This document shows positions 1-64,000 of a stretch of DNA of 64,000 nt, in pieces. The notes beneath the pieces are model-generated. The model did no database searches and had not been told where the DNA came from. It was given only the letters and a program-made list of their open reading frames with translations. This stretch comes from a virus. Every line of letters begins with the position of its first letter. The first letter of the stretch is position 1. A program made the translations under genes and the position numbers. The stretch is from IMG/VR virus record IMGVR_UViG_3300033567_000021. One strand, written 5' to 3'.

Positions 1-1
1 C

Positions 2-604
2 CGAGATCGACGTAACCAAATTGAACACTTTGGATTCGTGGATTCCGCCGAAGCAATCAAATCATCCGCCTCGAAGGCATTGAATTTTCTGTATGACTTT
101 ATCCATAGAGAATTACATCCCTCAGATGACCTTTTCGAACAATTAGACGAAATGCTTAAATACCTTCGTGATTTTGAGCACTTCGTCAATGACCGTATGA
201 TAATCGTTCAGAGGGAAGTTGCCGACTCGTATTCCCCAGTTATGATGTGTCCCAAATGCAGACAATCTGCAATCACCATTGATGCTAATACAGCCTTTTG
301 CCACTTTTGTATGTATACAGCTTCAGGTGAAGAAGCAGCCAATGAGTATGTGGAAGAAGTTCTGAATATTAGTTCGTACGAAGCTGCTCAGGATGGTTGC
401 GACTGGCCGGTGTATGATTGTCCGGAATGCGGTAGAGATTCACTGGTTCATAATGATAATGAATTCACATGTTTTTCTTGCGGATCAAATTGGGAATTCC
501 CGAATATGCGGTTCTGTGAATCATGTCGTTCTCCTTTTTCAACGAATTTCGATAAACATGATTTTATGTGTTCCGCATGCTGGGAAATTAAGATCCAACA
601 ATAA
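2..604 (+). CDS. 3' part of HEPN/zinc-ribbon protein (truncated by window edge; full copy 54081-55013)
   Basis: Identical to the C-terminal part of 54081-55013. Confidence 0.85.
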   Translation, partial: RDRRNQIEHFGFVDSAEAIKSSASKALNFLYDFIHRELHPSDDLFEQLDEMLKYLRDFEHFVNDRMIIVQREVADSYSPVMMCPKCRQSAITIDANTAFCHFCMYTASGEEAANEYVEEVLNISSYEAAQDGCDWPVYDCPECGRDSLVHNDNEFTCFSCGSNWEFPNMRFCESCRSPFSTNFDKHDFMCSACWEIKIQQ

Positions 605-707
605 TTTTAACGACCGCCACAAGGACCAAGCGTAACGTGATTCAATACAGTGGTAGATTACATTCGGTACGAGGCAACATGAAGCTTTGAATAATCGAGG
701 TGACCAT

Positions 708-935
708 ATGTTCGAAGGGGTTTCGGATTCACAGCTCGAATCGTGGTTCGACGAATACGAGGAACTTGCTCGGAAACTGCACCAGACCGCTGCTGAGGTC
801 GCGAATAGCGGAGTGCCAAACGCGATGCTTGCGTTTAGAAAGCTGAATGAAGAAGCTGGCGAATGGAGTACGAAGGCGGGTGCCATTGTCGAAGAGATGC
901 GCAGACGGGGACACAAGCTGTTTCCAAATGGATAA
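708..935 (+). CDS. Small acidic helical hypothetical protein
   Basis: RBS GAGGTG before ATG 708; 75 aa. Confidence 0.65.
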   Translation: MFEGVSDSQLESWFDEYEELARKLHQTAAEVANSGVPNAMLAFRKLNEEAGEWSTKAGAIVEEMRRRGHKLFPNG

Positions 936-990
936 CACATATGAAAATAATAAAATACATTATTCACAAAATTGAAGATTACTCAGGCGG

Positions 991-1449
991 TTAATAAAAA
1001 CTCACTTGAACTATTACATATGACCAATTTTGTATTCCTGTGAAGGAAGCTGCTTGAAATACTTGTTGGTCTGACGGGTTCAAATTCATAGATTCAAACG
1101 AGTTATATGTTTCAGTACCCAATACTCCCTCGTTGGAACCTTCAAAAATAAGTTTTATTGTTTGCACAGAGTGCTTCTTATTATCAGCATTGGATATTAG
1201 ACCATTAGTAATTCTGTCTGATGTTTGATTCATATTCGATATATAAAAATCCGGTAATTTAATGCCCGTTTCAAACTGAGCAATGTCCAACTTGTCCGAC
1301 TCTGTATGGAGTGAAGGAACTGCTGTAGCGGCCTGACTTTGGTTTTTTTCTGGTTGCGCGTTTTTGGAATACAAGTATCCTCCAACACCTCCAAGTCCTA
1401 GAACAATGATTCCAGCTAACAAGCTGATTGCAATTGTCGTACCCTTCAT
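991..1449 (-). CDS. Membrane-anchored exported protein (moron)
   Basis: N-terminal hydrophobic helix (IAISLLAGIIVLGLGGVGGYLY); RBS GGAGG; TATAAT at 1467-1472 on minus strand; AT-rich. Confidence 0.75.
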   Translation of the reverse strand: MKGTTIAISLLAGIIVLGLGGVGGYLYSKNAQPEKNQSQAATAVPSLHTESDKLDIAQFETGIKLPDFYISNMNQTSDRITNGLISNADNKKHSVQTIKLIFEGSNEGVLGTETYNSFESMNLNPSDQQVFQAASFTGIQNWSYVIVQVSFY

Positions 1450-1575
1450 ATTTTATCCTCCAACACATTATATTGAAGGAAATTGTATACTAAAGAGGCA
1501 ATAAAATCGACATATTTTTAATACCCTGCATGATTTGCAAAATATCGCTAATCGCTGGGGGTCGTTCTATTAATA

Positions 1576-1601
1576 AACGGACATCCCATAGGATGCCCGT
1601 T
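1576..1601 (-). terminator. Hairpin downstream of 1623-2132
   Basis: aacggacatcc-cata-ggatgcccgtt inverted repeat, AT-rich flank. Confidence 0.55.
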
Positions 1602-1622
1602 GCGACGAATATATAAGTTAAA

Positions 1623-2132
1623 TTATTTCACGCCGAGGCCATGCTGAACAGCTATGACATCTGAATTGTGGTCTATCCATACTTGAATGAAGTCATCTTG
1701 TCCTGTACCAACGGCCTTAACAAGAAAATATTGTCCATTTGAACCGGTTCTACCTGGAATAAGTTGTTCAATTGCCTTCCAATTCAAATCTCCGGCGCCC
1801 GCCCAATTTGTAGTTGGACCAAAATATTGCCCGACATGAATATTATTAAACTCAGTCAATGTTAGCTGTTCGACAACCGGTACTGGTTGCGACATATAGT
1901 AAGTGAATAATGTCTCTCCGAGGACGTCCGAAGAACTTGTATCAGGAAGTATACCTTTCGTAATTACAATTGGTTCAACCTTATCCCCAGAAACAACCTC
2001 AAGTTGTGTAACCTTTTTCTGCAACAGAGTCTGTAACGCGTCGATTACGTGGTTGGAGTTAAAAGCAAATACAGTTGCTCCAGATAGCGCTGTTGTTATC
2101 AAAGCGGAAACGAATACCCTCTTCATTTCCAA
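1623..2132 (-). CDS. Secreted hypothetical protein (moron)
   Basis: Signal-peptide-like N-terminus MKRVFVSALITTALSGATVFA; AT-rich. Confidence 0.75.
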   Translation of the reverse strand: MEMKRVFVSALITTALSGATVFAFNSNHVIDALQTLLQKKVTQLEVVSGDKVEPIVITKGILPDTSSSDVLGETLFTYYMSQPVPVVEQLTLTEFNNIHVGQYFGPTTNWAGAGDLNWKAIEQLIPGRTGSNGQYFLVKAVGTGQDDFIQVWIDHNSDVIAVQHGLGVK

Positions 2133-2220
2133 TCAAATACCCCCTTCACTCTGAATCCAATAATTGCACAAAAAAGCTTTAGAATATGTCGAAGCATGGA
2201 ATGATAATATGTAAATTCGA

Positions 2221-2245
2221 ACCCCCAACCGTATGGTTGAGGGGT
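2221..2245 (-). terminator. Hairpin ending the lysis cassette
   Basis: acccccaacc-gtat-ggttgaggggt 16 bp past the stop of 2261-2776. Confidence 0.55.
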
Positions 2246-2260
2246 GTTTAACGTTTGCTG

Positions 2261-2776
2261 TTACGCTGTAGCCATTGTTTGTGCTGTGGCAGCCGCAGCA
2301 ATATCCGCCGCAAACTGGTTAGCTGACACAATGTACGGCACCTGTGCAACAACTTCCGATGCCTTCTGCACAGCGTCCAACGCCTGTGTAATCTCCATTT
2401 TCGTTACGTGCCACTCTGTCGGAACCAGTGTCGATATGTGCAGCGTAAGTGCCTCAACTTGCCCTGGCGTGAGTTCCGACAACGACTTACCCATCGCTAG
2501 CAATCCCTGCGCCGCATACTGGCCGAGCGTGGTTTTGCGTATGTCGGTCAGTGCTGAATCCAGCTGACTCTGGAGGTGTACCTCTGCAACTTTTGCAGCT
2601 GGTGAACTTACGAGGTCCGTCACCAGTGTTTCCGCTCCTTTTGTGATTTCACCAACGTGTGCCCCGAGAAACGTGGCAACCTTCTGCAGCAATCCTTTGT
2701 GCGTGAGATACGCCGCGAGTGAGCCTACGCCTGCAGATACTACAGCACCAATGCCGTCTACGATAACTGTGTTCAT
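2261..2776 (-). CDS. Putative holin (single N-terminal TM, LL-H-like layout)
   Basis: Directly after endolysin; N-terminal hydrophobic segment then helical soluble domain. Confidence 0.5.
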   Translation of the reverse strand: MNTVIVDGIGAVVSAGVGSLAAYLTHKGLLQKVATFLGAHVGEITKGAETLVTDLVSSPAAKVAEVHLQSQLDSALTDIRKTTLGQYAAQGLLAMGKSLSELTPGQVEALTLHISTLVPTEWHVTKMEITQALDAVQKASEVVAQVPYIVSANQFAADIAAAATAQTMATA

Positions 2777-2791
2777 TGATAATAGCCTCCC

Positions 2792-3490
2792 TTATGATTG
2801 GAGCAATTTAATTGCGTCCTGCATCTTCGCGACAGCCAACGGGATGTTCGCGTTCGTCGGTTGTGTCGCTGGATCCGTCACAGTAAACTGCCACTCACCG
2901 CTAATGTTTTCTTTTTTGAATCCCGATAAAGATTCTAAATCCGTCCACAGAACGTACGTGTCATTGCCTTCTACCACTGCCGCGAATTCCTTCCCGTTAA
3001 CTTTAACTTTAGTTTGTTGCAAGTTATCTACCTCCCTTGCTTGTTGGTCATATTGCGCCAAGTTGTATTGCTGAATAATACTAAGCAACACCGCGGCGTA
3101 ATTGGGATCCGTTGCGTAGTGGTCTGTTCCGCCGATGAGTTGGCACGATGTCTTGTAATCAGCGCCAATGAGATTGAGATAGCGCGGTTGCAATAAGAAA
3201 CCATCATGGTCCTCTAAGCATGCTTGGATGGAAGGGTAGGCGCGGAACGCAGCGGAAATCGTAATCCATTGACCGTTTACATACTCTTTGGTCAACTGCA
3301 TAGTGGCTGGACCACGCCAGCTTTCGTCGGCCTTAATCCCAAAGATGTTGTTACCCATCGCCAATGCGGTCTTACCCCACCCACTCTCGAGGGCACCCTG
3401 GGCAATTATGAGCGCAGCGCTGATTTTGTGAGCACGCATAAAAGCCACCGCCGAGGGGGCGATGGCCGCAATGAACTGCTGTGGTGTCAC
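2792..3490 (-). CDS. Endolysin, GH73 glucosaminidase (FlgJ-like)
   Basis: Motifs IAQGALESGWG, NNIFGIKA, FRAYPS, YATDPNY; GTG start with RBS GAGGAGG. Confidence 0.9.
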   Translation of the reverse strand: MTPQQFIAAIAPSAVAFMRAHKISAALIIAQGALESGWGKTALAMGNNIFGIKADESWRGPATMQLTKEYVNGQWITISAAFRAYPSIQACLEDHDGFLLQPRYLNLIGADYKTSCQLIGGTDHYATDPNYAAVLLSIIQQYNLAQYDQQAREVDNLQQTKVKVNGKEFAAVVEGNDTYVLWTDLESLSGFKKENISGEWQFTVTDPATQPTNANIPLAVAKMQDAIKLLQS

Positions 3491-3510
3491 CGGAATTTCC
3501 TCCTCACGCT

Positions 3511-4056
3511 TTATTGCTTCACGTCATTGCCTAATTGATAACGCTGATCATTCGCCAATATCCACGTCCATGACTGCTCGAATATCCCGTCAAGGTACGC
3601 GGCATAATCAGGCCAATCCGAAAATGTAACGGTGTTGATTTGTTTGAAAGCAGACGGACTGTAATTCAGACTGCCATCCTCAACGAACCGGCTATCAATC
3701 CACGTTGCTTTGATGTGGATGATTTGACCCGCTTCCGGACTTGTCCCAATAACAAAATCCTCGCCATCCTTCCAGCCAGCAACTATTAGTCGTTGAATCT
3801 GTGGATGCTCTGCGTGTCCCGCTGATTGCGTGTGGTCGAATATCACCTTGATGTCGATTCCGCGTGCTTTGGCGGCTATCAGGGCATCAAAAAATAACGC
3901 CAGTGTGGCCCCGTAGATCATGGTCCGCATTTTCGTTTTTGCAGTTCCGAGGAACGCCGAAAAAGCCTTGATGCCGTCTGCATAAGGTGTAACAAGACGT
4001 GTTTGTTCGGGCGTTCCCTTGATGACTCCGAGCGCACCTAATATTTCTTGCATCAA
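3511..4056 (-). CDS. Phospholipase D-superfamily protein with single HKD motif (Nuc-like)
   Basis: HIKATWID (HxKxxxxD) followed by GSLNYS. Confidence 0.85.
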   Translation of the reverse strand: MMQEILGALGVIKGTPEQTRLVTPYADGIKAFSAFLGTAKTKMRTMIYGATLALFFDALIAAKARGIDIKVIFDHTQSAGHAEHPQIQRLIVAGWKDGEDFVIGTSPEAGQIIHIKATWIDSRFVEDGSLNYSPSAFKQINTVTFSDWPDYAAYLDGIFEQSWTWILANDQRYQLGNDVKQ

Positions 4057-4457
4057 AACAACCTCCGTTTCTCTGGATGCGTAAGCAATTCGAGTGCACC
4101 AAGCAACTGTCGATGCCGTTGTTCAGCTTGTGCATGTAATTCTTTGACCTGCGCCAATTCTTCAACCAACACCGCTTGCATGTTGCGTACCGCCTCAAAC
4201 TCCCCAAGAACGGCATCGTGCGTCTCTGTCAGAACCTTATTTGTTCGGTCTCCCTGTTGGTTGCTCACGAAGGCAAGCACAGGCAGTGCAACACCTTGAA
4301 AAAATATCGACACAACGAAAAGCACCCATCCTTGCGCGCCCGTGGGACGCTGTAAGACGAGTGCTAACAGGATAAGAAGTGTCAATACCCAGAACACCCA
4401 CATCGAAGACAACATGAGCGACATGCGCCCTGCCAACCAATCATTGAAACGCCTCAT
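4053..4457 (-). CDS. Two-TM membrane protein with C-terminal coiled coil (DUF1003-like; holin/antiholin candidate)
   Basis: Two hydrophobic helices then LAFVSNQQG and heptad-rich tail; in lysis cassette. Confidence 0.6.
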   Translation of the reverse strand: MRRFNDWLAGRMSLMLSSMWVFWVLTLLILLALVLQRPTGAQGWVLFVVSIFFQGVALPVLAFVSNQQGDRTNKVLTETHDAVLGEFEAVRNMQAVLVEELAQVKELHAQAEQRHRQLLGALELLTHPEKRRLF

Positions 4458-4461
4458 CCCA

Positions 4462-4818
4462 TCATCCCTTCACGTGCCCTGTAAGTACATACGTGATGAG
4501 TCCCACAATCAGCGCACCGCCTCCGGTGAATGTCATTGTGACACCCCACGTTGGACGCGATAGCCATTTTTCGCGCAGTTCGATGATGTCGCCGGAATTC
4601 TTGCGAATCGCCAATTCCAATTCGTCCACTTGTTTTGCGTGTAACTCCGATTGCTTTTCGATTTCTTCGCGCGGAACATAGTCCTTGTGCATATTCCCGA
4701 TGCTTGTGAGGAACGCCGCGATACTGTTTTTCACTTCGGCCATATCGCGTCCGATGCCGGATATCTGTTCCTCCAATCGTACCAACCTTTCTCCGTCCAA
4801 ACTTTTTGTCGCCTCCAA
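4462..4818 (-). CDS. XhlA/hemolysin-like holin accessory
   Basis: ERLVRLEEQ coiled-coil N-terminus, single C-terminal TM; lysis cassette. Confidence 0.55.
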   Translation of the reverse strand: MEATKSLDGERLVRLEEQISGIGRDMAEVKNSIAAFLTSIGNMHKDYVPREEIEKQSELHAKQVDELELAIRKNSGDIIELREKWLSRPTWGVTMTFTGGGALIVGLITYVLTGHVKG

Positions 4819-4843
4819 TTGGTTGCCCCCTTACCCCATGTTG

Positions 4844-5362
4844 CTAACGGATTTTTACCTCGTATTTTTCGACACCATGGTAAACGTCCTGTGGTGTAGG
4901 TGGCGGCCACGGCAGAACACCATTGAAACCTCCGCGAATCATTATGGATGTTGTGAGTGGTGAACAGTAAGGCCAGTGCTTATTTGCCCACGCGACGAAC
5001 CACCGTGGCAGGTGCACTTGTTGCCGCGATACGATACGAAGGATTTGGTCGATTATCCCGATCCAACCGTACAATCTGCCGACTTGCGTTTTTCTCGCCC
5101 AATCGAGAGCGGCCGGCAACTTTTTGCGGTCGTAGGGTGGCCGGAACGTGACGAAATTGCCGTAGTCGATGGGCTTGATTTCGGTGTGCTTGCCATCCGC
5201 TTCGATTTTGTAGAACGGGTCCAGCGCGATGGCTGAGTGGTGGAACTCCCGGTCTTCCGGACCATCCTCGAGAACCTCGCCTGCGTCAATGGCGCGCGAA
5301 GTGAAACTGGTGCTACGGTCATACAAAAGGACGTCACCCGGCTGACAGTAAAACTGTTTCAT
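4844..5362 (-). CDS. Permuted papain-like (NlpC/P60, YiiX/YaeF-type) amidase
   Basis: QPGDVLLY, HHSAIAL..IEA, YCSPL (His before Cys); ATG 5362 with RBS GGAGGTG. Confidence 0.75.
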   Translation of the reverse strand: MKQFYCQPGDVLLYDRSTSFTSRAIDAGEVLEDGPEDREFHHSAIALDPFYKIEADGKHTEIKPIDYGNFVTFRPPYDRKKLPAALDWARKTQVGRLYGWIGIIDQILRIVSRQQVHLPRWFVAWANKHWPYCSPLTTSIMIRGGFNGVLPWPPPTPQDVYHGVEKYEVKIR

Positions 5363-5385
5363 GGTTACACCTCCGATTTTGGGCA

Positions 5386-5410
5386 TAAAAATAGCGCCTC
5401 AATGGGCGCT
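5386..5410 (-). terminator. Hairpin + T-tract after HEPN moron
   Basis: Minus strand agcgcc-cattga-ggcgct-ATTTTTATGCCC. Confidence 0.65.
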
Positions 5411-5459
5411 GTATCTATTAGTCCAGTCTCTCAGTTGGTGGAACGCTAAGACAGAAAAA

Positions 5460-5963
5460 TTACATCCAGTCCGGTTCCAGAATTTTGATTCGTGCTCTTA
5501 ATGCGTGAATGAGGGGACCAGACGTGGGAAATCCGGTGAATTTCTTTTGATAACTGTATCGCCACTTCTTAAATGCTTCGCTAGTTTCCTGAAGAACACT
5601 AACGAGGTCGAGTTTAGTATCCGGAACTTTTTCTAGTAAAGTTTTGACCACAGGGTCTTGCTGAGCAGACAAATCATAGATCATTGTAACGACTACCCTA
5701 CTTTCCTCACTGAGTAATGCAAACAGTTCAGCCAATCCATGCGTGAATGGGGCGGGTTTCCCATTCTCTATCATGTAGATACATTTCAAAAACAGCTCAA
5801 TTGCAAAGGAAGACAAGGTGATAAACGGAGCGATGTACATACCTATATCGTTTGTCTGCTTCAGTTTTTCAACTACAGCCTGCGACGCGGCTTCGAAGCT
5901 ATTTGCTGTGTCCAAAATATCTTTCGCCGTATAATCCATTTTTCGCGTGACCCCCACAATCAA
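5460..5963 (-). CDS. HEPN-domain protein (moron)
   Basis: SFAIELFLKC...THGLAELF...FKKWRYSY pattern typical of HEPN; lower GC than flanks. Confidence 0.65.
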   Translation of the reverse strand: MIVGVTRKMDYTAKDILDTANSFEAASQAVVEKLKQTNDIGMYIAPFITLSSFAIELFLKCIYMIENGKPAPFTHGLAELFALLSEESRVVVTMIYDLSAQQDPVVKTLLEKVPDTKLDLVSVLQETSEAFKKWRYSYQKKFTGFPTSGPLIHALRARIKILEPDWM

Positions 5964-6020
5964 TCGTAATATTGCTATTTTACTCCTTTCAAATTTTTTA
6001 GGGTCCGCGTGTAAAAAGTC

Positions 6021-6899
6021 TTACATCAGTTCCGGGATTGATTGCAAATCTGCCATGTACTGCTCGTAAGCCTTAAACGACTTCGCAAGGTCTGCCGCGT
6101 AATCTTGGTACTGTAGTTGCTTCGCTCCGCCGCTCGGATAAGCGTTGGCCAACGTCGTGTACAGGTTTGGCAACACGTTCGCCTTGATGTCCGCGACAGC
6201 GTTCTGTTGATTCGCCGTCAGCGTGGCGGTTGAAGCAGGAAGTAGTACATTGAAAACAACGTCCGTCAACAGGCTGACCGCCGTTCCGATGTCGGCTAGT
6301 AATGCTTGTAATGTAGCGGGTGATAGCGCGTAGAACGATGCGAGAAACGTCTTGCTTCCTGGACCCGTCGGCGCAACTGTAGGCGCGCCACCTGGGGGCG
6401 TGTAGACTTGCAAGGCGACTGATGATTGAGTATTGCCGCCGATTGATACTGGTCGGCTTGTAGCGCATCCCGTTGCACCGGCTGTGACGTGAATAGTTGC
6501 GTTTACGAGACTGGCGTGGACGCCGACCGTTAGCGTCGCTGTGAATGGCGCGATCGTTGTCAGTGCAACCGTTTCAGTCGTTCCGTTGATCGTTATCGTT
6601 GCATTTGTCGGAGGCGTCGCTGACGGATTGTTCAGCGTTGCCGTAACCACCCATTGATTCGTCACGGTCGTTGATTCTACCGCCGCTACCGTAAAGTATG
6701 GCTGCTCAACTAATGCCGCCGGCGACCCCTGCGCGAGATAGCGCTCTGGGTACGTGTAAGCCATGACGACCGTTGGCGATGCTGTTGATTGGTCATACGG
6801 TCCAAGGACACCCATTTCAGAAACTTGTGGGGCTTGCTCTCCGATCGGCGCTGGGTAAACAGTGCCGTTTGTTTTGTCATAAGTGAACCAGTAGTTCAT
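6021..6899 (-). CDS. Tail fibre-associated protein
   Basis: Follows fibre genes; Thr/Ala-rich beta-type N-terminal part and helical C-terminus. Confidence 0.5.
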   Translation of the reverse strand: MNYWFTYDKTNGTVYPAPIGEQAPQVSEMGVLGPYDQSTASPTVVMAYTYPERYLAQGSPAALVEQPYFTVAAVESTTVTNQWVVTATLNNPSATPPTNATITINGTTETVALTTIAPFTATLTVGVHASLVNATIHVTAGATGCATSRPVSIGGNTQSSVALQVYTPPGGAPTVAPTGPGSKTFLASFYALSPATLQALLADIGTAVSLLTDVVFNVLLPASTATLTANQQNAVADIKANVLPNLYTTLANAYPSGGAKQLQYQDYAADLAKSFKAYEQYMADLQSIPELM

Positions 6900-6920
6900 A
6901 TCGTTATACCTCCTTGTTTT

Positions 6921-7655
6921 TTACCACCATATCTGACAGTATCCATCTGCGCCTTTGCCGCCAGTTCCGTTAAGGGGGCCACCTGTGCCTCCTGCACCTT
7001 TTGTTCCGCTTCCTCCTGACGCAAAGAAAGAATCACCAGACCCGCTAATGTAATAGGTTGAAGATTCATACCCGTCGGTATTTTCACCGCTTGCGACAAA
7101 CACGCCGCCACTATGCCCCCCGGTCTGCTGTGGTGCAGAATACCCAGGACCACCACCAACGCCTCCGTTCCCTGTTAGTGTCGCAGAATTCCCACTAGGC
7201 GAGAATGTGGAATTAGTGCCAGCGCTACCTGACGCGTTAGCCGCCCCAGGCGCTCCGCCAGAACCAAGCGCGATTGTATACTGCGCTCCTGGTGTTACGC
7301 TTAACACCCCGACCGCCGTACCTCCTGGCGCACCCATACGACCGCCGATCGAACTGTTACCGCCACCGCCGCCACCGCCACCACCACATATCGCAGCCAC
7401 AATTTGTGTTACATCTGTGGGAACAGTAAATGTATAAGTTCCTGCTGTGGAGTAGGTTACATTGCCGTGAGGGGTATTCGCCACGCTTCCACCCGCATAG
7501 TACCCAGATGTGATGCTTGCACCGGGGTGCAGTGTCGGGCTACCATTATTCGGCATACTCCCCGAAATTGGACCACTCGACACACTTGCTGTATACCCAC
7601 TTAACAAATCAGCCGCCGTAGCGTTCCCGCTTGCTCCCCCAATTTGGTCAGCCAT
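6921..7655 (-). CDS. Glycine-rich tail fibre / receptor-binding protein
   Basis: GNATAADLLSG fibre-type motif, YTFTVP...CGGGGGGGG Gly-rich domain. Confidence 0.7.
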   Translation of the reverse strand: MADQIGGASGNATAADLLSGYTASVSSGPISGSMPNNGSPTLHPGASITSGYYAGGSVANTPHGNVTYSTAGTYTFTVPTDVTQIVAAICGGGGGGGGGNSSIGGRMGAPGGTAVGVLSVTPGAQYTIALGSGGAPGAANASGSAGTNSTFSPSGNSATLTGNGGVGGGPGYSAPQQTGGHSGGVFVASGENTDGYESSTYYISGSGDSFFASGGSGTKGAGGTGGPLNGTGGKGADGYCQIWW

Positions 7656-9430
7656 TATGCAACACCTACCAATGCGCCTGTGACGTAGACTTGATTTGCT
7701 GTGCCAGCCGTAACCGTTAAAGTGATAGGCGTTCCTGCGACCGCTTCAAAATCGTAGGCGATTACGCCATGACTACCCACCGCAAGGGATTGAGCGTTGA
7801 GTGCAGGCGGCGTATATGGTTGCGCTCCGCCGGAGTCAGCAAAAGCGATTGTCAGAGTGACGGTTGTTGCCGCTGTGACGACACGCAAGTACGATTTGAT
7901 TGAGTACAGACCACTCGTTGTTGGCATGAAAGTGAGTATCGTTTGCGCAGCTGTTGAAGTGACTTCCACATTTTTTGCAGATGTGAGTGTCGCACTCACA
8001 CCGAATGAACCTGCTGTGGTTTGTCCTGCGACTTGTAAGACGGGGTGGGCAAATTGTAACCCGACTACGTTACCGCTCGCATCGGTTTGCCACCCTAAAG
8101 CTAAATCACTAGGCTCCGATGTTTTTCCTGTGCCGAACCATAGATTGTTACCTCCGTCAACATTCGATACGATAAATCGTCCTGGATTTCCCGTGAAATT
8201 TTCCCACTGGCTGTCCGCAGTTGACACCGCTACGGGATTCCCACTTACAGGTGCAACAGAGATTTCTACTGTACCGAGTGCGGTTGTCGTTGCAGCAACT
8301 ACTGGAGGTATAGGCAGATTGACCATTTTGCTTCCATCTACTGCAGTTGCACTGTGAAAAAATCCAACGGTCGTCGGCCTCTCGTCCGTGACTGCAGACA
8401 CATTACCAGAGGCATCTGTTGTAACCTGCGCAATAGGTACATATCCAGTCTGCGTACTATGCGCCGTTCCCCACGATGTTGTTCCGTCCGGATTGTAGTC
8501 TAGGTAGTAAGTGGTAGATGCGGTTGCCGTTGCGAAAGTTGCAGAAGGAAAGGAAATCCTATCGCCACTCGCAAAGTACAGAATTGCCGCCGTGACATCT
8601 AGTTGGGTCGCCGTGGTTGCATCTTTCGTCGCAACTGCACCCGACAGAACAACTGATGTCGAACCGAACACGTCGGATACAACAGGCTTTGTCTGCACCA
8701 CGTTTTTATTCGCGTCAAGTGTTGCCACGCCGTTTGCCGCGCCTTCTGCTGTGGCGAGGATATACGTGTCACTCGGAATGTTTGCGGTGACGCTCGTGGC
8801 GTTTCCGACCGCTGTGTTGATTTGGAATTGCCGTGAAAAGGGACCATCTGCGTAAGGCGGTATCGTATCTCCGTTTGCATTGGCATTGGCGTATGCATAG
8901 AGGATTTCACCTGCTGTAGGGTCCTGAGCAAACAAACCAATTTCACAAGTATAAGTAGACGTCGTTAATTTTGTGTTCTGATACACCCCGCGAATAACTG
9001 CCGTGTTGCTTGTGTCACTGATGGAATTGATATTGAAGTAGTCAATCGGAGAAATGAGCGCGGTTAGGGATGCTTCGTTCTCGGTGATTGCGAGTGAAGT
9101 GCCAACTGTATAATTGGCGTTTGCCGTGAAGGACGCAACAGGAATGGATGTCGCACCTGATGCCGCTTGTGCACTGGCCGTCACGGTTTGCGTTGTAGCC
9201 CCCGATCCAATGACGATTGAACTTCCGCTCAGAACCTCGGCTGACAGCGCGCTCACCGAAAGGCTAGTGTACGTTGCTCCGGAAGTGAGCGCAGCAGATA
9301 GTGTTGCAGATGTTACGAGTTCCCCGCCCCCAATTTGGAAACGTGTGAATTGCAACGCTGTTCCGGTCTGAACTTTACCATATAAGGTTTGTCCAGCTTG
9401 CGTGATGATCATGTTGCCGTAGGTAGCCAA
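7655..9430 (-). CDS. Tail fibre protein with baseplate-anchoring N-terminus
   Basis: N-terminus ITQAGQTL..FTRFQIGGG, EIGLFAQDP..GEILYAY typical of myovirus fibre attachment domains; carries the shared ~70-aa domain. Confidence 0.8.
   Translation of the reverse strand: MATYGNMIITQAGQTLYGKVQTGTALQFTRFQIGGGELVTSATLSAALTSGATYTSLSVSALSAEVLSGSSIVIGSGATTQTVTASAQAASGATSIPVASFTANANYTVGTSLAITENEASLTALISPIDYFNINSISDTSNTAVIRGVYQNTKLTTSTYTCEIGLFAQDPTAGEILYAYANANANGDTIPPYADGPFSRQFQINTAVGNATSVTANIPSDTYILATAEGAANGVATLDANKNVVQTKPVVSDVFGSTSVVLSGAVATKDATTATQLDVTAAILYFASGDRISFPSATFATATASTTYYLDYNPDGTTSWGTAHSTQTGYVPIAQVTTDASGNVSAVTDERPTTVGFFHSATAVDGSKMVNLPIPPVVAATTTALGTVEISVAPVSGNPVAVSTADSQWENFTGNPGRFIVSNVDGGNNLWFGTGKTSEPSDLALGWQTDASGNVVGLQFAHPVLQVAGQTTAGSFGVSATLTSAKNVEVTSTAAQTILTFMPTTSGLYSIKSYLRVVTAATTVTLTIAFADSGGAQPYTPPALNAQSLAVGSHGVIAYDFEAVAGTPITLTVTAGTANQVYVTGALVGVA
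9089..9307 (-). repeat. Shared ~70-aa virion domain, copy 1 (tail fibre aa 42-114)
   Basis: ATLSAALTSGATYTSLSV...SFTANANYTVGT. Confidence 0.9.
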
Positions 9431-9453
9431 TCAACGTACCTCCTTTACTTTCA

Positions 9454-10023
9454 TCAAGCTGGAGCCTGAGTTGTAATGTTGTAATAGTCGATGCCGCTAA
9501 CAAACGCACCAAAATACTCTGTTTGGTTAATCGTCGTGTTGGCAATAACGGAAAGTGTGACTCCCATTGGTTTCGGTATGATGAGACCAGCCGTAACAAG
9601 CTCCGTGTCTAAGTTGTCGGTTAATCCTGTTACGTTCGCCTGCATCGTCATGTCTTGGTTATCGATAATTTGCAGAGTTGAGGTAGGGAATACAGAATTC
9701 CATATGTCGTATATCTTTCCAATTGTTCCATCCCACTGATTACGTGCGATTCTCGCTTGCAACACAAGTCTGTAATGGTTGTCATCGAGAATGGAGGAAC
9801 TAGACGTTAGGGGAACGCCAATGTCACGTTGCTGTCCGATGCTCTGACCCACCACATCTAGTTGCTTTCCGATGGCATTTGTAACACTGAACGCATTCGG
9901 GATTGAATTTGTGGCCGTTTCGCCATCGTCAATCTTCGTGAGTGTAGAAGTAAGCCACGCGGTGAATTTAGGCTTCCCACGATGCTCTGAAGTGATTAGG
10001 TCCAGATAGGGTGTTATCGACAT
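9454..10023 (-). CDS. Baseplate wedge protein (DUF2612-like)
   Basis: YLDLITSEHR..PKF, GKQLDVVG, YRLVLQARIARNQWDGT; follows baseplate J. Confidence 0.8.
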   Translation of the reverse strand: MSITPYLDLITSEHRGKPKFTAWLTSTLTKIDDGETATNSIPNAFSVTNAIGKQLDVVGQSIGQQRDIGVPLTSSSSILDDNHYRLVLQARIARNQWDGTIGKIYDIWNSVFPTSTLQIIDNQDMTMQANVTGLTDNLDTELVTAGLIIPKPMGVTLSVIANTTINQTEYFGAFVSGIDYYNITTQAPA

Positions 10024-10035
10024 TTGCTCACCCCT

Positions 10036-11433
10036 TTACGAAGCATTTACAGTGATGTAATTTGTGTTCCCTCGCGATGCTTGGTTGAAAGCAACCGGAA
10101 TGTCTACTGTGCCCGGTGTAAATGCAACTACGGTTCCTATGGCGTAAGCGGCGTTTGCCGTGAAGGACGCAACAGGAATCGAAGTCGCGCCCACCGCAGC
10201 AGCCGCACTCGCTGTGACCACCTGTGTAGTCGAACCTGATCCGATGGTAAGTGATGCGCCAGACGCCACTGTGACGTTCAATGCGCTCACAGAAAGCGAT
10301 GTATATGCTGTGCCTGACACGAGCGCAGATGAAAGCGTTGCGCCGAGATGAACGGCCGCTTGAACACCCGTGACCGAAAATGCCGGATTCGCAGAGTTGG
10401 GATTGGCGGATAGTGCCGCACCCCAGAGACTTGAGATGTACACGTCTGTTCCGATGGCAACCGTATTTTCATACGACGATATGGCAGTCTGGATTGCTGT
10501 CGTGGTATCAGTTGTGTACCCACTTAATTTCTTGACGTTCACGACCACATCCACATCCACATAACCTAGGACGTCATAGTTGATGTTTGTGACCACTCCA
10601 TATGAATCTGTGACCGGGACTGTGGTTGTTCCATTCGTGCCACAGCCTGGACCCTTGTAGTCAAATATCGTCTGCCCGATATCTGCAGATGCGCCACCCT
10701 CAACGACACAAGTAACTGAATGCGCGGGTAATCCATTCGCATCTGTACTCGAAGTGTCGTTTTCATACACCTTGAACCGCGTTACGCCAGACAAATCCGC
10801 AAGCGCACCTTCCATGCCTTCTATGATGCTCTTGCTTGCCTGTGCCGTGCTTATGGCTTGCCGTGCGCGTAAAGCTGAATCAGTCTCAACTGGCGTACCC
10901 ACTGTGGCAGCGACCGTATTGGAGACGGATGTCCAACCAAGCGTCGGGGTGACAATGGAATTTATGTCCCCGGGATTCGCTGTTATGGCTCCTGATGTCT
11001 GGCAGGTGGCCGTCACGGTTACAGTTCCATTCGTACCGATGATTGTTGGGCTTGGCAATGACCAGTCAACCCCGTTTACATCAGACACAATCCCGCCGGT
11101 TATTTGAAGTCCTGCAGTACCTGTAATGACTACAGGACACGTCGAATACACTGCAGGATTCCTTTTGATGCCGTTTATACCGACAATGACGTCAAGTCCG
11201 CTGCCGATTGCAGTTGCAGGACCCCTGCTGTTATAAACCGCCTGACTGGTCAGAAATGAATCGTAAATCTTTTGAGAAACTGCACTAATCCACTGATAGT
11301 CCTGCGTATCGATTCCGAGATAAATGTCAGACCCGAAAATGTTCTGTGCATCGGCAACCATTTGGTTCACAATGTCTTGATAGGTTGGAATATGCATTCC
11401 GTTCGAATCGATGTACGGCGCAAAATAACTCAC
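10036..11433 (-). CDS. Baseplate J/gp47-like wedge protein
   Basis: GSGLDVIVGINGIKR, ETDSALRARQ, GLPAHSVTCVVEGG; GTG 11433 with RBS AAAGGAG. Confidence 0.9.
   Translation of the reverse strand: MSYFAPYIDSNGMHIPTYQDIVNQMVADAQNIFGSDIYLGIDTQDYQWISAVSQKIYDSFLTSQAVYNSRGPATAIGSGLDVIVGINGIKRNPAVYSTCPVVITGTAGLQITGGIVSDVNGVDWSLPSPTIIGTNGTVTVTATCQTSGAITANPGDINSIVTPTLGWTSVSNTVAATVGTPVETDSALRARQAISTAQASKSIIEGMEGALADLSGVTRFKVYENDTSSTDANGLPAHSVTCVVEGGASADIGQTIFDYKGPGCGTNGTTTVPVTDSYGVVTNINYDVLGYVDVDVVVNVKKLSGYTTDTTTAIQTAISSYENTVAIGTDVYISSLWGAALSANPNSANPAFSVTGVQAAVHLGATLSSALVSGTAYTSLSVSALNVTVASGASLTIGSGSTTQVVTASAAAAVGATSIPVASFTANAAYAIGTVVAFTPGTVDIPVAFNQASRGNTNYITVNAS
10123..10341 (-). repeat. Shared ~70-aa virion domain, copy 2 (baseplate J C-terminal region)
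   Basis: ATLSSALVSGTAYTSLSV...SFTANAAYAIGT. Confidence 0.9.
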
Positions 11434-11452
11434 GGCGTGAATGTCACTCCTT

Positions 11453-11797
11453 TCACGCCACATTCCCAAACTGACTTTCGACCATCATATTTGTGATTTG
11501 ATACTTCCTGTCTACGTAACTACTTGAAAAAGAGGTAATCTGCACGACGCCTTGGACGTCGAGGATTACCTCTTGGATAAGCATATCAACTGCATGAATG
11601 TGATTAGGAGAACCGGACAACCCGAGAATGTTCTGGAACAGCGGAAGACCCTGTGATGTGTCTTCCCACCACTCGCCTTGAAGGAGTTTCAAGGATGTGT
11701 ATACGGCTTGTCCTACCGCGTCTGCATCCGTATAAAAGTCGTTCGAATTGCCACCGAATATCATGTCCCCGTTCGCATCGAGTTTCCGATAGCGCAA
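11453..11797 (-). CDS. Baseplate wedge initiator (gp25/W-like)
   Basis: MRYRKLDANGD..FG, LKLLQGEWWED..GLP; position before baseplate J. Confidence 0.75.
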   Translation of the reverse strand: MRYRKLDANGDMIFGGNSNDFYTDADAVGQAVYTSLKLLQGEWWEDTSQGLPLFQNILGLSGSPNHIHAVDMLIQEVILDVQGVVQITSFSSSYVDRKYQITNMMVESQFGNVA

Positions 11798-11809
11798 GTT
11801 CCCACCCCC

Positions 11810-12358
11810 TTAACCAATCACGGTTCCGTTTGCTTTGACGGTTGTCGCAATGAGGTCTATTTCACCCGGTTTCATGCTGATATACGTGCTGCCGTCGTCC
11901 GTTCGCAATTGAGCGGAAGTCGTGGAATAGTTACTCACGACTCGTGGTTGGCTCCACATTCCCAAGATTGCCACGCCGTCTGATAAGTCGTGCCTTCTCT
12001 TTTCCGCTTGATTTTGAATCCCACCATTCTGCCACCACGAGTCCATGCAGTTGTCTAAAAAGACAACCAAACATTCGTCACCCTTACTGATCGGCATCGT
12101 AAGAGAAAATCCACCAGCGCGCGGAAACACAATCGGTACATCGACGAGTAGAGGGAGCGGAACAAAGGAATCCGTCAAATCAGGCTGTCGTATCCTTTCG
12201 CGGATTGCAGGTTGGACAGTTACTGTCTGCTCGGTGGCATTGAATGATTGGACGATGCCAGGTATTGCGACCCGCAGAGTGTTCGATAGATTGTCCATTA
12301 CAGCACGAAAGGTTTCTTCCTGATTGTTCGGAAGTATGTCTCCGATGGATAGCGTCAT
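11810..12358 (-). CDS. Baseplate spike (Gp138-like N-terminal domain)
   Basis: PGIVQSFNA..QTVTVQP, DVPIVFPRAGGF, GDECLVVF, RRHDLSD. Confidence 0.85.
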   Translation of the reverse strand: MTLSIGDILPNNQEETFRAVMDNLSNTLRVAIPGIVQSFNATEQTVTVQPAIRERIRQPDLTDSFVPLPLLVDVPIVFPRAGGFSLTMPISKGDECLVVFLDNCMDSWWQNGGIQNQAEKRRHDLSDGVAILGMWSQPRVVSNYSTTSAQLRTDDGSTYISMKPGEIDLIATTVKANGTVIG

Positions 12359-12371
12359 GACAATCCTCCCC

Positions 12372-13829
12372 TTACCACGGATTAGCTGTCGTCGTGCTAA
12401 TCATTCCAGGTATTCCGCCAGCTTGTGAAACCGTCGTGCACGAGCAGTACCAATCGTCTCCTCGTGTGTCCCCGATGAATTCAACGCCGACAACACGATA
12501 TATACCAGCGGCATCGAGCGGCCTTGGCACCGAACCTATTTGGTATGTTTGCGCTTGGACCAGACTGTTGTCGATATGAACGAGGGTGTTTATCTTCATG
12601 GCTGGATTCAACAAACATTTGAACGAAACGCCAAGTTCGTTTTGAACAGGTTGACCAATTAGCCCCGATTGAGGCGTTAGGTCAATGATTTCACCTTTAG
12701 GAGGATCGGACGCATGAATCAAATTGATGCGTCCATCATGCATGCTGTAAGCCGCGTTGTTCCCTTGTGCGATTTGGCGCAAGAAATCTCTTGTAAGCCC
12801 GAATACCACCTTTCCGCGTGGGAGCTTGGCGGTGCTCAAGGATGGTGATATTTCTCCTATTGGGCTTGGTACACTCGCATTACTCGCAAGGTTTTGTACG
12901 AGACTCCTTGCGGATTGACCGCGCGCCACGGTGAAATTCGCAAATGCCTGATTCAGTTGCAAGTTGGACGTAAGCGCGTTTATCGTCAAACGGTAGGTCA
13001 CGTTGTCCGGTTTGTCGCGAATAGGTTCCACGACATCCCCTTCAAAAATGACGCCGTATTGAGAGCCTTCATAACCTGCCTCAACAACAATCTTGTCGCC
13101 ATAGTTGAGAAGGAAGTTCTCTGTGGCTGGGTTCAAGTTATAGATGACAACCGTGGAGAACGGTGGTTGTTGATTGACCACGTACTGAATGTCGAATGTG
13201 CAATGAAGGTCTGATACGTCAAGCGCAATACCGCTGCTGTTGCTCACCAAGATGCGATACCGACGTCCATATAAAATGTTTCCTGTGCGCTGACTGTTCG
13301 CGAGCACGCTGTAGTTCGTAGCCGGGAAACTGACTTGATTATCAGTGGACGTATTGTCCAATGCATACGTTGTAGACAAGTCGAAAGTTAGGCCACTCGG
13401 TACGTTGTATTTGGTGCCTGTTACCGCTGTGTATGCGGCATATAATCTATGCCCATCCCCGCCGTAATGTCCGGTGTCCCACGGGCTTTGTATGATTGCA
13501 TTGAGTTGGGCGAGCGGGCTACCAGTTTGTATCGCTGCCCTGACACCCGGATAACTCGGATCTGTTTTATAGAGCGTTGCATACCCTTCTGCCCCTGCTG
13601 CAGGCGACGGGAAAATTATAAATCCCCCGGATGTTAATGCGCCTGTCCCCAGCCTATCTACAACCGAATTACCCGGCGTGATGCCCGCCGGATTGTACCC
13701 GGGCCAGTTTGCGCTTGATATGAACTCTTCTGCCAACCACTGTGCTAGTACGACATTCCTGTCGAGTCCGATGGCATTCGTAACGCCTTGCGCTAATTGG
13801 GCAACGTATGGATCGATTGTTACACCCAT
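12372..13829 (-). CDS. Baseplate hub protein with N-terminal lysozyme-like domain
   Basis: C-terminal ~300 aa hub motifs (VVIYNLN, VEAGY..GVIFEG, TPQSGLIGQP); N-terminal ~135 aa with AQWLAEE, NPAGI, FPSPAAG..Y. Confidence 0.75.
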   Translation of the reverse strand: MGVTIDPYVAQLAQGVTNAIGLDRNVVLAQWLAEEFISSANWPGYNPAGITPGNSVVDRLGTGALTSGGFIIFPSPAAGAEGYATLYKTDPSYPGVRAAIQTGSPLAQLNAIIQSPWDTGHYGGDGHRLYAAYTAVTGTKYNVPSGLTFDLSTTYALDNTSTDNQVSFPATNYSVLANSQRTGNILYGRRYRILVSNSSGIALDVSDLHCTFDIQYVVNQQPPFSTVVIYNLNPATENFLLNYGDKIVVEAGYEGSQYGVIFEGDVVEPIRDKPDNVTYRLTINALTSNLQLNQAFANFTVARGQSARSLVQNLASNASVPSPIGEISPSLSTAKLPRGKVVFGLTRDFLRQIAQGNNAAYSMHDGRINLIHASDPPKGEIIDLTPQSGLIGQPVQNELGVSFKCLLNPAMKINTLVHIDNSLVQAQTYQIGSVPRPLDAAGIYRVVGVEFIGDTRGDDWYCSCTTVSQAGGIPGMISTTTANPW

Positions 13830-13839
13830 ACCATCACCC

Positions 13840-14190
13840 CTACCCTATATAAGATTCACTGTCTGACCAGACAAGCAAGAAATCAGATCCGAGGTCCGTG
13901 AAAGTTGGATTGTCGGGCAATCCCGTTGAAGCAGGCACCAGATACGCGCTACCGATGCCGAGATACTGATATTGGTGGAGGATGTTTGCCGCTGGATACT
14001 GTCCGGTGATGACAGGGATTGCATCGAGCAACAGATTCCCGTTTGTATCAGCGATGGACATGTACCAATACGCGCCTTGCGCATTCCACGTGAAGGAAAA
14101 GGTTAGAGTGACATTCTTCCCATCGACCGGAAGTGTGCATGTTTCCATCTGGTTGGAACCGGATGCGATAGGTACAATCACATTCGCCAT
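13840..14190 (-). CDS. Baseplate plug protein
   Basis: LTFSFTWNAQGAYWYMSI..D, QYQYLGIG; canonical position. Confidence 0.7.
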   Translation of the reverse strand: MANVIVPIASGSNQMETCTLPVDGKNVTLTFSFTWNAQGAYWYMSIADTNGNLLLDAIPVITGQYPAANILHQYQYLGIGSAYLVPASTGLPDNPTFTDLGSDFLLVWSDSESYIG

Positions 14191-14264
14191 GCGTTCACCT
14201 CCAAAACATGATGATGAAAAGGTTTATTTTGTATATGATGTAACCATGAAATGGAGGATTAATT

Positions 14265-14513
14265 ATGAGATATTTTCTAGCCATTGTTCTACCGCCTCTA
14301 GCTGTTCTCTTTTGCGGAAAACCAATATCGGCAATACTCAATCTTTTTCTTTGTGTTTTCGGTTGGATACCAGGCGTCATACATGCATTTTTTGTCGTTA
14401 ACAGCCACAAGAATCAAAAGTCCATGCGGAGGATTGAAAACAGAATCATGTCATCAAGCGTGTTAGCGCATCAAGACGCTTCCGAGATTGTAGACGCCAT
14501 TCGGAAAAAATGA
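14265..14513 (+). CDS. YqaE/Pmp3-family membrane proteolipid (moron, antisense to tail operon)
   Basis: LAIVLPPLAV...LNLFLCVFGWIPGVIHA signature; RBS GGAGG. Confidence 0.85.
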   Translation: MRYFLAIVLPPLAVLFCGKPISAILNLFLCVFGWIPGVIHAFFVVNSHKNQKSMRRIENRIMSSSVLAHQDASEIVDAIRKK

Positions 14514-14514
14514 A

Positions 14515-15096
14515 CTACGATGTCTTTTTTCCATTTATCAAGCCACCGATAATCGACAGCAGTGACGAAGGAACACCCTGCGGCTGCTGTTTTCCTTTTT
14601 TGGAGTTATCGGTTGTTCCCGGGTTTGCGCTAATCTTAACTACCTGCACCGTGGCCACAAGTAACTCTTTCATCTCTACGGTGCACCTAAGACCGTGGGT
14701 GGTCGTGTGGTCATCTTGGGCGGTCAATGTCTCGACAAGCATGTTCTGGTATAACCCCAGCCTCGTATACACCTGGATAGGGATGCGTAACTGCTGAAGT
14801 TGCTGAAGGACCTTAAATGCTTCCACTGACCGCGATGAACCACCGGAGAATTGACCTGGTATAAAACTCTGCGCGACATCTGACATACCGATATTCAGCG
14901 ATATGGTGCGCGGCTGTAGATATGCAAAGTCAGTTACGGATGAACCCTCTTGAATAGGATGGTCCGTCGTGGTCAGCGTGCTCGTGTGTGTGCCTTGGAG
15001 CAGAGCATCAAAAAACCAACCGCCAATGTTTGTCTTGGCGTACACGAAGGTGCTGATGGGCTGCTGCGTAAGGTCGAGAACAGGAGAAGAGCTCAT
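14515..15096 (-). CDS. Baseplate/tail tube initiator protein
   Basis: TTTDHPIQEGSSVTD, YTRLGLYQNML; follows tape measure. Confidence 0.75.
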   Translation of the reverse strand: MSSSPVLDLTQQPISTFVYAKTNIGGWFFDALLQGTHTSTLTTTDHPIQEGSSVTDFAYLQPRTISLNIGMSDVAQSFIPGQFSGGSSRSVEAFKVLQQLQQLRIPIQVYTRLGLYQNMLVETLTAQDDHTTTHGLRCTVEMKELLVATVQVVKISANPGTTDNSKKGKQQPQGVPSSLLSIIGGLINGKKTS

Positions 15097-16643
15097 CGCA
15101 TGACACCCCTCAAGTTGTACAAGTGGCGATTGTATCCCTGCTGAATGGCACTCGCTACAGATTGCGGATTACTTCCGTAGACATTGACCGTTTGTGGTGC
15201 GTTCACTTGCGTTGTTTTCGAAGATGAGCTGCCGGTGTTTTGGAACATGTACGGATATGATGGCGGACCAACGGCAGGTCCCTTTGCACCGGTCACATCA
15301 GACTGAGATATAATCCCGGTGTTCGCTAAGTTTTGACCAGTCCACATGTTCTGAAGGACTTGGCTTGCACCTTTCCAATCCCCGTGTAAAGCATCGCCCA
15401 CGAGATTAGCCAAACTAGATAGTTCCTCGATTGCTCCAGACAATTCTTTAATTGCACCAATAGCGAGGTCCGCGATTAGCTGGAAGAAGTTCTGTAAACC
15501 GCTTGAACCACTGCTGTTATTAAACAAACCGAACAAGTGTCCAATCCCGGTAATTACATTTCCAAGAGAACCCCAAAGGTCACTAAACGCTTTGAATAAA
15601 GAAGAAACCGAACCAGTATAAGCCTTTATAGTTCCATTCTTCTGGAATGTTGTGTACATATTCTCGGTGAACTTTTTCACCTTTTGCATTGTACTACCCA
15701 ACCAGTCGAACGACGTTTTGATGTCTCCGGCAATTTTCTTTCCAATCCCCATCTTCTTCAACGCGTCAGTCGTCTTAACGACCCACGCCCATAATTGCGG
15801 AAACGCCGACTTTGATGGGTTTTGCAGATAGGTCTCAAAGTCATCTAACAGGAGAATTGCCGCGCCTATGCCCTCAATGAACAGCATAAAAGGATTTGAT
15901 ATCGAAAGAATGGCGAGCGCGGCCGCTATACCCTTCGCCCAACCAGGCACATATTGGAGTATTGTTTTAAGCCACGTGTAAACCTTGCCAAGCGCTTGTC
16001 CAATGTAATATCCGGCTTGGACAAACGATGCCATGACCTCGGCCACTTTCTTTGTCCATGTCGGCATATTCTTGATGATAACGTTGTTGATGGACTGAAG
16101 AACGTCATGCACCTTTGAGATGGGACCCGACATGTATTTGATGAAGTAGTAGCCAATCCATTGCAGCGCGTAATATGCCTCGAGTTTCATCTGCTTGAAC
16201 TGGAGTTGCACGTTCTGAATCATCTGTATCTGTTGCTTGTAATCGGTTGGTGTTGCCATCTGCAGTGCAATTTGGTGCAACTGTTGATACTGTTTCATGA
16301 GTGTCGGACTCAGATAGAGTTCCTGCAGCGTTGCGCCCATCGACTTGAGTGTCGCATTGAACGCTTGCGCCTGTTGTTGGGTAGTCCACAACTGCCGAGA
16401 CAATATCTCCATCTGGATTTCTTGGTTGCCGAGCCCGTTCAGGAACTTCGCCGTTCCGACCACTGCGGCTACACCGAAAGCTGCTACCGCTGTACTTGCC
16501 TTCGCAAGGTTTTTGATAGCATCCCCCGCAAACTTTGTAAGTCCTACGTCAACAGAATCAATTGCTTTTTTCGTCTGGTCGTATGAACCTTTGTCCACTT
16601 CGAAGCCGAGGCTCACAAGATAGGATTTTATCGTCTCTAACAC
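15093..16643 (-). CDS. Tape measure protein
   Basis: IKSYLVSLGFEVD start, long helical/hydrophobic body, follows tail chaperones. Confidence 0.85.
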   Translation of the reverse strand: MLETIKSYLVSLGFEVDKGSYDQTKKAIDSVDVGLTKFAGDAIKNLAKASTAVAAFGVAAVVGTAKFLNGLGNQEIQMEILSRQLWTTQQQAQAFNATLKSMGATLQELYLSPTLMKQYQQLHQIALQMATPTDYKQQIQMIQNVQLQFKQMKLEAYYALQWIGYYFIKYMSGPISKVHDVLQSINNVIIKNMPTWTKKVAEVMASFVQAGYYIGQALGKVYTWLKTILQYVPGWAKGIAAALAILSISNPFMLFIEGIGAAILLLDDFETYLQNPSKSAFPQLWAWVVKTTDALKKMGIGKKIAGDIKTSFDWLGSTMQKVKKFTENMYTTFQKNGTIKAYTGSVSSLFKAFSDLWGSLGNVITGIGHLFGLFNNSSGSSGLQNFFQLIADLAIGAIKELSGAIEELSSLANLVGDALHGDWKGASQVLQNMWTGQNLANTGIISQSDVTGAKGPAVGPPSYPYMFQNTGSSSSKTTQVNAPQTVNVYGSNPQSVASAIQQGYNRHLYNLRGVMR

Positions 16644-16648
16644 AGTGA

Positions 16649-16888
16649 TTACCTCCCTTCTTCGGACGCTTCACGCGCGCGCCAATCATTCTCTGCACGC
16701 ACTTGGAGTATTTCGTGCGCATCTAACAGGTCATCAAACGAGTAGACGTCTTCCACGAGGTCCTTATGCGTCCAGAAGTCCGCGACAACGGGCGCGAATA
16801 TAAACGGGTCAAGGTTCGTTAGTTCGGCGAGTTGGTAGCCAGGATACCGCCAAGCAACCCCCTCAAGGGGCTTCCTTCGAAAAAACCC
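16649..16888 (-). CDS. Tail assembly chaperone GT extension (-1 frameshift frame)
   Basis: Open -1 frame past slippery G GGT TTT; SFDDLLDAHEILQV motif; no RBS-coupled start seen. Confidence 0.65.
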   Translation of the reverse strand, partial: GFFRRKPLEGVAWRYPGYQLAELTNLDPFIFAPVVADFWTHKDLVEDVYSFDDLLDAHEILQVRAENDWRAREASEEGR

Positions 16889-17298
16889 GTGAAGTTGTGA
16901 ATGAGCGTATGGACCATCAGTGCCATGATGGTCATTCCATCCTCTTCTAAGTCCGGTACAGAGAAAGACCCGTTGTCGTAGACCACAGGAATCGAACCAC
17001 TCGGCATATTTACTGTGCAGACCTCTAAACACTTTTCTTGGATGTACGTGAAGTCTGATTCGGTGAGTTGTGCGAGAGGCGCAATCAGAGATGCGATGTC
17101 GATGTCCTTAAGAGACACATTGTCCATGTTTTCGACGTCATTCAATAGCTTCGGGTCCAAGCCTTTGATAAGAGGTTCGACCATCGGAGCCAATATGCCA
17201 GAAACCTTCATAATGATGAATGGTCCTTTTTTGGCACTGAACTTTCCAATCCGATAGTCGCGTCCTTTAATATTTACGTTCTTGTACTTGTCTCCCAA
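16819..17298 (-). CDS. Tail assembly chaperone (G)
   Basis: Between tube and tape measure; acidic. Confidence 0.75.
   Translation of the reverse strand: MGDKYKNVNIKGRDYRIGKFSAKKGPFIIMKVSGILAPMVEPLIKGLDPKLLNDVENMDNVSLKDIDIASLIAPLAQLTESDFTYIQEKCLEVCTVNMPSGSIPVVYDNGSFSVPDLEEDGMTIMALMVHTLIHNFTGFFEGSPLRGLLGGILATNSPN
16882..16888 (-). promoter_or_regulatory. Programmed -1 frameshift heptamer GGGTTTT
   Basis: Codons ACG GGT TTT fit X XXY YYZ near the 3' end of the chaperone gene. Confidence 0.7.
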
Positions 17299-17311
17299 TC
17301 AAAGCATCCCC

Positions 17312-17752
17312 TTATGCAACGTTTAGTTCAGTGATATCCGCGGCCATCATGTTCCACGTACGTTGTTGGCCTTGCGCCTGATAAGACAATTCTGCTCGTT
17401 GCTGGAACGATACGTCAGAGGCAATAACGAGGTCTCCCATATTCGGTGAGCGGACAGTCGAAGAGATTTGCGCCCATTCGGAAGAAGGCGCTGTGAGAAG
17501 GTAATTGTAGAGATTGAGCAACCACTTATTAAACTCTGAAGTCTGCTGAATTTGAATCGCCATGGACCCGTTGTTACCCTCGATTTTAGACACCATAATC
17601 GATCCATCGGCGGATACGTCATGTGCTGTTCTTTCTGTACTCATCGTGATTGTGATTGTGCCTAATCCGACACCGTGCGCAACATACTGTCCGACTGCCG
17701 GGTGAGAAATAACCAATGCGACATCGCCAAAGCTATAAGTTGTCGTTGACAT
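17312..17752 (-). CDS. Tail tube protein (DUF3277-like)
   Basis: TYSFGDV, MSTERTAHDVSADG, QQTSEFNKWL. Confidence 0.85.
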   Translation of the reverse strand: MSTTTYSFGDVALVISHPAVGQYVAHGVGLGTITITMSTERTAHDVSADGSIMVSKIEGNNGSMAIQIQQTSEFNKWLLNLYNYLLTAPSSEWAQISSTVRSPNMGDLVIASDVSFQQRAELSYQAQGQQRTWNMMAADITELNVA

Positions 17753-17769
17753 TTAAGCAACCTCCTTCG

Positions 17770-19104
17770 TTACTGATTCACAACCAAACCGATAACTACG
17801 TGCTCAATAGCGCCGGCCATCTTTACGCACGCATAAATCGGAGGAGACTTACGAGCGGTCCTGTCTGCGGAGCTCTGGTTCGCAATTGTATCTGCAAGAA
17901 CAAGAAAACCGAGAGGTAGGTTTGTTCCCGTTTGCAACCCTAAAACAGGCGCGGCAGTCCAGATTCCAGGTGCCAATACGCCTTCTTTGCGAGCCTGGTC
18001 GCAAACGCTGGAAATCGCATTAACGAGTATCGTCACACCAGGGTCCGTCTGTGGTACTTTTGGACTTTGAGTGAGTGCGGTGACGACTGCCGTTTGAATC
18101 CCGACCGTAAGCGCATCGATATTGAGCAACTGGTCAAACGGCGTTCCATCGGCCATCGTGCCTTGCACCAATAAATCGTATTGGCCGTTGTAACTCGTAT
18201 ACACATTTCCGTTCCATCCGGTTATGTTCGTGAGCTGTTGCGTGGTCAGGTTGTCGGCAGTAACTCCAATGAGCGATTTGTATGCGAGTGAGAAGGCCGA
18301 GTTTGCGAGACCGGTATTCGATCCCATCGCAATTCCCATAATGGCAGCGCCGGCATATGCTTCGCTCGTCGTGTAGATGCCAAGTACACGCGTATACTTG
18401 TTCGCTTGTAGCACAGACATCACGTTCGGTGTCGTTCCGCTTGCCACATTCGCCGATTGTGTGTCGTAGAATTGTGCGGACAATGGCGTGGCAGATTGGA
18501 TGTACCCTGCAATGGCTTCAATGTCTGCGTCTGTGGCTCCTGTGACATAACAGGCATACCAGTTAGTATTTGACGAACGGCACGCTGTGACGGCTTGCAG
18601 AGGTGTCTCCGCTGCCGATACGTTCGCACCAATGGCATACGCGGCATTCGCGGTGAAGGAGTTGACATCAATCACCGTTGCGCCTGCAGCGGCAGCGGCA
18701 CTCGCAGTGACGACTTGCGTTGTCGGAGCTGTTCCAATCGTGATGCTCACGCCGGGCTGCACAGCTTCAGGAAGTGCGGCCACATCGATCACTGTGTAAG
18801 CCGTCCCAGATACGAGTGCCGCCGACAGAGTCGTTGCAATCGTTCCCTGTCTTCCGATAACCACGTTTGACGGTCGTGGGGTTTGTGAGAAATAGACTTC
18901 TGCCGCTTCGTACTCGGGCTCCGTGCCCGTCCAACCATTTGAAGTCATGTCGGATGTACTGCTATATAGCGCAGTCCGATTGGCTGTCGGTATGATTGTC
19001 GACGCCCCGATGATGAGACCCAGATTGAGTTGGTTGGCCGATGCAGATACGGGCGATACCTCAACTGTCACACTTACGATATTAGATAGAGATTGTGTGG
19101 GCAA
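17770..19104 (-). CDS. Tail sheath protein (DUF3383-like)
   Basis: LSNIVSVTV, YFSQTPRP..IGRQ, KVPQTDPG, KMAGAIEHV. Confidence 0.9.
   Translation of the reverse strand: MPTQSLSNIVSVTVEVSPVSASANQLNLGLIIGASTIIPTANRTALYSSTSDMTSNGWTGTEPEYEAAEVYFSQTPRPSNVVIGRQGTIATTLSAALVSGTAYTVIDVAALPEAVQPGVSITIGTAPTTQVVTASAAAAAGATVIDVNSFTANAAYAIGANVSAAETPLQAVTACRSSNTNWYACYVTGATDADIEAIAGYIQSATPLSAQFYDTQSANVASGTTPNVMSVLQANKYTRVLGIYTTSEAYAGAAIMGIAMGSNTGLANSAFSLAYKSLIGVTADNLTTQQLTNITGWNGNVYTSYNGQYDLLVQGTMADGTPFDQLLNIDALTVGIQTAVVTALTQSPKVPQTDPGVTILVNAISSVCDQARKEGVLAPGIWTAAPVLGLQTGTNLPLGFLVLADTIANQSSADRTARKSPPIYACVKMAGAIEHVVIGLVVNQ
18616..18834 (-). repeat. Shared ~70-aa virion domain, copy 3 (sheath aa 91-163)
   Basis: TTLSAALVSGTAYTVIDV...SFTANAAYAIGA. 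Confidence 0.9.
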
Positions 19105-19113
19105 AATTTACAC

Positions 19114-19644
19114 CTACCCTTCTTCAACTTGTACATTTGCAGTTTGGAGATATGCGATTGAAGATTGACGAATAACCAACTCGTTGAAGTTGGCGTAGAG
19201 AGAAGCGCGATTGAACCACTGACCATTGAACAATTCCGGTGTCCGTATCGCCACCGGAACGTCAGTTACCAGCGCGATATTATTCGCAGATAGGGTGGAA
19301 AGAGTTGAGTCTAGGAATAAACCCGAACGAATGACGTCGACGTTGTCTGCTGCGTTTGGACCATAGAGCGTCCACGCCACGCGAATGCCCATTGTGTAAG
19401 TCAGGTTAGAGTTCGCGTTGTTGGCGTCGAGTTCGGTGTAGTCTGTCTGAAGTTGTCGAGTATACGTATTGTCGGTTGGGGTTATGGAGATGAAACAGAT
19501 ATCCTGCGATATGGACCAACTAGGCGCTCCATCTGGAATCCAGTTGATACGCACTACACTCGGGTCTGTTGTCCCCAGCAGGCTACTCGTAAGAGACTGA
19601 AATATGTTTTCAATCTGCGCGATGGTCAAAACTGTATCAGCCAT
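19114..19644 (-). CDS. Neck / tail terminator protein
   Basis: Position before sheath; WTLYGPNA, PELFNGQWFNRA. Confidence 0.7.
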   Translation of the reverse strand: MADTVLTIAQIENIFQSLTSSLLGTTDPSVVRINWIPDGAPSWSISQDICFISITPTDNTYTRQLQTDYTELDANNANSNLTYTMGIRVAWTLYGPNAADNVDVIRSGLFLDSTLSTLSANNIALVTDVPVAIRTPELFNGQWFNRASLYANFNELVIRQSSIAYLQTANVQVEEG

Positions 19645-20009
19645 TATGGTGTCACCTCAGTCGAAGGATCCATCTTGACGGCGATGACCTTGTAATAACC
19701 GTAATCCGCAAACGCAAAGAGTTGCATTGCCCTCCACCGGTTCCCGCGCCATTCGATTTCGTCCGAAGTACCAGTCGCATCTGTAACGATGAGTTGAGAG
19801 GTTGAATAGACGGAAATCGCGCCCTTTTGCCGATCGCCTTCAGGTATCTGTTCAAGGTCATCGGAAGTAGAAACTGTAATGACACCGCGCACGGTTATTG
19901 CCGATTCAGTCGGTGTCCACCTACCCGCCACAAACGAACCGCCTTTACGGTACACGGTGAACGATTGGGATAGGCGAGGACTATTGACGATTCTGCCGAC
20001 GTTCATCAT
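19644..20009 (-). CDS. Head closure protein
   Basis: Position; GGSFVAGRW, LEQIPEGDRQKG, ADYGYYK. Confidence 0.7.
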   Translation of the reverse strand: MMNVGRIVNSPRLSQSFTVYRKGGSFVAGRWTPTESAITVRGVITVSTSDDLEQIPEGDRQKGAISVYSTSQLIVTDATGTSDEIEWRGNRWRAMQLFAFADYGYYKVIAVKMDPSTEVTP

Positions 20010-20677
20010 GGTTTCTTCGCCACCACATAAGTAATCGAATTGCGTAGATTGGCAGTATCGATGTTTGGTCGTGCGCTATTCTTACCTTTGATAAATTTCT
20101 TTCCGTTCTTGCCCGGTTTACTGCCTTTTATTGTGACCTCTGAATTCGGTGGCCAAAGGTTCAGCGGATTGTAAAACCAGTCTTTTGCAACCCTTACCCC
20201 GTATTCACCCGCAACGCGTAAAGCATTGTGTATATCGCCGCCACTCAGCGCGGCCTTTGCAACCAAGCTGAGTTTTTCAGCTATCTTGTCCTTGCTGTTT
20301 TCGATAGACGGTTCCAACACAGGACGAGGCGGTGAATGCCATAGTGGCGATCCATTCTCATGAAGGTACAGGTCATAAGCCGCGCTGTAAGGCATGCCAT
20401 CGGTCATGTTTTGGGAGAACTTATCAAAATCCCGCATGACAGGCATACCACCAGGCGTAAGACCCATGTATTCGTTCATTTCTTCGCGCATTTCCTTGCT
20501 TCGGACACCATGCGTTAAGATGTACATGAGTTCGGGGTTGGTAATGTCCTCGTGGCTTCCGACGTCCCCTTCGGGGATACCAACGTAGACATCGACGCTT
20601 CCAAGAGACTGGAGTGATTGTTCGATTTGCTTGGTCAAGTCCTTTTGTGTGCTGACCTTCGCCAACGCTTTCAGCAT
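20006..20677 (-). CDS. Virion morphogenesis/neck protein (HK97 gp10-like)
   Basis: VYVGIPE, PPRPVLEP, PNSEVTI..K, IDTANLRNSITY. Confidence 0.75.
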   Translation of the reverse strand: MLKALAKVSTQKDLTKQIEQSLQSLGSVDVYVGIPEGDVGSHEDITNPELMYILTHGVRSKEMREEMNEYMGLTPGGMPVMRDFDKFSQNMTDGMPYSAAYDLYLHENGSPLWHSPPRPVLEPSIENSKDKIAEKLSLVAKAALSGGDIHNALRVAGEYGVRVAKDWFYNPLNLWPPNSEVTIKGSKPGKNGKKFIKGKNSARPNIDTANLRNSITYVVAKKP

Positions 20678-20689
20678 CCAATCACCCCT

Positions 20690-21181
20690 TTACCAAATCC
20701 CCATGCCACCCATGCCCACCATCTTCGCAAATGTCGCTAACTGTTTTCCGTATTCTGTCGAGTTCCATGACGCCCACCCATCAACACTTGATATGTTCGC
20801 ATCAACCGAGTACGAAACATCACCTACAGATTCACCTGTAAGCACGCCTTGCGCGCGCCCGGCTTCAAACACCGCAGCAGCACCGCTATTCGGGTCCGCT
20901 GTCGTTTCGAGATACAGCGTGCAGAAGTGGGCAATATACAGCCCCATAGCAAGCTGCCACGCGCTACGCCAACGTTTCTGCTGAATGCTCGCATTGGCCA
21001 TGGTGAGGAATGTCTGAATCACGGCTGTGGGCACGACAGGAGTACCTTGCGCGTTGTTCCCGAACTGCGGATAGAACGCGGTGAAGTCTGTTATCGCATA
21101 GGGCGGATTCGTGCCTTGTCGAAGATTCGACGCGTCACCGAAATCAACAAATGAATTGGAGAACGAGTAACCTTGTCCCAT
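20690..21181 (-). CDS. Head-tail adaptor (DUF4054-like)
   Basis: FTAFYPQF, LYIAHF, ESVGDVSYS, WNSTEYG. Confidence 0.85.
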   Translation of the reverse strand: MGQGYSFSNSFVDFGDASNLRQGTNPPYAITDFTAFYPQFGNNAQGTPVVPTAVIQTFLTMANASIQQKRWRSAWQLAMGLYIAHFCTLYLETTADPNSGAAAVFEAGRAQGVLTGESVGDVSYSVDANISSVDGWASWNSTEYGKQLATFAKMVGMGGMGIW

Positions 21182-21183
21182 GA

Positions 21184-21435
21184 TTATTCACTCGCTTCGG
21201 ATTGCGACTTCCTACCCTTTTTCGGAGTGTTGGCCTCTTCTTCGGCAACCTTCTCTGCTGATTTGGTTTCCGTGACCGAAATATCTCCATCATTACTTGC
21301 CAACTCAAACATTCTTGAGTGTGCTACCCAATCCGGAACATCCGAAAAAGAAAGAGCCCGCGTAAAAACGGGCTCTGCAGCATCTCTTCCTTGCGGATGG
21401 TCGAATCGGAAAGATTTTTTTGTAAAAATCCTCAC
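21184..21435 (-). CDS. Small head-associated protein
   Basis: Directly after major capsid; VPDWV motif. Confidence 0.6.
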   Translation of the reverse strand: MRIFTKKSFRFDHPQGRDAAEPVFTRALSFSDVPDWVAHSRMFELASNDGDISVTETKSAEKVAEEEANTPKKGRKSQSEASE

Positions 21436-21447
21436 GATACTTCCTCC

Positions 21448-22461
21448 TTAGATACCATCCATGTACAGACATGGTTCGTTGTAAAGGAATTTCACCTCTG
21501 AAAACTGAGCGGCGAAGTTGGTCAAGTAAGCCATCTCGCGCACATCTGGCTGGGTCATGACACGGGACAACGGAACGGTGAGGTCGATGTTGATGCGATC
21601 CTCATCGTTCACGTAGCCCATCATGCGGTCCGTTCCGCCGGCGCCAGCACCTGTGCACCAACGCGAAGGCACGATGACGACATCAATGCCTTGGTTGCGA
21701 CCGATGTTGTTGTCGAGCAAGAACTGCAAGATGGACTGACTGCCGGCACTCGTCACAGGTTGTCCGACGATATAGGCATACTGTGCAGGCGGAATAAGCA
21801 GATGATTCGACATACCGGTCAAGTCATACTGCGAATTTTCCCAGGTTGTATTGACGAGCGTGTTCACGTCGTTCAGAATCTCCTGCGGTGTTTTCTTCGT
21901 CCATAGCGGACTACCAGAAGCACCGTTGACAGCCGTGGTTGCGGTGACATTCGGGTTGTTCAAGAGACCTGTCGTTCCGAAATCCGGATAGCCAAGATAG
22001 ACAAGGTTGTCGAGAGACTTGTTGTAGTTCAGTCGAATACCCTTGTCCAAAATGTCATTGAGCGAACGACCGATGCCATGCATCTTCTGCTGGTCAACGA
22101 ACGGCACTTTCAAGATGTTTGAAAAGGTGAATACCTTCCAAATATCTTTGGCCATGTTCGCTTGGATGATTGGAATGTCGTTGGATTGACCTCCGACGAT
22201 TCCGTTACCTTGACCACCAGTCGTGCCGTAATCCACGCCATATTGCGATGTGAATTCAGACCATCCACCACCAGTGCGTGCCACGATGTCCCGGGGCCAT
22301 GTCACAGACTGCAACGGTTCTAGTAAGCGAGGGTCCCGCTTCTCTAACTCCGCGTTCAGAAATGCCATACCAGTGCCGATGGCAGCGGCGTCCATCGTCA
22401 TCGAACCGCTTAGTCCGGGTACAGTGTATTGTTGCTCGGGCAACTTGATTGCTGTTGTCAT
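21448..22461 (-). CDS. Major capsid protein (DUF2184-like)
   Basis: FLNAELEKRDP, GTTGLLNNPNV, WTKKTPQEILND, YMDGI. Confidence 0.9.
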   Translation of the reverse strand: MTTAIKLPEQQYTVPGLSGSMTMDAAAIGTGMAFLNAELEKRDPRLLEPLQSVTWPRDIVARTGGGWSEFTSQYGVDYGTTGGQGNGIVGGQSNDIPIIQANMAKDIWKVFTFSNILKVPFVDQQKMHGIGRSLNDILDKGIRLNYNKSLDNLVYLGYPDFGTTGLLNNPNVTATTAVNGASGSPLWTKKTPQEILNDVNTLVNTTWENSQYDLTGMSNHLLIPPAQYAYIVGQPVTSAGSQSILQFLLDNNIGRNQGIDVVIVPSRWCTGAGAGGTDRMMGYVNDEDRINIDLTVPLSRVMTQPDVREMAYLTNFAAQFSEVKFLYNEPCLYMDGI

Positions 22462-22479
22462 ACGGTCAATTCCTCCTTA

Positions 22480-23220
22480 TTACGCCTTACTCCGGCTCAA
22501 GATGGTCAATTCTGCAGTGAGATTCGCGTCGATACTTCCGGTTTTCCATTGGACACTGGTCAATTGGACGGAGTTCGCTCCATCGGCGACAGCTTCGAAT
22601 CCACCAACAACCGCATTCGGGAACGCAGCATTGGTTGCAACACGCACCCACACGGAACCTCCGGCCACAGGCGTGCCATTTTGGCATGTAACTGTGATGG
22701 AACCGCGTTGCAATGCGTCGCAAGGTTGAGTGGCGGTATAGGAGCCGCCCTGTGTCTGGAGCAAATAGTTTGTGGACTGTTTGACCTCACGAACAGCGAT
22801 ACCGGCGAATTGGGACGCCACGTTCGTAACAGTTACCGCCGTACCGACCGCATAGGCTGCGCTCGTAGTGAACGAAGCTACGCTAATAGTCGTTGCACCG
22901 GCATCAGCATCAGCATCGACAGTCGTCGTCTGCGCGCCGAGAGTGACCGTTGCACCAGATTGAATTGCATTACTCAGGGCGGCCACTGTTAGAGAGGTGT
23001 ATGCGGTGCCGGTTGCAAGTGCCGTTTGAAGGGTCGTAGCGACCGCACCAAACGCGGAATATGTGTTGTCTTGGTTGAGGGCAACAGGAGCACCAAAGTT
23101 AATAGCAATCGTGTCGCCTACGCTTACTGCGCGGTTCTCGATGATAGCGTCTGCACTACGCGAGACGCTACCTGGATATCCGAGGTTTAATGTTTTACCG
23201 ATTACGCTTCCAACTGCCAT
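22480..23220 (-). CDS. Capsid cement/decoration protein
   Basis: GYPGSVSR, FGAPV, FAGIAVREVK, LQRGSITV, GGFEA; between scaffold and capsid. Confidence 0.8.
   Translation of the reverse strand: MAVGSVIGKTLNLGYPGSVSRSADAIIENRAVSVGDTIAINFGAPVALNQDNTYSAFGAVATTLQTALATGTAYTSLTVAALSNAIQSGATVTLGAQTTTVDADADAGATTISVASFTTSAAYAVGTAVTVTNVASQFAGIAVREVKQSTNYLLQTQGGSYTATQPCDALQRGSITVTCQNGTPVAGGSVWVRVATNAAFPNAVVGGFEAVADGANSVQLTSVQWKTGSIDANLTAELTILSRSKA
22831..23037 (-). repeat. Shared ~70-aa virion domain, copy 4 (cement aa 62-130)
   Basis: TTLQTALATGTAYTSLTV...SFTTSAAYAVGT. Confidence 0.9.
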
Positions 23221-23238
23221 CTATAAACGCCTCCTTCA

Positions 23239-24534
23239 TTAGGCTTGGTTCTTGTAGTGAGGGTTGAACTTCTTCGCCCACTTGCGACCAAGTTCAGATT
23301 GGTCAACTTGCTTCTGTTCCGCCTGCTTGTCGGATGCTTTCTTGCGCGCGCCGTTCTGCAAATTTGCATACGTGTTACTCGGGCGTGCAGGACGACCTTT
23401 CACAGCGGCGAGTGCAGCGTCTGCAACACGTTTCTTTTCAGCAGGGTCCTTGATTGCGGCGATAGCCGGCTTCATCTTTTTAAGGAACGCCACAGCGGCC
23501 GCACTATCTTTCGCCGTGAATCCGTTTTTCGGACGGTCTTCAGGGTCAGCGATAGGACCTTCTTCGTCGTTCGTTGGCTCGATGGTGTGCGAATCTTCAT
23601 CGCCTGGTGTTTCTTCCGGATCCTCCATCTGTGCAATGGCAGCATCAATCGCTTTTTCCGGGTCCTCGTCTGCCGCTTTCGGAGCGAGTGCCTTTTGCAC
23701 GAGTGCGGTCAACGCCTCGACCTGCTGACGGAGTGCTTCGATGCCTTGCACATCTTCTGGAGTAGCGTCCTTGCTTGCGCTCTCTTGCGTAGTTGGTACA
23801 GGGAAATCATTCCCCTCATCCTTGCCGCGCTCATCGGCGTAAGCGTCCATAGCCTCCATCACTTCATCTGGCTCTGCGTCCATCGCTAACGTTTTCAGCC
23901 CTACCGCTGCCAAAAAATTTGTGACGCGAGATTGCTTTTGACGCGGAACTTGCAACTTCTTCGTCATACTTGTTTCCCTCGCTTTCTTATCTTTCATGGT
24001 TTTTCGGACACTCTTCGTGTCGTTAATCCGCACCCTGTCACCTGCGCGACCTGAGTCAACGACAGCGACATGGTTGCCGACAATTCCGGATTGAGAATAG
24101 GTTCCATCATCATTGTCGGTGTAGTCACACTCGTATCCGGCAGAGACTTCTCTCTTACCGTTTTGAATATCGTGAATAAGTTGTTCGTCGTAAATAATTA
24201 AATCTGCGAGCAACAGGTCATCATCTTCTCCCTTGCCGCGCCGGACGTTCGAAGTCGTTCCTTTGATGTATGTTGTAGCGTTGTTTGGCATGACGCCTTC
24301 TGGTGGATGGTTGTTCGTGACCGGCTTTCCTTCAAACGAGGCCATAGCAGCAGGTGAGAAAACCTCGTCTGGGGACCGATAAACTTCAACCGGTTCGTTA
24401 TGATCCAGTCCGATTTCACTCCCCATGTACGTTTGCGTGCCGGTTCTTGCAATAGGCACGTTATGCGCAATCAGAAATCCGTCAGGCGTCATGGTTTGGT
24501 TCTGACTAATGCGCGAACCAAAGTATGCCTTCAT
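23239..24534 (-). CDS. Capsid maturation protease/scaffold (DUF2213-like)
   Basis: TPDGFLIAHNVPIARTG, EVSAGY, GNHVAVV..GRAG. Confidence 0.88.
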   Translation of the reverse strand: MKAYFGSRISQNQTMTPDGFLIAHNVPIARTGTQTYMGSEIGLDHNEPVEVYRSPDEVFSPAAMASFEGKPVTNNHPPEGVMPNNATTYIKGTTSNVRRGKGEDDDLLLADLIIYDEQLIHDIQNGKREVSAGYECDYTDNDDGTYSQSGIVGNHVAVVDSGRAGDRVRINDTKSVRKTMKDKKARETSMTKKLQVPRQKQSRVTNFLAAVGLKTLAMDAEPDEVMEAMDAYADERGKDEGNDFPVPTTQESASKDATPEDVQGIEALRQQVEALTALVQKALAPKAADEDPEKAIDAAIAQMEDPEETPGDEDSHTIEPTNDEEGPIADPEDRPKNGFTAKDSAAAVAFLKKMKPAIAAIKDPAEKKRVADAALAAVKGRPARPSNTYANLQNGARKKASDKQAEQKQVDQSELGRKWAKKFNPHYKNQA

Positions 24535-24561
24535 GTACTTTTCTCACCTCCTTAAAGGCAT

Positions 24562-24585
24562 AAAAAAATAGCCCTTTGAGAGGGC
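24562..24585 (-). terminator. Hairpin + T-tract between MuF and scaffold genes
   Basis: Minus strand gccct-ctcaa-agggc-TATTTTTTTATGCC. Confidence 0.6.
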
Positions 24586-24592
24586 CTTTGAT

Positions 24593-25450
24593 TTATACCG
24601 CTATACTCGGACTCCACAGCCTTTCGAATTGTTTCCGTGACATCGATTGAATGGAACCACCGTAATACACTTTGCATGGCCACTGGATGAAGTCTAGGTC
24701 AATCAGTGGCTCCGCATAGCACCTGCAATTCCATATGCATCCCGCCTGATACGTCCCGACACTACGTTTATCGTCTAACTTCTCAGGACTCGGCGGGTCA
24801 CTCCATGCTATGAGTACCTTGTCCATTATGCGGTGGCTATCACGCACCCGTGCATCTTGACTGGTACTCCATCGATACCACTTGATGCCCATCATTTCGC
24901 TTCGTGACTGCGTGAGGGCTGTTGCGGTCTTTGCGGTCTCAGTACGCGCAATGAGGTTTGCTTTGACTTCTGTCATATGCGGATACAGTGCATGCAGATT
25001 CTTCGCGATGTCCGTATAGCGCAGACCCGACACCGACTGACTCATGATGTGTTCGGTCATCTGTCTGGCTACGTCCGATGGAACCGACTTGATATACTGC
25101 GCGTTCGCTTGAATCTGTAGTGACATCGCATGTCCAAGAGGACCTTTCATCTCTTCCATGAGAGCGTTGTATACCATGCGGCCTTGGCTATTCACTTTGG
25201 CAGCCTGACGCCATGTGCGCCCAGCGTCCGTGAATAGATGCGTGACCATCTTCATCGCTGTGGCTTCGGCATACGACTGGAACCACGGGTCGTTTGTTGC
25301 TTCAAACAGACGCCTAATGATTTCGTTTGGATCGTCTAATCCAATCAGGGAGCCCCCAAGCTTTCTCATCGCCCGTTGGATTGCTTTCTTGTATTCCCGT
25401 TCTATTCGGAGTTTCGGTTGCCATAGTGGGCTTGATTCCCGAGAAGGCAT
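24593..25450 (-). CDS. Phage head morphogenesis protein (Mu gpF / SPP1 gp7-like)
   Basis: LIARTETAK, WSTSQDARVRDSH, WNCRC. Confidence 0.9.
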   Translation of the reverse strand: MPSRESSPLWQPKLRIEREYKKAIQRAMRKLGGSLIGLDDPNEIIRRLFEATNDPWFQSYAEATAMKMVTHLFTDAGRTWRQAAKVNSQGRMVYNALMEEMKGPLGHAMSLQIQANAQYIKSVPSDVARQMTEHIMSQSVSGLRYTDIAKNLHALYPHMTEVKANLIARTETAKTATALTQSRSEMMGIKWYRWSTSQDARVRDSHRIMDKVLIAWSDPPSPEKLDDKRSVGTYQAGCIWNCRCYAEPLIDLDFIQWPCKVYYGGSIQSMSRKQFERLWSPSIAV

Positions 25451-26900
25451 CTGGTGGTATCACCTCACCTTGTGATGTTGAGTCATCAGCCTGTTCGATA
25501 TCCTCGTCCGTGATGTTTGTGAACATGCCGGTGCTTTCGGACATCTGTTGAAGTTCCTTCAGCACAGTCTTCTGCGACAACAATCCGCTTTGGAACAGCG
25601 TGTTCAGAAGCGTTCCCTTCTTATCAACGAGGTCCGCTAAGTCTTGGTCGTTCGGCTCTTGAATCGGGTTGTAATCGTAATCCAAGTCGTCCGGAACGTA
25701 TCCGAGTTCAGACATGCACATGATGGGGAGCAACTTGTCCAATATAGGCGATAAAGTGGACTCTTGAGACTGTTGAACGGTATCGTAATAGTTCTGCATG
25801 TCGCTTTCTCCAGTGGCATTCATTCCGGCTGAAGACCGCCCGAATAACTTTGTGACGGGTATCTTACACGCGCCTGCCAAGTCCATCATGAAACTTTGAT
25901 AGATGTCGTTGATACCGGCGAACGTGTATTGGAACTGTTGGAACTCGTCTAATTCACCAATGAGCTGTAGCCCACCATTGGACATCAACCAGTTCTGCGA
26001 TTCCTTGACGTTGTAGAAGTCCTGTTGCATCTGTTGGTCTCCGAGGGCATTCAGGGCATCGAGACCGTGTATCTTCATAAAACGGAGATTTGCCATAAAC
26101 GACAAGTTCAATATGTTCCATGACATATTGTCGCGTTTCTTCAGTTCCTCATAAACAACCTCTACCTCAGATGCTCCCCATGATGCTTCGGCGAGTTGTT
26201 CCCAGTAAGGGAGCTGTCGACCAACGAAGCGAATAACGCGACTGTGGTGGACGCGCTGTAAAGAACCGTCTCCAAGCGTGAGTTCGTAGTAGTTCGGCAA
26301 TCCGAATTCGACGTCGTTCAAATCCTGTACGGATTCATCAGATGGGTAGGCCCCGGTCCATCTATCGATAATCATCAGGTTCTTGAAGCTACCTGGCATG
26401 ATGGTATCAAAGTCAATCGCCTTGTCGAGTTGGTCCTCTTGCCCTTCAATCATGATGAGACCGACCGCGCCGCCGTATAATCGTCCCCACTTGAGACCGT
26501 GCAGGATATGTTGTTTCAATCTCCTAGTGCGCCACAATCGTTCAATCTTCCCGATTTCCGCCGGTTTGAGCGATGACCGAATGCGTATCCAGTTCCTTGT
26601 CATATCTTCCGGTATCGTGTCAATTACGTTACGCACAATCCAGTTGTTCCGATACAGGCTGTTCAGGAGCGCGTAGTCATTGGTCAGCCGGGTGAGTGGA
26701 TACTCTGTGCCTTCGGATATATTCGGAGTCCCGAAACCCATACGCGCAATCGGGTTGCTAAACGAGTCTCGCATCACCATGCGCTGCAGGATGGCGAGTG
26801 CCTTTTCATCTGTCACAATTCCTCTTGGTGCATTATCTCGAACCTGTTGCGCGGAGATTGGAGGATTTTTTGTTTTGCTTCTATTCCGTTTACGCGACAT
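25314..26900 (-). CDS. Portal protein (DUF1073-like)
   Basis: LYRNNWIVRNVID..PEDMTR, WGRLYGGA, IPVTKLFGRS..GMNATGESD..NYYD. Confidence 0.9.
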   Translation of the reverse strand: MSRKRNRSKTKNPPISAQQVRDNAPRGIVTDEKALAILQRMVMRDSFSNPIARMGFGTPNISEGTEYPLTRLTNDYALLNSLYRNNWIVRNVIDTIPEDMTRNWIRIRSSLKPAEIGKIERLWRTRRLKQHILHGLKWGRLYGGAVGLIMIEGQEDQLDKAIDFDTIMPGSFKNLMIIDRWTGAYPSDESVQDLNDVEFGLPNYYELTLGDGSLQRVHHSRVIRFVGRQLPYWEQLAEASWGASEVEVVYEELKKRDNMSWNILNLSFMANLRFMKIHGLDALNALGDQQMQQDFYNVKESQNWLMSNGGLQLIGELDEFQQFQYTFAGINDIYQSFMMDLAGACKIPVTKLFGRSSAGMNATGESDMQNYYDTVQQSQESTLSPILDKLLPIMCMSELGYVPDDLDYDYNPIQEPNDQDLADLVDKKGTLLNTLFQSGLLSQKTVLKELQQMSESTGMFTNITDEDIEQADDSTSQGEVIPPDAFSGIKPTMATETPNRTGIQESNPTGDEKAWGLPDWIRRSKRNH

Positions 26901-26913
26901 GCGGAACCCCCTT

Positions 26914-28152
26914 TCAGCGGTGATGTATGCGTCTATCTCTGATGATGGTATTTACGTAATAACGGAGTGCATCTAAAGTGTGGTCATTTTGCTTTATCGG
27001 CTTTTCTTCGCCGCGTAAAGACGCTTTTTCGTCCCAAACGTAACCCGCCACTTCTTTCAAGAAGTTCGGGCAGTTGCGGCGATGAACGCGTATTTTCCTC
27101 TGCGCTATCAACGTCGATACCTTTCGAATGCCTTCAAGCACGTCGTTGTTGGCATCCATGACACGCAAACCACGATTACGCACAGCGACCTTGAAACTGG
27201 CAGCAGAAGGGTCGATGATGTTGTATCTCGGAGTGTCTTCTCCAATGAACTTCACTAGGTCTTCAGCATACTCCGCATCGTCCTTTTGTCGGCTTGTCTC
27301 ACGCCCTGAATGGTAATACTCATTCATCATCCACACTGTATCTCCGTCATCCCATATATCGAGGAACACCGTGGCATTCTGTGTTCCATAGTCAATCGGG
27401 ATGTATCTACGCGCTTTGTATTTATATCCCGCAGGAATATCCTCATCGTCAAAGGTGTTCTCGGCCTTATCCCACATGTCGTAGATGGCACCCTGGGCGA
27501 CGACCCATTTGCCTTCAATCATGCGAAGATACCAGAAACCTGTATAAGCGTTGCGAATGAATTCTTTATACTCTTCGTCCAGATTGGGATTATCGTCGAG
27601 GTTGAAGTGATACGTTCGCACCATGCCACTTTTCAACTTTTCTTCGTCGGTAATGAACTCTGTATATAGGTAATGGTAAGGTGTGTCAGGATTTGTTGTG
27701 GCGTATAATCTCGCGCCTTTGACAGATAGACGATTAAGCAGTTGTTTGAAGAACTTCTCAGGCATCAACGAAACTTCATCACAATAGGCGCCGGCTAATG
27801 TTTTACCACGCAAGAACTTCTCGGATCCCTCATCCTTTGCGCCGATAACCTTAATTTTCCGGCCGTACATTTGAATGAGGCCCGTCTGTACGTTGTACTT
27901 GTAGTTTGCTGACCCTACGGTATCAAACAGGTCTTGCAGAACGTTATCGTTGATGGTTTCCTTCGAAACCCCCGTGATAACGAGTAGACCTTTTGGGCCT
28001 TTCTTGATGTAGTTAATCCACTTTGGGATCATGCCAACCGTTTTCCCGGAACGGACCGAACCTTCAAGGATATTAATACGTGCGTCCCTTTCGATCGGAT
28101 TCCAAATGAACGAGAGGATTTTGCTGCCGAACAAACCGAATTCCATCCTCAA
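26914..28152 (-). CDS. terL: Terminase large subunit
   Basis: Walker A EGSVRSGKT, Walker B YCDEV, TTNPD, IDYG, DHTLDALRY. Confidence 0.95.
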   Translation of the reverse strand: MRMEFGLFGSKILSFIWNPIERDARINILEGSVRSGKTVGMIPKWINYIKKGPKGLLVITGVSKETINDNVLQDLFDTVGSANYKYNVQTGLIQMYGRKIKVIGAKDEGSEKFLRGKTLAGAYCDEVSLMPEKFFKQLLNRLSVKGARLYATTNPDTPYHYLYTEFITDEEKLKSGMVRTYHFNLDDNPNLDEEYKEFIRNAYTGFWYLRMIEGKWVVAQGAIYDMWDKAENTFDDEDIPAGYKYKARRYIPIDYGTQNATVFLDIWDDGDTVWMMNEYYHSGRETSRQKDDAEYAEDLVKFIGEDTPRYNIIDPSAASFKVAVRNRGLRVMDANNDVLEGIRKVSTLIAQRKIRVHRRNCPNFLKEVAGYVWDEKASLRGEEKPIKQNDHTLDALRYYVNTIIRDRRIHHR

Positions 28153-28871
28153 TCACTCCGGAACTTTTCAGCGCTCTTTTCTAACGCCTCAGTCAGCTGG
28201 TCGATGTTTCCACCGTCCGAACCATCAGGTTTGTCCGCAACATCAATTTTGTGTCTCAATTCAATCATTTTTGCTTTCTTGTCCTGGACCCGAGTCAACG
28301 CCTCTTCAATGCGCTGTATCCTATCAACGGACGCCTCGCTGTTTTTAGTTTTGCTCGTCCCGGTACCGAACTGCGGATTATCCTGTTCAGATTCCGATGT
28401 ATCTGATACGACCATTTCGGGACCGGCTTGGAGTAGCTGAATTCGAAGCAACATGCGTCGTTCGCGAATTTCCAACAATCGAATCTCCTGCTCAATTTGC
28501 GCAATGACATCAGTGTTGACGGTATGAAAAAGGACGCGTTCCTCAATGTCGAGTGCGTCCATCCATATGGTTTCGTGTTCACCTGTAACTACAGCCTTCT
28601 TGTTACCGGCGGGCCCACCAGAGCCGCCGAGGTTACCAACGGCGTTTTTATTTCCTTTAGGAGCACCAGAAACGCGTTTAGTAACGTTACCCTTTGGTTT
28701 GGTAACGTTACCTTTCAATCGTTCATTCCACTTGTCTTGATTCTTCCATTTGCGAATTTGAGAATCAGAAACCGTGAGCTCCGCTGCGATTTCTTTGAGT
28801 AACATTTTTCCGTCGCTATTACGCCACATTTCAAATGCAAGTTGACGATTAGGACTGCGTTCACGAGGCAT
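28149..28871 (-). CDS. terS: Terminase small subunit
   Basis: N-terminal HTH (IAAELTVSDSQIRKWK), GAPKGNKNA, overlaps terL start. Confidence 0.9.
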   Translation of the reverse strand: MPRERSPNRQLAFEMWRNSDGKMLLKEIAAELTVSDSQIRKWKNQDKWNERLKGNVTKPKGNVTKRVSGAPKGNKNAVGNLGGSGGPAGNKKAVVTGEHETIWMDALDIEERVLFHTVNTDVIAQIEQEIRLLEIRERRMLLRIQLLQAGPEMVVSDTSESEQDNPQFGTGTSKTKNSEASVDRIQRIEEALTRVQDKKAKMIELRHKIDVADKPDGSDGGNIDQLTEALEKSAEKFRSD

Positions 28872-28921
28872 TACATGTCACCCCACCCCCATATGTTGGA
28901 TTGAGTTGGTTTTACGTGGAC

Positions 28922-28947
28922 AAAAGAAAAACCCACCGAAGTGGGCC
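28922..28947 (-). terminator. Intrinsic terminator upstream of terS
   Basis: cccac-TTCG-gtggg-TTTTTCTTTT. Confidence 0.8.
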
Positions 28948-28953
28948 TTATTG

Positions 28954-29199
28954 TTAATGTTTGAACTTTTGTTTCCAGCTACTTTCAATGTAATCTACGG
29001 CCTCTTCCTCTGTGTCGCAAGCATGATGTACTTCATTCAGACAAACTCCATCTTTGTTCACCTGGCTAATTTGCGTATACCATACTCCTGTTGCCTCTTT
29101 AATTACACCTACCCATTGTATGCCGTCGATTGTTTCTTTTTTAACAATGCGTTCCACATTATTCACCTCCCGCATATATAATTCGCGGGATGCCCTCAA
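28954..29199 (-). CDS. Hypothetical protein
   Basis: 81-aa ORF, RBS-like GGGAGG near internal GTG; ends at terminator. Confidence 0.55.
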   Translation of the reverse strand: MRASRELYMREVNNVERIVKKETIDGIQWVGVIKEATGVWYTQISQVNKDGVCLNEVHHACDTEEEAVDYIESSWKQKFKH

Positions 29200-29336
29200 A
29201 ATCGCCTTTATTTGTCGAAAATGTTTTACTTCTTCGTAAATTGAAAATATCGAATTGAAAATCCATCGCCACTTCCATTAGAAGGTATTTTGTCAGAATA
29301 TATCGAATTGATTTATCTCGAAAGGAGGATTGCCAA

Positions 29337-29480
29337 ATGCCGAATAAGCGAACAAGCAAGGCTGCAGCCAGCGCGGCTTCAAAAGTTCTTCGCGATGGCC
29401 GGTTTAGCGAAACAGCAAAGAAAGCCGCCGGAAGTGCATTGTCCCAGCGCGAAAAACCGAGCAATAAGAAGAGTAAATAA
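29337..29480 (+). CDS. 47-aa basic peptide (not in ORF track)
   Basis: RBS AAAGGAGG; MPNKRTSKAAASAASKVLRDGRFSETAKKAAGSALSQREKPSNKKSK. Confidence 0.75.
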   Translation: MPNKRTSKAAASAASKVLRDGRFSETAKKAAGSALSQREKPSNKKSK

Positions 29481-29511
29481 CGTTTTTCCATTCAAAGTTA
29501 GGGGTGACATT

Positions 29512-29787
29512 GTGGCTTCCTATTGGATTGGTTATGACCTCAAGGAAGGTGAGGACTACGAAGCGTTGATATCCGAAATCAAGTTATTAGGCACCAATTG
29601 GTGGCACTACTTAGATTCAACGTGGATTGTAATCACAAATCTCGACGCAAACGGTATTTACGACCGTTTGAAAGGCAAAATCAATACAGAACACGACAAG
29701 TTGCTCATCATGAAGACGTCTCTAGATCGACAAGGTTGGTTACCCGAAAAGGCTTGGGAATGGATTAGGCAATTCGTCATCGACTAG
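29512..29787 (+). CDS. Cas2-like/ferredoxin-fold small protein ('SinR family'-type)
   Basis: GTG with RBS GGGGTG; YWIGYDL..DYEALISEIK..W.H..DSTW pattern. Confidence 0.7.
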   Translation: MASYWIGYDLKEGEDYEALISEIKLLGTNWWHYLDSTWIVITNLDANGIYDRLKGKINTEHDKLLIMKTSLDRQGWLPEKAWEWIRQFVID

Positions 29788-30019
29788 CACACCTGGTACC
29801 GTTATCTATTCCACCATCACCGTCATGCCAAATGGACGTTGGCGAAAAACGTTTCTCTACCTGCACGTAGGATACGTTTTGCATATCTTCGACGTCCGCC
29901 CCACTGGGGTTAAACGCGGACAAATCAACCAACGCTTGTTCATACTTCGCGTAAACTGCATTCGGCTCCTTCTTCGTCCCATCTTTCATTGTGTAAACGC
30001 GAACAAAATATTCATCCAC
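29777..30019 (-). CDS. Hypothetical protein
   Basis: GTG with RBS GGAAGGGTG; 80 aa. Confidence 0.6.
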   Translation of the reverse strand: MDEYFVRVYTMKDGTKKEPNAVYAKYEQALVDLSAFNPSGADVEDMQNVSYVQVEKRFSPTSIWHDGDGGIDNGTRCASR

Positions 30020-30021
30020 TT

Positions 30022-30153
30022 CTATTCACCCTTCCTTAATTTATCAAATTCCGCCACACACCTCGGCATCGCGCAAACCACAACGACATCCTTTTCGCTT
30101 ACCTGTTGCTTTCTTCCCCAAACACACGCCACGCCATTCTGGCAAGGTTTCAT
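30022..30153 (-). CDS. 43-aa Cys-containing peptide (not in ORF track)
   Basis: RBS AAGGATGGTG; MKPCQNGVACVW...CAMPRC. Confidence 0.55.
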   Translation of the reverse strand: MKPCQNGVACVWGRKQQVSEKDVVVVCAMPRCVAEFDKLRKGE

Positions 30154-30179
30154 ATTGTCACCATCCTTATGTATCCGGT

Positions 30180-30500
30180 CCCTCGCCCGAACGCCACCGG
30201 CAAGCGCAGGAGGACGGCCACGATACCGCCGAACGAGGGGTGTTCGAAATGTAAATGCACCCGCGTCGGATGCGAGTGCCTGAGATAATAAAAAGAGCCG
30301 CGTCTATGGCAGCGCGGCCAACATCTACATACGAGCGGGAGGATGGCTGCGGTGTTGCGGTCACCGACAGCGTCCGCACATCGATGTAGCGCGCTGCGCT
30401 ATGCACAGCCTGGTCCGCTATCAATGTGTCGACGCCAGCGGTGGTCTGGCGTAGTTTCAACACAGTCAGCCTTGCCTCATCCCTGAGACATATTTGTCCT
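30180..30500 (-). ncRNA. Candidate structured late-leader RNA
   Basis: GC-rich stretch without a credible RBS-coupled ORF; at least four hairpins (30432-30452, 30297-30318, 30257-30279, 30180-30239). Confidence 0.4.
30287..30318 (-). terminator. Intrinsic terminator within late leader
   Basis: gccgcg-10nt-cgcggc followed by TCTTTTTATT on minus strand. Confidence 0.7.
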
Positions 30501-30509
30501 TGGGTAAAC

Positions 30510-30576
30510 ATTATCATGGATTCACGGCTCAATTCCGTACAGAATCCGTACCGATTCCGCACGAAAACCGTACGAA
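30510..30576 (-). promoter_or_regulatory. Late promoter with four 11-bp direct repeats (activator sites)
   Basis: ttccgtacaga, atccgtaccga, ttccgcacgaa, aaccgtacgaa at 30533-30576; GATAAT -10 at 30510-30515; directly after ArpU-type gene. Confidence 0.7.
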
Positions 30577-30579
30577 ATT

Positions 30580-31083
30580 TTAGTTGTACAGTGCACTGCC
30601 GTAATCCTCTTGCTCGATGCGCAACGCATAGGCCAACGTCATCAACGCCTCGACCTTGCGCTTTTCATAGTAGCTGACACCCCAGGCCCACCCATCTTTG
30701 ACCAGAGACTGATGAACTTTCGTGTCACTTGGCAGTGGCTCGCTATTTGCCATGAACCGCCGCCAGATGATTTCGCGCTTATACTCTGGGAACACGTCAA
30801 CCTTGCGCTCCAGCATGCCGACGAACGTAGCCATGTTTTCGTTCCGGACGATACTGTTCTCCGTCGACGAGCTGAAGCTATTTTGCGGGCGTATCAAATC
30901 CGGGTCGTGACCGGGCTTGTCTAAGCTTTTTGGCAACCGCTGAACAGTGGACGGGTACGCTCCACCCATGCGCAGGATGAGGCGGTACTCGCGGTAACGC
31001 TCAAACACCGCAACGAGAGCTTGTCTTGTCTCTGTTTTCTTCAGTTCCGGGATGTTCAGGCCAAGTTGGATGGAGTTGTTCAC
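30580..31083 (-). CDS. ArpU-family late transcriptional activator
   Basis: QLGLNIPELKK.ET...VFERYREY, REIIWRRF, YYEKRKVEALMTLAYAL; last early gene. Confidence 0.8.
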   Translation of the reverse strand: MNNSIQLGLNIPELKKTETRQALVAVFERYREYRLILRMGGAYPSTVQRLPKSLDKPGHDPDLIRPQNSFSSSTENSIVRNENMATFVGMLERKVDVFPEYKREIIWRRFMANSEPLPSDTKVHQSLVKDGWAWGVSYYEKRKVEALMTLAYALRIEQEDYGSALYN

Positions 31084-31115
31084 TACTTGTCACGCTCCTT
31101 TGTTCTGATTCAACA

Positions 31116-31988
31116 TCAGTACGGCAAACCACCGTGTCGGTGCTCTCGGCCTCGGTTCAGTTCCATCTTGGCAAACAACGCCGCTGTCAGGTCTAGGTTG
31201 TGCGCAGCTGCCGTGTCCATTACGCGGATGACCACGTCGGCAAGTTCCTCCGCCACCTTCTCCGGCCCACGCTTTTTGCGGTCAGCCTCCAGCGCTTCGG
31301 ACACTTCGCTGTGGATGAGCGCGAGCTGCACCGGCAGTTGAACTTCGTTCTCGTACCAACCCATTTCGACCGCAGTATCGTGTACCTCGTCGATCAAGTC
31401 CTGCACCGCCGCCCTCATAATCGCATCACTTAGTGCTATCGATACGGACACTTTTCGTTCCCTCCGCTCCGGTTTATCCACAGACTTATCAACAGGTTGT
31501 GAACAAGAACTTACGTTCGGTTCAGTGGGTGCAGAAATGTCGGTACCGGGTTCTGTAGTCGCCTCCTTCGTTGCATCTATTGTGGCCGCCACCTCATTCG
31601 CGGCTGATACAATGCCCGACTTGTCCAGCTCTGCCTCTTCAACTGCAGGGTCCTTGATACCCCATTGCATCAACAGCTGATAGAACTTGCCCGGATTGAT
31701 TTTCTCGTCGCGCTGGATGCTCGTGCGCGTTTTACCTGTGCGGCGCAATTCAAGGTACTGCTCCTTCGTGATTGCTGGAGACTCCATTTCATTCACTCCT
31801 TCTCGATTTTGTGGTTGGCCAACGATAACGGCGAGAGAATAGTCAGGCGCTTGCTTTGGCTTACCGCAATACTTCTCGCGTTCCTCATCGGTCATTTGAC
31901 GCGTAATCACCGGGCTCTGTAATCTCGGACCGTTTTCTATACGTGGAATTGGAGTACCGGTCGGTGCTGTTCTACCGTTGCGCATCAT
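31116..31988 (-). CDS. MazG-like NTP pyrophosphatase with long N-terminal extension
   Basis: C-terminal LALIHSEVSEALEADRK..EELADVVIR; ATG 31988, second strong RBS/ATG at 31787. Confidence 0.8.
   Translation of the reverse strand: MMRNGRTAPTGTPIPRIENGPRLQSPVITRQMTDEEREKYCGKPKQAPDYSLAVIVGQPQNREGVNEMESPAITKEQYLELRRTGKTRTSIQRDEKINPGKFYQLLMQWGIKDPAVEEAELDKSGIVSAANEVAATIDATKEATTEPGTDISAPTEPNVSSCSQPVDKSVDKPERRERKVSVSIALSDAIMRAAVQDLIDEVHDTAVEMGWYENEVQLPVQLALIHSEVSEALEADRKKRGPEKVAEELADVVIRVMDTAAAHNLDLTAALFAKMELNRGREHRHGGLPY
31474..31506. promoter_or_regulatory. Cluster of three DnaA-box-like 9-mers
   Basis: TTATCCACA 31474, TTATCAACA 31486, TGTGAACAA (reverse) 31498. Confidence 0.5.
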
Positions 31989-31993
31989 ATTGT

Positions 31994-32521
31994 CTACACC
32001 GCCTTCGAATCTAGCAGCTTGTCCACCACCGCCAAATAATCCACTGGCACCGCACGGGTTGCCTTCAGTAGGTAGCACAACCGCGCCACGTCGTCATACG
32101 TGATACTCTTGCGTTCGCCACTCGAAGCCTTGTCCCACGCATCCACGACCATCTTGCCTGGCACGTAGAATATCTCGTGCAGCTTCGCGAACTCCAGAAT
32201 GACGAAACAGATTGCGCCAGCCGTCATGCAGCTGCGCATGTGCTCCACCTGATGCGCATGGATGTTGTCGAGCGGGAACCGTGTGGTCTCCCGCGTCGAC
32301 TTCGCTTCGAACTGCAAACTGTGTCCGCGATATACACCTTCGTAGTCCACGGTGCTCGGTGCCTCGAGGACAGCAGATGTTACGCGCGTGCCCTGGGTGC
32401 GCAGAATCTTCACTGGTGTCGGGCGTTTGTGGATGACTGCAATTCCACGGTGCAGGTACGCGATGTTGGTGTGGTTGATGAGTTGCTCAAGGGCCATGCC
32501 TCGGTTTGCTTGTCCAATCAC
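31994..32521 (-). CDS. recU: RecU-family Holliday junction resolvase
   Basis: NRGMALEQLIN.TN..Y, KRPTP, STVDYEGVY.G..FEAK.T, HQVEHM. Confidence 0.92.
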   Translation of the reverse strand: MIGQANRGMALEQLINHTNIAYLHRGIAVIHKRPTPVKILRTQGTRVTSAVLEAPSTVDYEGVYRGHSLQFEAKSTRETTRFPLDNIHAHQVEHMRSCMTAGAICFVILEFAKLHEIFYVPGKMVVDAWDKASSGERKSITYDDVARLCYLLKATRAVPVDYLAVVDKLLDSKAV

Positions 32522-32739
32522 TTGCCCATCGCCTCCAGCCTCGCAACAGCGTCCCTTAGGGTGCTAATGTCCTTCGCGTCTACAGCGACATGCAACCATC
32601 TGCGCTGGTCATCCTGCCAGCCATTGCATAATACTTTCGCCTCTTCCGCTACCATTAGCAGCACATCGTATTCCGCAATCGGAATGACGACCTTTCGCGC
32701 ATCTGTCACTCCATCTGTTTCACCGATGATTTCAGTCAT
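32518..32739 (-). CDS. Hypothetical protein
   Basis: 73 aa, coupled to flanking genes. Confidence 0.6.
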   Translation of the reverse strand: MTEIIGETDGVTDARKVVIPIAEYDVLLMVAEEAKVLCNGWQDDQRRWLHVAVDAKDISTLRDAVARLEAMGK

Positions 32740-32745
32740 GATCCG

Positions 32746-33672
32746 TCACCATCCCTCACATAATCCGTAAGCGCTGCTACAAGTTGGAGTAGGTTCTGTC
32801 TTAAACAGATCAATTTGCCTGCCGCCGCGCACTGTCATCGACCACTCAACCGCTTCATGGATATTTACACCTTTGCCATCTGTGGTGCAGAAAAATGAAG
32901 ATTCTCCCCGTTTGGATGCTTCCGACACAAGAATTTCCCATGCAGCCACGCGTTCTATCTCTTCAGGGAAGCGTCTCTGAATCTCAAACAGTTCTTCTTT
33001 CCCGGTGTTGATACAAGGCATACACCCGACGCGTCGCATTCCTTGTGAGTAGAGAGGGTTCGGCATAATCCCGTGCTTTTTGTGCTGTGCAAAGACGTCA
33101 TCAACTGTCCATCGTAATAGCGGACGAAATGCCCAGTAACTGAAAGCATCAAACCGCGACAATACTTCCTCGTGTTCCGAATAACCAGATCTCCGTCGGC
33201 TTTCGTCAGCCCGAATCGCCTGATAGTTGTTAATGGAATATCCTTGGTCAATCAGCGGACGATATACTTGCTGCTCAATAGGCTTTATCTTCAATTCTTC
33301 GGTGCAAAATTGAGCTTTCGAAGACGGGAATCGGCCTTTCCACAGGCACATATCCAGATATGGATTACCTGTAGGTACGAGTAGTTTCAATGCATGCTCA
33401 ATACGTTCTTCCGATACACCATCTTTACGCCATTTGATTTGGACGACTTCACGTTTATGTTCAATTTGTTTCGTGAAGTCGGCTTTAACCCTTTGTATTG
33501 GACCAAGCTTGTTCTCCAGATAGTCTAAGTAGCCATAGGTCACAGGATGCTCATGACCTGTATCCGCAAATACAACACGAATGTCGATGCCCTGTTCAAT
33601 GGCCCATAGCCACATTGCGGTAGAGTCCTTCCCTCCAGAAACGGAAAGAACGTTAGCAGTGCAAGATTTCAT
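32746..33672 (-). CDS. PAPS reductase-family protein
   Basis: SVSGGKDSTA, ADTGHEHP, CTEELK, RADES..R, RVGCMPC; ATG 33672 with RBS. Confidence 0.88.
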   Translation of the reverse strand: MKSCTANVLSVSGGKDSTAMWLWAIEQGIDIRVVFADTGHEHPVTYGYLDYLENKLGPIQRVKADFTKQIEHKREVVQIKWRKDGVSEERIEHALKLLVPTGNPYLDMCLWKGRFPSSKAQFCTEELKIKPIEQQVYRPLIDQGYSINNYQAIRADESRRRSGYSEHEEVLSRFDAFSYWAFRPLLRWTVDDVFAQHKKHGIMPNPLYSQGMRRVGCMPCINTGKEELFEIQRRFPEEIERVAAWEILVSEASKRGESSFFCTTDGKGVNIHEAVEWSMTVRGGRQIDLFKTEPTPTCSSAYGLCEGW

Positions 33673-33737
33673 CCCAATCACCCTCCCTCTTGCATACTTC
33701 CGTACATTCCGCTGCAAGTTGTACGATTTCGCGCATG

Positions 33738-34244
33738 TCATGTAGTACCGTTTTCGTCGAACCACTTCATCGCCTGCTCACTCGCCCGTTGTAATGCCTT
33801 GAAAGCGTCCGTTGTGCCACCCGCATCCGGATGCAACTGCTTCGCCAGTGTCCGGTATCGGTCTCTCACGTCCTCCGCACCCGCAGGTATCTCCGTGAAT
33901 CCCATCTGCCTGAAGAACGTCGGCACCTCTACGACCGGCGGCAAGTATTTCATCCCCGTGACCCACGTCGACAGCTCGTAGATTCCCCGCTCCGCGATAC
34001 GGGCTAAGTCCTCAAGCGCAAGAACGACCTGGGCGAAGGCATCCGAACCGTAGACGATGTCAACGCCATGTGCCTTAGCCTTTTCAATGCTGTGGTCGAA
34101 TCGATAGAGTTCACCTTTGAGCCTAAACTGCACCCAGCACCCGTGCCGGTCCCAGTTGTAGTCGACGTCAGTCGCTCCGAACCGGTCCATGACTCGAGAG
34201 AGTTTCGACTCGTAATCGCCGCTGTATGTCTTTGAGCGTCCCAT
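33738..34244 (-). CDS. J-domain (DnaJ-like) protein
   Basis: C-terminal YRTLAKQLHPDAGG..FKAL (HPD motif). Confidence 0.85.
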   Translation of the reverse strand: MGRSKTYSGDYESKLSRVMDRFGATDVDYNWDRHGCWVQFRLKGELYRFDHSIEKAKAHGVDIVYGSDAFAQVVLALEDLARIAERGIYELSTWVTGMKYLPPVVEVPTFFRQMGFTEIPAGAEDVRDRYRTLAKQLHPDAGGTTDAFKALQRASEQAMKWFDENGTT

Positions 34245-34273
34245 TCACATCCTCCATCCAACTTTGTGAGAGA

Positions 34274-34561
34274 CTAACTTTTGCTAACTTTCTCCACCCG
34301 ATATCGCTTACCCCAACAGTTGCTGCACAAAACCTCGCTCGTCTCTTCCACGAAGCAGTCGTCACCGTCTGGAATCGGTTTGTGACATGCGTCGCATATC
34401 TCTGTCAACTCCGCCAACTTTGCCTGGATCTCGTACCACTCACGTTGAGTGATGAGGTGATATCCTTGCTCGTGCAGGGCTTCGACCAGTTCTCTGCTAA
34501 CCTGATAATTTGGCTTGCTCACTTGTCCGTTGCTCCTCACGTTCTTTTTCTGCAATGCCAC
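34274..34561 (-). CDS. Hypothetical zinc-finger protein
   Basis: CDAC...CSNC. Confidence 0.6.
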   Translation of the reverse strand: MALQKKNVRSNGQVSKPNYQVSRELVEALHEQGYHLITQREWYEIQAKLAELTEICDACHKPIPDGDDCFVEETSEVLCSNCWGKRYRVEKVSKS

Positions 34562-34841
34562 GTAGAAAGTAATCCTCCCTGAGATACACGATTTCTATGC
34601 CGCGTGCACGCATCTGACAGACGGCGCGCTGCAGGTTCCAAGGAGGGCGGCCAAGGGCGTATGACAGACTCAGTACATCGTCCTTGCCCCACCAAGTCGC
34701 GAGGTACTGTAAGTCCCGTTTACGCCAGGGTTTGCCGTTATTCGGGAAGTAGCTTTCCCACTCGCCTTCGGATATGTCCGAGAGCCCGCTGTAGCGGCTG
34801 AGAATTTCGTAACTGATATCTGCCTTGCCCATGGATTGCAC
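34497..34841 (-). CDS. Hypothetical DNA-binding-like protein
   Basis: PWRKRDLQYL..W..LSYALGR, HTH-like; RBS GGAGG. Confidence 0.55.
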   Translation of the reverse strand: MQSMGKADISYEILSRYSGLSDISEGEWESYFPNNGKPWRKRDLQYLATWWGKDDVLSLSYALGRPPWNLQRAVCQMRARGIEIVYLREDYFLRGIAEKEREEQRTSEQAKLSG

Positions 34842-34856
34842 CTCCCCTTTTTGCCG

Positions 34857-35708
34857 TTATCCGTCTGGATACAGAGCGTAAAATGCGTCGTACCTTGGAT
34901 CCTTTTCATCCGCCGTTTTCTGCGGCCCTGCTCTGACAGCAGTTGCCGTAGTTTTGCGTCGTATACCGCCGTCTGCACGCCAGTTCTGTAGCACACCAAA
35001 GACGTATTTGAGGCGTCGTTTGTTCTGCAGTACAGCCTCTTTCATAGCTTCGGTAACCCACTCTTGCCCGAACTCAGTGAGCAGGTCGGCCAATGCTTGT
35101 CCCACCGTTTGCGTAAGTTGCCCAAAGCCTTCGGACTCATAGACTTTCGTTAGCGTGGACAAAGATTCGTCAATGACCAAAGACGAGGACGAGTCCTTTT
35201 CGACTGATGCCGCTACTTCCAGATCAGCACTATGTACCGGATCGTCATTGTTCTTGTCTTTTGGTTCTGTTTGGTTAGGTAAGGTACGGTTAGGTACGGT
35301 AGCGGGTGCACGTGATTTGAACGTGTTGTGCACGTGTTCTGCACGTTTTGATACTTTGCTTGCACGTGCACTACGCATGCGTTCAGCGTTCTTTTCGCGA
35401 CGTTCGAGTAGTCGTCCGGCGTAGTCCTGCCAATCGTGCAGAACGAGATGACCATCGACGTCTGACAGCCATCCAGCGGTTAAACATGCCTCGACAAAGG
35501 CATCAGCATCCCCGCGCCAAGATGCTCCGAAAGCAATAGCCCGATTTGGCAAACCTGATATGTCACCATCCCCGGCATTGTCGAGAGCCCAACACCAGAG
35601 ATGCGCCATGTGTGCGGCAGCGTAGAGTTCATCAATGCCCAGCTCTGCAGCTAGAAGGAAAGTCTTTTTATGCGTCCACAGGGACTGGTGCAATTCAATC
35701 CACGCCAC
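34857..35708 (-). CDS. Replication initiator with DnaD-like domain
   Basis: MAWIELHQSL..HKK N-terminus, WQDYAG, EWVTEAMKEAV...LKYVFGVLQNW. Confidence 0.85.
   Translation of the reverse strand: MAWIELHQSLWTHKKTFLLAAELGIDELYAAAHMAHLWCWALDNAGDGDISGLPNRAIAFGASWRGDADAFVEACLTAGWLSDVDGHLVLHDWQDYAGRLLERREKNAERMRSARASKVSKRAEHVHNTFKSRAPATVPNRTLPNQTEPKDKNNDDPVHSADLEVAASVEKDSSSSLVIDESLSTLTKVYESEGFGQLTQTVGQALADLLTEFGQEWVTEAMKEAVLQNKRRLKYVFGVLQNWRADGGIRRKTTATAVRAGPQKTADEKDPRYDAFYALYPDG
35273..35367. repeat. Iteron-like repeats, candidate replication origin
   Basis: TG(C/A)ACGT at 35307, 35318, 35329, 35340, 35361; GGT(T/A)(A/C) pentamer array 35273-35302; T-rich flank. Confidence 0.6.
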
Positions 35709-35713
35709 TGGTG

Positions 35714-36001
35714 TTACCTCCCAATCGGAATTATCAAAGTCTCGCCTGGTCGAATAGCTTGTCCACTCAACCGGTTATGCCGTTCAATCCAATCAATCAC
35801 GTCGCGAGTATCATCGCGCTGGTCGAACCTAACAGCGATGGACCACTCAGTGTCGCCGGCCTTCACGACGTAACTTGTTGTATGCGTATCAGTAGGGACG
35901 CTGCCTGCATTCAGAGCCGCCGTGGCAGTCGCAGCAAACATCCATAGAACTACTAGAGCCACGGCCACAGCGAGCAAGCGCCGCATATGTTTTGGGTGCA
36001 T
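35714..36001 (-). CDS. YneA-like TM + LysM protein
   Basis: N-terminal TM then YVVKAGDTEWSIA...IRPGETLIIP. Confidence 0.8.
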   Translation of the reverse strand: MHPKHMRRLLAVAVALVVLWMFAATATAALNAGSVPTDTHTTSYVVKAGDTEWSIAVRFDQRDDTRDVIDWIERHNRLSGQAIRPGETLIIPIGR

Positions 36002-36068
36002 TCTAATCCCTCCACTCTTTGCATAAACTATCGCGTGGGATGCGCGCGCAAGACTCACGCAAAGTTGA

Positions 36069-36779
36069 TTACCTCCCCGCAATGTATACTTGCTTTCCTG
36101 TGGCCTCCTGTATTTCTCGCTTGAACAAAAGTGCGTCGGAGTTGGTGTCTGACAAATGGAGTAGATGAATCTCTTGGACGCGGCCTAAATCATTTGCTGC
36201 TAGGAACTCCTTCACGTGCTCGAGTGAGAAGTGACTTCTCAGCAACCTCTTACGCATAACTGCCGGTACCCGACCAGCCGCTATGTTTTCGTCCAGCACC
36301 TTGAGACTGTAGTTCGCCTCGACCATCACGTGCGTGAGCCCCTCAAATTTGTACTTGCAGTAATAGGTGTCGGTAAGGAAAACAAGCTTCTCCCCTGTCT
36401 TGTTCGCGAGGAGCAGATACCCAAACGGCTCCGACACGTCGTGCTGGACGTCAAACGGTAGAACTATCCAAGTCCCCAAAACAAATGGCTTCATCGGCTC
36501 AACCGACTTCGCTCTGTGACCGTCAAGCTTGAGTGCAGAGAGGGTACCGGAAGAGGCGTAAACGTCGACCCCTGCCCTCATGACCTCCCTGACTGACTTG
36601 CAGTGGTCGCCGTGCTCGTGGGTGATCAGGCAACCTGCCAGTTCCGACATCCGAAACCCAACACCACGCTGGATATCTTTGTAGCGGATGCCCGCCTCCA
36701 GGAGCAGGCGGGTCGACCCGTCATCGACAAGGTACGCGTTCCCCGCGCTACTGCTGGCCAGCGATTTGATGCTTATCAA
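36069..36779 (-). CDS. MBL-fold metallo-hydrolase (recombination nuclease partner)
   Basis: SSSAGNAY, THEHGDH, HDVSEP, TDT, HLSDTN. Confidence 0.9.
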   Translation of the reverse strand: MISIKSLASSSAGNAYLVDDGSTRLLLEAGIRYKDIQRGVGFRMSELAGCLITHEHGDHCKSVREVMRAGVDVYASSGTLSALKLDGHRAKSVEPMKPFVLGTWIVLPFDVQHDVSEPFGYLLLANKTGEKLVFLTDTYYCKYKFEGLTHVMVEANYSLKVLDENIAAGRVPAVMRKRLLRSHFSLEHVKEFLAANDLGRVQEIHLLHLSDTNSDALLFKREIQEATGKQVYIAGR

Positions 36780-37765
36780 AAGGGTGCTGCTCCCACCGCG
36801 GTTCCACTGGTCTCTGGTTCAGCTACCTGCTCGTCGTCATTCGTTTGTTGGTCGGTGAACTGATAATCGATATCAATCGTCTTCTTGTTTGCGTTCTCGG
36901 CAATCTCTTCGTTCACCCGAGCCTCTTCTGCATCGCCTTCAAGCTGACTCAGTCGCAGATAGTCATCGTCGATTTTTTGGCTGTCAATCGTGATGTCAGA
37001 GAACGCGGCACGATACAGAGTTTTGTAGACCATCTTTTCGTACCAGCCATCGACTTTTTCCTTACCGACCTTTTTCCCGTTCTCCCAGACGTCTTTCTCG
37101 CCACCCCAAAACTCAACCGAAGCATGAGCGGGTTTACGCTTTTCGATTTCTTTCAGGCTCATGACAACCAGCTTGTTTTTCTCTGGTGCATCGCTGTAAA
37201 TGTGGTAGTAGAAACCGCCGACGACGTCACCGCGGTCAAAGTCATTCGTGACTTCGAACTCATAGGCTTCGTACTTGTTGTGGATGTCCTTTTTAATGGA
37301 CTTGAATCGGTCATTGGAGTAAACCACTTCAACGACAACATGGTCAGGTACGACTAGACCGTACTTGGTTGCTTTGAGCTCGATACCGCGATATCCCTCG
37401 ATGAAAACAATGTCGTACTTGTTGAGCGTGTTGTTCTTAAACGGCATCATGTTGATGTGATTCTTTTGCGCTGGGTCGAAGCCGACACGCGCCATTGCGA
37501 CAACGTCACGGGCCAATTTCTCCATGTTCACGTTTTGCCACACGACAGGTAGCTGTTCTTGGTTCTGACGCTTCTTTTGGCGCTTCTCTTCAGCCATCTT
37601 CAAGGCAGCGTCAGTCGCTATAAAGTAGTTCCCGACGAGACGTTTTTGAAAGTTCGTGAGCGCAATATGTCCAGCGCCACCACCGAATTCAGCCATGACA
37701 CGATTCGTGAATGCTTCAGACGCAGTCATGCGTTTCGGTGCAATTTCGGTTTCTTTAATAGCCAT
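36776..37765 (-). CDS. recT: RecT-family single-strand annealing protein
   Basis: IEGYRG, GGFYY, KPAHAS.EFW, MVYKT; ATG 37765 with RBS GGAGG. Confidence 0.8.
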   Translation of the reverse strand: MAIKETEIAPKRMTASEAFTNRVMAEFGGGAGHIALTNFQKRLVGNYFIATDAALKMAEEKRQKKRQNQEQLPVVWQNVNMEKLARDVVAMARVGFDPAQKNHINMMPFKNNTLNKYDIVFIEGYRGIELKATKYGLVVPDHVVVEVVYSNDRFKSIKKDIHNKYEAYEFEVTNDFDRGDVVGGFYYHIYSDAPEKNKLVVMSLKEIEKRKPAHASVEFWGGEKDVWENGKKVGKEKVDGWYEKMVYKTLYRAAFSDITIDSQKIDDDYLRLSQLEGDAEEARVNEEIAENANKKTIDIDYQFTDQQTNDDEQVAEPETSGTAVGAAPF

Positions 37766-37766
37766 A

Positions 37767-39743
37767 TCAGAAAGCCTCCTGTTGGTTGATTGGTGGTTCG
37801 ACTCGTAACTGCTTGTCCTTCGCCGAAACAATGAGACTAATCAGTTGGGATTGTGTATCAATCAACTGGACAACAGATTCACGGTTATCCACGAAAATCG
37901 GTGCTTGAATTCCGTAGTGAACTGAAAGCGTGTTAATGATGTCGAGACCGACATTGATGCGTGCAGCGTTGTTGAGACCACTGCCGTAGGGCACGCCTTG
38001 GTACAAGGTCTCGCATGTTTCCGCCAGTCCACCGTTGATTTGGGTATTGAACAACAAAAACCGCGCGTGTTTGAATTTGCTGTTGATACGTTCCTCGAGC
38101 ATGCTGACCTTCGTTCGCACGAATTCCTCCGTCAGGTTCAGTTCTTCCTCGAGGCGTTCGTACTCCGCGGCGAGCTTACGCTCCTGTACCTTCAGCTCGT
38201 TGATACGGCCGTCGAGCGCAGTGATTTGCGCGAATGTCGCGAACTGCGTCTCGAGTGCACGAAGCGCATCACGTGCGTCTATCAGCTCATTGCGTACACG
38301 TTCCACTTCGCCGAGCACAGATGCGCGAATGCCGAGCAACTTGCTCCTCACTGCCGCCTGTTCGTCTTGCTTCGCGATGTAATCCGGATGCGACGTTGCA
38401 GACTGGGTATGCAAACTCATGCTGTCGAGCTGTTCCTTGGCTGTGCGGTACGTCTCAGTTGAGGAAGCATGCTTCTGACGAAGTACATCGAGTTCATTAC
38501 GGATTTGCAGACTTTCGACATCCAGACGATCCGACTCTGTCTTCGCAGCGACACCGTTTTGGGTGATGCGCTCCAGACGTTCTGCCTTGCGTCGATTGAA
38601 CTCGGCGAGCGCCTTGTCATGGGCTGCCTGAACTTGGTCGGACGGAAGGGCCTGTCCACACGCGGCACAAGTGTCGTCGTGTTGGGGAACGAATTGCTCG
38701 GCATTCACCGATACCCACTCATCACGCAAACGTTGGGCTTCATTGCGTTTCTCACCGATAAGTTGAGCGTTCACTAGTAGCTGGCGGTCGCGGCGACGGA
38801 TTTCGTCTTCGAATTTGTTCATGTCGTTTTCGAGTCTCAGGACCAGTGCGCGTTGTTCAGTGACACCCTCCATTGAGGAAGATTCAACGCGGTTTCGAAT
38901 CGCAAGTAGCTCGCCCTCGATTTCGCGCAGACTATTCTCCTGCACGGTGATTTCGCCGCCCGACTTCAACCGGTTGAGTTCGGCATCCAGGGCATCCACT
39001 TGGGCGCGACGAGCGGTGATTGACCTTTGCAGTTCCGACTCCTTAACCCCGTCAACGTTTGGCTTGGAGCGTTCCGCCTCGTCTATACGGACTGGAATCT
39101 TATCGAGTTCCTTGTTGATTTCCGTACGTCTCGCGGCAATAATCTTGCGGTACTCATCGATTGAATGGTCAGCTAAGATAGAAGGCAGTTTCGCCAGTGC
39201 ATCGTTTCCCGCGATTACCTCGGAGTCCGCCACGTCACCGCAAATGTCGAGCAGTGTCTTGCGCCGGTCCTGCCAATTAAACTGCTCGTTGAAGTAACTC
39301 GGACTGGTCAGCAACTTGAAAATCCGTTCGTCCACGATTTCATCAACCCGATCCTTGAACTCCTTGAGTTTCACGGGCACGCCGTTGATGAAGTAATCTG
39401 TGGTGTGACCAGAGAATTCGGATGACGCGGATCCACGTTTCTTGGTCCACTTTTCAGTGAATACCTTGCGGAGCGTAAGCGGCCGACCATCGATTCGTAA
39501 CGTCCCCTCGACCTCATGGTCCAACCCTTTGAACGACTGCCCGTTCACGTCAAGTGTTTTGATGTCGAAGTCCTTGCGGTTGGCAGAATCCTTGTCGAAC
39601 AGCAGCCACATGAAGGCGTCGAAGATAGTCGTCTTTCCGGTGGCGTTGTCGCCGTAAATTTCAGTGACCTTCGAAAAATCAATGGTCAGGTTGCGGATTC
39701 CCTTAAAATTTTTAAGCGTCAATTGCTCAAGCGTGATCTCCAC
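37767..39743 (-). CDS. SbcC/Rad50-like AAA ATPase with long coiled coil
   Basis: LKNFKGI, GDNATGKTT, CAACGQ zinc hook, LNNAARINVGL, PIFVDNRES. Confidence 0.9.
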   Translation of the reverse strand: MEITLEQLTLKNFKGIRNLTIDFSKVTEIYGDNATGKTTIFDAFMWLLFDKDSANRKDFDIKTLDVNGQSFKGLDHEVEGTLRIDGRPLTLRKVFTEKWTKKRGSASSEFSGHTTDYFINGVPVKLKEFKDRVDEIVDERIFKLLTSPSYFNEQFNWQDRRKTLLDICGDVADSEVIAGNDALAKLPSILADHSIDEYRKIIAARRTEINKELDKIPVRIDEAERSKPNVDGVKESELQRSITARRAQVDALDAELNRLKSGGEITVQENSLREIEGELLAIRNRVESSSMEGVTEQRALVLRLENDMNKFEDEIRRRDRQLLVNAQLIGEKRNEAQRLRDEWVSVNAEQFVPQHDDTCAACGQALPSDQVQAAHDKALAEFNRRKAERLERITQNGVAAKTESDRLDVESLQIRNELDVLRQKHASSTETYRTAKEQLDSMSLHTQSATSHPDYIAKQDEQAAVRSKLLGIRASVLGEVERVRNELIDARDALRALETQFATFAQITALDGRINELKVQERKLAAEYERLEEELNLTEEFVRTKVSMLEERINSKFKHARFLLFNTQINGGLAETCETLYQGVPYGSGLNNAARINVGLDIINTLSVHYGIQAPIFVDNRESVVQLIDTQSQLISLIVSAKDKQLRVEPPINQQEAF

Positions 39744-39957
39744 TGTTTGTATCCCCTCTCATAGTCTTTTGACATGCACTACAACGTCCGTCCTGCATCT
39801 CATCGACGCGTGAAAACTCCCAGCACCCCAAGCACGCGCTGTATTGAGATAAGCATGTGTCGCACACAAGGACTGATTTTCCATGGAGCCAGACATCATG
39901 CAGCTCATCCACAGCGATAGCCTCGCTACAGTCGTCGCAATTACGGAACCCATTCAC
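39727..39957 (-). CDS. Small Cys-rich hypothetical protein
   Basis: Four CxxC pairs; coupled overlaps. Confidence 0.55.
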   Translation of the reverse strand: MNGFRNCDDCSEAIAVDELHDVWLHGKSVLVCDTCLSQYSACLGCWEFSRVDEMQDGRCSACQKTMRGDTNSGDHA

Positions 39958-40232
39958 CGGATAGCGCCCTCCTTATCGAGAGTGCCGATTGGATTACGTC
40001 GGTCGTTGTAGATTGCAAGTTCCGCAAGCAGTGATTTCGTAACGTTTGCCCCGTACTGCAACCGATAGTTCTTAACGAGCTGCAGAACCGCATGTCGCTG
40101 CAGCCATTCCTTGGTTGTCTCCCGAGCAAGTGCCAAAACATCGATGACGGCAAAGTCTGTCTTTATCGTGACCCGTTCCAAGACGCACCCTCCTGTTGTC
40201 AGCGCATCTACGTTGATGTACACTGACCTCAA
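39954..40232 (-). CDS. Hypothetical protein
   Basis: 92 aa, coupled to next gene. Confidence 0.6.
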   Translation of the reverse strand: MRSVYINVDALTTGGCVLERVTIKTDFAVIDVLALARETTKEWLQRHAVLQLVKNYRLQYGANVTKSLLAELAIYNDRRNPIGTLDKEGAIR

Positions 40233-40256
40233 ATGTGTTTTGCAAAGTGCTCTCTG

Positions 40257-40565
40257 TCAGAGGTCCAGTCCGACAGAGAGTTTTTTCATTTGGATTGCAA
40301 TAGCGTCTCTGCGTCGCTCAAAATCTCGTGCGGCTGATTCCCAAACCTCAGCCTGCTTGCGTGATTCCATCCGAAAAGCATGATTCATCTGCTTGCTTTC
40401 TTCCGTCCTGCACTGCTGCCCCTGTTGGTAATACCACGCCACATCCTTGCTCATGTCCTTAAGCAACCCGTAAATCTCGACGATTGCCTTCGACTGTGAC
40501 TCCTGCATTTTTTCGCGTAACTGCGCGGTCAATTGGTGATGAATCGCGAGTGAATATGCATCCAC
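40257..40565 (-). CDS. Hypothetical coiled-coil protein
   Basis: GTG 40565 with GGGGGA RBS. Confidence 0.55.
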   Translation of the reverse strand: MDAYSLAIHHQLTAQLREKMQESQSKAIVEIYGLLKDMSKDVAWYYQQGQQCRTEESKQMNHAFRMESRKQAEVWESAARDFERRRDAIAIQMKKLSVGLDL

Positions 40566-40634
40566 ATTGTGTCCCCCAAACCTTGCACGTTTTGTGCAAA
40601 TACTCCGCACTTTGTGCACCCATCCGTTGCTACA

Positions 40635-40901
40635 CTAGGCATAGAGAACAGGACCTAGTTTTTCGTTTGTCAGGTACCACTCACGCAGTGCCGTAAGCTG
40701 GTCAATCATCCAGTCGATAAGCGGAATGCCGCCGCACACTTCCAAAAGCGTTGCGTATAGCTCGACACTTGACTGGCCGTTCTCTAACCTACTGACTTGG
40801 CTCCGGTCGACATGAGCCATATCCGCAACGTCTTCCTGTGTCAGTCCAGCTGCGACACGTACTATCGTCGCGAGTGATCCTCGTTTCCCTCTCCGCTTCA
40901 A
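40635..40901 (-). CDS. XRE-family HTH protein
   Basis: RVAAGLTQEDVADMAHVDRSQVSRLENG; TTG start. Confidence 0.8.
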   Translation of the reverse strand: MKRRGKRGSLATIVRVAAGLTQEDVADMAHVDRSQVSRLENGQSSVELYATLLEVCGGIPLIDWMIDQLTALREWYLTNEKLGPVLYA

Positions 40902-41115
40902 ATCCCTCTCACCCCCGTATCCCCGTATGCTTGTCCACGTTTTCACCGGCGCGGTAACCGCCGCGCCCATCCCCTCTATTGAAGGAGCAAAATTCGTGAC
41001 ATTTACCGAACGCTTAGACGCGCATGTTGAACTGTTGCAGACAATCCTCGTAGACCTCTCCGAAGTGCTGACCGAACGATTTGACGGAGTAACGATAACC
41101 GTGAACGTTACCGCT

Positions 41116-41304
41116 TCACTCTCCCGTGACTCGGCGGCTTCCATCCGCTAAACACCGAGCCACTGCACGAGCGACCTCTTTGCGTCTCATTACTGCCTCG
41201 GCATCTGACATTGGCGCCGGTGCAATGATGTTGATGGTCGTTCCCCCGACCTGCATCGTGAGCGCGGGTTCCGTCTTCTGCTCAATCGCTATGCTCGGTG
41301 TCAA
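41116..41304 (-). CDS. Small hypothetical early protein
   Basis: VGGTTINIIAP..MS.AE..RR.EV pattern; TTG start with RBS. Confidence 0.55.
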   Translation of the reverse strand: MTPSIAIEQKTEPALTMQVGGTTINIIAPAPMSDAEAVMRRKEVARAVARCLADGSRRVTGE

Positions 41305-41318
41305 ATCCACCACCCCCT

Positions 41319-41528
41319 TTAACAACCTATGATTGATACGGATTGTCCCTTGTCGTTTCGAACATCTTCTTGCCACTCAAAAGCTGTGCAACGGAGCGTG
41401 ATGCCGCCGTAATCGTCCGACTCACCGCTGTCGACGAATGATGCCAACGGACACATGCACTTACCATCGACCGACCACTTGCACGGCGCGGAACATTTCA
41501 AAAACTCACCTCCATGAGAGGTATACAC
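41319..41528 (-). CDS. Small Cys-rich hypothetical protein
   Basis: CSAPC...C.C...C; start uncertain. Confidence 0.45.
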   Translation of the reverse strand: MYTSHGGEFLKCSAPCKWSVDGKCMCPLASFVDSGESDDYGGITLRCTAFEWQEDVRNDKGQSVSIIGC

Positions 41529-41575
41529 GCTCTTACGAGGAATTTATTGGTGCCACCCACTAACTCGCGAAGGAG

Positions 41576-41830
41576 GTGAATTCGTTGACCGATACTCAAC
41601 AACGTTTTCCTTGCCCACAATGCAGTTTCGAAGACCATGAAGCGGATGCAGAATACTGCGAACGATGTGGTGTCCCTCTATACAACGAGTGCGTTAATTC
41701 TTCGTGTACAGCTCGATACGACGATGACCAAGATGTTCATCTATCGCCTCAAGCGGTTTATTGCCCTTTTTGCGGAGAACCAACGTATTACGCCAACAAA
41801 GGAATCTTGACTCCACAGAATGGACAGTAA
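41576..41830 (+). CDS. Double zinc-ribbon protein
   Basis: CPQC, CERC, C..SSC, CPFC; RBS AAGGAGGTG. Confidence 0.75.
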   Translation: MNSLTDTQQRFPCPQCSFEDHEADAEYCERCGVPLYNECVNSSCTARYDDDQDVHLSPQAVYCPFCGEPTYYANKGILTPQNGQ

Positions 41831-42099
41831 TTTCTTTGCCGATTGACACGGAACGCTCGTTTGCATGCAGGGCAACTGTCCAATGTTTTGCCCTGCAAAT
41901 CCTCAAGGTTTGGCGTGTTTTTCCACATCTCATCCAGAAATTCTTGACTCTTGCCACGCAGGTCGACGACGGGCGCATTCCTCCAGATTGCGTCCCACTC
42001 TTCCTTCGGAAACGGCCGTTTCCCCTTCACAATGACTCGTTCTTCATCCATGTCGTCACCTCCATCCACTCGTGTGTTCCGAAGTTCCAAAAAAGTCAC
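41788..42099 (-). CDS. Hypothetical protein with C-terminal zinc ribbon
   Basis: CPAC...CPFC; coupled to cro. Confidence 0.5.
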   Translation of the reverse strand: MTFLELRNTRVDGGDDMDEERVIVKGKRPFPKEEWDAIWRNAPVVDLRGKSQEFLDEMWKNTPNLEDLQGKTLDSCPACKRAFRVNRQRNYCPFCGVKIPLLA

Positions 42100-42326
42100 G
42101 CAGATTCCGAATTTGTGGTAGAATCACGAACAGATAGTTCGTCTAGTTTTATGCCGAAAATTTCAGCCAGTTCAGACGACTTCTCGAGACTTGGGGTTCT
42201 AGCTCCCTGTTCGTAGTGCTGATATGCGCGTACAGTAATGCCCATCAGATTTGCGACTTGTTTTTGAGTCAAGCCTCTGCGCTTGCGGAAGCTTTTGAGC
42301 TTGGCTCCAAGTGAACTCAATTTCAT
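42096..42326 (-). CDS. Cro-like XRE regulator
   Basis: LKSFRKRRGLTQKQVANLMGITVRAYQHYEQG; divergent from repressor. Confidence 0.85.
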   Translation of the reverse strand: MKLSSLGAKLKSFRKRRGLTQKQVANLMGITVRAYQHYEQGARTPSLEKSSELAEIFGIKLDELSVRDSTTNSESA

Positions 42327-42417
42327 CACCACCTTCCACGGGCTATACCTCAAATTGTTCGCCTTACAAGCATCGTACATGAACAATTTGGGGTAGTCAA
42401 GAGCGGAGTGAATTATT

Positions 42418-42867
42418 TTGCCTACCTTTGGTGATTTGTTTTCGAAAGCACGGAAAGACGCAGGAATGACACAAGAGGATGTGGCTCAACGACTTGGAAT
42501 GAGCGTCCGTACCGTCCAGCACTATGAGCAGGACCAACGCACTCCGCCACTAAAAAAGATCCCTGTCATTTGTGAAATTCTCGGTGTTCCACCTACATAT
42601 TTCTCGTTTATTCAAACTGCAGTTAGTGAACAGCACCGAACACCCGATGGGGATTACGTGAATGTGGAACCAAACGTCCATCGAAAAATTCACATTGATG
42701 AAGCCGAGCAAGAGTTTCTCAAATGGGTTAAAGACAACCTTGAGGGCTCGTTCTTCTACGACTTCGAAAAAAGTCCCGAGGACGCAAAGAAACACATGAT
42801 GGAAACGCTTCGGCTGGTGTGGGAGCGAGAGCGCGGACGGAAGCCTGGGCAGAAGCAAGGGGAGTAA
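42418..42867 (+). CDS. CI/ImmR-like repressor
   Basis: RKDAGMTQEDVAQRLGMSVRTVQHYEQDQRTP; no C-terminal S24 domain. Confidence 0.85.
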   Translation: MPTFGDLFSKARKDAGMTQEDVAQRLGMSVRTVQHYEQDQRTPPLKKIPVICEILGVPPTYFSFIQTAVSEQHRTPDGDYVNVEPNVHRKIHIDEAEQEFLKWVKDNLEGSFFYDFEKSPEDAKKHMMETLRLVWERERGRKPGQKQGE

Positions 42868-42888
42868 ACATAAACGGAGGTAAAACCA

Positions 42889-43788
42889 ATGGACCAGTTG
42901 CACGTTCGTGACTTTATATACATGGATGTCGAGAGATTGAAATCAATATTGGCTCAGTTGAATAGAGGTCTTCCTGAACAAAAGTCGACTACCCTAACAG
43001 AAAGCGACAAGGACACCTTTGGTGGTGAAGGTGGATTCCTTAATTTCTTTAAACTAAGCGGAGATAATCAGTATTTGTGGCAGAGTCAATCTACACAAAG
43101 TCAAACTCTTCATGACCACATTTATAATTCCGTTGAGAGTCTGTTAACGCAAAAAAATTTGATAATGGATGTTCCGGGGAACCTAAGCGAAGATGAAATA
43201 AAACAACAAATCGGACCGACGTCATTCGTTCTTTTAAAAGGGAATTGTTACATTAATGATTATTCATTCGTTCAAGATGTTACCGCTAAATTCAACTCCA
43301 TAATGAGTTATTTAGCTAAGGTAGGTGCGGAAAACGAGGCAGCCTTAAGCGGACTTACAGCTTCACAAACCAAAGCTCTTATGATTGAACGCTCTAAGTC
43401 AACCCTGTTACCCGATAATATGGTGAAGTTTATGAATGAATTAATCGAAACATTTTTGAAAGGACGAATCATCATCAAGATTTTGCCTTTTGATAACTCA
43501 CCAATGTTTCGATTTACCGGAATCTTAAAAAAGGATTATTTACGAGAAAATATCCTCGACATAATGTACAAGTTTGGAACTGCCCCGAATCATCCGTGGC
43601 ACATGTTCGCGCAGGTGTCTGCAATTCCAAGCGAAGAACAACAAGGACTAACTATCGCGCCGGGTGGAAATGAATTAGAAACGTTATTCCAATCAATTTT
43701 CGATGGATTTAGAGGGTTTGAGAGGTCAGGATTAACAGTAGCCTTTCCAGAAATAGCGATTACTCCGATCGCTATTTATCGCGAATAG
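42889..43788 (+). CDS. Hypothetical cargo protein (DUF6414-like)
   Basis: RDFIYMDVERLKSILAQL..G, TPIAIYRE; AT-rich. Confidence 0.7.
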   Translation: MDQLHVRDFIYMDVERLKSILAQLNRGLPEQKSTTLTESDKDTFGGEGGFLNFFKLSGDNQYLWQSQSTQSQTLHDHIYNSVESLLTQKNLIMDVPGNLSEDEIKQQIGPTSFVLLKGNCYINDYSFVQDVTAKFNSIMSYLAKVGAENEAALSGLTASQTKALMIERSKSTLLPDNMVKFMNELIETFLKGRIIIKILPFDNSPMFRFTGILKKDYLRENILDIMYKFGTAPNHPWHMFAQVSAIPSEEQQGLTIAPGGNELETLFQSIFDGFRGFERSGLTVAFPEIAITPIAIYRE

Positions 43789-43791
43789 TCG

Positions 43792-43938
43792 TCACCACTC
43801 GTGTTTTTTCTTCATTTCTTCGAAACGCTGACGATTCTCTTTAGCCCGTCTTGATGCACTGACAGCACTCGTGGAACCAACAACTGTCCCTAAGACCAAC
43901 AGAACTGCCAAAACCACAATTATCACTGTCAAAGTCAT
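43792..43938 (-). CDS. 48-aa single-TM peptide (not in ORF track)
   Basis: RBS AGAGGTG; MTLTVIIVVLAVLLVLGTVVG...RRAKENRQRFEEMKKKHEW. Confidence 0.65.
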   Translation of the reverse strand: MTLTVIIVVLAVLLVLGTVVGSTSAVSASRRAKENRQRFEEMKKKHEW

Positions 43939-44025
43939 CACCTCTTTATTCAAACATTATAGACGAAATTAATCGTCTGTGAACGGCTAGTCACGGTTAG
44001 CACAAAAGAAAGTGGGTGATCGCAC

Positions 44026-44988
44026 GTGTACAAAACTAAGAAGCTCCTTACATACGCTGCGACACTCTTCTCCGTTCTTGCCGTCGGCTGTGGTGCCTCC
44101 ACTACCGCTAGTGCGCCGCTGAATGAGAGCTCGCCCTCGCAGAACACATCTGTAGCTGCATCATCGAACGTAACGAAAAATTCAAATGTGACCGGCGGAG
44201 CTCCATCACATGCAACTTTACCCGTCGTCATCACAAGCAAATGCCCATCGAACCCTACGCTTGGCGTTTATCACCCCTACCGGCTCGAAGTTCGCTATCC
44301 ATGCATGACTGTGAGTGGTACCGTGGCCATTGTCCGGCATGAAGCCGACAAAGACTATCACATCAACCTAAAACTCGATTCGCAATATGCGAGTTTAATC
44401 AATGCGCGCAACGTTTCCGGTGAACACGGCGATTTGGTCGTCGAAATCATTGCCATGGAAGACGGACACGTTTCGGTCCCTACCGTTGGCGAGCACGTGA
44501 CAGTCACAGGTCCATATGTTCTTGATAAGGACCACGGCTGGATGGAGATTCACCCAGCATGGTTCGTCAACGGCCAGGGGACCGCAAGTTACACGGGAGC
44601 TGAAGCAGCTGCATCCGTTCAAGAGGCGCTCACAGGTAATGGTGATGAAGGCAGTTATTCACCGCCTCCCTCCTCTTCAACGAGTTTGACGTCGACGAGT
44701 TCCAACACATCCGGTTCCAAATTGGTGATTGTCTCGTCAAACCTGAACGTCACTCCCGGTGAATACGCCAGCGTGACAATTCGTACATCCCCGGGTGCGT
44801 CGGCGTCCATTGAGGTCGACTACGAATCAGGTCCGAGTAAATCGACAAGTCTCTATCCTAAGACTGCCGATTCGGATGGCACGGTCACGTGGCAGTGGAA
44901 AGTGGGCACGCGAACAACGCCCGGTCAGTGGCCGGTCATCATCACGGCGAACGGGCAGACGGTGCAGACGACCGTGAACGTACAGTGA
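44026..44988 (+). CDS. Lipoprotein: OB-fold-like domain + Ser-rich linker + Ig-like domain
   Basis: Lipobox LAVG-C; RHEADKDYHI..LVVEII..DKDHGWMEIHPA; C-terminal beta-rich domain. Confidence 0.8.
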   Translation: MYKTKKLLTYAATLFSVLAVGCGASTTASAPLNESSPSQNTSVAASSNVTKNSNVTGGAPSHATLPVVITSKCPSNPTLGVYHPYRLEVRYPCMTVSGTVAIVRHEADKDYHINLKLDSQYASLINARNVSGEHGDLVVEIIAMEDGHVSVPTVGEHVTVTGPYVLDKDHGWMEIHPAWFVNGQGTASYTGAEAAASVQEALTGNGDEGSYSPPPSSSTSLTSTSSNTSGSKLVIVSSNLNVTPGEYASVTIRTSPGASASIEVDYESGPSKSTSLYPKTADSDGTVTWQWKVGTRTTPGQWPVIITANGQTVQTTVNVQ

Positions 44989-45001
44989 TGAGTCGAAGGA
45001 G

Positions 45002-45220
45002 ATGATTGCAGTGCTTTGGCTGAACATAGACAAGCCGACGAAAACGATAACAGTTCACTCTGTTGAGACCTGTCGGCACGTGCAGGACAGGCATGAAACG
45101 AAGCTCAAGGGTATCGATTGGATGAAGCGCGATGGCGGATGGATGCAGTGCGAGAACTTGAAGGATGTGATTGAGGCAACGAAGGAATTCGAGGGGTACA
45201 CGGTGAGGGAATGTTGTTAA
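45002..45220 (+). CDS. Small hypothetical protein
   Basis: 72 aa, RBS GAAGGAG. Confidence 0.6.
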   Translation: MIAVLWLNIDKPTKTITVHSVETCRHVQDRHETKLKGIDWMKRDGGWMQCENLKDVIEATKEFEGYTVRECC

Positions 45221-45276
45221 AGCCTGGATTCAGACTTCAGCCAACAGACCGATTACGATTACAGCAGGAGGTACTG

Positions 45277-46266
45277 ATGCAACCTATACGGATTGATGTT
45301 GACGTCTTTCTCAAAGAATTAGGGGACGCACATGGTGGACAAAGTCGTCCTGTTCTTGTACTCGGAAGTGATTTCGAGACGTATGTATTAAAAACGCAGT
45401 ACACCCAAAAAGGACACTGGGATGTGATGTTTCTCCAGGAGTTGTTGGCACTTCACATAGCTGAGTTCTTAGGTATACCGACGCCGCAGTGCGCAATAGC
45501 GAATGTCAGCGATTCCTTTTTGAATAAAGCACCTTCGCTTCGCTTTACACACCGGTTTACACAAGGAATTCATTTTGCTAGCCGGTGGCTCGATCAGGCT
45601 GAGAATAATCTGATGCAAGGTTTTCAACAACTTCTTTTGACTGGAAAGCCTTATATCAAGAGAACTTGGACCAGCTTCTTCAGTGGTATATCTAATCCGG
45701 AAGATGCGACCAAGTTAATTGTGTTAGATATTTTAACGGGCAATTTTGATCGATTCGGCAATCATGGTAACCTGTTGATAGCGTCAAGGGATGGAAAGCG
45801 GACTATCTACGCAATAGACCACGGACATTCTTTTTATGGTCCGCGATGGGAACAAACTAAAATTCAGTTTTTAAGTTCACCAAGTACGTCAGATCAATAC
45901 ACGCAATGGTACGCTTCCGAACTTCAACGAAATCGTGGAATGGGCGCTCAGTTTACTGGTTTAGGAACGATATTTAGAGCCTTAGATCAATTCATCAGCA
46001 TCCCGTCTTCATCAAGTAATCCCTTCCTTCCAATCGTACAAAAAATAGGAAAAATTAATGAGGCAACAATCGATATATGGTTTTCTACTGTTCCTGATGA
46101 CTGGTTCATAGATAAACCGACGCAAATCGCTCGTTACAAACACTTTTTACTTCATCAACGCGATTGCGTACCATTGATCCTCGATTTCCTGGCTGCCAAT
46201 GGAGCTTTTGACAATCATTTAGGAGGTGTATTGGAGTGGAACGTAAGCCCTACTGGTACTCCGTAA
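45277..46266 (+). CDS. HipA-like kinase
   Basis: GGQSRPVLV, YVLK, QELLA..IA..LGIPTP, GNFDR..NHGNLL, AIDHG; ATG 45277 with RBS AGGAGG. Confidence 0.85.
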   Translation: MQPIRIDVDVFLKELGDAHGGQSRPVLVLGSDFETYVLKTQYTQKGHWDVMFLQELLALHIAEFLGIPTPQCAIANVSDSFLNKAPSLRFTHRFTQGIHFASRWLDQAENNLMQGFQQLLLTGKPYIKRTWTSFFSGISNPEDATKLIVLDILTGNFDRFGNHGNLLIASRDGKRTIYAIDHGHSFYGPRWEQTKIQFLSSPSTSDQYTQWYASELQRNRGMGAQFTGLGTIFRALDQFISIPSSSSNPFLPIVQKIGKINEATIDIWFSTVPDDWFIDKPTQIARYKHFLLHQRDCVPLILDFLAANGAFDNHLGGVLEWNVSPTGTP

Positions 46267-47105
46267 TTCAATACCAACCCGACAAACTCAAAGGAGAGAG
46301 GATAAACGTTGGGTTGTTGGTTCATGATCCTGCACAAGGGAAGGTTATTTACAAAATTCTCACAGAAGAAAATTTCAAGGTGCGCTCATTTATTTCTAAT
46401 GCAACTTGTCAGAGACTTTATCGGACGCATCGAGAGTTTTCCGAATATTTGATGCTCCACTTGAATGACAATAGCCTAAATATGGTAGGCAACATTCAGG
46501 TTCCCAATCCGACCCGTGAAACGTTTCTGAAAGAATTAAGTGATGTCTTCCCAGAAACACTATTCTTAAGCGAGCCGACATTTATTACTACAGAAAATGT
46601 CGATCGGATTTTCAATGTTATCCTAGTGAAATATCTCGGTGAACAATTTACTCGTGCTGAAGACCGACCATTGAGTACAAAAGTCTATATGAAGCAGTAT
46701 TTTGAGGAACGACATTGGATTGGTACGAAAGTAAAATCCAATATAAAATTGCGACCTTTGAAAGAGGTTCCGAATATGAAATTCAAAATCGATTTCATAT
46801 TTAAAAATGGCGTTTGGAATTTAATCCAAGCGCTGCCCGCAACAGACGACAGACTTCCAGAATGGTTTTCCAAAACACATTTGATGCTAGAATCTTACCA
46901 AGAGAAATCTGATATTTACATCTTGATGAACAAGGGACATCTTCCACAAAGTACTACAGCCCATCAAATGCTCAAGTATTTAAAGAAAGATGAACGTGTT
47001 AGGGAGATTAAAATTGAAACTCCTGAATTCCGTCAATTGACATCCAAAATTGAAAGTGAAGCTAAGGATATATCAGATTTAGGTGACGAACTGGCTGTTA
47101 GCTAA
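46236..47105 (+). CDS. DUF3037-like protein with C-terminal restriction-endonuclease-like region
   Basis: YWYSVIQYQPDKLKGERINVGL; FKIDFIFKNG..NLIQ; overlaps kinase stop. Confidence 0.8.
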   Translation: MERKPYWYSVIQYQPDKLKGERINVGLLVHDPAQGKVIYKILTEENFKVRSFISNATCQRLYRTHREFSEYLMLHLNDNSLNMVGNIQVPNPTRETFLKELSDVFPETLFLSEPTFITTENVDRIFNVILVKYLGEQFTRAEDRPLSTKVYMKQYFEERHWIGTKVKSNIKLRPLKEVPNMKFKIDFIFKNGVWNLIQALPATDDRLPEWFSKTHLMLESYQEKSDIYILMNKGHLPQSTTAHQMLKYLKKDERVREIKIETPEFRQLTSKIESEAKDISDLGDELAVS

Positions 47106-47112
47106 TATAGCG

Positions 47113-47144
47113 ATACCCCCTTGTTCACGGGGGTATTTTTATTT
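47113..47144 (+). terminator. Intrinsic terminator after kinase/DUF3037 pair
   Basis: ataccccc-ttgttcac-gggggtat-TTTTATTT. Confidence 0.85.
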
Positions 47145-47160
47145 AAGCAGTCTCCACCTC

Positions 47161-47204
47161 TTTCCATTATTCATTCTCCGATCTATAATACGAACACACG
47201 TTCC
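47161..47204 (+). promoter_or_regulatory. sigmaA-type promoter with LexA (DinR/Cheo) box
   Basis: TTTCCA-17-TATAAT (47161, 47184) then CGAACACACGTTCC (47191-47204) = CGAACRNRYGTTYC. Confidence 0.8.
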
Positions 47205-47228
47205 CATTAAGTTCAGGAGGACAACCCC

Positions 47229-47864
47229 ATGCACGAACAATTCGAGCAGTATCGCCCCACTCACTTGGAGTCCGCTATCGTTGATTTCTACCGAAAAAAC
47301 GGAGTCCGCTCGCCCCAAGACATCGACCTCGATTACTTTGTCCAAGACGCTGGCATCTGGTTGCACTACGTCGCCCAGCCGACAAGTCATTACCAGTTTA
47401 AGCAAGGTCGATACACGATTGTTGTCGACCGCCGAATTACTTGGGAACGTCAGCGCACTGAACTCGCTCATGAGCTCGGACACTGCCTCCTCCACTCCGG
47501 CCGGCAGGAATTTATGAACGATGATTTCCGCGCCCTTCAGGAATGGCAGGCTGACCGTTTCGCGATGTTCGCATTGGTGCCGACGTTTATGATCGCCAAT
47601 TGCATCACACAAACTAGCTCACACGCGGAATTGGTCGACCAGCTCTCATACATCTTTGACGTCCCTGCCCCGTTCATGGATGCTCGGTTGCACATGCTCG
47701 AGCAGCGTTTTCAGGCATTGGCAGCAGAACGACAAATGTCATCTGCAATTCGCGAGGCATCCGCCGGTTACGATTACAGCTTCCGTCATCCGGTTAATCA
47801 CAAGATTGAATACCTCGTGCGTGACGGCTCAATAATTGGCCAACGCAGGCGCGCGGAACTATAG
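47229..47864 (+). CDS. immA: ImmA/IrrE-family metallopeptidase (antirepressor)
   Basis: ELAHELGHCLLH (HExxH), EWQADRFA. Confidence 0.88.
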   Translation: MHEQFEQYRPTHLESAIVDFYRKNGVRSPQDIDLDYFVQDAGIWLHYVAQPTSHYQFKQGRYTIVVDRRITWERQRTELAHELGHCLLHSGRQEFMNDDFRALQEWQADRFAMFALVPTFMIANCITQTSSHAELVDQLSYIFDVPAPFMDARLHMLEQRFQALAAERQMSSAIREASAGYDYSFRHPVNHKIEYLVRDGSIIGQRRRAEL

Positions 47865-47876
47865 GAGGTCGCTCTT

Positions 47877-48314
47877 ATGCCAGATTTCGACCACATCCCG
47901 CTCATGGGCAGCGTAGGAGCGTTGGAAGCGAACGTGATGGATTCACCACCGAATCCCCTTATGCTTCGCGTCAGTGCACACGCTTTTAGTCGTAGATACG
48001 CGGTTGTAGTGGCGGACAACGGTCTCGAGTCGTTCGGGCTTCGAATTGGTGACTATGCCATCTTCCGGGAGCAGCGTTGGCCTACGCATGAGTGTTCCGT
48101 CTGCCTTGTCCGTTTCGGAGATGAGGTCACCATTCGTATCCTCGAGTACCTCAACAATCCGGAAGTCGTGTTGCGCGTGTCGGCTGAACAGATTCCCGCC
48201 CTCGAGCTTGCTCCTACTGACTTCAGCGTCATTGGCGTGCTGGATGGAACTATCAGAGAAGAATTCGCACGAATTGTGCAGCCCATGTCTGATACGTTTG
48301 ATTGGGGATGTTGA
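47877..48314 (+). CDS. S24/LexA C-terminal-like protein, apparently non-catalytic
   Basis: DNGLESFGLRIGDYAIF...LVRFGDEVTIR...VIGVL fold pattern; GDSM Ser and catalytic Lys not evident. Confidence 0.55.
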   Translation: MPDFDHIPLMGSVGALEANVMDSPPNPLMLRVSAHAFSRRYAVVVADNGLESFGLRIGDYAIFREQRWPTHECSVCLVRFGDEVTIRILEYLNNPEVVLRVSAEQIPALELAPTDFSVIGVLDGTIREEFARIVQPMSDTFDWGC

Positions 48315-48357
48315 AGCATAGAAATCAAATGAACGAATGCTCACGAGGAGGGATAAA

Positions 48358-49917
48358 GTGGCCAAGTCTGCAGACTTCCCTACAAACTTGGATAACGTTT
48401 ATATCTACCTCCGCAAGAGCCGAGAAGATGCCGAGGCTGAGGAACGCGCGCGCAAAGAGGGCCGTGGTGACGATATCGAAACACTCGCCCGTCACCGGCG
48501 CGCCCTGATAGAACTCGCATATAAGAATCATCACAACGTAACGCAAATCCTTGAAGAGGTCGTCAGCGGTGAATACATTTCCTCACGGCCAGAAATGATG
48601 CGTCTCCTCGAGGCAGTCGAAAACGAGGAAGTGTCTGCGGTCTGGGTAATGGACCTTGACCGTCTCGGCCGGGGCGATATGGCCGACCAAGGCATGATTT
48701 TACGCGTGTTCAAGGACAGCGAAACGCTTATCCTAACTCCCGACAAAGTTTACGACCTCACCGACGAGATGGACGAAGAGTGGACGGAATTTAAAACTTT
48801 CTTCGCGCGCCGAGAGCTCAAGATGATTACGAAGCGGATGCAGCGTGGTCGCGTCGCGTCCGTTATGGAAGGTAAATTCATCGGTACCCGCCCGCCGTTT
48901 GGTTATGATGTCGGAAACGACTTAATTCTGGTACCAAACAAAGACGCGGATGCTGTGCGCAAAATCTTCGACCTGTACGTAAACGGCGGAATTGGTTCTA
49001 GTAAGATTGCGGAATATCTAAATAGCCGTGGAATAAAAACACCCACCGGTAAACTGTGGTGGGCTGAGTCTGTAATTGCAATTTTGAGAAACGAAGTATA
49101 TGCCGGCCGTATCTTGTGGAAGAAAGTGAAACACGACAAACGCAAAGGCACATTTCACCGCCGCCCAGATGAAGAGGTGATCGTCGCACAAGGCAAGCAC
49201 GTTCCTCTGATTGACGAGGACACTTGGCAACGCTCATTGAAGGTTCGGCAGGGCCGCGTCAACGCCCCAGTCCGAACAACGCAGAAAGTCGCCAGTGCGC
49301 TGACAGGTATCGTCGAATGCGGTTACTGCGGGATGTCGATGATTCGACGCCCATACACCAAACAAGCGGCTCACTTGAAGTGCATCAACCCACACTGCAC
49401 TCAAAAAAGCACGCGCCTCTCGATTGTCGAGGAACGCGTCATCCAGGCACTTGAGAAGTGGTTGATGGATTATCAACTTACCGCCGAGGAATTGGCATCT
49501 GCCATCTCTAAACAGCGAGCGAGCACTCTCGATACAGATTCGTTGCTGAGGTCCATAGACGAAGATTTGGAGCGTTTGAATGCGCAACGCGATACTTTGC
49601 ACGATTTGCTCGAGCAACGCGTGTATGACGCCGCCACGTACCTTGAGCGTAACCAGAAACTAATGTTGGAGATAAACACATTGCGCGCCCGACGTGATAT
49701 CGTAGTTGATGATGCGCGAAAGCTCGCACAGGTTGCGCAGGCAAAACGTGATGTTATTCCTCGGGTGATAAATGTCTTGGACGCGTTTCACCAAACCGAT
49801 GACCCTGCGACTCAAAACGCATTGCTTCGGACCGTAATCAACAAGGCTGTGTATCGAAAAGCTAAGTGGCAAACAGGTGACCAATTCGAGTTGACCATCT
49901 ACCCCATCATTTCTTAG
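48358..49917 (+). CDS. int: Large serine recombinase (integrase)
   Basis: YLRKS catalytic Ser, RPEM, DLDRLGR, PPFGY, CGYCG..CINPHC zinc ribbon, coiled coil; GTG 48358 with RBS GAGGAGG. Confidence 0.95.
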   Translation: MAKSADFPTNLDNVYIYLRKSREDAEAEERARKEGRGDDIETLARHRRALIELAYKNHHNVTQILEEVVSGEYISSRPEMMRLLEAVENEEVSAVWVMDLDRLGRGDMADQGMILRVFKDSETLILTPDKVYDLTDEMDEEWTEFKTFFARRELKMITKRMQRGRVASVMEGKFIGTRPPFGYDVGNDLILVPNKDADAVRKIFDLYVNGGIGSSKIAEYLNSRGIKTPTGKLWWAESVIAILRNEVYAGRILWKKVKHDKRKGTFHRRPDEEVIVAQGKHVPLIDEDTWQRSLKVRQGRVNAPVRTTQKVASALTGIVECGYCGMSMIRRPYTKQAAHLKCINPHCTQKSTRLSIVEERVIQALEKWLMDYQLTAEELASAISKQRASTLDTDSLLRSIDEDLERLNAQRDTLHDLLEQRVYDAATYLERNQKLMLEINTLRARRDIVVDDARKLAQVAQAKRDVIPRVINVLDAFHQTDDPATQNALLRTVINKAVYRKAKWQTGDQFELTIYPIIS

Positions 49918-49919
49918 CA

Positions 49920-49965
49920 CAGATAACCCTGAATGGCTATTGAAATAACGATTCAAGGTTATCTG
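49920..49965. other. Candidate attP site
   Basis: cagataaccctgaat-16nt-attcaaggttatctg (14/15 inverted match), partly symmetric core, 3 bp after integrase stop. Confidence 0.65.
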
Positions 49966-49979
49966 TAATTAAGGTGAAA

Positions 49980-52577
49980 TCACCCTGTTTGCTCCCGTTC
50001 TGCTCGTTTCCTATCCCTTTCAATCTTCTTCCGCTTCGCCTCTTCCTCCGCTTTCCGCGCAAACCACTCCACGTCCAAATCCTGATACTTTGACCTCAGT
50101 CCGTTGATACGGTCACGTGCATCTTTCCAGTGGTACCCGAATATGTGACCGCACTCTTCGCGCCGCGCGCTGCGGTCTTTAACCGCATCCGGTGGCGGTG
50201 CCATCTTTGCGAAAAATGCCGGCGACTCTTTCCCGCTTGGCAACCGCAACTTGCAGACGGCTTCCCATTTCTCGGCGAGGTTTTGGTAAACGTACTCCGC
50301 ATCATACGGCGCAAACTGTTGGTTTAGTTTGCGATAATCGTTCATGTTTTCTGACTTGTACGCGATAATCTGCGCGCCCCCAGAACTGAACGCATCCCAC
50401 ACTTCGCCGAGTTGTTCAGGACTGTGCGCAAGCATCACCGTGCGGCATCGGTATTTTCGCAATTCTACGGCCGCGTCGCTGTATAGTCGCCGTGCAGCTC
50501 CGCCACGGATAAATCGATGCGGTTCGTCAGCAATAGAGATAAACGGCTTACGTTCCGACTGGTCCTGATCAATCCGGCTATACGCGGCGAGGAATATCTT
50601 ACTCTGGACCGTCGAGCAAATTAACTCCTGCCCTTCAGGACCATATGTGTCCTTGTCACAGACAATGACAACGCAGTATCCATAGCCACCTTCCGGATTG
50701 TCCGCATAGCGTCGGAAGTTAAGTAAGACCTCGCCTGATTCGTCGCGGACGTCATCTGTCAGGAACACGTTGGCCAAGAACGGATTTCGCGAGAGCATCC
50801 GGAGGCGTTCGAGTATTGGATCCACGACGGCCCTGTCACCACCAGACTCAGCTTTGTCTTGCAGAGCAAGCAAGTCACCAACCACATCCGGGTGACACTG
50901 CACGAATGGATCCGAAAGCAGCTCCTCACGATACGACGGACTTTCAAGTGCAAGCTCAATGTGGAGCGGACGCCCCCTTGCTGCCTTCGCCGCGCTCACG
51001 AAGTATCGACGCATGCGGTCGGTTAGCTCACCAGTTGCGGACTGTTTGTTTAGAAACTCCTGCTGGTGACTTGTGAGACGCGTGGCCATTTGTAGTTCAG
51101 ATAATTCGGCATCATCACCAACACCGGACACTGTCCCGGCCACGTCCGCATAAGTTAGTGGAATGGCACGTTTCACGTCTCTGTAGTCCAGGTAGATTAG
51201 TTTCTCCTCTGGATAGTCTTCAGGCAACGCATCGGTTAGTGTTTTGGCAACTTGACCGTCAGCTGTGTCAAGCAAGAAGGCTGTGTACCCTGCCTTAATC
51301 ATGTCGAGCGCTTGCCCTGCACCAACTCCGTCTGTTTTACCGACACCCATCTTGCCGAAAACGAATGTCGGTGTGCATGTCGCATCGTCCACGTCTTTCT
51401 TGCGCACGCCGTCGTATTCCTCGAGTGGAATTCGCGCTGTTTTCGAAACGCCCTTCTCGGTGACTGTGCCAACGATTATGCTCGGAACATCTTGGAAAAG
51501 TTCACTTCCCACGGCGACCTCGACTTTTCGGACAGCGCTGACTTCGGGATACATGCGTTGCAAATCATCACCAGGCAGTTGCAGTAGCTTCCCAACCTCA
51601 TCGGTCGACATCCGCATGGATCCGCCACGAACACGAAACGGCTGTTGGTTCTCGACGGCCCCGATGAGTCCGTTCAATTGTCTTTCTGTTGCAACCGTGG
51701 CGGTCAACTCGTTGTCGCCGTCGAGGTCATGACATGCGGAACATATATTGGAGAGAATCCGTTGTCTACGACCCGAGCCCATCGACTGAACGAGTGCTCG
51801 AATGCTAACCCGTAAAACATCCGCATTGGCTTTGTGTTTCGACTCCGGTTGCAGTTCACGCAGTACGCGCAACGCGGTGACGTCTCGCTCTTCCATCCGT
51901 TTCATGCGTTTGATTTCAGTCTCTTGCTCTTTTGTCGTTGCAGTTAGTTCAAGTGCGGAATAACGGAGGAAGTTCAAAACACTACTGACAACTTCGAATC
52001 CCTTCTCAGCTGCGTTGAAGCCACCGCGAAAAACCGGTATCTTGCCCCGTTGAAGCGTTGCGTGCGCTAGGCGTGCATCGTGTTCCCGTTGCCGACGGTT
52101 CGTTGGCTCCATCAAAACATCGAACACAGCCGTGTCTCCATCTTCAAACTCTCGTATCGGTGCAAACAGCGACGGTAGCGGATTGTTATTGCGATGGTCT
52201 GTCTGGATGCTGAACACCTCATGCCGCGTGTAGTGAACCTCGGCGCCAACCGTGAACCGTTCGTCAAACGTCGGCAGCGCCGTAACTTCTGTTACCGTTG
52301 CACGTTCCCAAAGTGACTCAAGACGACGAAGGAATGCAGATTTCTGTTCGATGGGAAGGACAAGATAGAAGCTGATGTCGCCTTTTTTGTACACCATCTT
52401 CATACTGACTTGTGATTGCGGGCGAACATGAATTTTCCGTTCGTTTATGTGCCACAACTCTCCCGGTACCCGATAGAATGACGCCACCAACTTCGCCATT
52501 TCTTCAGTCCGATGATTTCGAACCGACGTGTCCGGTTGGATGTGTAGAATCACCATTTCTGAAGTTTCGTGAATCAC
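49980..52577 (-). CDS. VirB4/VirD4 (TraG/HerA-like) P-loop ATPase, 865 aa
   Basis: Walker A FVFGKMGVGKT, Walker B SIADEPHRF, ELRKYR..MLAHSPEQL; GTG 52577 overlaps upstream stop (GTGA). Confidence 0.8.
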   Translation of the reverse strand: MIHETSEMVILHIQPDTSVRNHRTEEMAKLVASFYRVPGELWHINERKIHVRPQSQVSMKMVYKKGDISFYLVLPIEQKSAFLRRLESLWERATVTEVTALPTFDERFTVGAEVHYTRHEVFSIQTDHRNNNPLPSLFAPIREFEDGDTAVFDVLMEPTNRRQREHDARLAHATLQRGKIPVFRGGFNAAEKGFEVVSSVLNFLRYSALELTATTKEQETEIKRMKRMEERDVTALRVLRELQPESKHKANADVLRVSIRALVQSMGSGRRQRILSNICSACHDLDGDNELTATVATERQLNGLIGAVENQQPFRVRGGSMRMSTDEVGKLLQLPGDDLQRMYPEVSAVRKVEVAVGSELFQDVPSIIVGTVTEKGVSKTARIPLEEYDGVRKKDVDDATCTPTFVFGKMGVGKTDGVGAGQALDMIKAGYTAFLLDTADGQVAKTLTDALPEDYPEEKLIYLDYRDVKRAIPLTYADVAGTVSGVGDDAELSELQMATRLTSHQQEFLNKQSATGELTDRMRRYFVSAAKAARGRPLHIELALESPSYREELLSDPFVQCHPDVVGDLLALQDKAESGGDRAVVDPILERLRMLSRNPFLANVFLTDDVRDESGEVLLNFRRYADNPEGGYGYCVVIVCDKDTYGPEGQELICSTVQSKIFLAAYSRIDQDQSERKPFISIADEPHRFIRGGAARRLYSDAAVELRKYRCRTVMLAHSPEQLGEVWDAFSSGGAQIIAYKSENMNDYRKLNQQFAPYDAEYVYQNLAEKWEAVCKLRLPSGKESPAFFAKMAPPPDAVKDRSARREECGHIFGYHWKDARDRINGLRSKYQDLDVEWFARKAEEEAKRKKIERDRKRAEREQTG

Positions 52578-52810
52578 AGGGCGCCAGACAGAATCGCCAC
52601 GACCGCAAAAATGGCGATGCTCCACTGCACCATCTTTTTGCCTGCGTTTAGCCCGAACATCCAAAACAAGAGACCAACCAATGCCACCGCGATGAACAAG
52701 ACGTCTGCGTGCAACGCTAAACCGGCGAGCCCTTGGAGTGCGTGAACGGGATGCATCACGTTTTCGTAGACTACGGATCCAACCTTGTTTAGGGCCGTCA
52801 ACATGTTCAT
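52574..52810 (-). CDS. Small two-TM pilin-like membrane protein
   Basis: FIAVALVGLLFWMFG and WSIAIFAVVAIL helices. Confidence 0.7.
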   Translation of the reverse strand: MNMLTALNKVGSVVYENVMHPVHALQGLAGLALHADVLFIAVALVGLLFWMFGLNAGKKMVQWSIAIFAVVAILSGAL

Positions 52811-53215
52811 CTATTGCATCGCCTCTTTCACTGAGATGAACAGCATCGGCAGGAGCATTATCAGCACGTACCCAAGAAAGCCCTTCATGATTCGGTCTTT
52901 CCAGCCAGGTCCCCCTATCTGCCACTCGTACACTCCCCAAATCGATACCGCGAGTCCGATCCAAAACGCTCCCGCCTGTAACATGTGAATGATTTTCCAG
53001 CCACCTGCGGAGCTCGCGGCCCATGCAATATGCGGTGCTGTCAGAATCGCCAACGCTGTGACTGCTGCACGCCACATCGGTTCGTCGAGTTTCTCTAGCG
53101 CCCAGTCGGTTGTCCGAAGTACCGCTGGACGCGGAGTAGGGCGCGCGACTTCATTTCTCGCTTTCGGTACCGACGTGCCCATGGCAATTTGAACACCATT
53201 TATCCGCACTATCAT
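52811..53215 (-). CDS. TrbC/VirB2-like pilin precursor candidate
   Basis: Leader ending IAWAA then two hydrophobic helices separated by WQIGGPGWKDRI; RBS GGGAGG. Confidence 0.65.
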   Translation of the reverse strand: MIVRINGVQIAMGTSVPKARNEVARPTPRPAVLRTTDWALEKLDEPMWRAAVTALAILTAPHIAWAASSAGGWKIIHMLQAGAFWIGLAVSIWGVYEWQIGGPGWKDRIMKGFLGYVLIMLLPMLFISVKEAMQ

Positions 53216-53296
53216 GTGGCTTCCTCCCCCCGCTTCATCTGCCACACATGAACCCGAACCACGAGGTACATACTCCTGTTGGGAGGTGAGGCCAAC

Positions 53297-53377
53297 GTGG
53301 GAGCACTCATAAAGTTAGGAATCGGGTTGGCGATGATCGCGTTTTCTCAAGTACCATTCGAAAAAATTTTCAGCTAA
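53297..53377 (+). CDS. 26-aa hydrophobic peptide (not in ORF track)
   Basis: RBS GGGAGGTG; MGALIKLGIGLAMIAFSQVPFEKIFS. Confidence 0.6.
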   Translation: MGALIKLGIGLAMIAFSQVPFEKIFS

Positions 53378-53390
53378 CAAGCCAAAACAG

Positions 53391-53420
53391 GCATAAATTA
53401 AACACCCGCTCGCATACGCT
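53391..53420 (+). promoter_or_regulatory. sigmaE-like sporulation promoter
   Basis: GCATAAA-15nt-CATACGCT. Confidence 0.5.
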
Positions 53421-53424
53421 TTAG

Positions 53425-53508
53425 TGAAGCGCGCAAGCGACAGCGAGCACTGCAACGAAGCGACCTTGACAAGACTGCACCCATCCATGTGGACGGGTGT
53501 TTTTATTT
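53425..53508 (+). ncRNA. Candidate small RNA
   Basis: No ORF between promoter-like motif and terminator cacccatcca-tg-tggacgggtg-TTTTT (53478-53504). Confidence 0.4.
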
Positions 53509-53682
53509 CTCCTCATCGTCCCTTCCTTGTCCTCGGACATCATCCAATCGACTTTTAACCCACGATTGCCACATGCGTTTTTCTTTCATGGATTCGACCA
53601 ACTTGTGGCGTTCCCGTTCGTCTTCAATGTTCAGGTTGAACTCAACGTAGGCGCGAACCGTTCCGTACTTAACCGTTCCCAT
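53503..53682 (-). CDS. 59-aa charged protein (not in ORF track)
   Basis: RBS AAGGGGAGG; MGTVKYGTVRAYVEFNLNIEDERERHKL... Confidence 0.65.
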   Translation of the reverse strand: MGTVKYGTVRAYVEFNLNIEDERERHKLVESMKEKRMWQSWVKSRLDDVRGQGRDDEEK

Positions 53683-53784
53683 CGCATCCTCCCCTTCATG
53701 TTCTGTGATGGTAAAGGTTACTCTGTCGAATTGTGTTATATTCTGTGTCCCATAAGATTTTTATGTCGAGGTGCAGGAAAACAG

Positions 53785-54024
53785 ATGTTTTCGGGGAAAC
53801 TGAAGCGCATGATAACTCCTGCGAAGAAGTGGCTGTTTGAACATGAAAAAAGCGTACGTTGGCTCGCCGAAGCTTGTGGTGGCGCAGATGAAACTGGCCT
53901 TGGTCAAATCGTGAACGGTAAACGCAAACCCTCGCTTATACTGGCGATGAAGATTGCTCGCGTCCTGGACACACCTGTTGAAATCCTGTTTGGTTATCTT
54001 TTGGAGGAATCATTAAATGAGTAA
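53785..54024 (+). CDS. XRE-family HTH protein
   Basis: LAEACG..ETGLGQIVNGKRKPSLILAMKIARVL; ATG 53785 with RBS GAGGTG. Confidence 0.8.
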   Translation: MFSGKLKRMITPAKKWLFEHEKSVRWLAEACGGADETGLGQIVNGKRKPSLILAMKIARVLDTPVEILFGYLLEESLNE

Positions 54025-54080
54025 GGGGAAGAGTTAGTTCCAAAATGTACAAACCATATTTTTAAGGAGGATATATTGAA

Positions 54081-55013
54081 TTGAATTCAGATAAAGTGAA
54101 ATTCACATTACTTGAAAATGGAATTGATTTTATATTGTCTGCGTTAGAACGCCTTTCATCAGAACCAACTTCGCGCGATTTAAAATACTCCGTACTTCAT
54201 TTGTGCTCGGGAATTGAACTAATTCTTAAGGAGAGATTAATGAGAGAACACTGGTCTCTAGTTTTCGATAAAATTGAGAGAGCGAAATTATCGGTTATTC
54301 AAAGCGGAGGTAAATTCACCAGCGTGACTTTCATGCCGTGTATTGAAAGGCTTATTCAAATAGGTGGTCTAGAATATCTTGCAGATCATCGAGGAGACCT
54401 AGAACTGTTCCGAGATCGACGTAACCAAATTGAACACTTTGGATTCGTGGATTCCGCCGAAGCAATCAAATCATCCGCCTCGAAGGCATTGAATTTTCTG
54501 TATGACTTTATCCATAGAGAATTACATCCCTCAGATGACCTTTTCGAACAATTAGACGAAATGCTTAAATACCTTCGTGATTTTGAGCACTTCGTCAATG
54601 ACCGTATGATAATCGTTCAGAGGGAAGTTGCCGACTCGTATTCCCCAGTTATGATGTGTCCCAAATGCAGACAATCTGCAATCACCATTGATGCTAATAC
54701 AGCCTTTTGCCACTTTTGTATGTATACAGCTTCAGGTGAAGAAGCAGCCAATGAGTATGTGGAAGAAGTTCTGAATATTAGTTCGTACGAAGCTGCTCAG
54801 GATGGTTGCGACTGGCCGGTGTATGATTGTCCGGAATGCGGTAGAGATTCACTGGTTCATAATGATAATGAATTCACATGTTTTTCTTGCGGATCAAATT
54901 GGGAATTCCCGAATATGCGGTTCTGTGAATCATGTCGTTCTCCTTTTTCAACGAATTTCGATAAACATGATTTTATGTGTTCCGCATGCTGGGAAATTAA
55001 GATCCAACAATAA
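54081..55013 (+). CDS. HEPN-like (RxxxxH) protein with tandem zinc ribbons
   Basis: HLCSGIELILKERL, RNQIEH; six CxxC pairs (CPKC, CHFC, CPEC, CFSC, CESC, CSAC); AT-rich. Confidence 0.75.
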   Translation: MNSDKVKFTLLENGIDFILSALERLSSEPTSRDLKYSVLHLCSGIELILKERLMREHWSLVFDKIERAKLSVIQSGGKFTSVTFMPCIERLIQIGGLEYLADHRGDLELFRDRRNQIEHFGFVDSAEAIKSSASKALNFLYDFIHRELHPSDDLFEQLDEMLKYLRDFEHFVNDRMIIVQREVADSYSPVMMCPKCRQSAITIDANTAFCHFCMYTASGEEAANEYVEEVLNISSYEAAQDGCDWPVYDCPECGRDSLVHNDNEFTCFSCGSNWEFPNMRFCESCRSPFSTNFDKHDFMCSACWEIKIQQ

Positions 55014-55116
55014 TTTTAACGACCGCCACAAGGACCAAGCGTAACGTGATTCAATACAGTGGTAGATTACATTCGGTACGAGGCAACATGAAGCTTTGAA
55101 TAATCGAGGTGACCAT

Positions 55117-55344
55117 ATGTTCGAAGGGGTTTCGGATTCACAGCTCGAATCGTGGTTCGACGAATACGAGGAACTTGCTCGGAAACTGCACCAGACCGCT
55201 GCTGAGGTCGCGAATAGCGGAGTGCCAAACGCGATGCTTGCGTTTAGAAAGCTGAATGAAGAAGCTGGCGAATGGAGTACGAAGGCGGGTGCCATTGTCG
55301 AAGAGATGCGCAGACGGGGACACAAGCTGTTTCCAAATGGATAA
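55117..55344 (+). CDS. Repeat copy of 708-935
   Basis: Identical at +54409. Confidence 0.65.
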   Translation: MFEGVSDSQLESWFDEYEELARKLHQTAAEVANSGVPNAMLAFRKLNEEAGEWSTKAGAIVEEMRRRGHKLFPNG

Positions 55345-55399
55345 CACATATGAAAATAATAAAATACATTATTCACAAAATTGAAGATTACTCAGGCGG

Positions 55400-55858
55400 T
55401 TAATAAAAACTCACTTGAACTATTACATATGACCAATTTTGTATTCCTGTGAAGGAAGCTGCTTGAAATACTTGTTGGTCTGACGGGTTCAAATTCATAG
55501 ATTCAAACGAGTTATATGTTTCAGTACCCAATACTCCCTCGTTGGAACCTTCAAAAATAAGTTTTATTGTTTGCACAGAGTGCTTCTTATTATCAGCATT
55601 GGATATTAGACCATTAGTAATTCTGTCTGATGTTTGATTCATATTCGATATATAAAAATCCGGTAATTTAATGCCCGTTTCAAACTGAGCAATGTCCAAC
55701 TTGTCCGACTCTGTATGGAGTGAAGGAACTGCTGTAGCGGCCTGACTTTGGTTTTTTTCTGGTTGCGCGTTTTTGGAATACAAGTATCCTCCAACACCTC
55801 CAAGTCCTAGAACAATGATTCCAGCTAACAAGCTGATTGCAATTGTCGTACCCTTCAT
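55400..55858 (-). CDS. Repeat copy of 991-1449 (exported moron protein)
   Basis: Identical translation. Confidence 0.75.
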   Translation of the reverse strand: MKGTTIAISLLAGIIVLGLGGVGGYLYSKNAQPEKNQSQAATAVPSLHTESDKLDIAQFETGIKLPDFYISNMNQTSDRITNGLISNADNKKHSVQTIKLIFEGSNEGVLGTETYNSFESMNLNPSDQQVFQAASFTGIQNWSYVIVQVSFY

Positions 55859-56031
55859 ATTTTATCCTCCAACACATTATATTGAAGGAAATTGTATACT
55901 AAAGAGGCAATAAAATCGACATATTTTTAATACCCTGCATGATTTGCAAAATATCGCTAATCGCTGGGGGTCGTTCTATTAATAAACGGACATCCCATAG
56001 GATGCCCGTTGCGACGAATATATAAGTTAAA

Positions 56032-56541
56032 TTATTTCACGCCGAGGCCATGCTGAACAGCTATGACATCTGAATTGTGGTCTATCCATACTTGAATGAA
56101 GTCATCTTGTCCTGTACCAACGGCCTTAACAAGAAAATATTGTCCATTTGAACCGGTTCTACCTGGAATAAGTTGTTCAATTGCCTTCCAATTCAAATCT
56201 CCGGCGCCCGCCCAATTTGTAGTTGGACCAAAATATTGCCCGACATGAATATTATTAAACTCAGTCAATGTTAGCTGTTCGACAACCGGTACTGGTTGCG
56301 ACATATAGTAAGTGAATAATGTCTCTCCGAGGACGTCCGAAGAACTTGTATCAGGAAGTATACCTTTCGTAATTACAATTGGTTCAACCTTATCCCCAGA
56401 AACAACCTCAAGTTGTGTAACCTTTTTCTGCAACAGAGTCTGTAACGCGTCGATTACGTGGTTGGAGTTAAAAGCAAATACAGTTGCTCCAGATAGCGCT
56501 GTTGTTATCAAAGCGGAAACGAATACCCTCTTCATTTCCAA
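56032..56541 (-). CDS. Repeat copy of 1623-2132 (secreted moron protein)
   Basis: Identical translation. Confidence 0.75.
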   Translation of the reverse strand: MEMKRVFVSALITTALSGATVFAFNSNHVIDALQTLLQKKVTQLEVVSGDKVEPIVITKGILPDTSSSDVLGETLFTYYMSQPVPVVEQLTLTEFNNIHVGQYFGPTTNWAGAGDLNWKAIEQLIPGRTGSNGQYFLVKAVGTGQDDFIQVWIDHNSDVIAVQHGLGVK

Positions 56542-56669
56542 TCAAATACCCCCTTCACTCTGAATCCAATAATTGCACAAAAAAGCTTTAGAATATGTCG
56601 AAGCATGGAATGATAATATGTAAATTCGAACCCCCAACCGTATGGTTGAGGGGTGTTTAACGTTTGCTG

Positions 56670-57185
56670 TTACGCTGTAGCCATTGTTTGTGCTGTGGCA
56701 GCCGCAGCAATATCCGCCGCAAACTGGTTAGCTGACACAATGTACGGCACCTGTGCAACAACTTCCGATGCCTTCTGCACAGCGTCCAACGCCTGTGTAA
56801 TCTCCATTTTCGTTACGTGCCACTCTGTCGGAACCAGTGTCGATATGTGCAGCGTAAGTGCCTCAACTTGCCCTGGCGTGAGTTCCGACAACGACTTACC
56901 CATCGCTAGCAATCCCTGCGCCGCATACTGGCCGAGCGTGGTTTTGCGTATGTCGGTCAGTGCTGAATCCAGCTGACTCTGGAGGTGTACCTCTGCAACT
57001 TTTGCAGCTGGTGAACTTACGAGGTCCGTCACCAGTGTTTCCGCTCCTTTTGTGATTTCACCAACGTGTGCCCCGAGAAACGTGGCAACCTTCTGCAGCA
57101 ATCCTTTGTGCGTGAGATACGCCGCGAGTGAGCCTACGCCTGCAGATACTACAGCACCAATGCCGTCTACGATAACTGTGTTCAT
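56670..57185 (-). CDS. Repeat copy of putative holin
   Basis: Identical translation. Confidence 0.5.
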   Translation of the reverse strand: MNTVIVDGIGAVVSAGVGSLAAYLTHKGLLQKVATFLGAHVGEITKGAETLVTDLVSSPAAKVAEVHLQSQLDSALTDIRKTTLGQYAAQGLLAMGKSLSELTPGQVEALTLHISTLVPTEWHVTKMEITQALDAVQKASEVVAQVPYIVSANQFAADIAAAATAQTMATA

Positions 57186-57200
57186 TGATAATAGCCTCCC

Positions 57201-57899
57201 TTATGATTGGAGCAATTTAATTGCGTCCTGCATCTTCGCGACAGCCAACGGGATGTTCGCGTTCGTCGGTTGTGTCGCTGGATCCGTCACAGTAAACTGC
57301 CACTCACCGCTAATGTTTTCTTTTTTGAATCCCGATAAAGATTCTAAATCCGTCCACAGAACGTACGTGTCATTGCCTTCTACCACTGCCGCGAATTCCT
57401 TCCCGTTAACTTTAACTTTAGTTTGTTGCAAGTTATCTACCTCCCTTGCTTGTTGGTCATATTGCGCCAAGTTGTATTGCTGAATAATACTAAGCAACAC
57501 CGCGGCGTAATTGGGATCCGTTGCGTAGTGGTCTGTTCCGCCGATGAGTTGGCACGATGTCTTGTAATCAGCGCCAATGAGATTGAGATAGCGCGGTTGC
57601 AATAAGAAACCATCATGGTCCTCTAAGCATGCTTGGATGGAAGGGTAGGCGCGGAACGCAGCGGAAATCGTAATCCATTGACCGTTTACATACTCTTTGG
57701 TCAACTGCATAGTGGCTGGACCACGCCAGCTTTCGTCGGCCTTAATCCCAAAGATGTTGTTACCCATCGCCAATGCGGTCTTACCCCACCCACTCTCGAG
57801 GGCACCCTGGGCAATTATGAGCGCAGCGCTGATTTTGTGAGCACGCATAAAAGCCACCGCCGAGGGGGCGATGGCCGCAATGAACTGCTGTGGTGTCAC
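57201..57899 (-). CDS. Repeat copy of GH73 endolysin
   Basis: Identical translation. Confidence 0.9.
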   Translation of the reverse strand: MTPQQFIAAIAPSAVAFMRAHKISAALIIAQGALESGWGKTALAMGNNIFGIKADESWRGPATMQLTKEYVNGQWITISAAFRAYPSIQACLEDHDGFLLQPRYLNLIGADYKTSCQLIGGTDHYATDPNYAAVLLSIIQQYNLAQYDQQAREVDNLQQTKVKVNGKEFAAVVEGNDTYVLWTDLESLSGFKKENISGEWQFTVTDPATQPTNANIPLAVAKMQDAIKLLQS

Positions 57900-57919
57900 C
57901 GGAATTTCCTCCTCACGCT

Positions 57920-58465
57920 TTATTGCTTCACGTCATTGCCTAATTGATAACGCTGATCATTCGCCAATATCCACGTCCATGACTGCTCGAATATCCCGTC
58001 AAGGTACGCGGCATAATCAGGCCAATCCGAAAATGTAACGGTGTTGATTTGTTTGAAAGCAGACGGACTGTAATTCAGACTGCCATCCTCAACGAACCGG
58101 CTATCAATCCACGTTGCTTTGATGTGGATGATTTGACCCGCTTCCGGACTTGTCCCAATAACAAAATCCTCGCCATCCTTCCAGCCAGCAACTATTAGTC
58201 GTTGAATCTGTGGATGCTCTGCGTGTCCCGCTGATTGCGTGTGGTCGAATATCACCTTGATGTCGATTCCGCGTGCTTTGGCGGCTATCAGGGCATCAAA
58301 AAATAACGCCAGTGTGGCCCCGTAGATCATGGTCCGCATTTTCGTTTTTGCAGTTCCGAGGAACGCCGAAAAAGCCTTGATGCCGTCTGCATAAGGTGTA
58401 ACAAGACGTGTTTGTTCGGGCGTTCCCTTGATGACTCCGAGCGCACCTAATATTTCTTGCATCAA
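57920..58465 (-). CDS. Repeat copy of PLD-family protein
   Basis: Identical translation. Confidence 0.85.
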   Translation of the reverse strand: MMQEILGALGVIKGTPEQTRLVTPYADGIKAFSAFLGTAKTKMRTMIYGATLALFFDALIAAKARGIDIKVIFDHTQSAGHAEHPQIQRLIVAGWKDGEDFVIGTSPEAGQIIHIKATWIDSRFVEDGSLNYSPSAFKQINTVTFSDWPDYAAYLDGIFEQSWTWILANDQRYQLGNDVKQ

Positions 58466-58866
58466 AACAACCTCCGTTTCTCTGGATGCGTAAGCAATTC
58501 GAGTGCACCAAGCAACTGTCGATGCCGTTGTTCAGCTTGTGCATGTAATTCTTTGACCTGCGCCAATTCTTCAACCAACACCGCTTGCATGTTGCGTACC
58601 GCCTCAAACTCCCCAAGAACGGCATCGTGCGTCTCTGTCAGAACCTTATTTGTTCGGTCTCCCTGTTGGTTGCTCACGAAGGCAAGCACAGGCAGTGCAA
58701 CACCTTGAAAAAATATCGACACAACGAAAAGCACCCATCCTTGCGCGCCCGTGGGACGCTGTAAGACGAGTGCTAACAGGATAAGAAGTGTCAATACCCA
58801 GAACACCCACATCGAAGACAACATGAGCGACATGCGCCCTGCCAACCAATCATTGAAACGCCTCAT
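58462..58866 (-). CDS. Repeat copy of two-TM membrane protein
   Basis: Identical translation. Confidence 0.6.
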   Translation of the reverse strand: MRRFNDWLAGRMSLMLSSMWVFWVLTLLILLALVLQRPTGAQGWVLFVVSIFFQGVALPVLAFVSNQQGDRTNKVLTETHDAVLGEFEAVRNMQAVLVEELAQVKELHAQAEQRHRQLLGALELLTHPEKRRLF

Positions 58867-58870
58867 CCCA

Positions 58871-59227
58871 TCATCCCTTCACGTGCCCTGTAAGTACATA
58901 CGTGATGAGTCCCACAATCAGCGCACCGCCTCCGGTGAATGTCATTGTGACACCCCACGTTGGACGCGATAGCCATTTTTCGCGCAGTTCGATGATGTCG
59001 CCGGAATTCTTGCGAATCGCCAATTCCAATTCGTCCACTTGTTTTGCGTGTAACTCCGATTGCTTTTCGATTTCTTCGCGCGGAACATAGTCCTTGTGCA
59101 TATTCCCGATGCTTGTGAGGAACGCCGCGATACTGTTTTTCACTTCGGCCATATCGCGTCCGATGCCGGATATCTGTTCCTCCAATCGTACCAACCTTTC
59201 TCCGTCCAAACTTTTTGTCGCCTCCAA
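58871..59227 (-). CDS. Repeat copy of XhlA-like protein
   Basis: Identical translation. Confidence 0.55.
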   Translation of the reverse strand: MEATKSLDGERLVRLEEQISGIGRDMAEVKNSIAAFLTSIGNMHKDYVPREEIEKQSELHAKQVDELELAIRKNSGDIIELREKWLSRPTWGVTMTFTGGGALIVGLITYVLTGHVKG

Positions 59228-59252
59228 TTGGTTGCCCCCTTACCCCATGTTG

Positions 59253-59771
59253 CTAACGGATTTTTACCTCGTATTTTTCGACACCATGGTAAACGTCCTG
59301 TGGTGTAGGTGGCGGCCACGGCAGAACACCATTGAAACCTCCGCGAATCATTATGGATGTTGTGAGTGGTGAACAGTAAGGCCAGTGCTTATTTGCCCAC
59401 GCGACGAACCACCGTGGCAGGTGCACTTGTTGCCGCGATACGATACGAAGGATTTGGTCGATTATCCCGATCCAACCGTACAATCTGCCGACTTGCGTTT
59501 TTCTCGCCCAATCGAGAGCGGCCGGCAACTTTTTGCGGTCGTAGGGTGGCCGGAACGTGACGAAATTGCCGTAGTCGATGGGCTTGATTTCGGTGTGCTT
59601 GCCATCCGCTTCGATTTTGTAGAACGGGTCCAGCGCGATGGCTGAGTGGTGGAACTCCCGGTCTTCCGGACCATCCTCGAGAACCTCGCCTGCGTCAATG
59701 GCGCGCGAAGTGAAACTGGTGCTACGGTCATACAAAAGGACGTCACCCGGCTGACAGTAAAACTGTTTCAT
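59253..59771 (-). CDS. Repeat copy of permuted papain-like amidase
   Basis: Identical translation. Confidence 0.75.
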   Translation of the reverse strand: MKQFYCQPGDVLLYDRSTSFTSRAIDAGEVLEDGPEDREFHHSAIALDPFYKIEADGKHTEIKPIDYGNFVTFRPPYDRKKLPAALDWARKTQVGRLYGWIGIIDQILRIVSRQQVHLPRWFVAWANKHWPYCSPLTTSIMIRGGFNGVLPWPPPTPQDVYHGVEKYEVKIR

Positions 59772-59868
59772 GGTTACACCTCCGATTTTGGGCATAAAAA
59801 TAGCGCCTCAATGGGCGCTGTATCTATTAGTCCAGTCTCTCAGTTGGTGGAACGCTAAGACAGAAAAA

Positions 59869-60372
59869 TTACATCCAGTCCGGTTCCAGAATTTTGATTC
59901 GTGCTCTTAATGCGTGAATGAGGGGACCAGACGTGGGAAATCCGGTGAATTTCTTTTGATAACTGTATCGCCACTTCTTAAATGCTTCGCTAGTTTCCTG
60001 AAGAACACTAACGAGGTCGAGTTTAGTATCCGGAACTTTTTCTAGTAAAGTTTTGACCACAGGGTCTTGCTGAGCAGACAAATCATAGATCATTGTAACG
60101 ACTACCCTACTTTCCTCACTGAGTAATGCAAACAGTTCAGCCAATCCATGCGTGAATGGGGCGGGTTTCCCATTCTCTATCATGTAGATACATTTCAAAA
60201 ACAGCTCAATTGCAAAGGAAGACAAGGTGATAAACGGAGCGATGTACATACCTATATCGTTTGTCTGCTTCAGTTTTTCAACTACAGCCTGCGACGCGGC
60301 TTCGAAGCTATTTGCTGTGTCCAAAATATCTTTCGCCGTATAATCCATTTTTCGCGTGACCCCCACAATCAA
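59869..60372 (-). CDS. Repeat copy of HEPN moron
   Basis: Identical translation. Confidence 0.65.
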   Translation of the reverse strand: MIVGVTRKMDYTAKDILDTANSFEAASQAVVEKLKQTNDIGMYIAPFITLSSFAIELFLKCIYMIENGKPAPFTHGLAELFALLSEESRVVVTMIYDLSAQQDPVVKTLLEKVPDTKLDLVSVLQETSEAFKKWRYSYQKKFTGFPTSGPLIHALRARIKILEPDWM

Positions 60373-60429
60373 TCGTAATATTGCTATTTTACTCCTTTCA
60401 AATTTTTTAGGGTCCGCGTGTAAAAAGTC

Positions 60430-61308
60430 TTACATCAGTTCCGGGATTGATTGCAAATCTGCCATGTACTGCTCGTAAGCCTTAAACGACTTCGCAAGGT
60501 CTGCCGCGTAATCTTGGTACTGTAGTTGCTTCGCTCCGCCGCTCGGATAAGCGTTGGCCAACGTCGTGTACAGGTTTGGCAACACGTTCGCCTTGATGTC
60601 CGCGACAGCGTTCTGTTGATTCGCCGTCAGCGTGGCGGTTGAAGCAGGAAGTAGTACATTGAAAACAACGTCCGTCAACAGGCTGACCGCCGTTCCGATG
60701 TCGGCTAGTAATGCTTGTAATGTAGCGGGTGATAGCGCGTAGAACGATGCGAGAAACGTCTTGCTTCCTGGACCCGTCGGCGCAACTGTAGGCGCGCCAC
60801 CTGGGGGCGTGTAGACTTGCAAGGCGACTGATGATTGAGTATTGCCGCCGATTGATACTGGTCGGCTTGTAGCGCATCCCGTTGCACCGGCTGTGACGTG
60901 AATAGTTGCGTTTACGAGACTGGCGTGGACGCCGACCGTTAGCGTCGCTGTGAATGGCGCGATCGTTGTCAGTGCAACCGTTTCAGTCGTTCCGTTGATC
61001 GTTATCGTTGCATTTGTCGGAGGCGTCGCTGACGGATTGTTCAGCGTTGCCGTAACCACCCATTGATTCGTCACGGTCGTTGATTCTACCGCCGCTACCG
61101 TAAAGTATGGCTGCTCAACTAATGCCGCCGGCGACCCCTGCGCGAGATAGCGCTCTGGGTACGTGTAAGCCATGACGACCGTTGGCGATGCTGTTGATTG
61201 GTCATACGGTCCAAGGACACCCATTTCAGAAACTTGTGGGGCTTGCTCTCCGATCGGCGCTGGGTAAACAGTGCCGTTTGTTTTGTCATAAGTGAACCAG
61301 TAGTTCAT
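60430..61308 (-). CDS. Repeat copy of tail fibre-associated protein
   Basis: Identical translation. Confidence 0.5.
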   Translation of the reverse strand: MNYWFTYDKTNGTVYPAPIGEQAPQVSEMGVLGPYDQSTASPTVVMAYTYPERYLAQGSPAALVEQPYFTVAAVESTTVTNQWVVTATLNNPSATPPTNATITINGTTETVALTTIAPFTATLTVGVHASLVNATIHVTAGATGCATSRPVSIGGNTQSSVALQVYTPPGGAPTVAPTGPGSKTFLASFYALSPATLQALLADIGTAVSLLTDVVFNVLLPASTATLTANQQNAVADIKANVLPNLYTTLANAYPSGGAKQLQYQDYAADLAKSFKAYEQYMADLQSIPELM

Positions 61309-61329
61309 ATCGTTATACCTCCTTGTTTT

Positions 61330-62064
61330 TTACCACCATATCTGACAGTATCCATCTGCGCCTTTGCCGCCAGTTCCGTTAAGGGGGCCACCTGTGCCTC
61401 CTGCACCTTTTGTTCCGCTTCCTCCTGACGCAAAGAAAGAATCACCAGACCCGCTAATGTAATAGGTTGAAGATTCATACCCGTCGGTATTTTCACCGCT
61501 TGCGACAAACACGCCGCCACTATGCCCCCCGGTCTGCTGTGGTGCAGAATACCCAGGACCACCACCAACGCCTCCGTTCCCTGTTAGTGTCGCAGAATTC
61601 CCACTAGGCGAGAATGTGGAATTAGTGCCAGCGCTACCTGACGCGTTAGCCGCCCCAGGCGCTCCGCCAGAACCAAGCGCGATTGTATACTGCGCTCCTG
61701 GTGTTACGCTTAACACCCCGACCGCCGTACCTCCTGGCGCACCCATACGACCGCCGATCGAACTGTTACCGCCACCGCCGCCACCGCCACCACCACATAT
61801 CGCAGCCACAATTTGTGTTACATCTGTGGGAACAGTAAATGTATAAGTTCCTGCTGTGGAGTAGGTTACATTGCCGTGAGGGGTATTCGCCACGCTTCCA
61901 CCCGCATAGTACCCAGATGTGATGCTTGCACCGGGGTGCAGTGTCGGGCTACCATTATTCGGCATACTCCCCGAAATTGGACCACTCGACACACTTGCTG
62001 TATACCCACTTAACAAATCAGCCGCCGTAGCGTTCCCGCTTGCTCCCCCAATTTGGTCAGCCAT
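61330..62064 (-). CDS. Repeat copy of Gly-rich tail fibre protein
   Basis: Identical translation. Confidence 0.7.
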   Translation of the reverse strand: MADQIGGASGNATAADLLSGYTASVSSGPISGSMPNNGSPTLHPGASITSGYYAGGSVANTPHGNVTYSTAGTYTFTVPTDVTQIVAAICGGGGGGGGGNSSIGGRMGAPGGTAVGVLSVTPGAQYTIALGSGGAPGAANASGSAGTNSTFSPSGNSATLTGNGGVGGGPGYSAPQQTGGHSGGVFVASGENTDGYESSTYYISGSGDSFFASGGSGTKGAGGTGGPLNGTGGKGADGYCQIWW

Positions 62065-63839
62065 TATGCAACACCTACCAATGCGCCTGTGACGTAGACT
62101 TGATTTGCTGTGCCAGCCGTAACCGTTAAAGTGATAGGCGTTCCTGCGACCGCTTCAAAATCGTAGGCGATTACGCCATGACTACCCACCGCAAGGGATT
62201 GAGCGTTGAGTGCAGGCGGCGTATATGGTTGCGCTCCGCCGGAGTCAGCAAAAGCGATTGTCAGAGTGACGGTTGTTGCCGCTGTGACGACACGCAAGTA
62301 CGATTTGATTGAGTACAGACCACTCGTTGTTGGCATGAAAGTGAGTATCGTTTGCGCAGCTGTTGAAGTGACTTCCACATTTTTTGCAGATGTGAGTGTC
62401 GCACTCACACCGAATGAACCTGCTGTGGTTTGTCCTGCGACTTGTAAGACGGGGTGGGCAAATTGTAACCCGACTACGTTACCGCTCGCATCGGTTTGCC
62501 ACCCTAAAGCTAAATCACTAGGCTCCGATGTTTTTCCTGTGCCGAACCATAGATTGTTACCTCCGTCAACATTCGATACGATAAATCGTCCTGGATTTCC
62601 CGTGAAATTTTCCCACTGGCTGTCCGCAGTTGACACCGCTACGGGATTCCCACTTACAGGTGCAACAGAGATTTCTACTGTACCGAGTGCGGTTGTCGTT
62701 GCAGCAACTACTGGAGGTATAGGCAGATTGACCATTTTGCTTCCATCTACTGCAGTTGCACTGTGAAAAAATCCAACGGTCGTCGGCCTCTCGTCCGTGA
62801 CTGCAGACACATTACCAGAGGCATCTGTTGTAACCTGCGCAATAGGTACATATCCAGTCTGCGTACTATGCGCCGTTCCCCACGATGTTGTTCCGTCCGG
62901 ATTGTAGTCTAGGTAGTAAGTGGTAGATGCGGTTGCCGTTGCGAAAGTTGCAGAAGGAAAGGAAATCCTATCGCCACTCGCAAAGTACAGAATTGCCGCC
63001 GTGACATCTAGTTGGGTCGCCGTGGTTGCATCTTTCGTCGCAACTGCACCCGACAGAACAACTGATGTCGAACCGAACACGTCGGATACAACAGGCTTTG
63101 TCTGCACCACGTTTTTATTCGCGTCAAGTGTTGCCACGCCGTTTGCCGCGCCTTCTGCTGTGGCGAGGATATACGTGTCACTCGGAATGTTTGCGGTGAC
63201 GCTCGTGGCGTTTCCGACCGCTGTGTTGATTTGGAATTGCCGTGAAAAGGGACCATCTGCGTAAGGCGGTATCGTATCTCCGTTTGCATTGGCATTGGCG
63301 TATGCATAGAGGATTTCACCTGCTGTAGGGTCCTGAGCAAACAAACCAATTTCACAAGTATAAGTAGACGTCGTTAATTTTGTGTTCTGATACACCCCGC
63401 GAATAACTGCCGTGTTGCTTGTGTCACTGATGGAATTGATATTGAAGTAGTCAATCGGAGAAATGAGCGCGGTTAGGGATGCTTCGTTCTCGGTGATTGC
63501 GAGTGAAGTGCCAACTGTATAATTGGCGTTTGCCGTGAAGGACGCAACAGGAATGGATGTCGCACCTGATGCCGCTTGTGCACTGGCCGTCACGGTTTGC
63601 GTTGTAGCCCCCGATCCAATGACGATTGAACTTCCGCTCAGAACCTCGGCTGACAGCGCGCTCACCGAAAGGCTAGTGTACGTTGCTCCGGAAGTGAGCG
63701 CAGCAGATAGTGTTGCAGATGTTACGAGTTCCCCGCCCCCAATTTGGAAACGTGTGAATTGCAACGCTGTTCCGGTCTGAACTTTACCATATAAGGTTTG
63801 TCCAGCTTGCGTGATGATCATGTTGCCGTAGGTAGCCAA
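62064..63839 (-). CDS. Repeat copy of tail fibre protein
   Basis: Identical translation. Confidence 0.8.
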   Translation of the reverse strand: MATYGNMIITQAGQTLYGKVQTGTALQFTRFQIGGGELVTSATLSAALTSGATYTSLSVSALSAEVLSGSSIVIGSGATTQTVTASAQAASGATSIPVASFTANANYTVGTSLAITENEASLTALISPIDYFNINSISDTSNTAVIRGVYQNTKLTTSTYTCEIGLFAQDPTAGEILYAYANANANGDTIPPYADGPFSRQFQINTAVGNATSVTANIPSDTYILATAEGAANGVATLDANKNVVQTKPVVSDVFGSTSVVLSGAVATKDATTATQLDVTAAILYFASGDRISFPSATFATATASTTYYLDYNPDGTTSWGTAHSTQTGYVPIAQVTTDASGNVSAVTDERPTTVGFFHSATAVDGSKMVNLPIPPVVAATTTALGTVEISVAPVSGNPVAVSTADSQWENFTGNPGRFIVSNVDGGNNLWFGTGKTSEPSDLALGWQTDASGNVVGLQFAHPVLQVAGQTTAGSFGVSATLTSAKNVEVTSTAAQTILTFMPTTSGLYSIKSYLRVVTAATTVTLTIAFADSGGAQPYTPPALNAQSLAVGSHGVIAYDFEAVAGTPITLTVTAGTANQVYVTGALVGVA

Positions 63840-64000
63840 TCAACGTACCTCCTTTACTTTCATCAAGCTGGAGCCTGAGTTGTAATGTTGTAATAGTCGA
63901 TGCCGCTAACAAACGCACCAAAATACTCTGTTTGGTTAATCGTCGTGTTGGCAATAACGGAAAGTGTGACTCCCATTGGTTTCGGTATGATGAGACCAGC

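Follow-up and report, generated by a model that had tools for sequence, protein, structure and literature searches.

Accessory decoration domains are believed to modulate phage adsorption and particle stability, as well as host range in structured environments, and what is known of them comes mainly from Ig-like domains carried on one or two proteins. Such domains (Big_2, I-set, and FN3, on Hoc, major tail, fibre, and sheath proteins) have been proposed to bind cell-surface carbohydrates weakly or to stabilise the particle (PMC9230969). A different kind of extra domain is the I-domain of the P22, Sf6, and CUS-3 coat proteins, an EF-Tu domain 2-like, six-stranded beta-barrel that interrupts a loop of a virion lattice protein. 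This I-domain is constant within a single protein family, where it aids coat folding and capsid contacts. Extra barrels are also present in solved virion structures of the Mystique tail tube, the Chi tail tip, the JBD30 baseplate, and the VP1 capsid, each in one host protein. The "minimal" myophage Pam3 has a genome of 54.5 kb, against 54.4 kb for the phage described here, and its sheath and wedge proteins are without extra domains (PMC9942802).

The window, defined here as the whole 64,000-nucleotide stretch of viral DNA that was analysed, was compared with itself. Positions 1-9591 are identical to positions 54410-64000, so the window consists of one 54,409-bp genome unit and a repeat. The tail fibre gene is seen twice (7655-9430 and 62064-63839) through this wrap only. 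The phage is a temperate, tailed, Pam3/E217-like myophage, and Alicyclobacillus prophages are its closest relatives. Its virion genes, in content and order, are those of the Pam3/E217/XM1-type minimal myophages: DUF2213 (Pa193_gp24-like), cement, major capsid, terminator, DUF3383 sheath, PhiTE-type tube, Dit-like, E217_GP41 hub, sheath initiator, baseplate J, DUF2612 wedge, and fibre. Unlike in Pam3, one module has been added to four of these minimal components.

The original prediction, of a single domain inserted in frame into four distinct virion proteins, was borne out. Each of four genes on the minus strand, encoding the cement, the DUF3383 sheath, baseplate J, and the tail fibre, contains one copy of a module of approximately 75 amino acids. 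A profile built from the four copies was run against the six-frame translation of the window, and only these four genes were matched, with E-values of 1e-29 to 1e-36. The four segments are significantly alignable, with 27 invariant columns, and the coordinates first proposed agree with the envelopes of the HMM matches, which are used here, to within a few codons. The next best profile match in the 54,409-bp genome has an E-value of 0.17, and no further copy was found. With one genome unit and a repeat in the window, there are exactly four copies per genome.

The capsid cement gene (22480..23220, minus strand) encodes 246 amino acids. It matches PF22758 Phage_cement (E 3.5e-13, 50.3 bits), PF23982 XM1_gp53 (E 3.2e-14, 53.5 bits), both against a cut-off of 27 bits, and phrog_563. 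The trimer prediction for this protein scored 0.92 against 0.00 for the best of three controls. In calibration of the tool, this mark was attained by 20 of 30 proteins whose structures are pairs of one chain and by 1 of 23 that were solved as single chains. Both the Pfam gathering score and the predicted trimer formation place the protein in the Phage_cement family. The module occupies amino acids 60-130 (nucleotides 22831..23043, minus strand; HMM E 2.3e-29). It lies between the ...YSAFGA and ...QFAGIAVREVKQ blocks, which adjoin in Alicyclobacillus and Brevibacillus homologues; homologues lacking the insert are 171-177 amino acids in length.

The tail sheath gene (17770..19104, minus strand) has a TTG start and encodes 444 amino acids. 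Matches to PF11863 (DUF3383; E 4.5e-57, 194.5 bits against a cut-off of 34.9) and phrog_205 (E 1.2e-86) were found. The AF2 model (pLDDT 91.8) aligns with the Sf14, XM1, PhiTE, Pam3, and E217 sheaths with VIA Z scores of 28-34. By Pfam match and predicted fold, this protein is a contractile sheath of the DUF3383/E217_gp31 type. The module is present at amino acids 90-164 (nucleotides 18613..18837, minus strand; HMM E 3.4e-36), between IGRQ and ETPLQAV. Sheath homologues of 368-371 amino acids, with up to 76% identity, contain no module, and the same loop holds unrelated inserts in other relatives.

The baseplate J gene (gp47-like wedge; 10036..11469, minus strand) encodes 477 amino acids and belongs to the Baseplate_J family (PF04865, E 6e-16, 58.9 bits against a cut-off of 21.1; phrog_6, E 1e-48). 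Its module is near the C-terminus, at amino acids 375-449 (nucleotides 10123..10347, minus strand; HMM E 2.1e-34), between ...QAAVH and TPGT.DIPVAFNQ. Homologues without the insert are approximately 391 amino acids long, and the module is present in 28 of 120 baseplate J homologues among the matches listed.

The tail fibre gene (7655..9430, minus strand) is downstream of the DUF2612 wedge protein gene and encodes 591 amino acids. It matches phrog_7037, tail fiber (E 1.1e-32), in two stretches, one on each side of the insert. The module is located in the N-terminal domain at amino acids 40-114 (nucleotides 9089..9313, minus strand; HMM E 5.5e-34), between FTRFQIGGGEL and TALISPIDYF; the fibre of one relative (L002) lacks it.

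Comparison with close homologues that lack the segment confirmed that each copy splits sequence motifs that are otherwise adjacent and is a clean, in-frame insertion. The alternative that the segment is a normal core part of each protein was rejected, as close homologues of all four proteins are without it. Among the relatives, the module occurs at four, three (on a contig covered only in part), two, one, or none of the sites. Taken in the order cement, sheath, J, and fibre, L001 carries it at all four, L004 in J and fibre, L002 in the cement only, and an A. sendaiensis prophage in the fibre only. In L003, which has a different receptor-binding protein, the module is present in the cement and J but not in the sheath. 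Other Alicyclobacillus prophages have it at none of the sites. Each site is present or absent among relatives with core proteins that are 54-76% identical, and this independence indicates that the module is accessory and not essential. Only 1 of 45 Alicyclobacillaceae genomes contains the module, and that copy is located in a prophage fibre, giving no sign of a matching host surface partner.

The copies share 49-71% protein identity, and only 20-40% of identical residues use the same codon. Comparison of the copies shows saturation at synonymous sites alongside a conserved protein. A tree of module copies across related phages clusters by insertion site. The number of label changes was 5 for J, 7 for cement, and 3 for sheath, against 24, 19.5, and 10.6 with shuffled labels, and none of 500 shuffles matched the observed clustering. 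Saturation, a conserved protein, and grouping by site together show that the copies are old and under purifying selection.

Structure prediction indicates that the module is an autonomous six-stranded beta-barrel domain (AF2, six beta-strands, pLDDT 91.1). The best structural match is the Mystique tail-tube insertion (9n71) with a VIA Z score of 9.0, followed by the Chi tail tip (8vjh), JBD30 baseplate (8rk3), and VP1 capsid (9in6) at 8.0-8.3, the P22 coat I-domain (2m5s) at 6.7, EF-Tu domain 2 at about 6, and the Sf6 coat I-domain at 5.8, and scores of 6-9 are in the range that a common arrangement alone can give. The alignments to 9n71, 8vjh, 8rk3, and 9in6 (Z 8.0-9.0) have an rmsd of 2.4-3.0 Å over 76-79 of 83 residues. 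These four barrels are extra virion-protein domains like the module, but they share only 6-17% sequence identity with it, and none was recovered by the module sequence profile. Whereas each of them is found in one host protein, the module is found in four proteins of one phage.

Structural neighbours of the module in the ESM Atlas include P22 coat, Mu Gp36, and tail-tube proteins, and one of them carries PF11651 P22_CoatProtein. Like the P22-type I-domain, the module is a six-stranded barrel set into a loop of a lattice protein in the virion. No sequence homology to that domain was found; the profile run against all PDB sequences gave a best E-value of 1.6, to unrelated proteins. Unlike the P22 I-domain, the module is mobile and optional and is placed in four other protein families.

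The module was originally compared with Ig-like phage decorations. The logic of that comparison is apt, but the fold is not, being a six-stranded barrel and not an Ig sandwich. Like the Ig-like domains, it is a small all-beta accessory unit of mostly virion proteins that moves between unrelated host proteins, is dispensable in close relatives, and occurs in tandem in bacterial surface proteins. It differs from them in being placed inside loops instead of added at a terminus, and in being nearly free of charge. To our knowledge, its presence in four proteins of one virion is more than is usual for Ig-like domains. Assignment of the module itself as an Ig-like domain was rejected, since its best structural matches are barrels and no Ig-type Pfam family matches it in the four proteins at E ≤ 0.1.

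A profile search identified a module family of 553 protein clusters (E ≤ 1e-3), of which 165 also reach E ≤ 1e-10; individual proteins carry 1-7 copies. The proteins that harbour it are mostly phage virion proteins, with tail fibre, tailspike, head protein, Dit, sheath, wedge, and neck terminator families as partners. Some are surface-type proteins, in which the partners are Malectin, Laminin_G_3, CBM, and CWB2 with TIG. In the four proteins, the module region has no Pfam match at E ≤ 0.1, and a given Pfam family matches at most 5 of 149 representatives of the module family. NCBIfam has no model for the module, and no PDB-sequence match covers it. The most-matched PHROG families are those of the host proteins (tail fibre, 13 of 76 members), so no PHROG represents the module itself. 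A search of 50,697 GenBank phage records also gave no match at tblastn sensitivity. The family is widespread and has no name in the domain databases.

The composition of the module is unusual, as had been noted at the outset. Lys, Arg, and His are missing from all four copies, and the J copy is entirely devoid of charged residues. Asp and Glu are nearly absent, and Cys is absent. Ala, Thr, and Ser make up 51-60% of the four copies and approximately 50% family-wide. Neither Lys nor Arg is present in 164 of 260 family instances, and the lack of charge is therefore a feature of the family and not peculiar to the present phage. Conserved residues are mostly small (Ala, Thr, Ser, and Gly), and aromatics are few.

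The module is predicted to project from the particle surface and probably decorates the whole particle. The Pam3 sheath core aligns almost fully with the sheath model, leaving the module as the extra part. The sheath loop in which it is located is a hot spot for other extra domains in relatives, and extra sheath domains lie away from the tail tube (PMC9230969). In the cement, residues 60-130 are outside the confidently predicted trimer interface. Pam3 has about 420 cement, 130 sheath, 12 wedge, and 12 fibre positions (PMC9942802), from which we infer several hundred module copies per virion. The proposal that the particle is coated from head to fibre is supported in part, with regard to the graft into four virion proteins, the clean insertions, the autonomous fold, and the cement and sheath placement. 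The coat is nevertheless accessory, as relatives work with fewer copies or none.

By analogy, autonomous barrel copies in four loops may serve as an exposed accessory decoration of the Ig-like type for weak multivalent adhesion, a tentative reading that we favour while holding it a little short of probable. The module would be a passive, pH-insensitive surface unit, comparable in action to the Ig-like decorations of other phages. Many copies would bind weakly and multivalently to a host envelope polymer, and such binding would accelerate reversible adsorption, with any added particle robustness as a secondary effect. This adhesive role is weakened by the small conserved residues and few aromatics, which are atypical of carbohydrate-binding sites. 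The cement and sheath sites suit a stabilising role equally well.

The main rival to adhesive decoration is structural armour, which we consider unlikely though deserving of weight. Here the modules would link adjacent cement trimers laterally, and likewise adjacent sheath subunits and wedge or fibre subunits, through contacts resembling the stabilising ones of the P22 I-domain or of extra sheath domains. Lacking ionisable side chains, they would reinforce the particle whatever the pH and so adapt it to hot acidic habitats. The near-absence of charge, the fold common to the P22 coat I-domain, and two high-copy lattice proteins (cement and sheath) among the four hosts are all in keeping with this, as is the proposal that extra sheath domains may cement the tail (PMC9230969). 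The closest relatives, as prophages of a thermoacidophile (Alicyclobacillus), point the same way, yet the module is wholly absent from such prophages with 67-76% identical sheath, J, and cement, which indicates that it is not needed in that habitat. Charge-free make-up is family-wide and is seen also in lectin-domain proteins, tailspikes, and tail fibres, in which there is little reason to reinforce a lattice. The cement trimer interface is confidently predicted without the module, and there is no Cys or Lys in the module for covalent cross-links.

Glycosylated virions are known from some actinobacteriophages, and O-glycosylated S-layers from related Bacillales; the abundance of Ala, Thr, and Ser would suit a barrel that displays O-glycans from host enzymes as a virion sugar coat. 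We judge such a scaffold very improbable: the Thr and Ser residues lie in predicted beta-strands of a compact, confident barrel and not in a disordered linker, and the Pfam families listed, both for non-structural genes and for the structural-region genes scanned, include no glycosyltransferase family. It is also improbable that the module is a neutral passenger, a self-folding, loop-tolerant barrel that is spread by recombination among phage structural genes and does little harm. Combinatorial presence and absence among close relatives, the other inserts taken by the sheath loop, and the very many unrelated host proteins would fit a passenger. Strong conservation of the protein despite saturated synonymous sites argues against it, as do site-specific lineages kept across diverged phages and a cost of approximately 0.9 kb of a 54-kb genome and several hundred extra domains per particle.

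What is new here is a compact barrel family of this breadth outside the named domains, and a domain-database entry for it would improve the annotation of many tail-fibre and other virion proteins. The relatives with none, one, two, three, or four sites form a natural deletion panel for the study of decoration function. A small, self-folding domain without Lys, Arg, His, or Cys that is tolerated in four lattice proteins could, if stable, serve as a scaffold for phage display and protein engineering at low pH. There is some chance, though it is not the likelier outcome, that the module stands for a new class of charge-free display domains on virions and cell surfaces, which would act as a pH-independent polyvalent adhesin or coat in phages and some bacteria. 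The present phage lineage would then be an extreme form, in which several hundred copies are displayed from capsid to fibre and reversible host binding involves the whole particle instead of the fibre tips alone.

The domain shared by the cement protein, tail sheath, baseplate J, and tail fibre (the module) is about 75 amino acids in length, and its four host genes are all encoded on the minus strand. The cement gene (22480-23220) encodes 246 amino acids and matches PF22758 and PF23982. The tail sheath (17770-19104) is of the DUF3383 type with 444 amino acids, and baseplate J (10036-11469) has 477; both were assigned by translation and family match. The tail fibre (7655-9430) is 591 amino acids long and matches phrog_7037. 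The sheath gene call in the database (P0006, 392 amino acids) begins at the internal Met53; the TTG start at 19104 is supported because homologues align from residue 1.

The original prediction held that one domain lies in frame in these four proteins, with no Lys or Arg in any copy and no charged residue in the J copy. The four segments are clearly alignable, with 27 invariant columns, and a profile built from them finds only the four host genes in the six-frame translation of the window (E-values of 2e-29 to 3e-36; next best match, 0.17). Lys, Arg, and His are absent from all four copies, and the J copy lacks charged residues altogether. The observation holds up in every detail.

Comparing the window with itself shows bases 1-9591 repeated at 54410-64000 with 0 mismatches. 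It therefore consists of a single 54,409-bp genome unit and a repeated stretch, which gives exactly four module copies per genome; the fibre gene is scored twice in the profile search because the window wraps. The source contig has a listed length of 109,066 bp, roughly two such units, suggesting that the phage genome is circular or concatemeric and was assembled twice over. The structural region has no megablast match among GenBank phages. On the 3' side of the fibre gene are a Gly_rich_2 (PF21722) protein (6921-7655, minus) and an unannotated 292-amino-acid protein (6021-6899, minus). Either could be another component of the fibre or of receptor binding, and the module is absent from both. 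The non-structural genes (28906-54409) are, as judged from sequence, consistent with a temperate phage: among them are a large serine recombinase (Resolvase, Recombinase, and Zn_ribbon_recom), proteins of the ImmA (M78) and S24 families, a HipA_2 kinase partnered by DUF3037, a PAPS_reduct protein, and ATPases of the SMC/AAA_23 type.

Each copy was predicted to split motifs that are adjacent in ordinary homologues, and alignment to proteins lacking the module showed a clean insertion at all four sites. Homologues of the sheath, cement, and J proteins were gathered by word-indexed searches. Sheath homologues without the module, among them prophages of Alicyclobacillus, Paenibacillus, and Brevibacillus, are 368-371 amino acids long and at most 76% identical, and in these IGRQD directly adjoins ETPLQAV. 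The module lies between the two motifs in the window sheath and in 11 metagenomic relatives. Cement homologues are 171-177 amino acids long without the module and 245-258 with it. For J the lengths are about 391 and 451-468 amino acids, respectively, and the module is carried by 28 of 120 J homologues among the matches listed. In the fibre of the related contig L002, no such segment separates QIG.G from TAL.TPI. In other relatives (P0033, P0052, P0108, P0114, and P0122) the same sheath loop holds unrelated inserts of 90-130 amino acids, which marks it as a permissive insertion hot spot. Against Pfam, these five sheaths match DUF3383 and no other family.

Combinations of every kind occur among the related contigs, so the module is optional at each site. 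Contig L001, like the window, carries it at all four. It is present in cement and J but not sheath of L003, which has a different receptor-binding protein in place of the fibre; in J and fibre but not cement or sheath of L004; and in L002 in cement only. The prophage of A. sendaiensis NBRC 100866 has it in the fibre only, and other Alicyclobacillus prophages lack it at the three sites compared (cement, sheath, and J). L003 also encodes an AP2-domain protein (weak Pfam match) among its baseplate genes, and its fibre is replaced by a pectate-lyase tailspike (17092-17742 and 20623-21047). In L006, another related contig, the sheath initiator is separated from J by an additional protein (19853-20710) that weakly matches CBM_5_12.

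Protein identity among the four copies is 49-71% and DNA identity 50-63%, and the same codon is used at only 20-40% of the residues that are identical between copies. Since the protein is kept while DNA and codons have diverged, the copies are old duplicates under purifying selection and not repeats or recent conversions. A tree of 113 module instances, poorly resolved because it rests on only 75 alignment columns, groups copies by insertion site. The label changes needed were 5 for J, 7 for cement, and 3 for sheath (shuffled means of 24, 19.5, and 10.6), and none of 500 label shuffles matched the observed grouping. Recent intragenomic duplication or gene conversion is ruled out by the DNA identity, the scrambled codons, and this clustering by site. 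Repetitive DNA or an intein-like element is likewise ruled out, as the protein is conserved where the DNA is not and the fold is a plain barrel.

AlphaFold2, using a 132-row alignment, predicts a six-stranded beta-barrel with a mean pLDDT of 91. A Foldseek search of this model against the PDB gave nothing below an E-value of 0.001. In the exhaustive VIA scan the best match was an insertion domain in the tail tube of phage Mystique (Z 9.0). Next came domains from the tail tip of phage Chi, the baseplate of JBD30, and the capsid of VP1 (Z 8.0-8.3), tailspike linker domains and the P22 and Sf6 coat I-domains (Z 6-7), and EF-Tu domain 2 (Z about 6). Neighbours in AlphaFold DB, BFVD, and the ESM Atlas are phage tail, head-decoration, tube, and P22-coat proteins. 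The fold is therefore the common small barrel employed by phages as an additional domain. The two halves of the module (alignment A6) have a common strand motif, ..TS(L/I).V.(A/S)(L/F).., and hhalign matches one half to the other weakly (probability 14%, E 0.002). The barrel may have arisen from an ancient internal duplication.

The full sheath model has a pLDDT of 91.8 and superposes on solved sheaths with Z of 28-34. The two-domain sheath of Pam3, a solved minimal myophage, aligns nearly whole to it, leaving the module as an extra part, and additional sheath domains have been placed away from the tube-contacting core (PMC9230969). The predicted cement trimer passes the mark of the tool, scoring 0.92 against 0.00 for the best of three controls. 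In calibration, 20 of 30 proteins solved as one-chain pairs passed that mark, as did 1 of 23 with single-chain structures; these counts apply only roughly here because the prediction used a custom alignment and three copies. All residues placed with confidence at the interface (22-26, 48-52, 172-174, 185-188, 224-229, and 238-246) fall outside the cement module. The predicted outward orientation gains support from these results, short of proof. Pam3 has 420 subunits of cement, 132 of sheath, and 12 that are J-like, together with 12 fibres (PMC9942802); by analogy, several hundred modules would be displayed per virion.

No Pfam or NCBIfam model covers the module, and its profile against all PDB sequences gave a best E-value of 1.6. 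In tblastn searches, whose sensitivity the low-complexity filter may lower, the module alone had no match in 50,697 GenBank phage records, and the fibre N-terminus matched GenBank phages only in the part after the insert. Narrow patterns from the 4-row alignment found three genome loci and four IMG/VR loci, all on fragments. The module occurs in 1 of 45 Alicyclobacillaceae genomes, in the A. sendaiensis NBRC 100866 prophage. When 1.84 billion representatives were searched exhaustively with HMMER, 553 clusters matched at E<=1e-3 and 165 of them at E<=1e-10; a single protein holds between one and seven copies. The hosts are mostly virion proteins (tail fibres, tailspikes, head proteins, Dit, sheath, wedge, and neck terminator), and others have Malectin, Laminin_G_3, CBM, or RCC1 domains. 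P0245, a surface-type protein of 1,873 amino acids on an 11-kb Logan contig, combines five modules with one TIG domain and three cell-wall-binding repeats of the CWB2 type, so the module is not confined to phages.

An accessory role of the adhesion type is favoured, in which the module, much like Ig domains, would provide multivalent, weak, pH-insensitive adhesion. This reading is drawn from the concentration of the family in receptor-binding and lectin-type proteins, the tandem arrays on a surface-type protein, and the strong conservation of a module that is dispensable in close relatives. The main rival is a pH-independent armour, favoured by the lack of charge and by the association with a thermoacidophile host. 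However, the module is missing from Alicyclobacillus prophages, and near-absence of charge is a family-wide trait: 164 of 260 family instances lack both Lys and Arg, with a median Asp+Glu of 1.4% and Ala+Thr+Ser of about 50%, whereas the remainder of the same host proteins has 3.6% Lys+Arg and 6.2% Asp+Glu. What speaks for a glycosylation scaffold is the composition; against it, no phage-encoded glycosyltransferase appears among the Pfam families listed for the structural region and the non-structural genes (up to 25 families for the latter).

The finding is real and well delimited. Promiscuous virion decoration domains are an already known theme; what is new is that this family is unannotated, has an unusual composition, and has an unusually complete head-to-fibre distribution. 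The natural variants with zero to four occupied sites make the function of the module directly testable.
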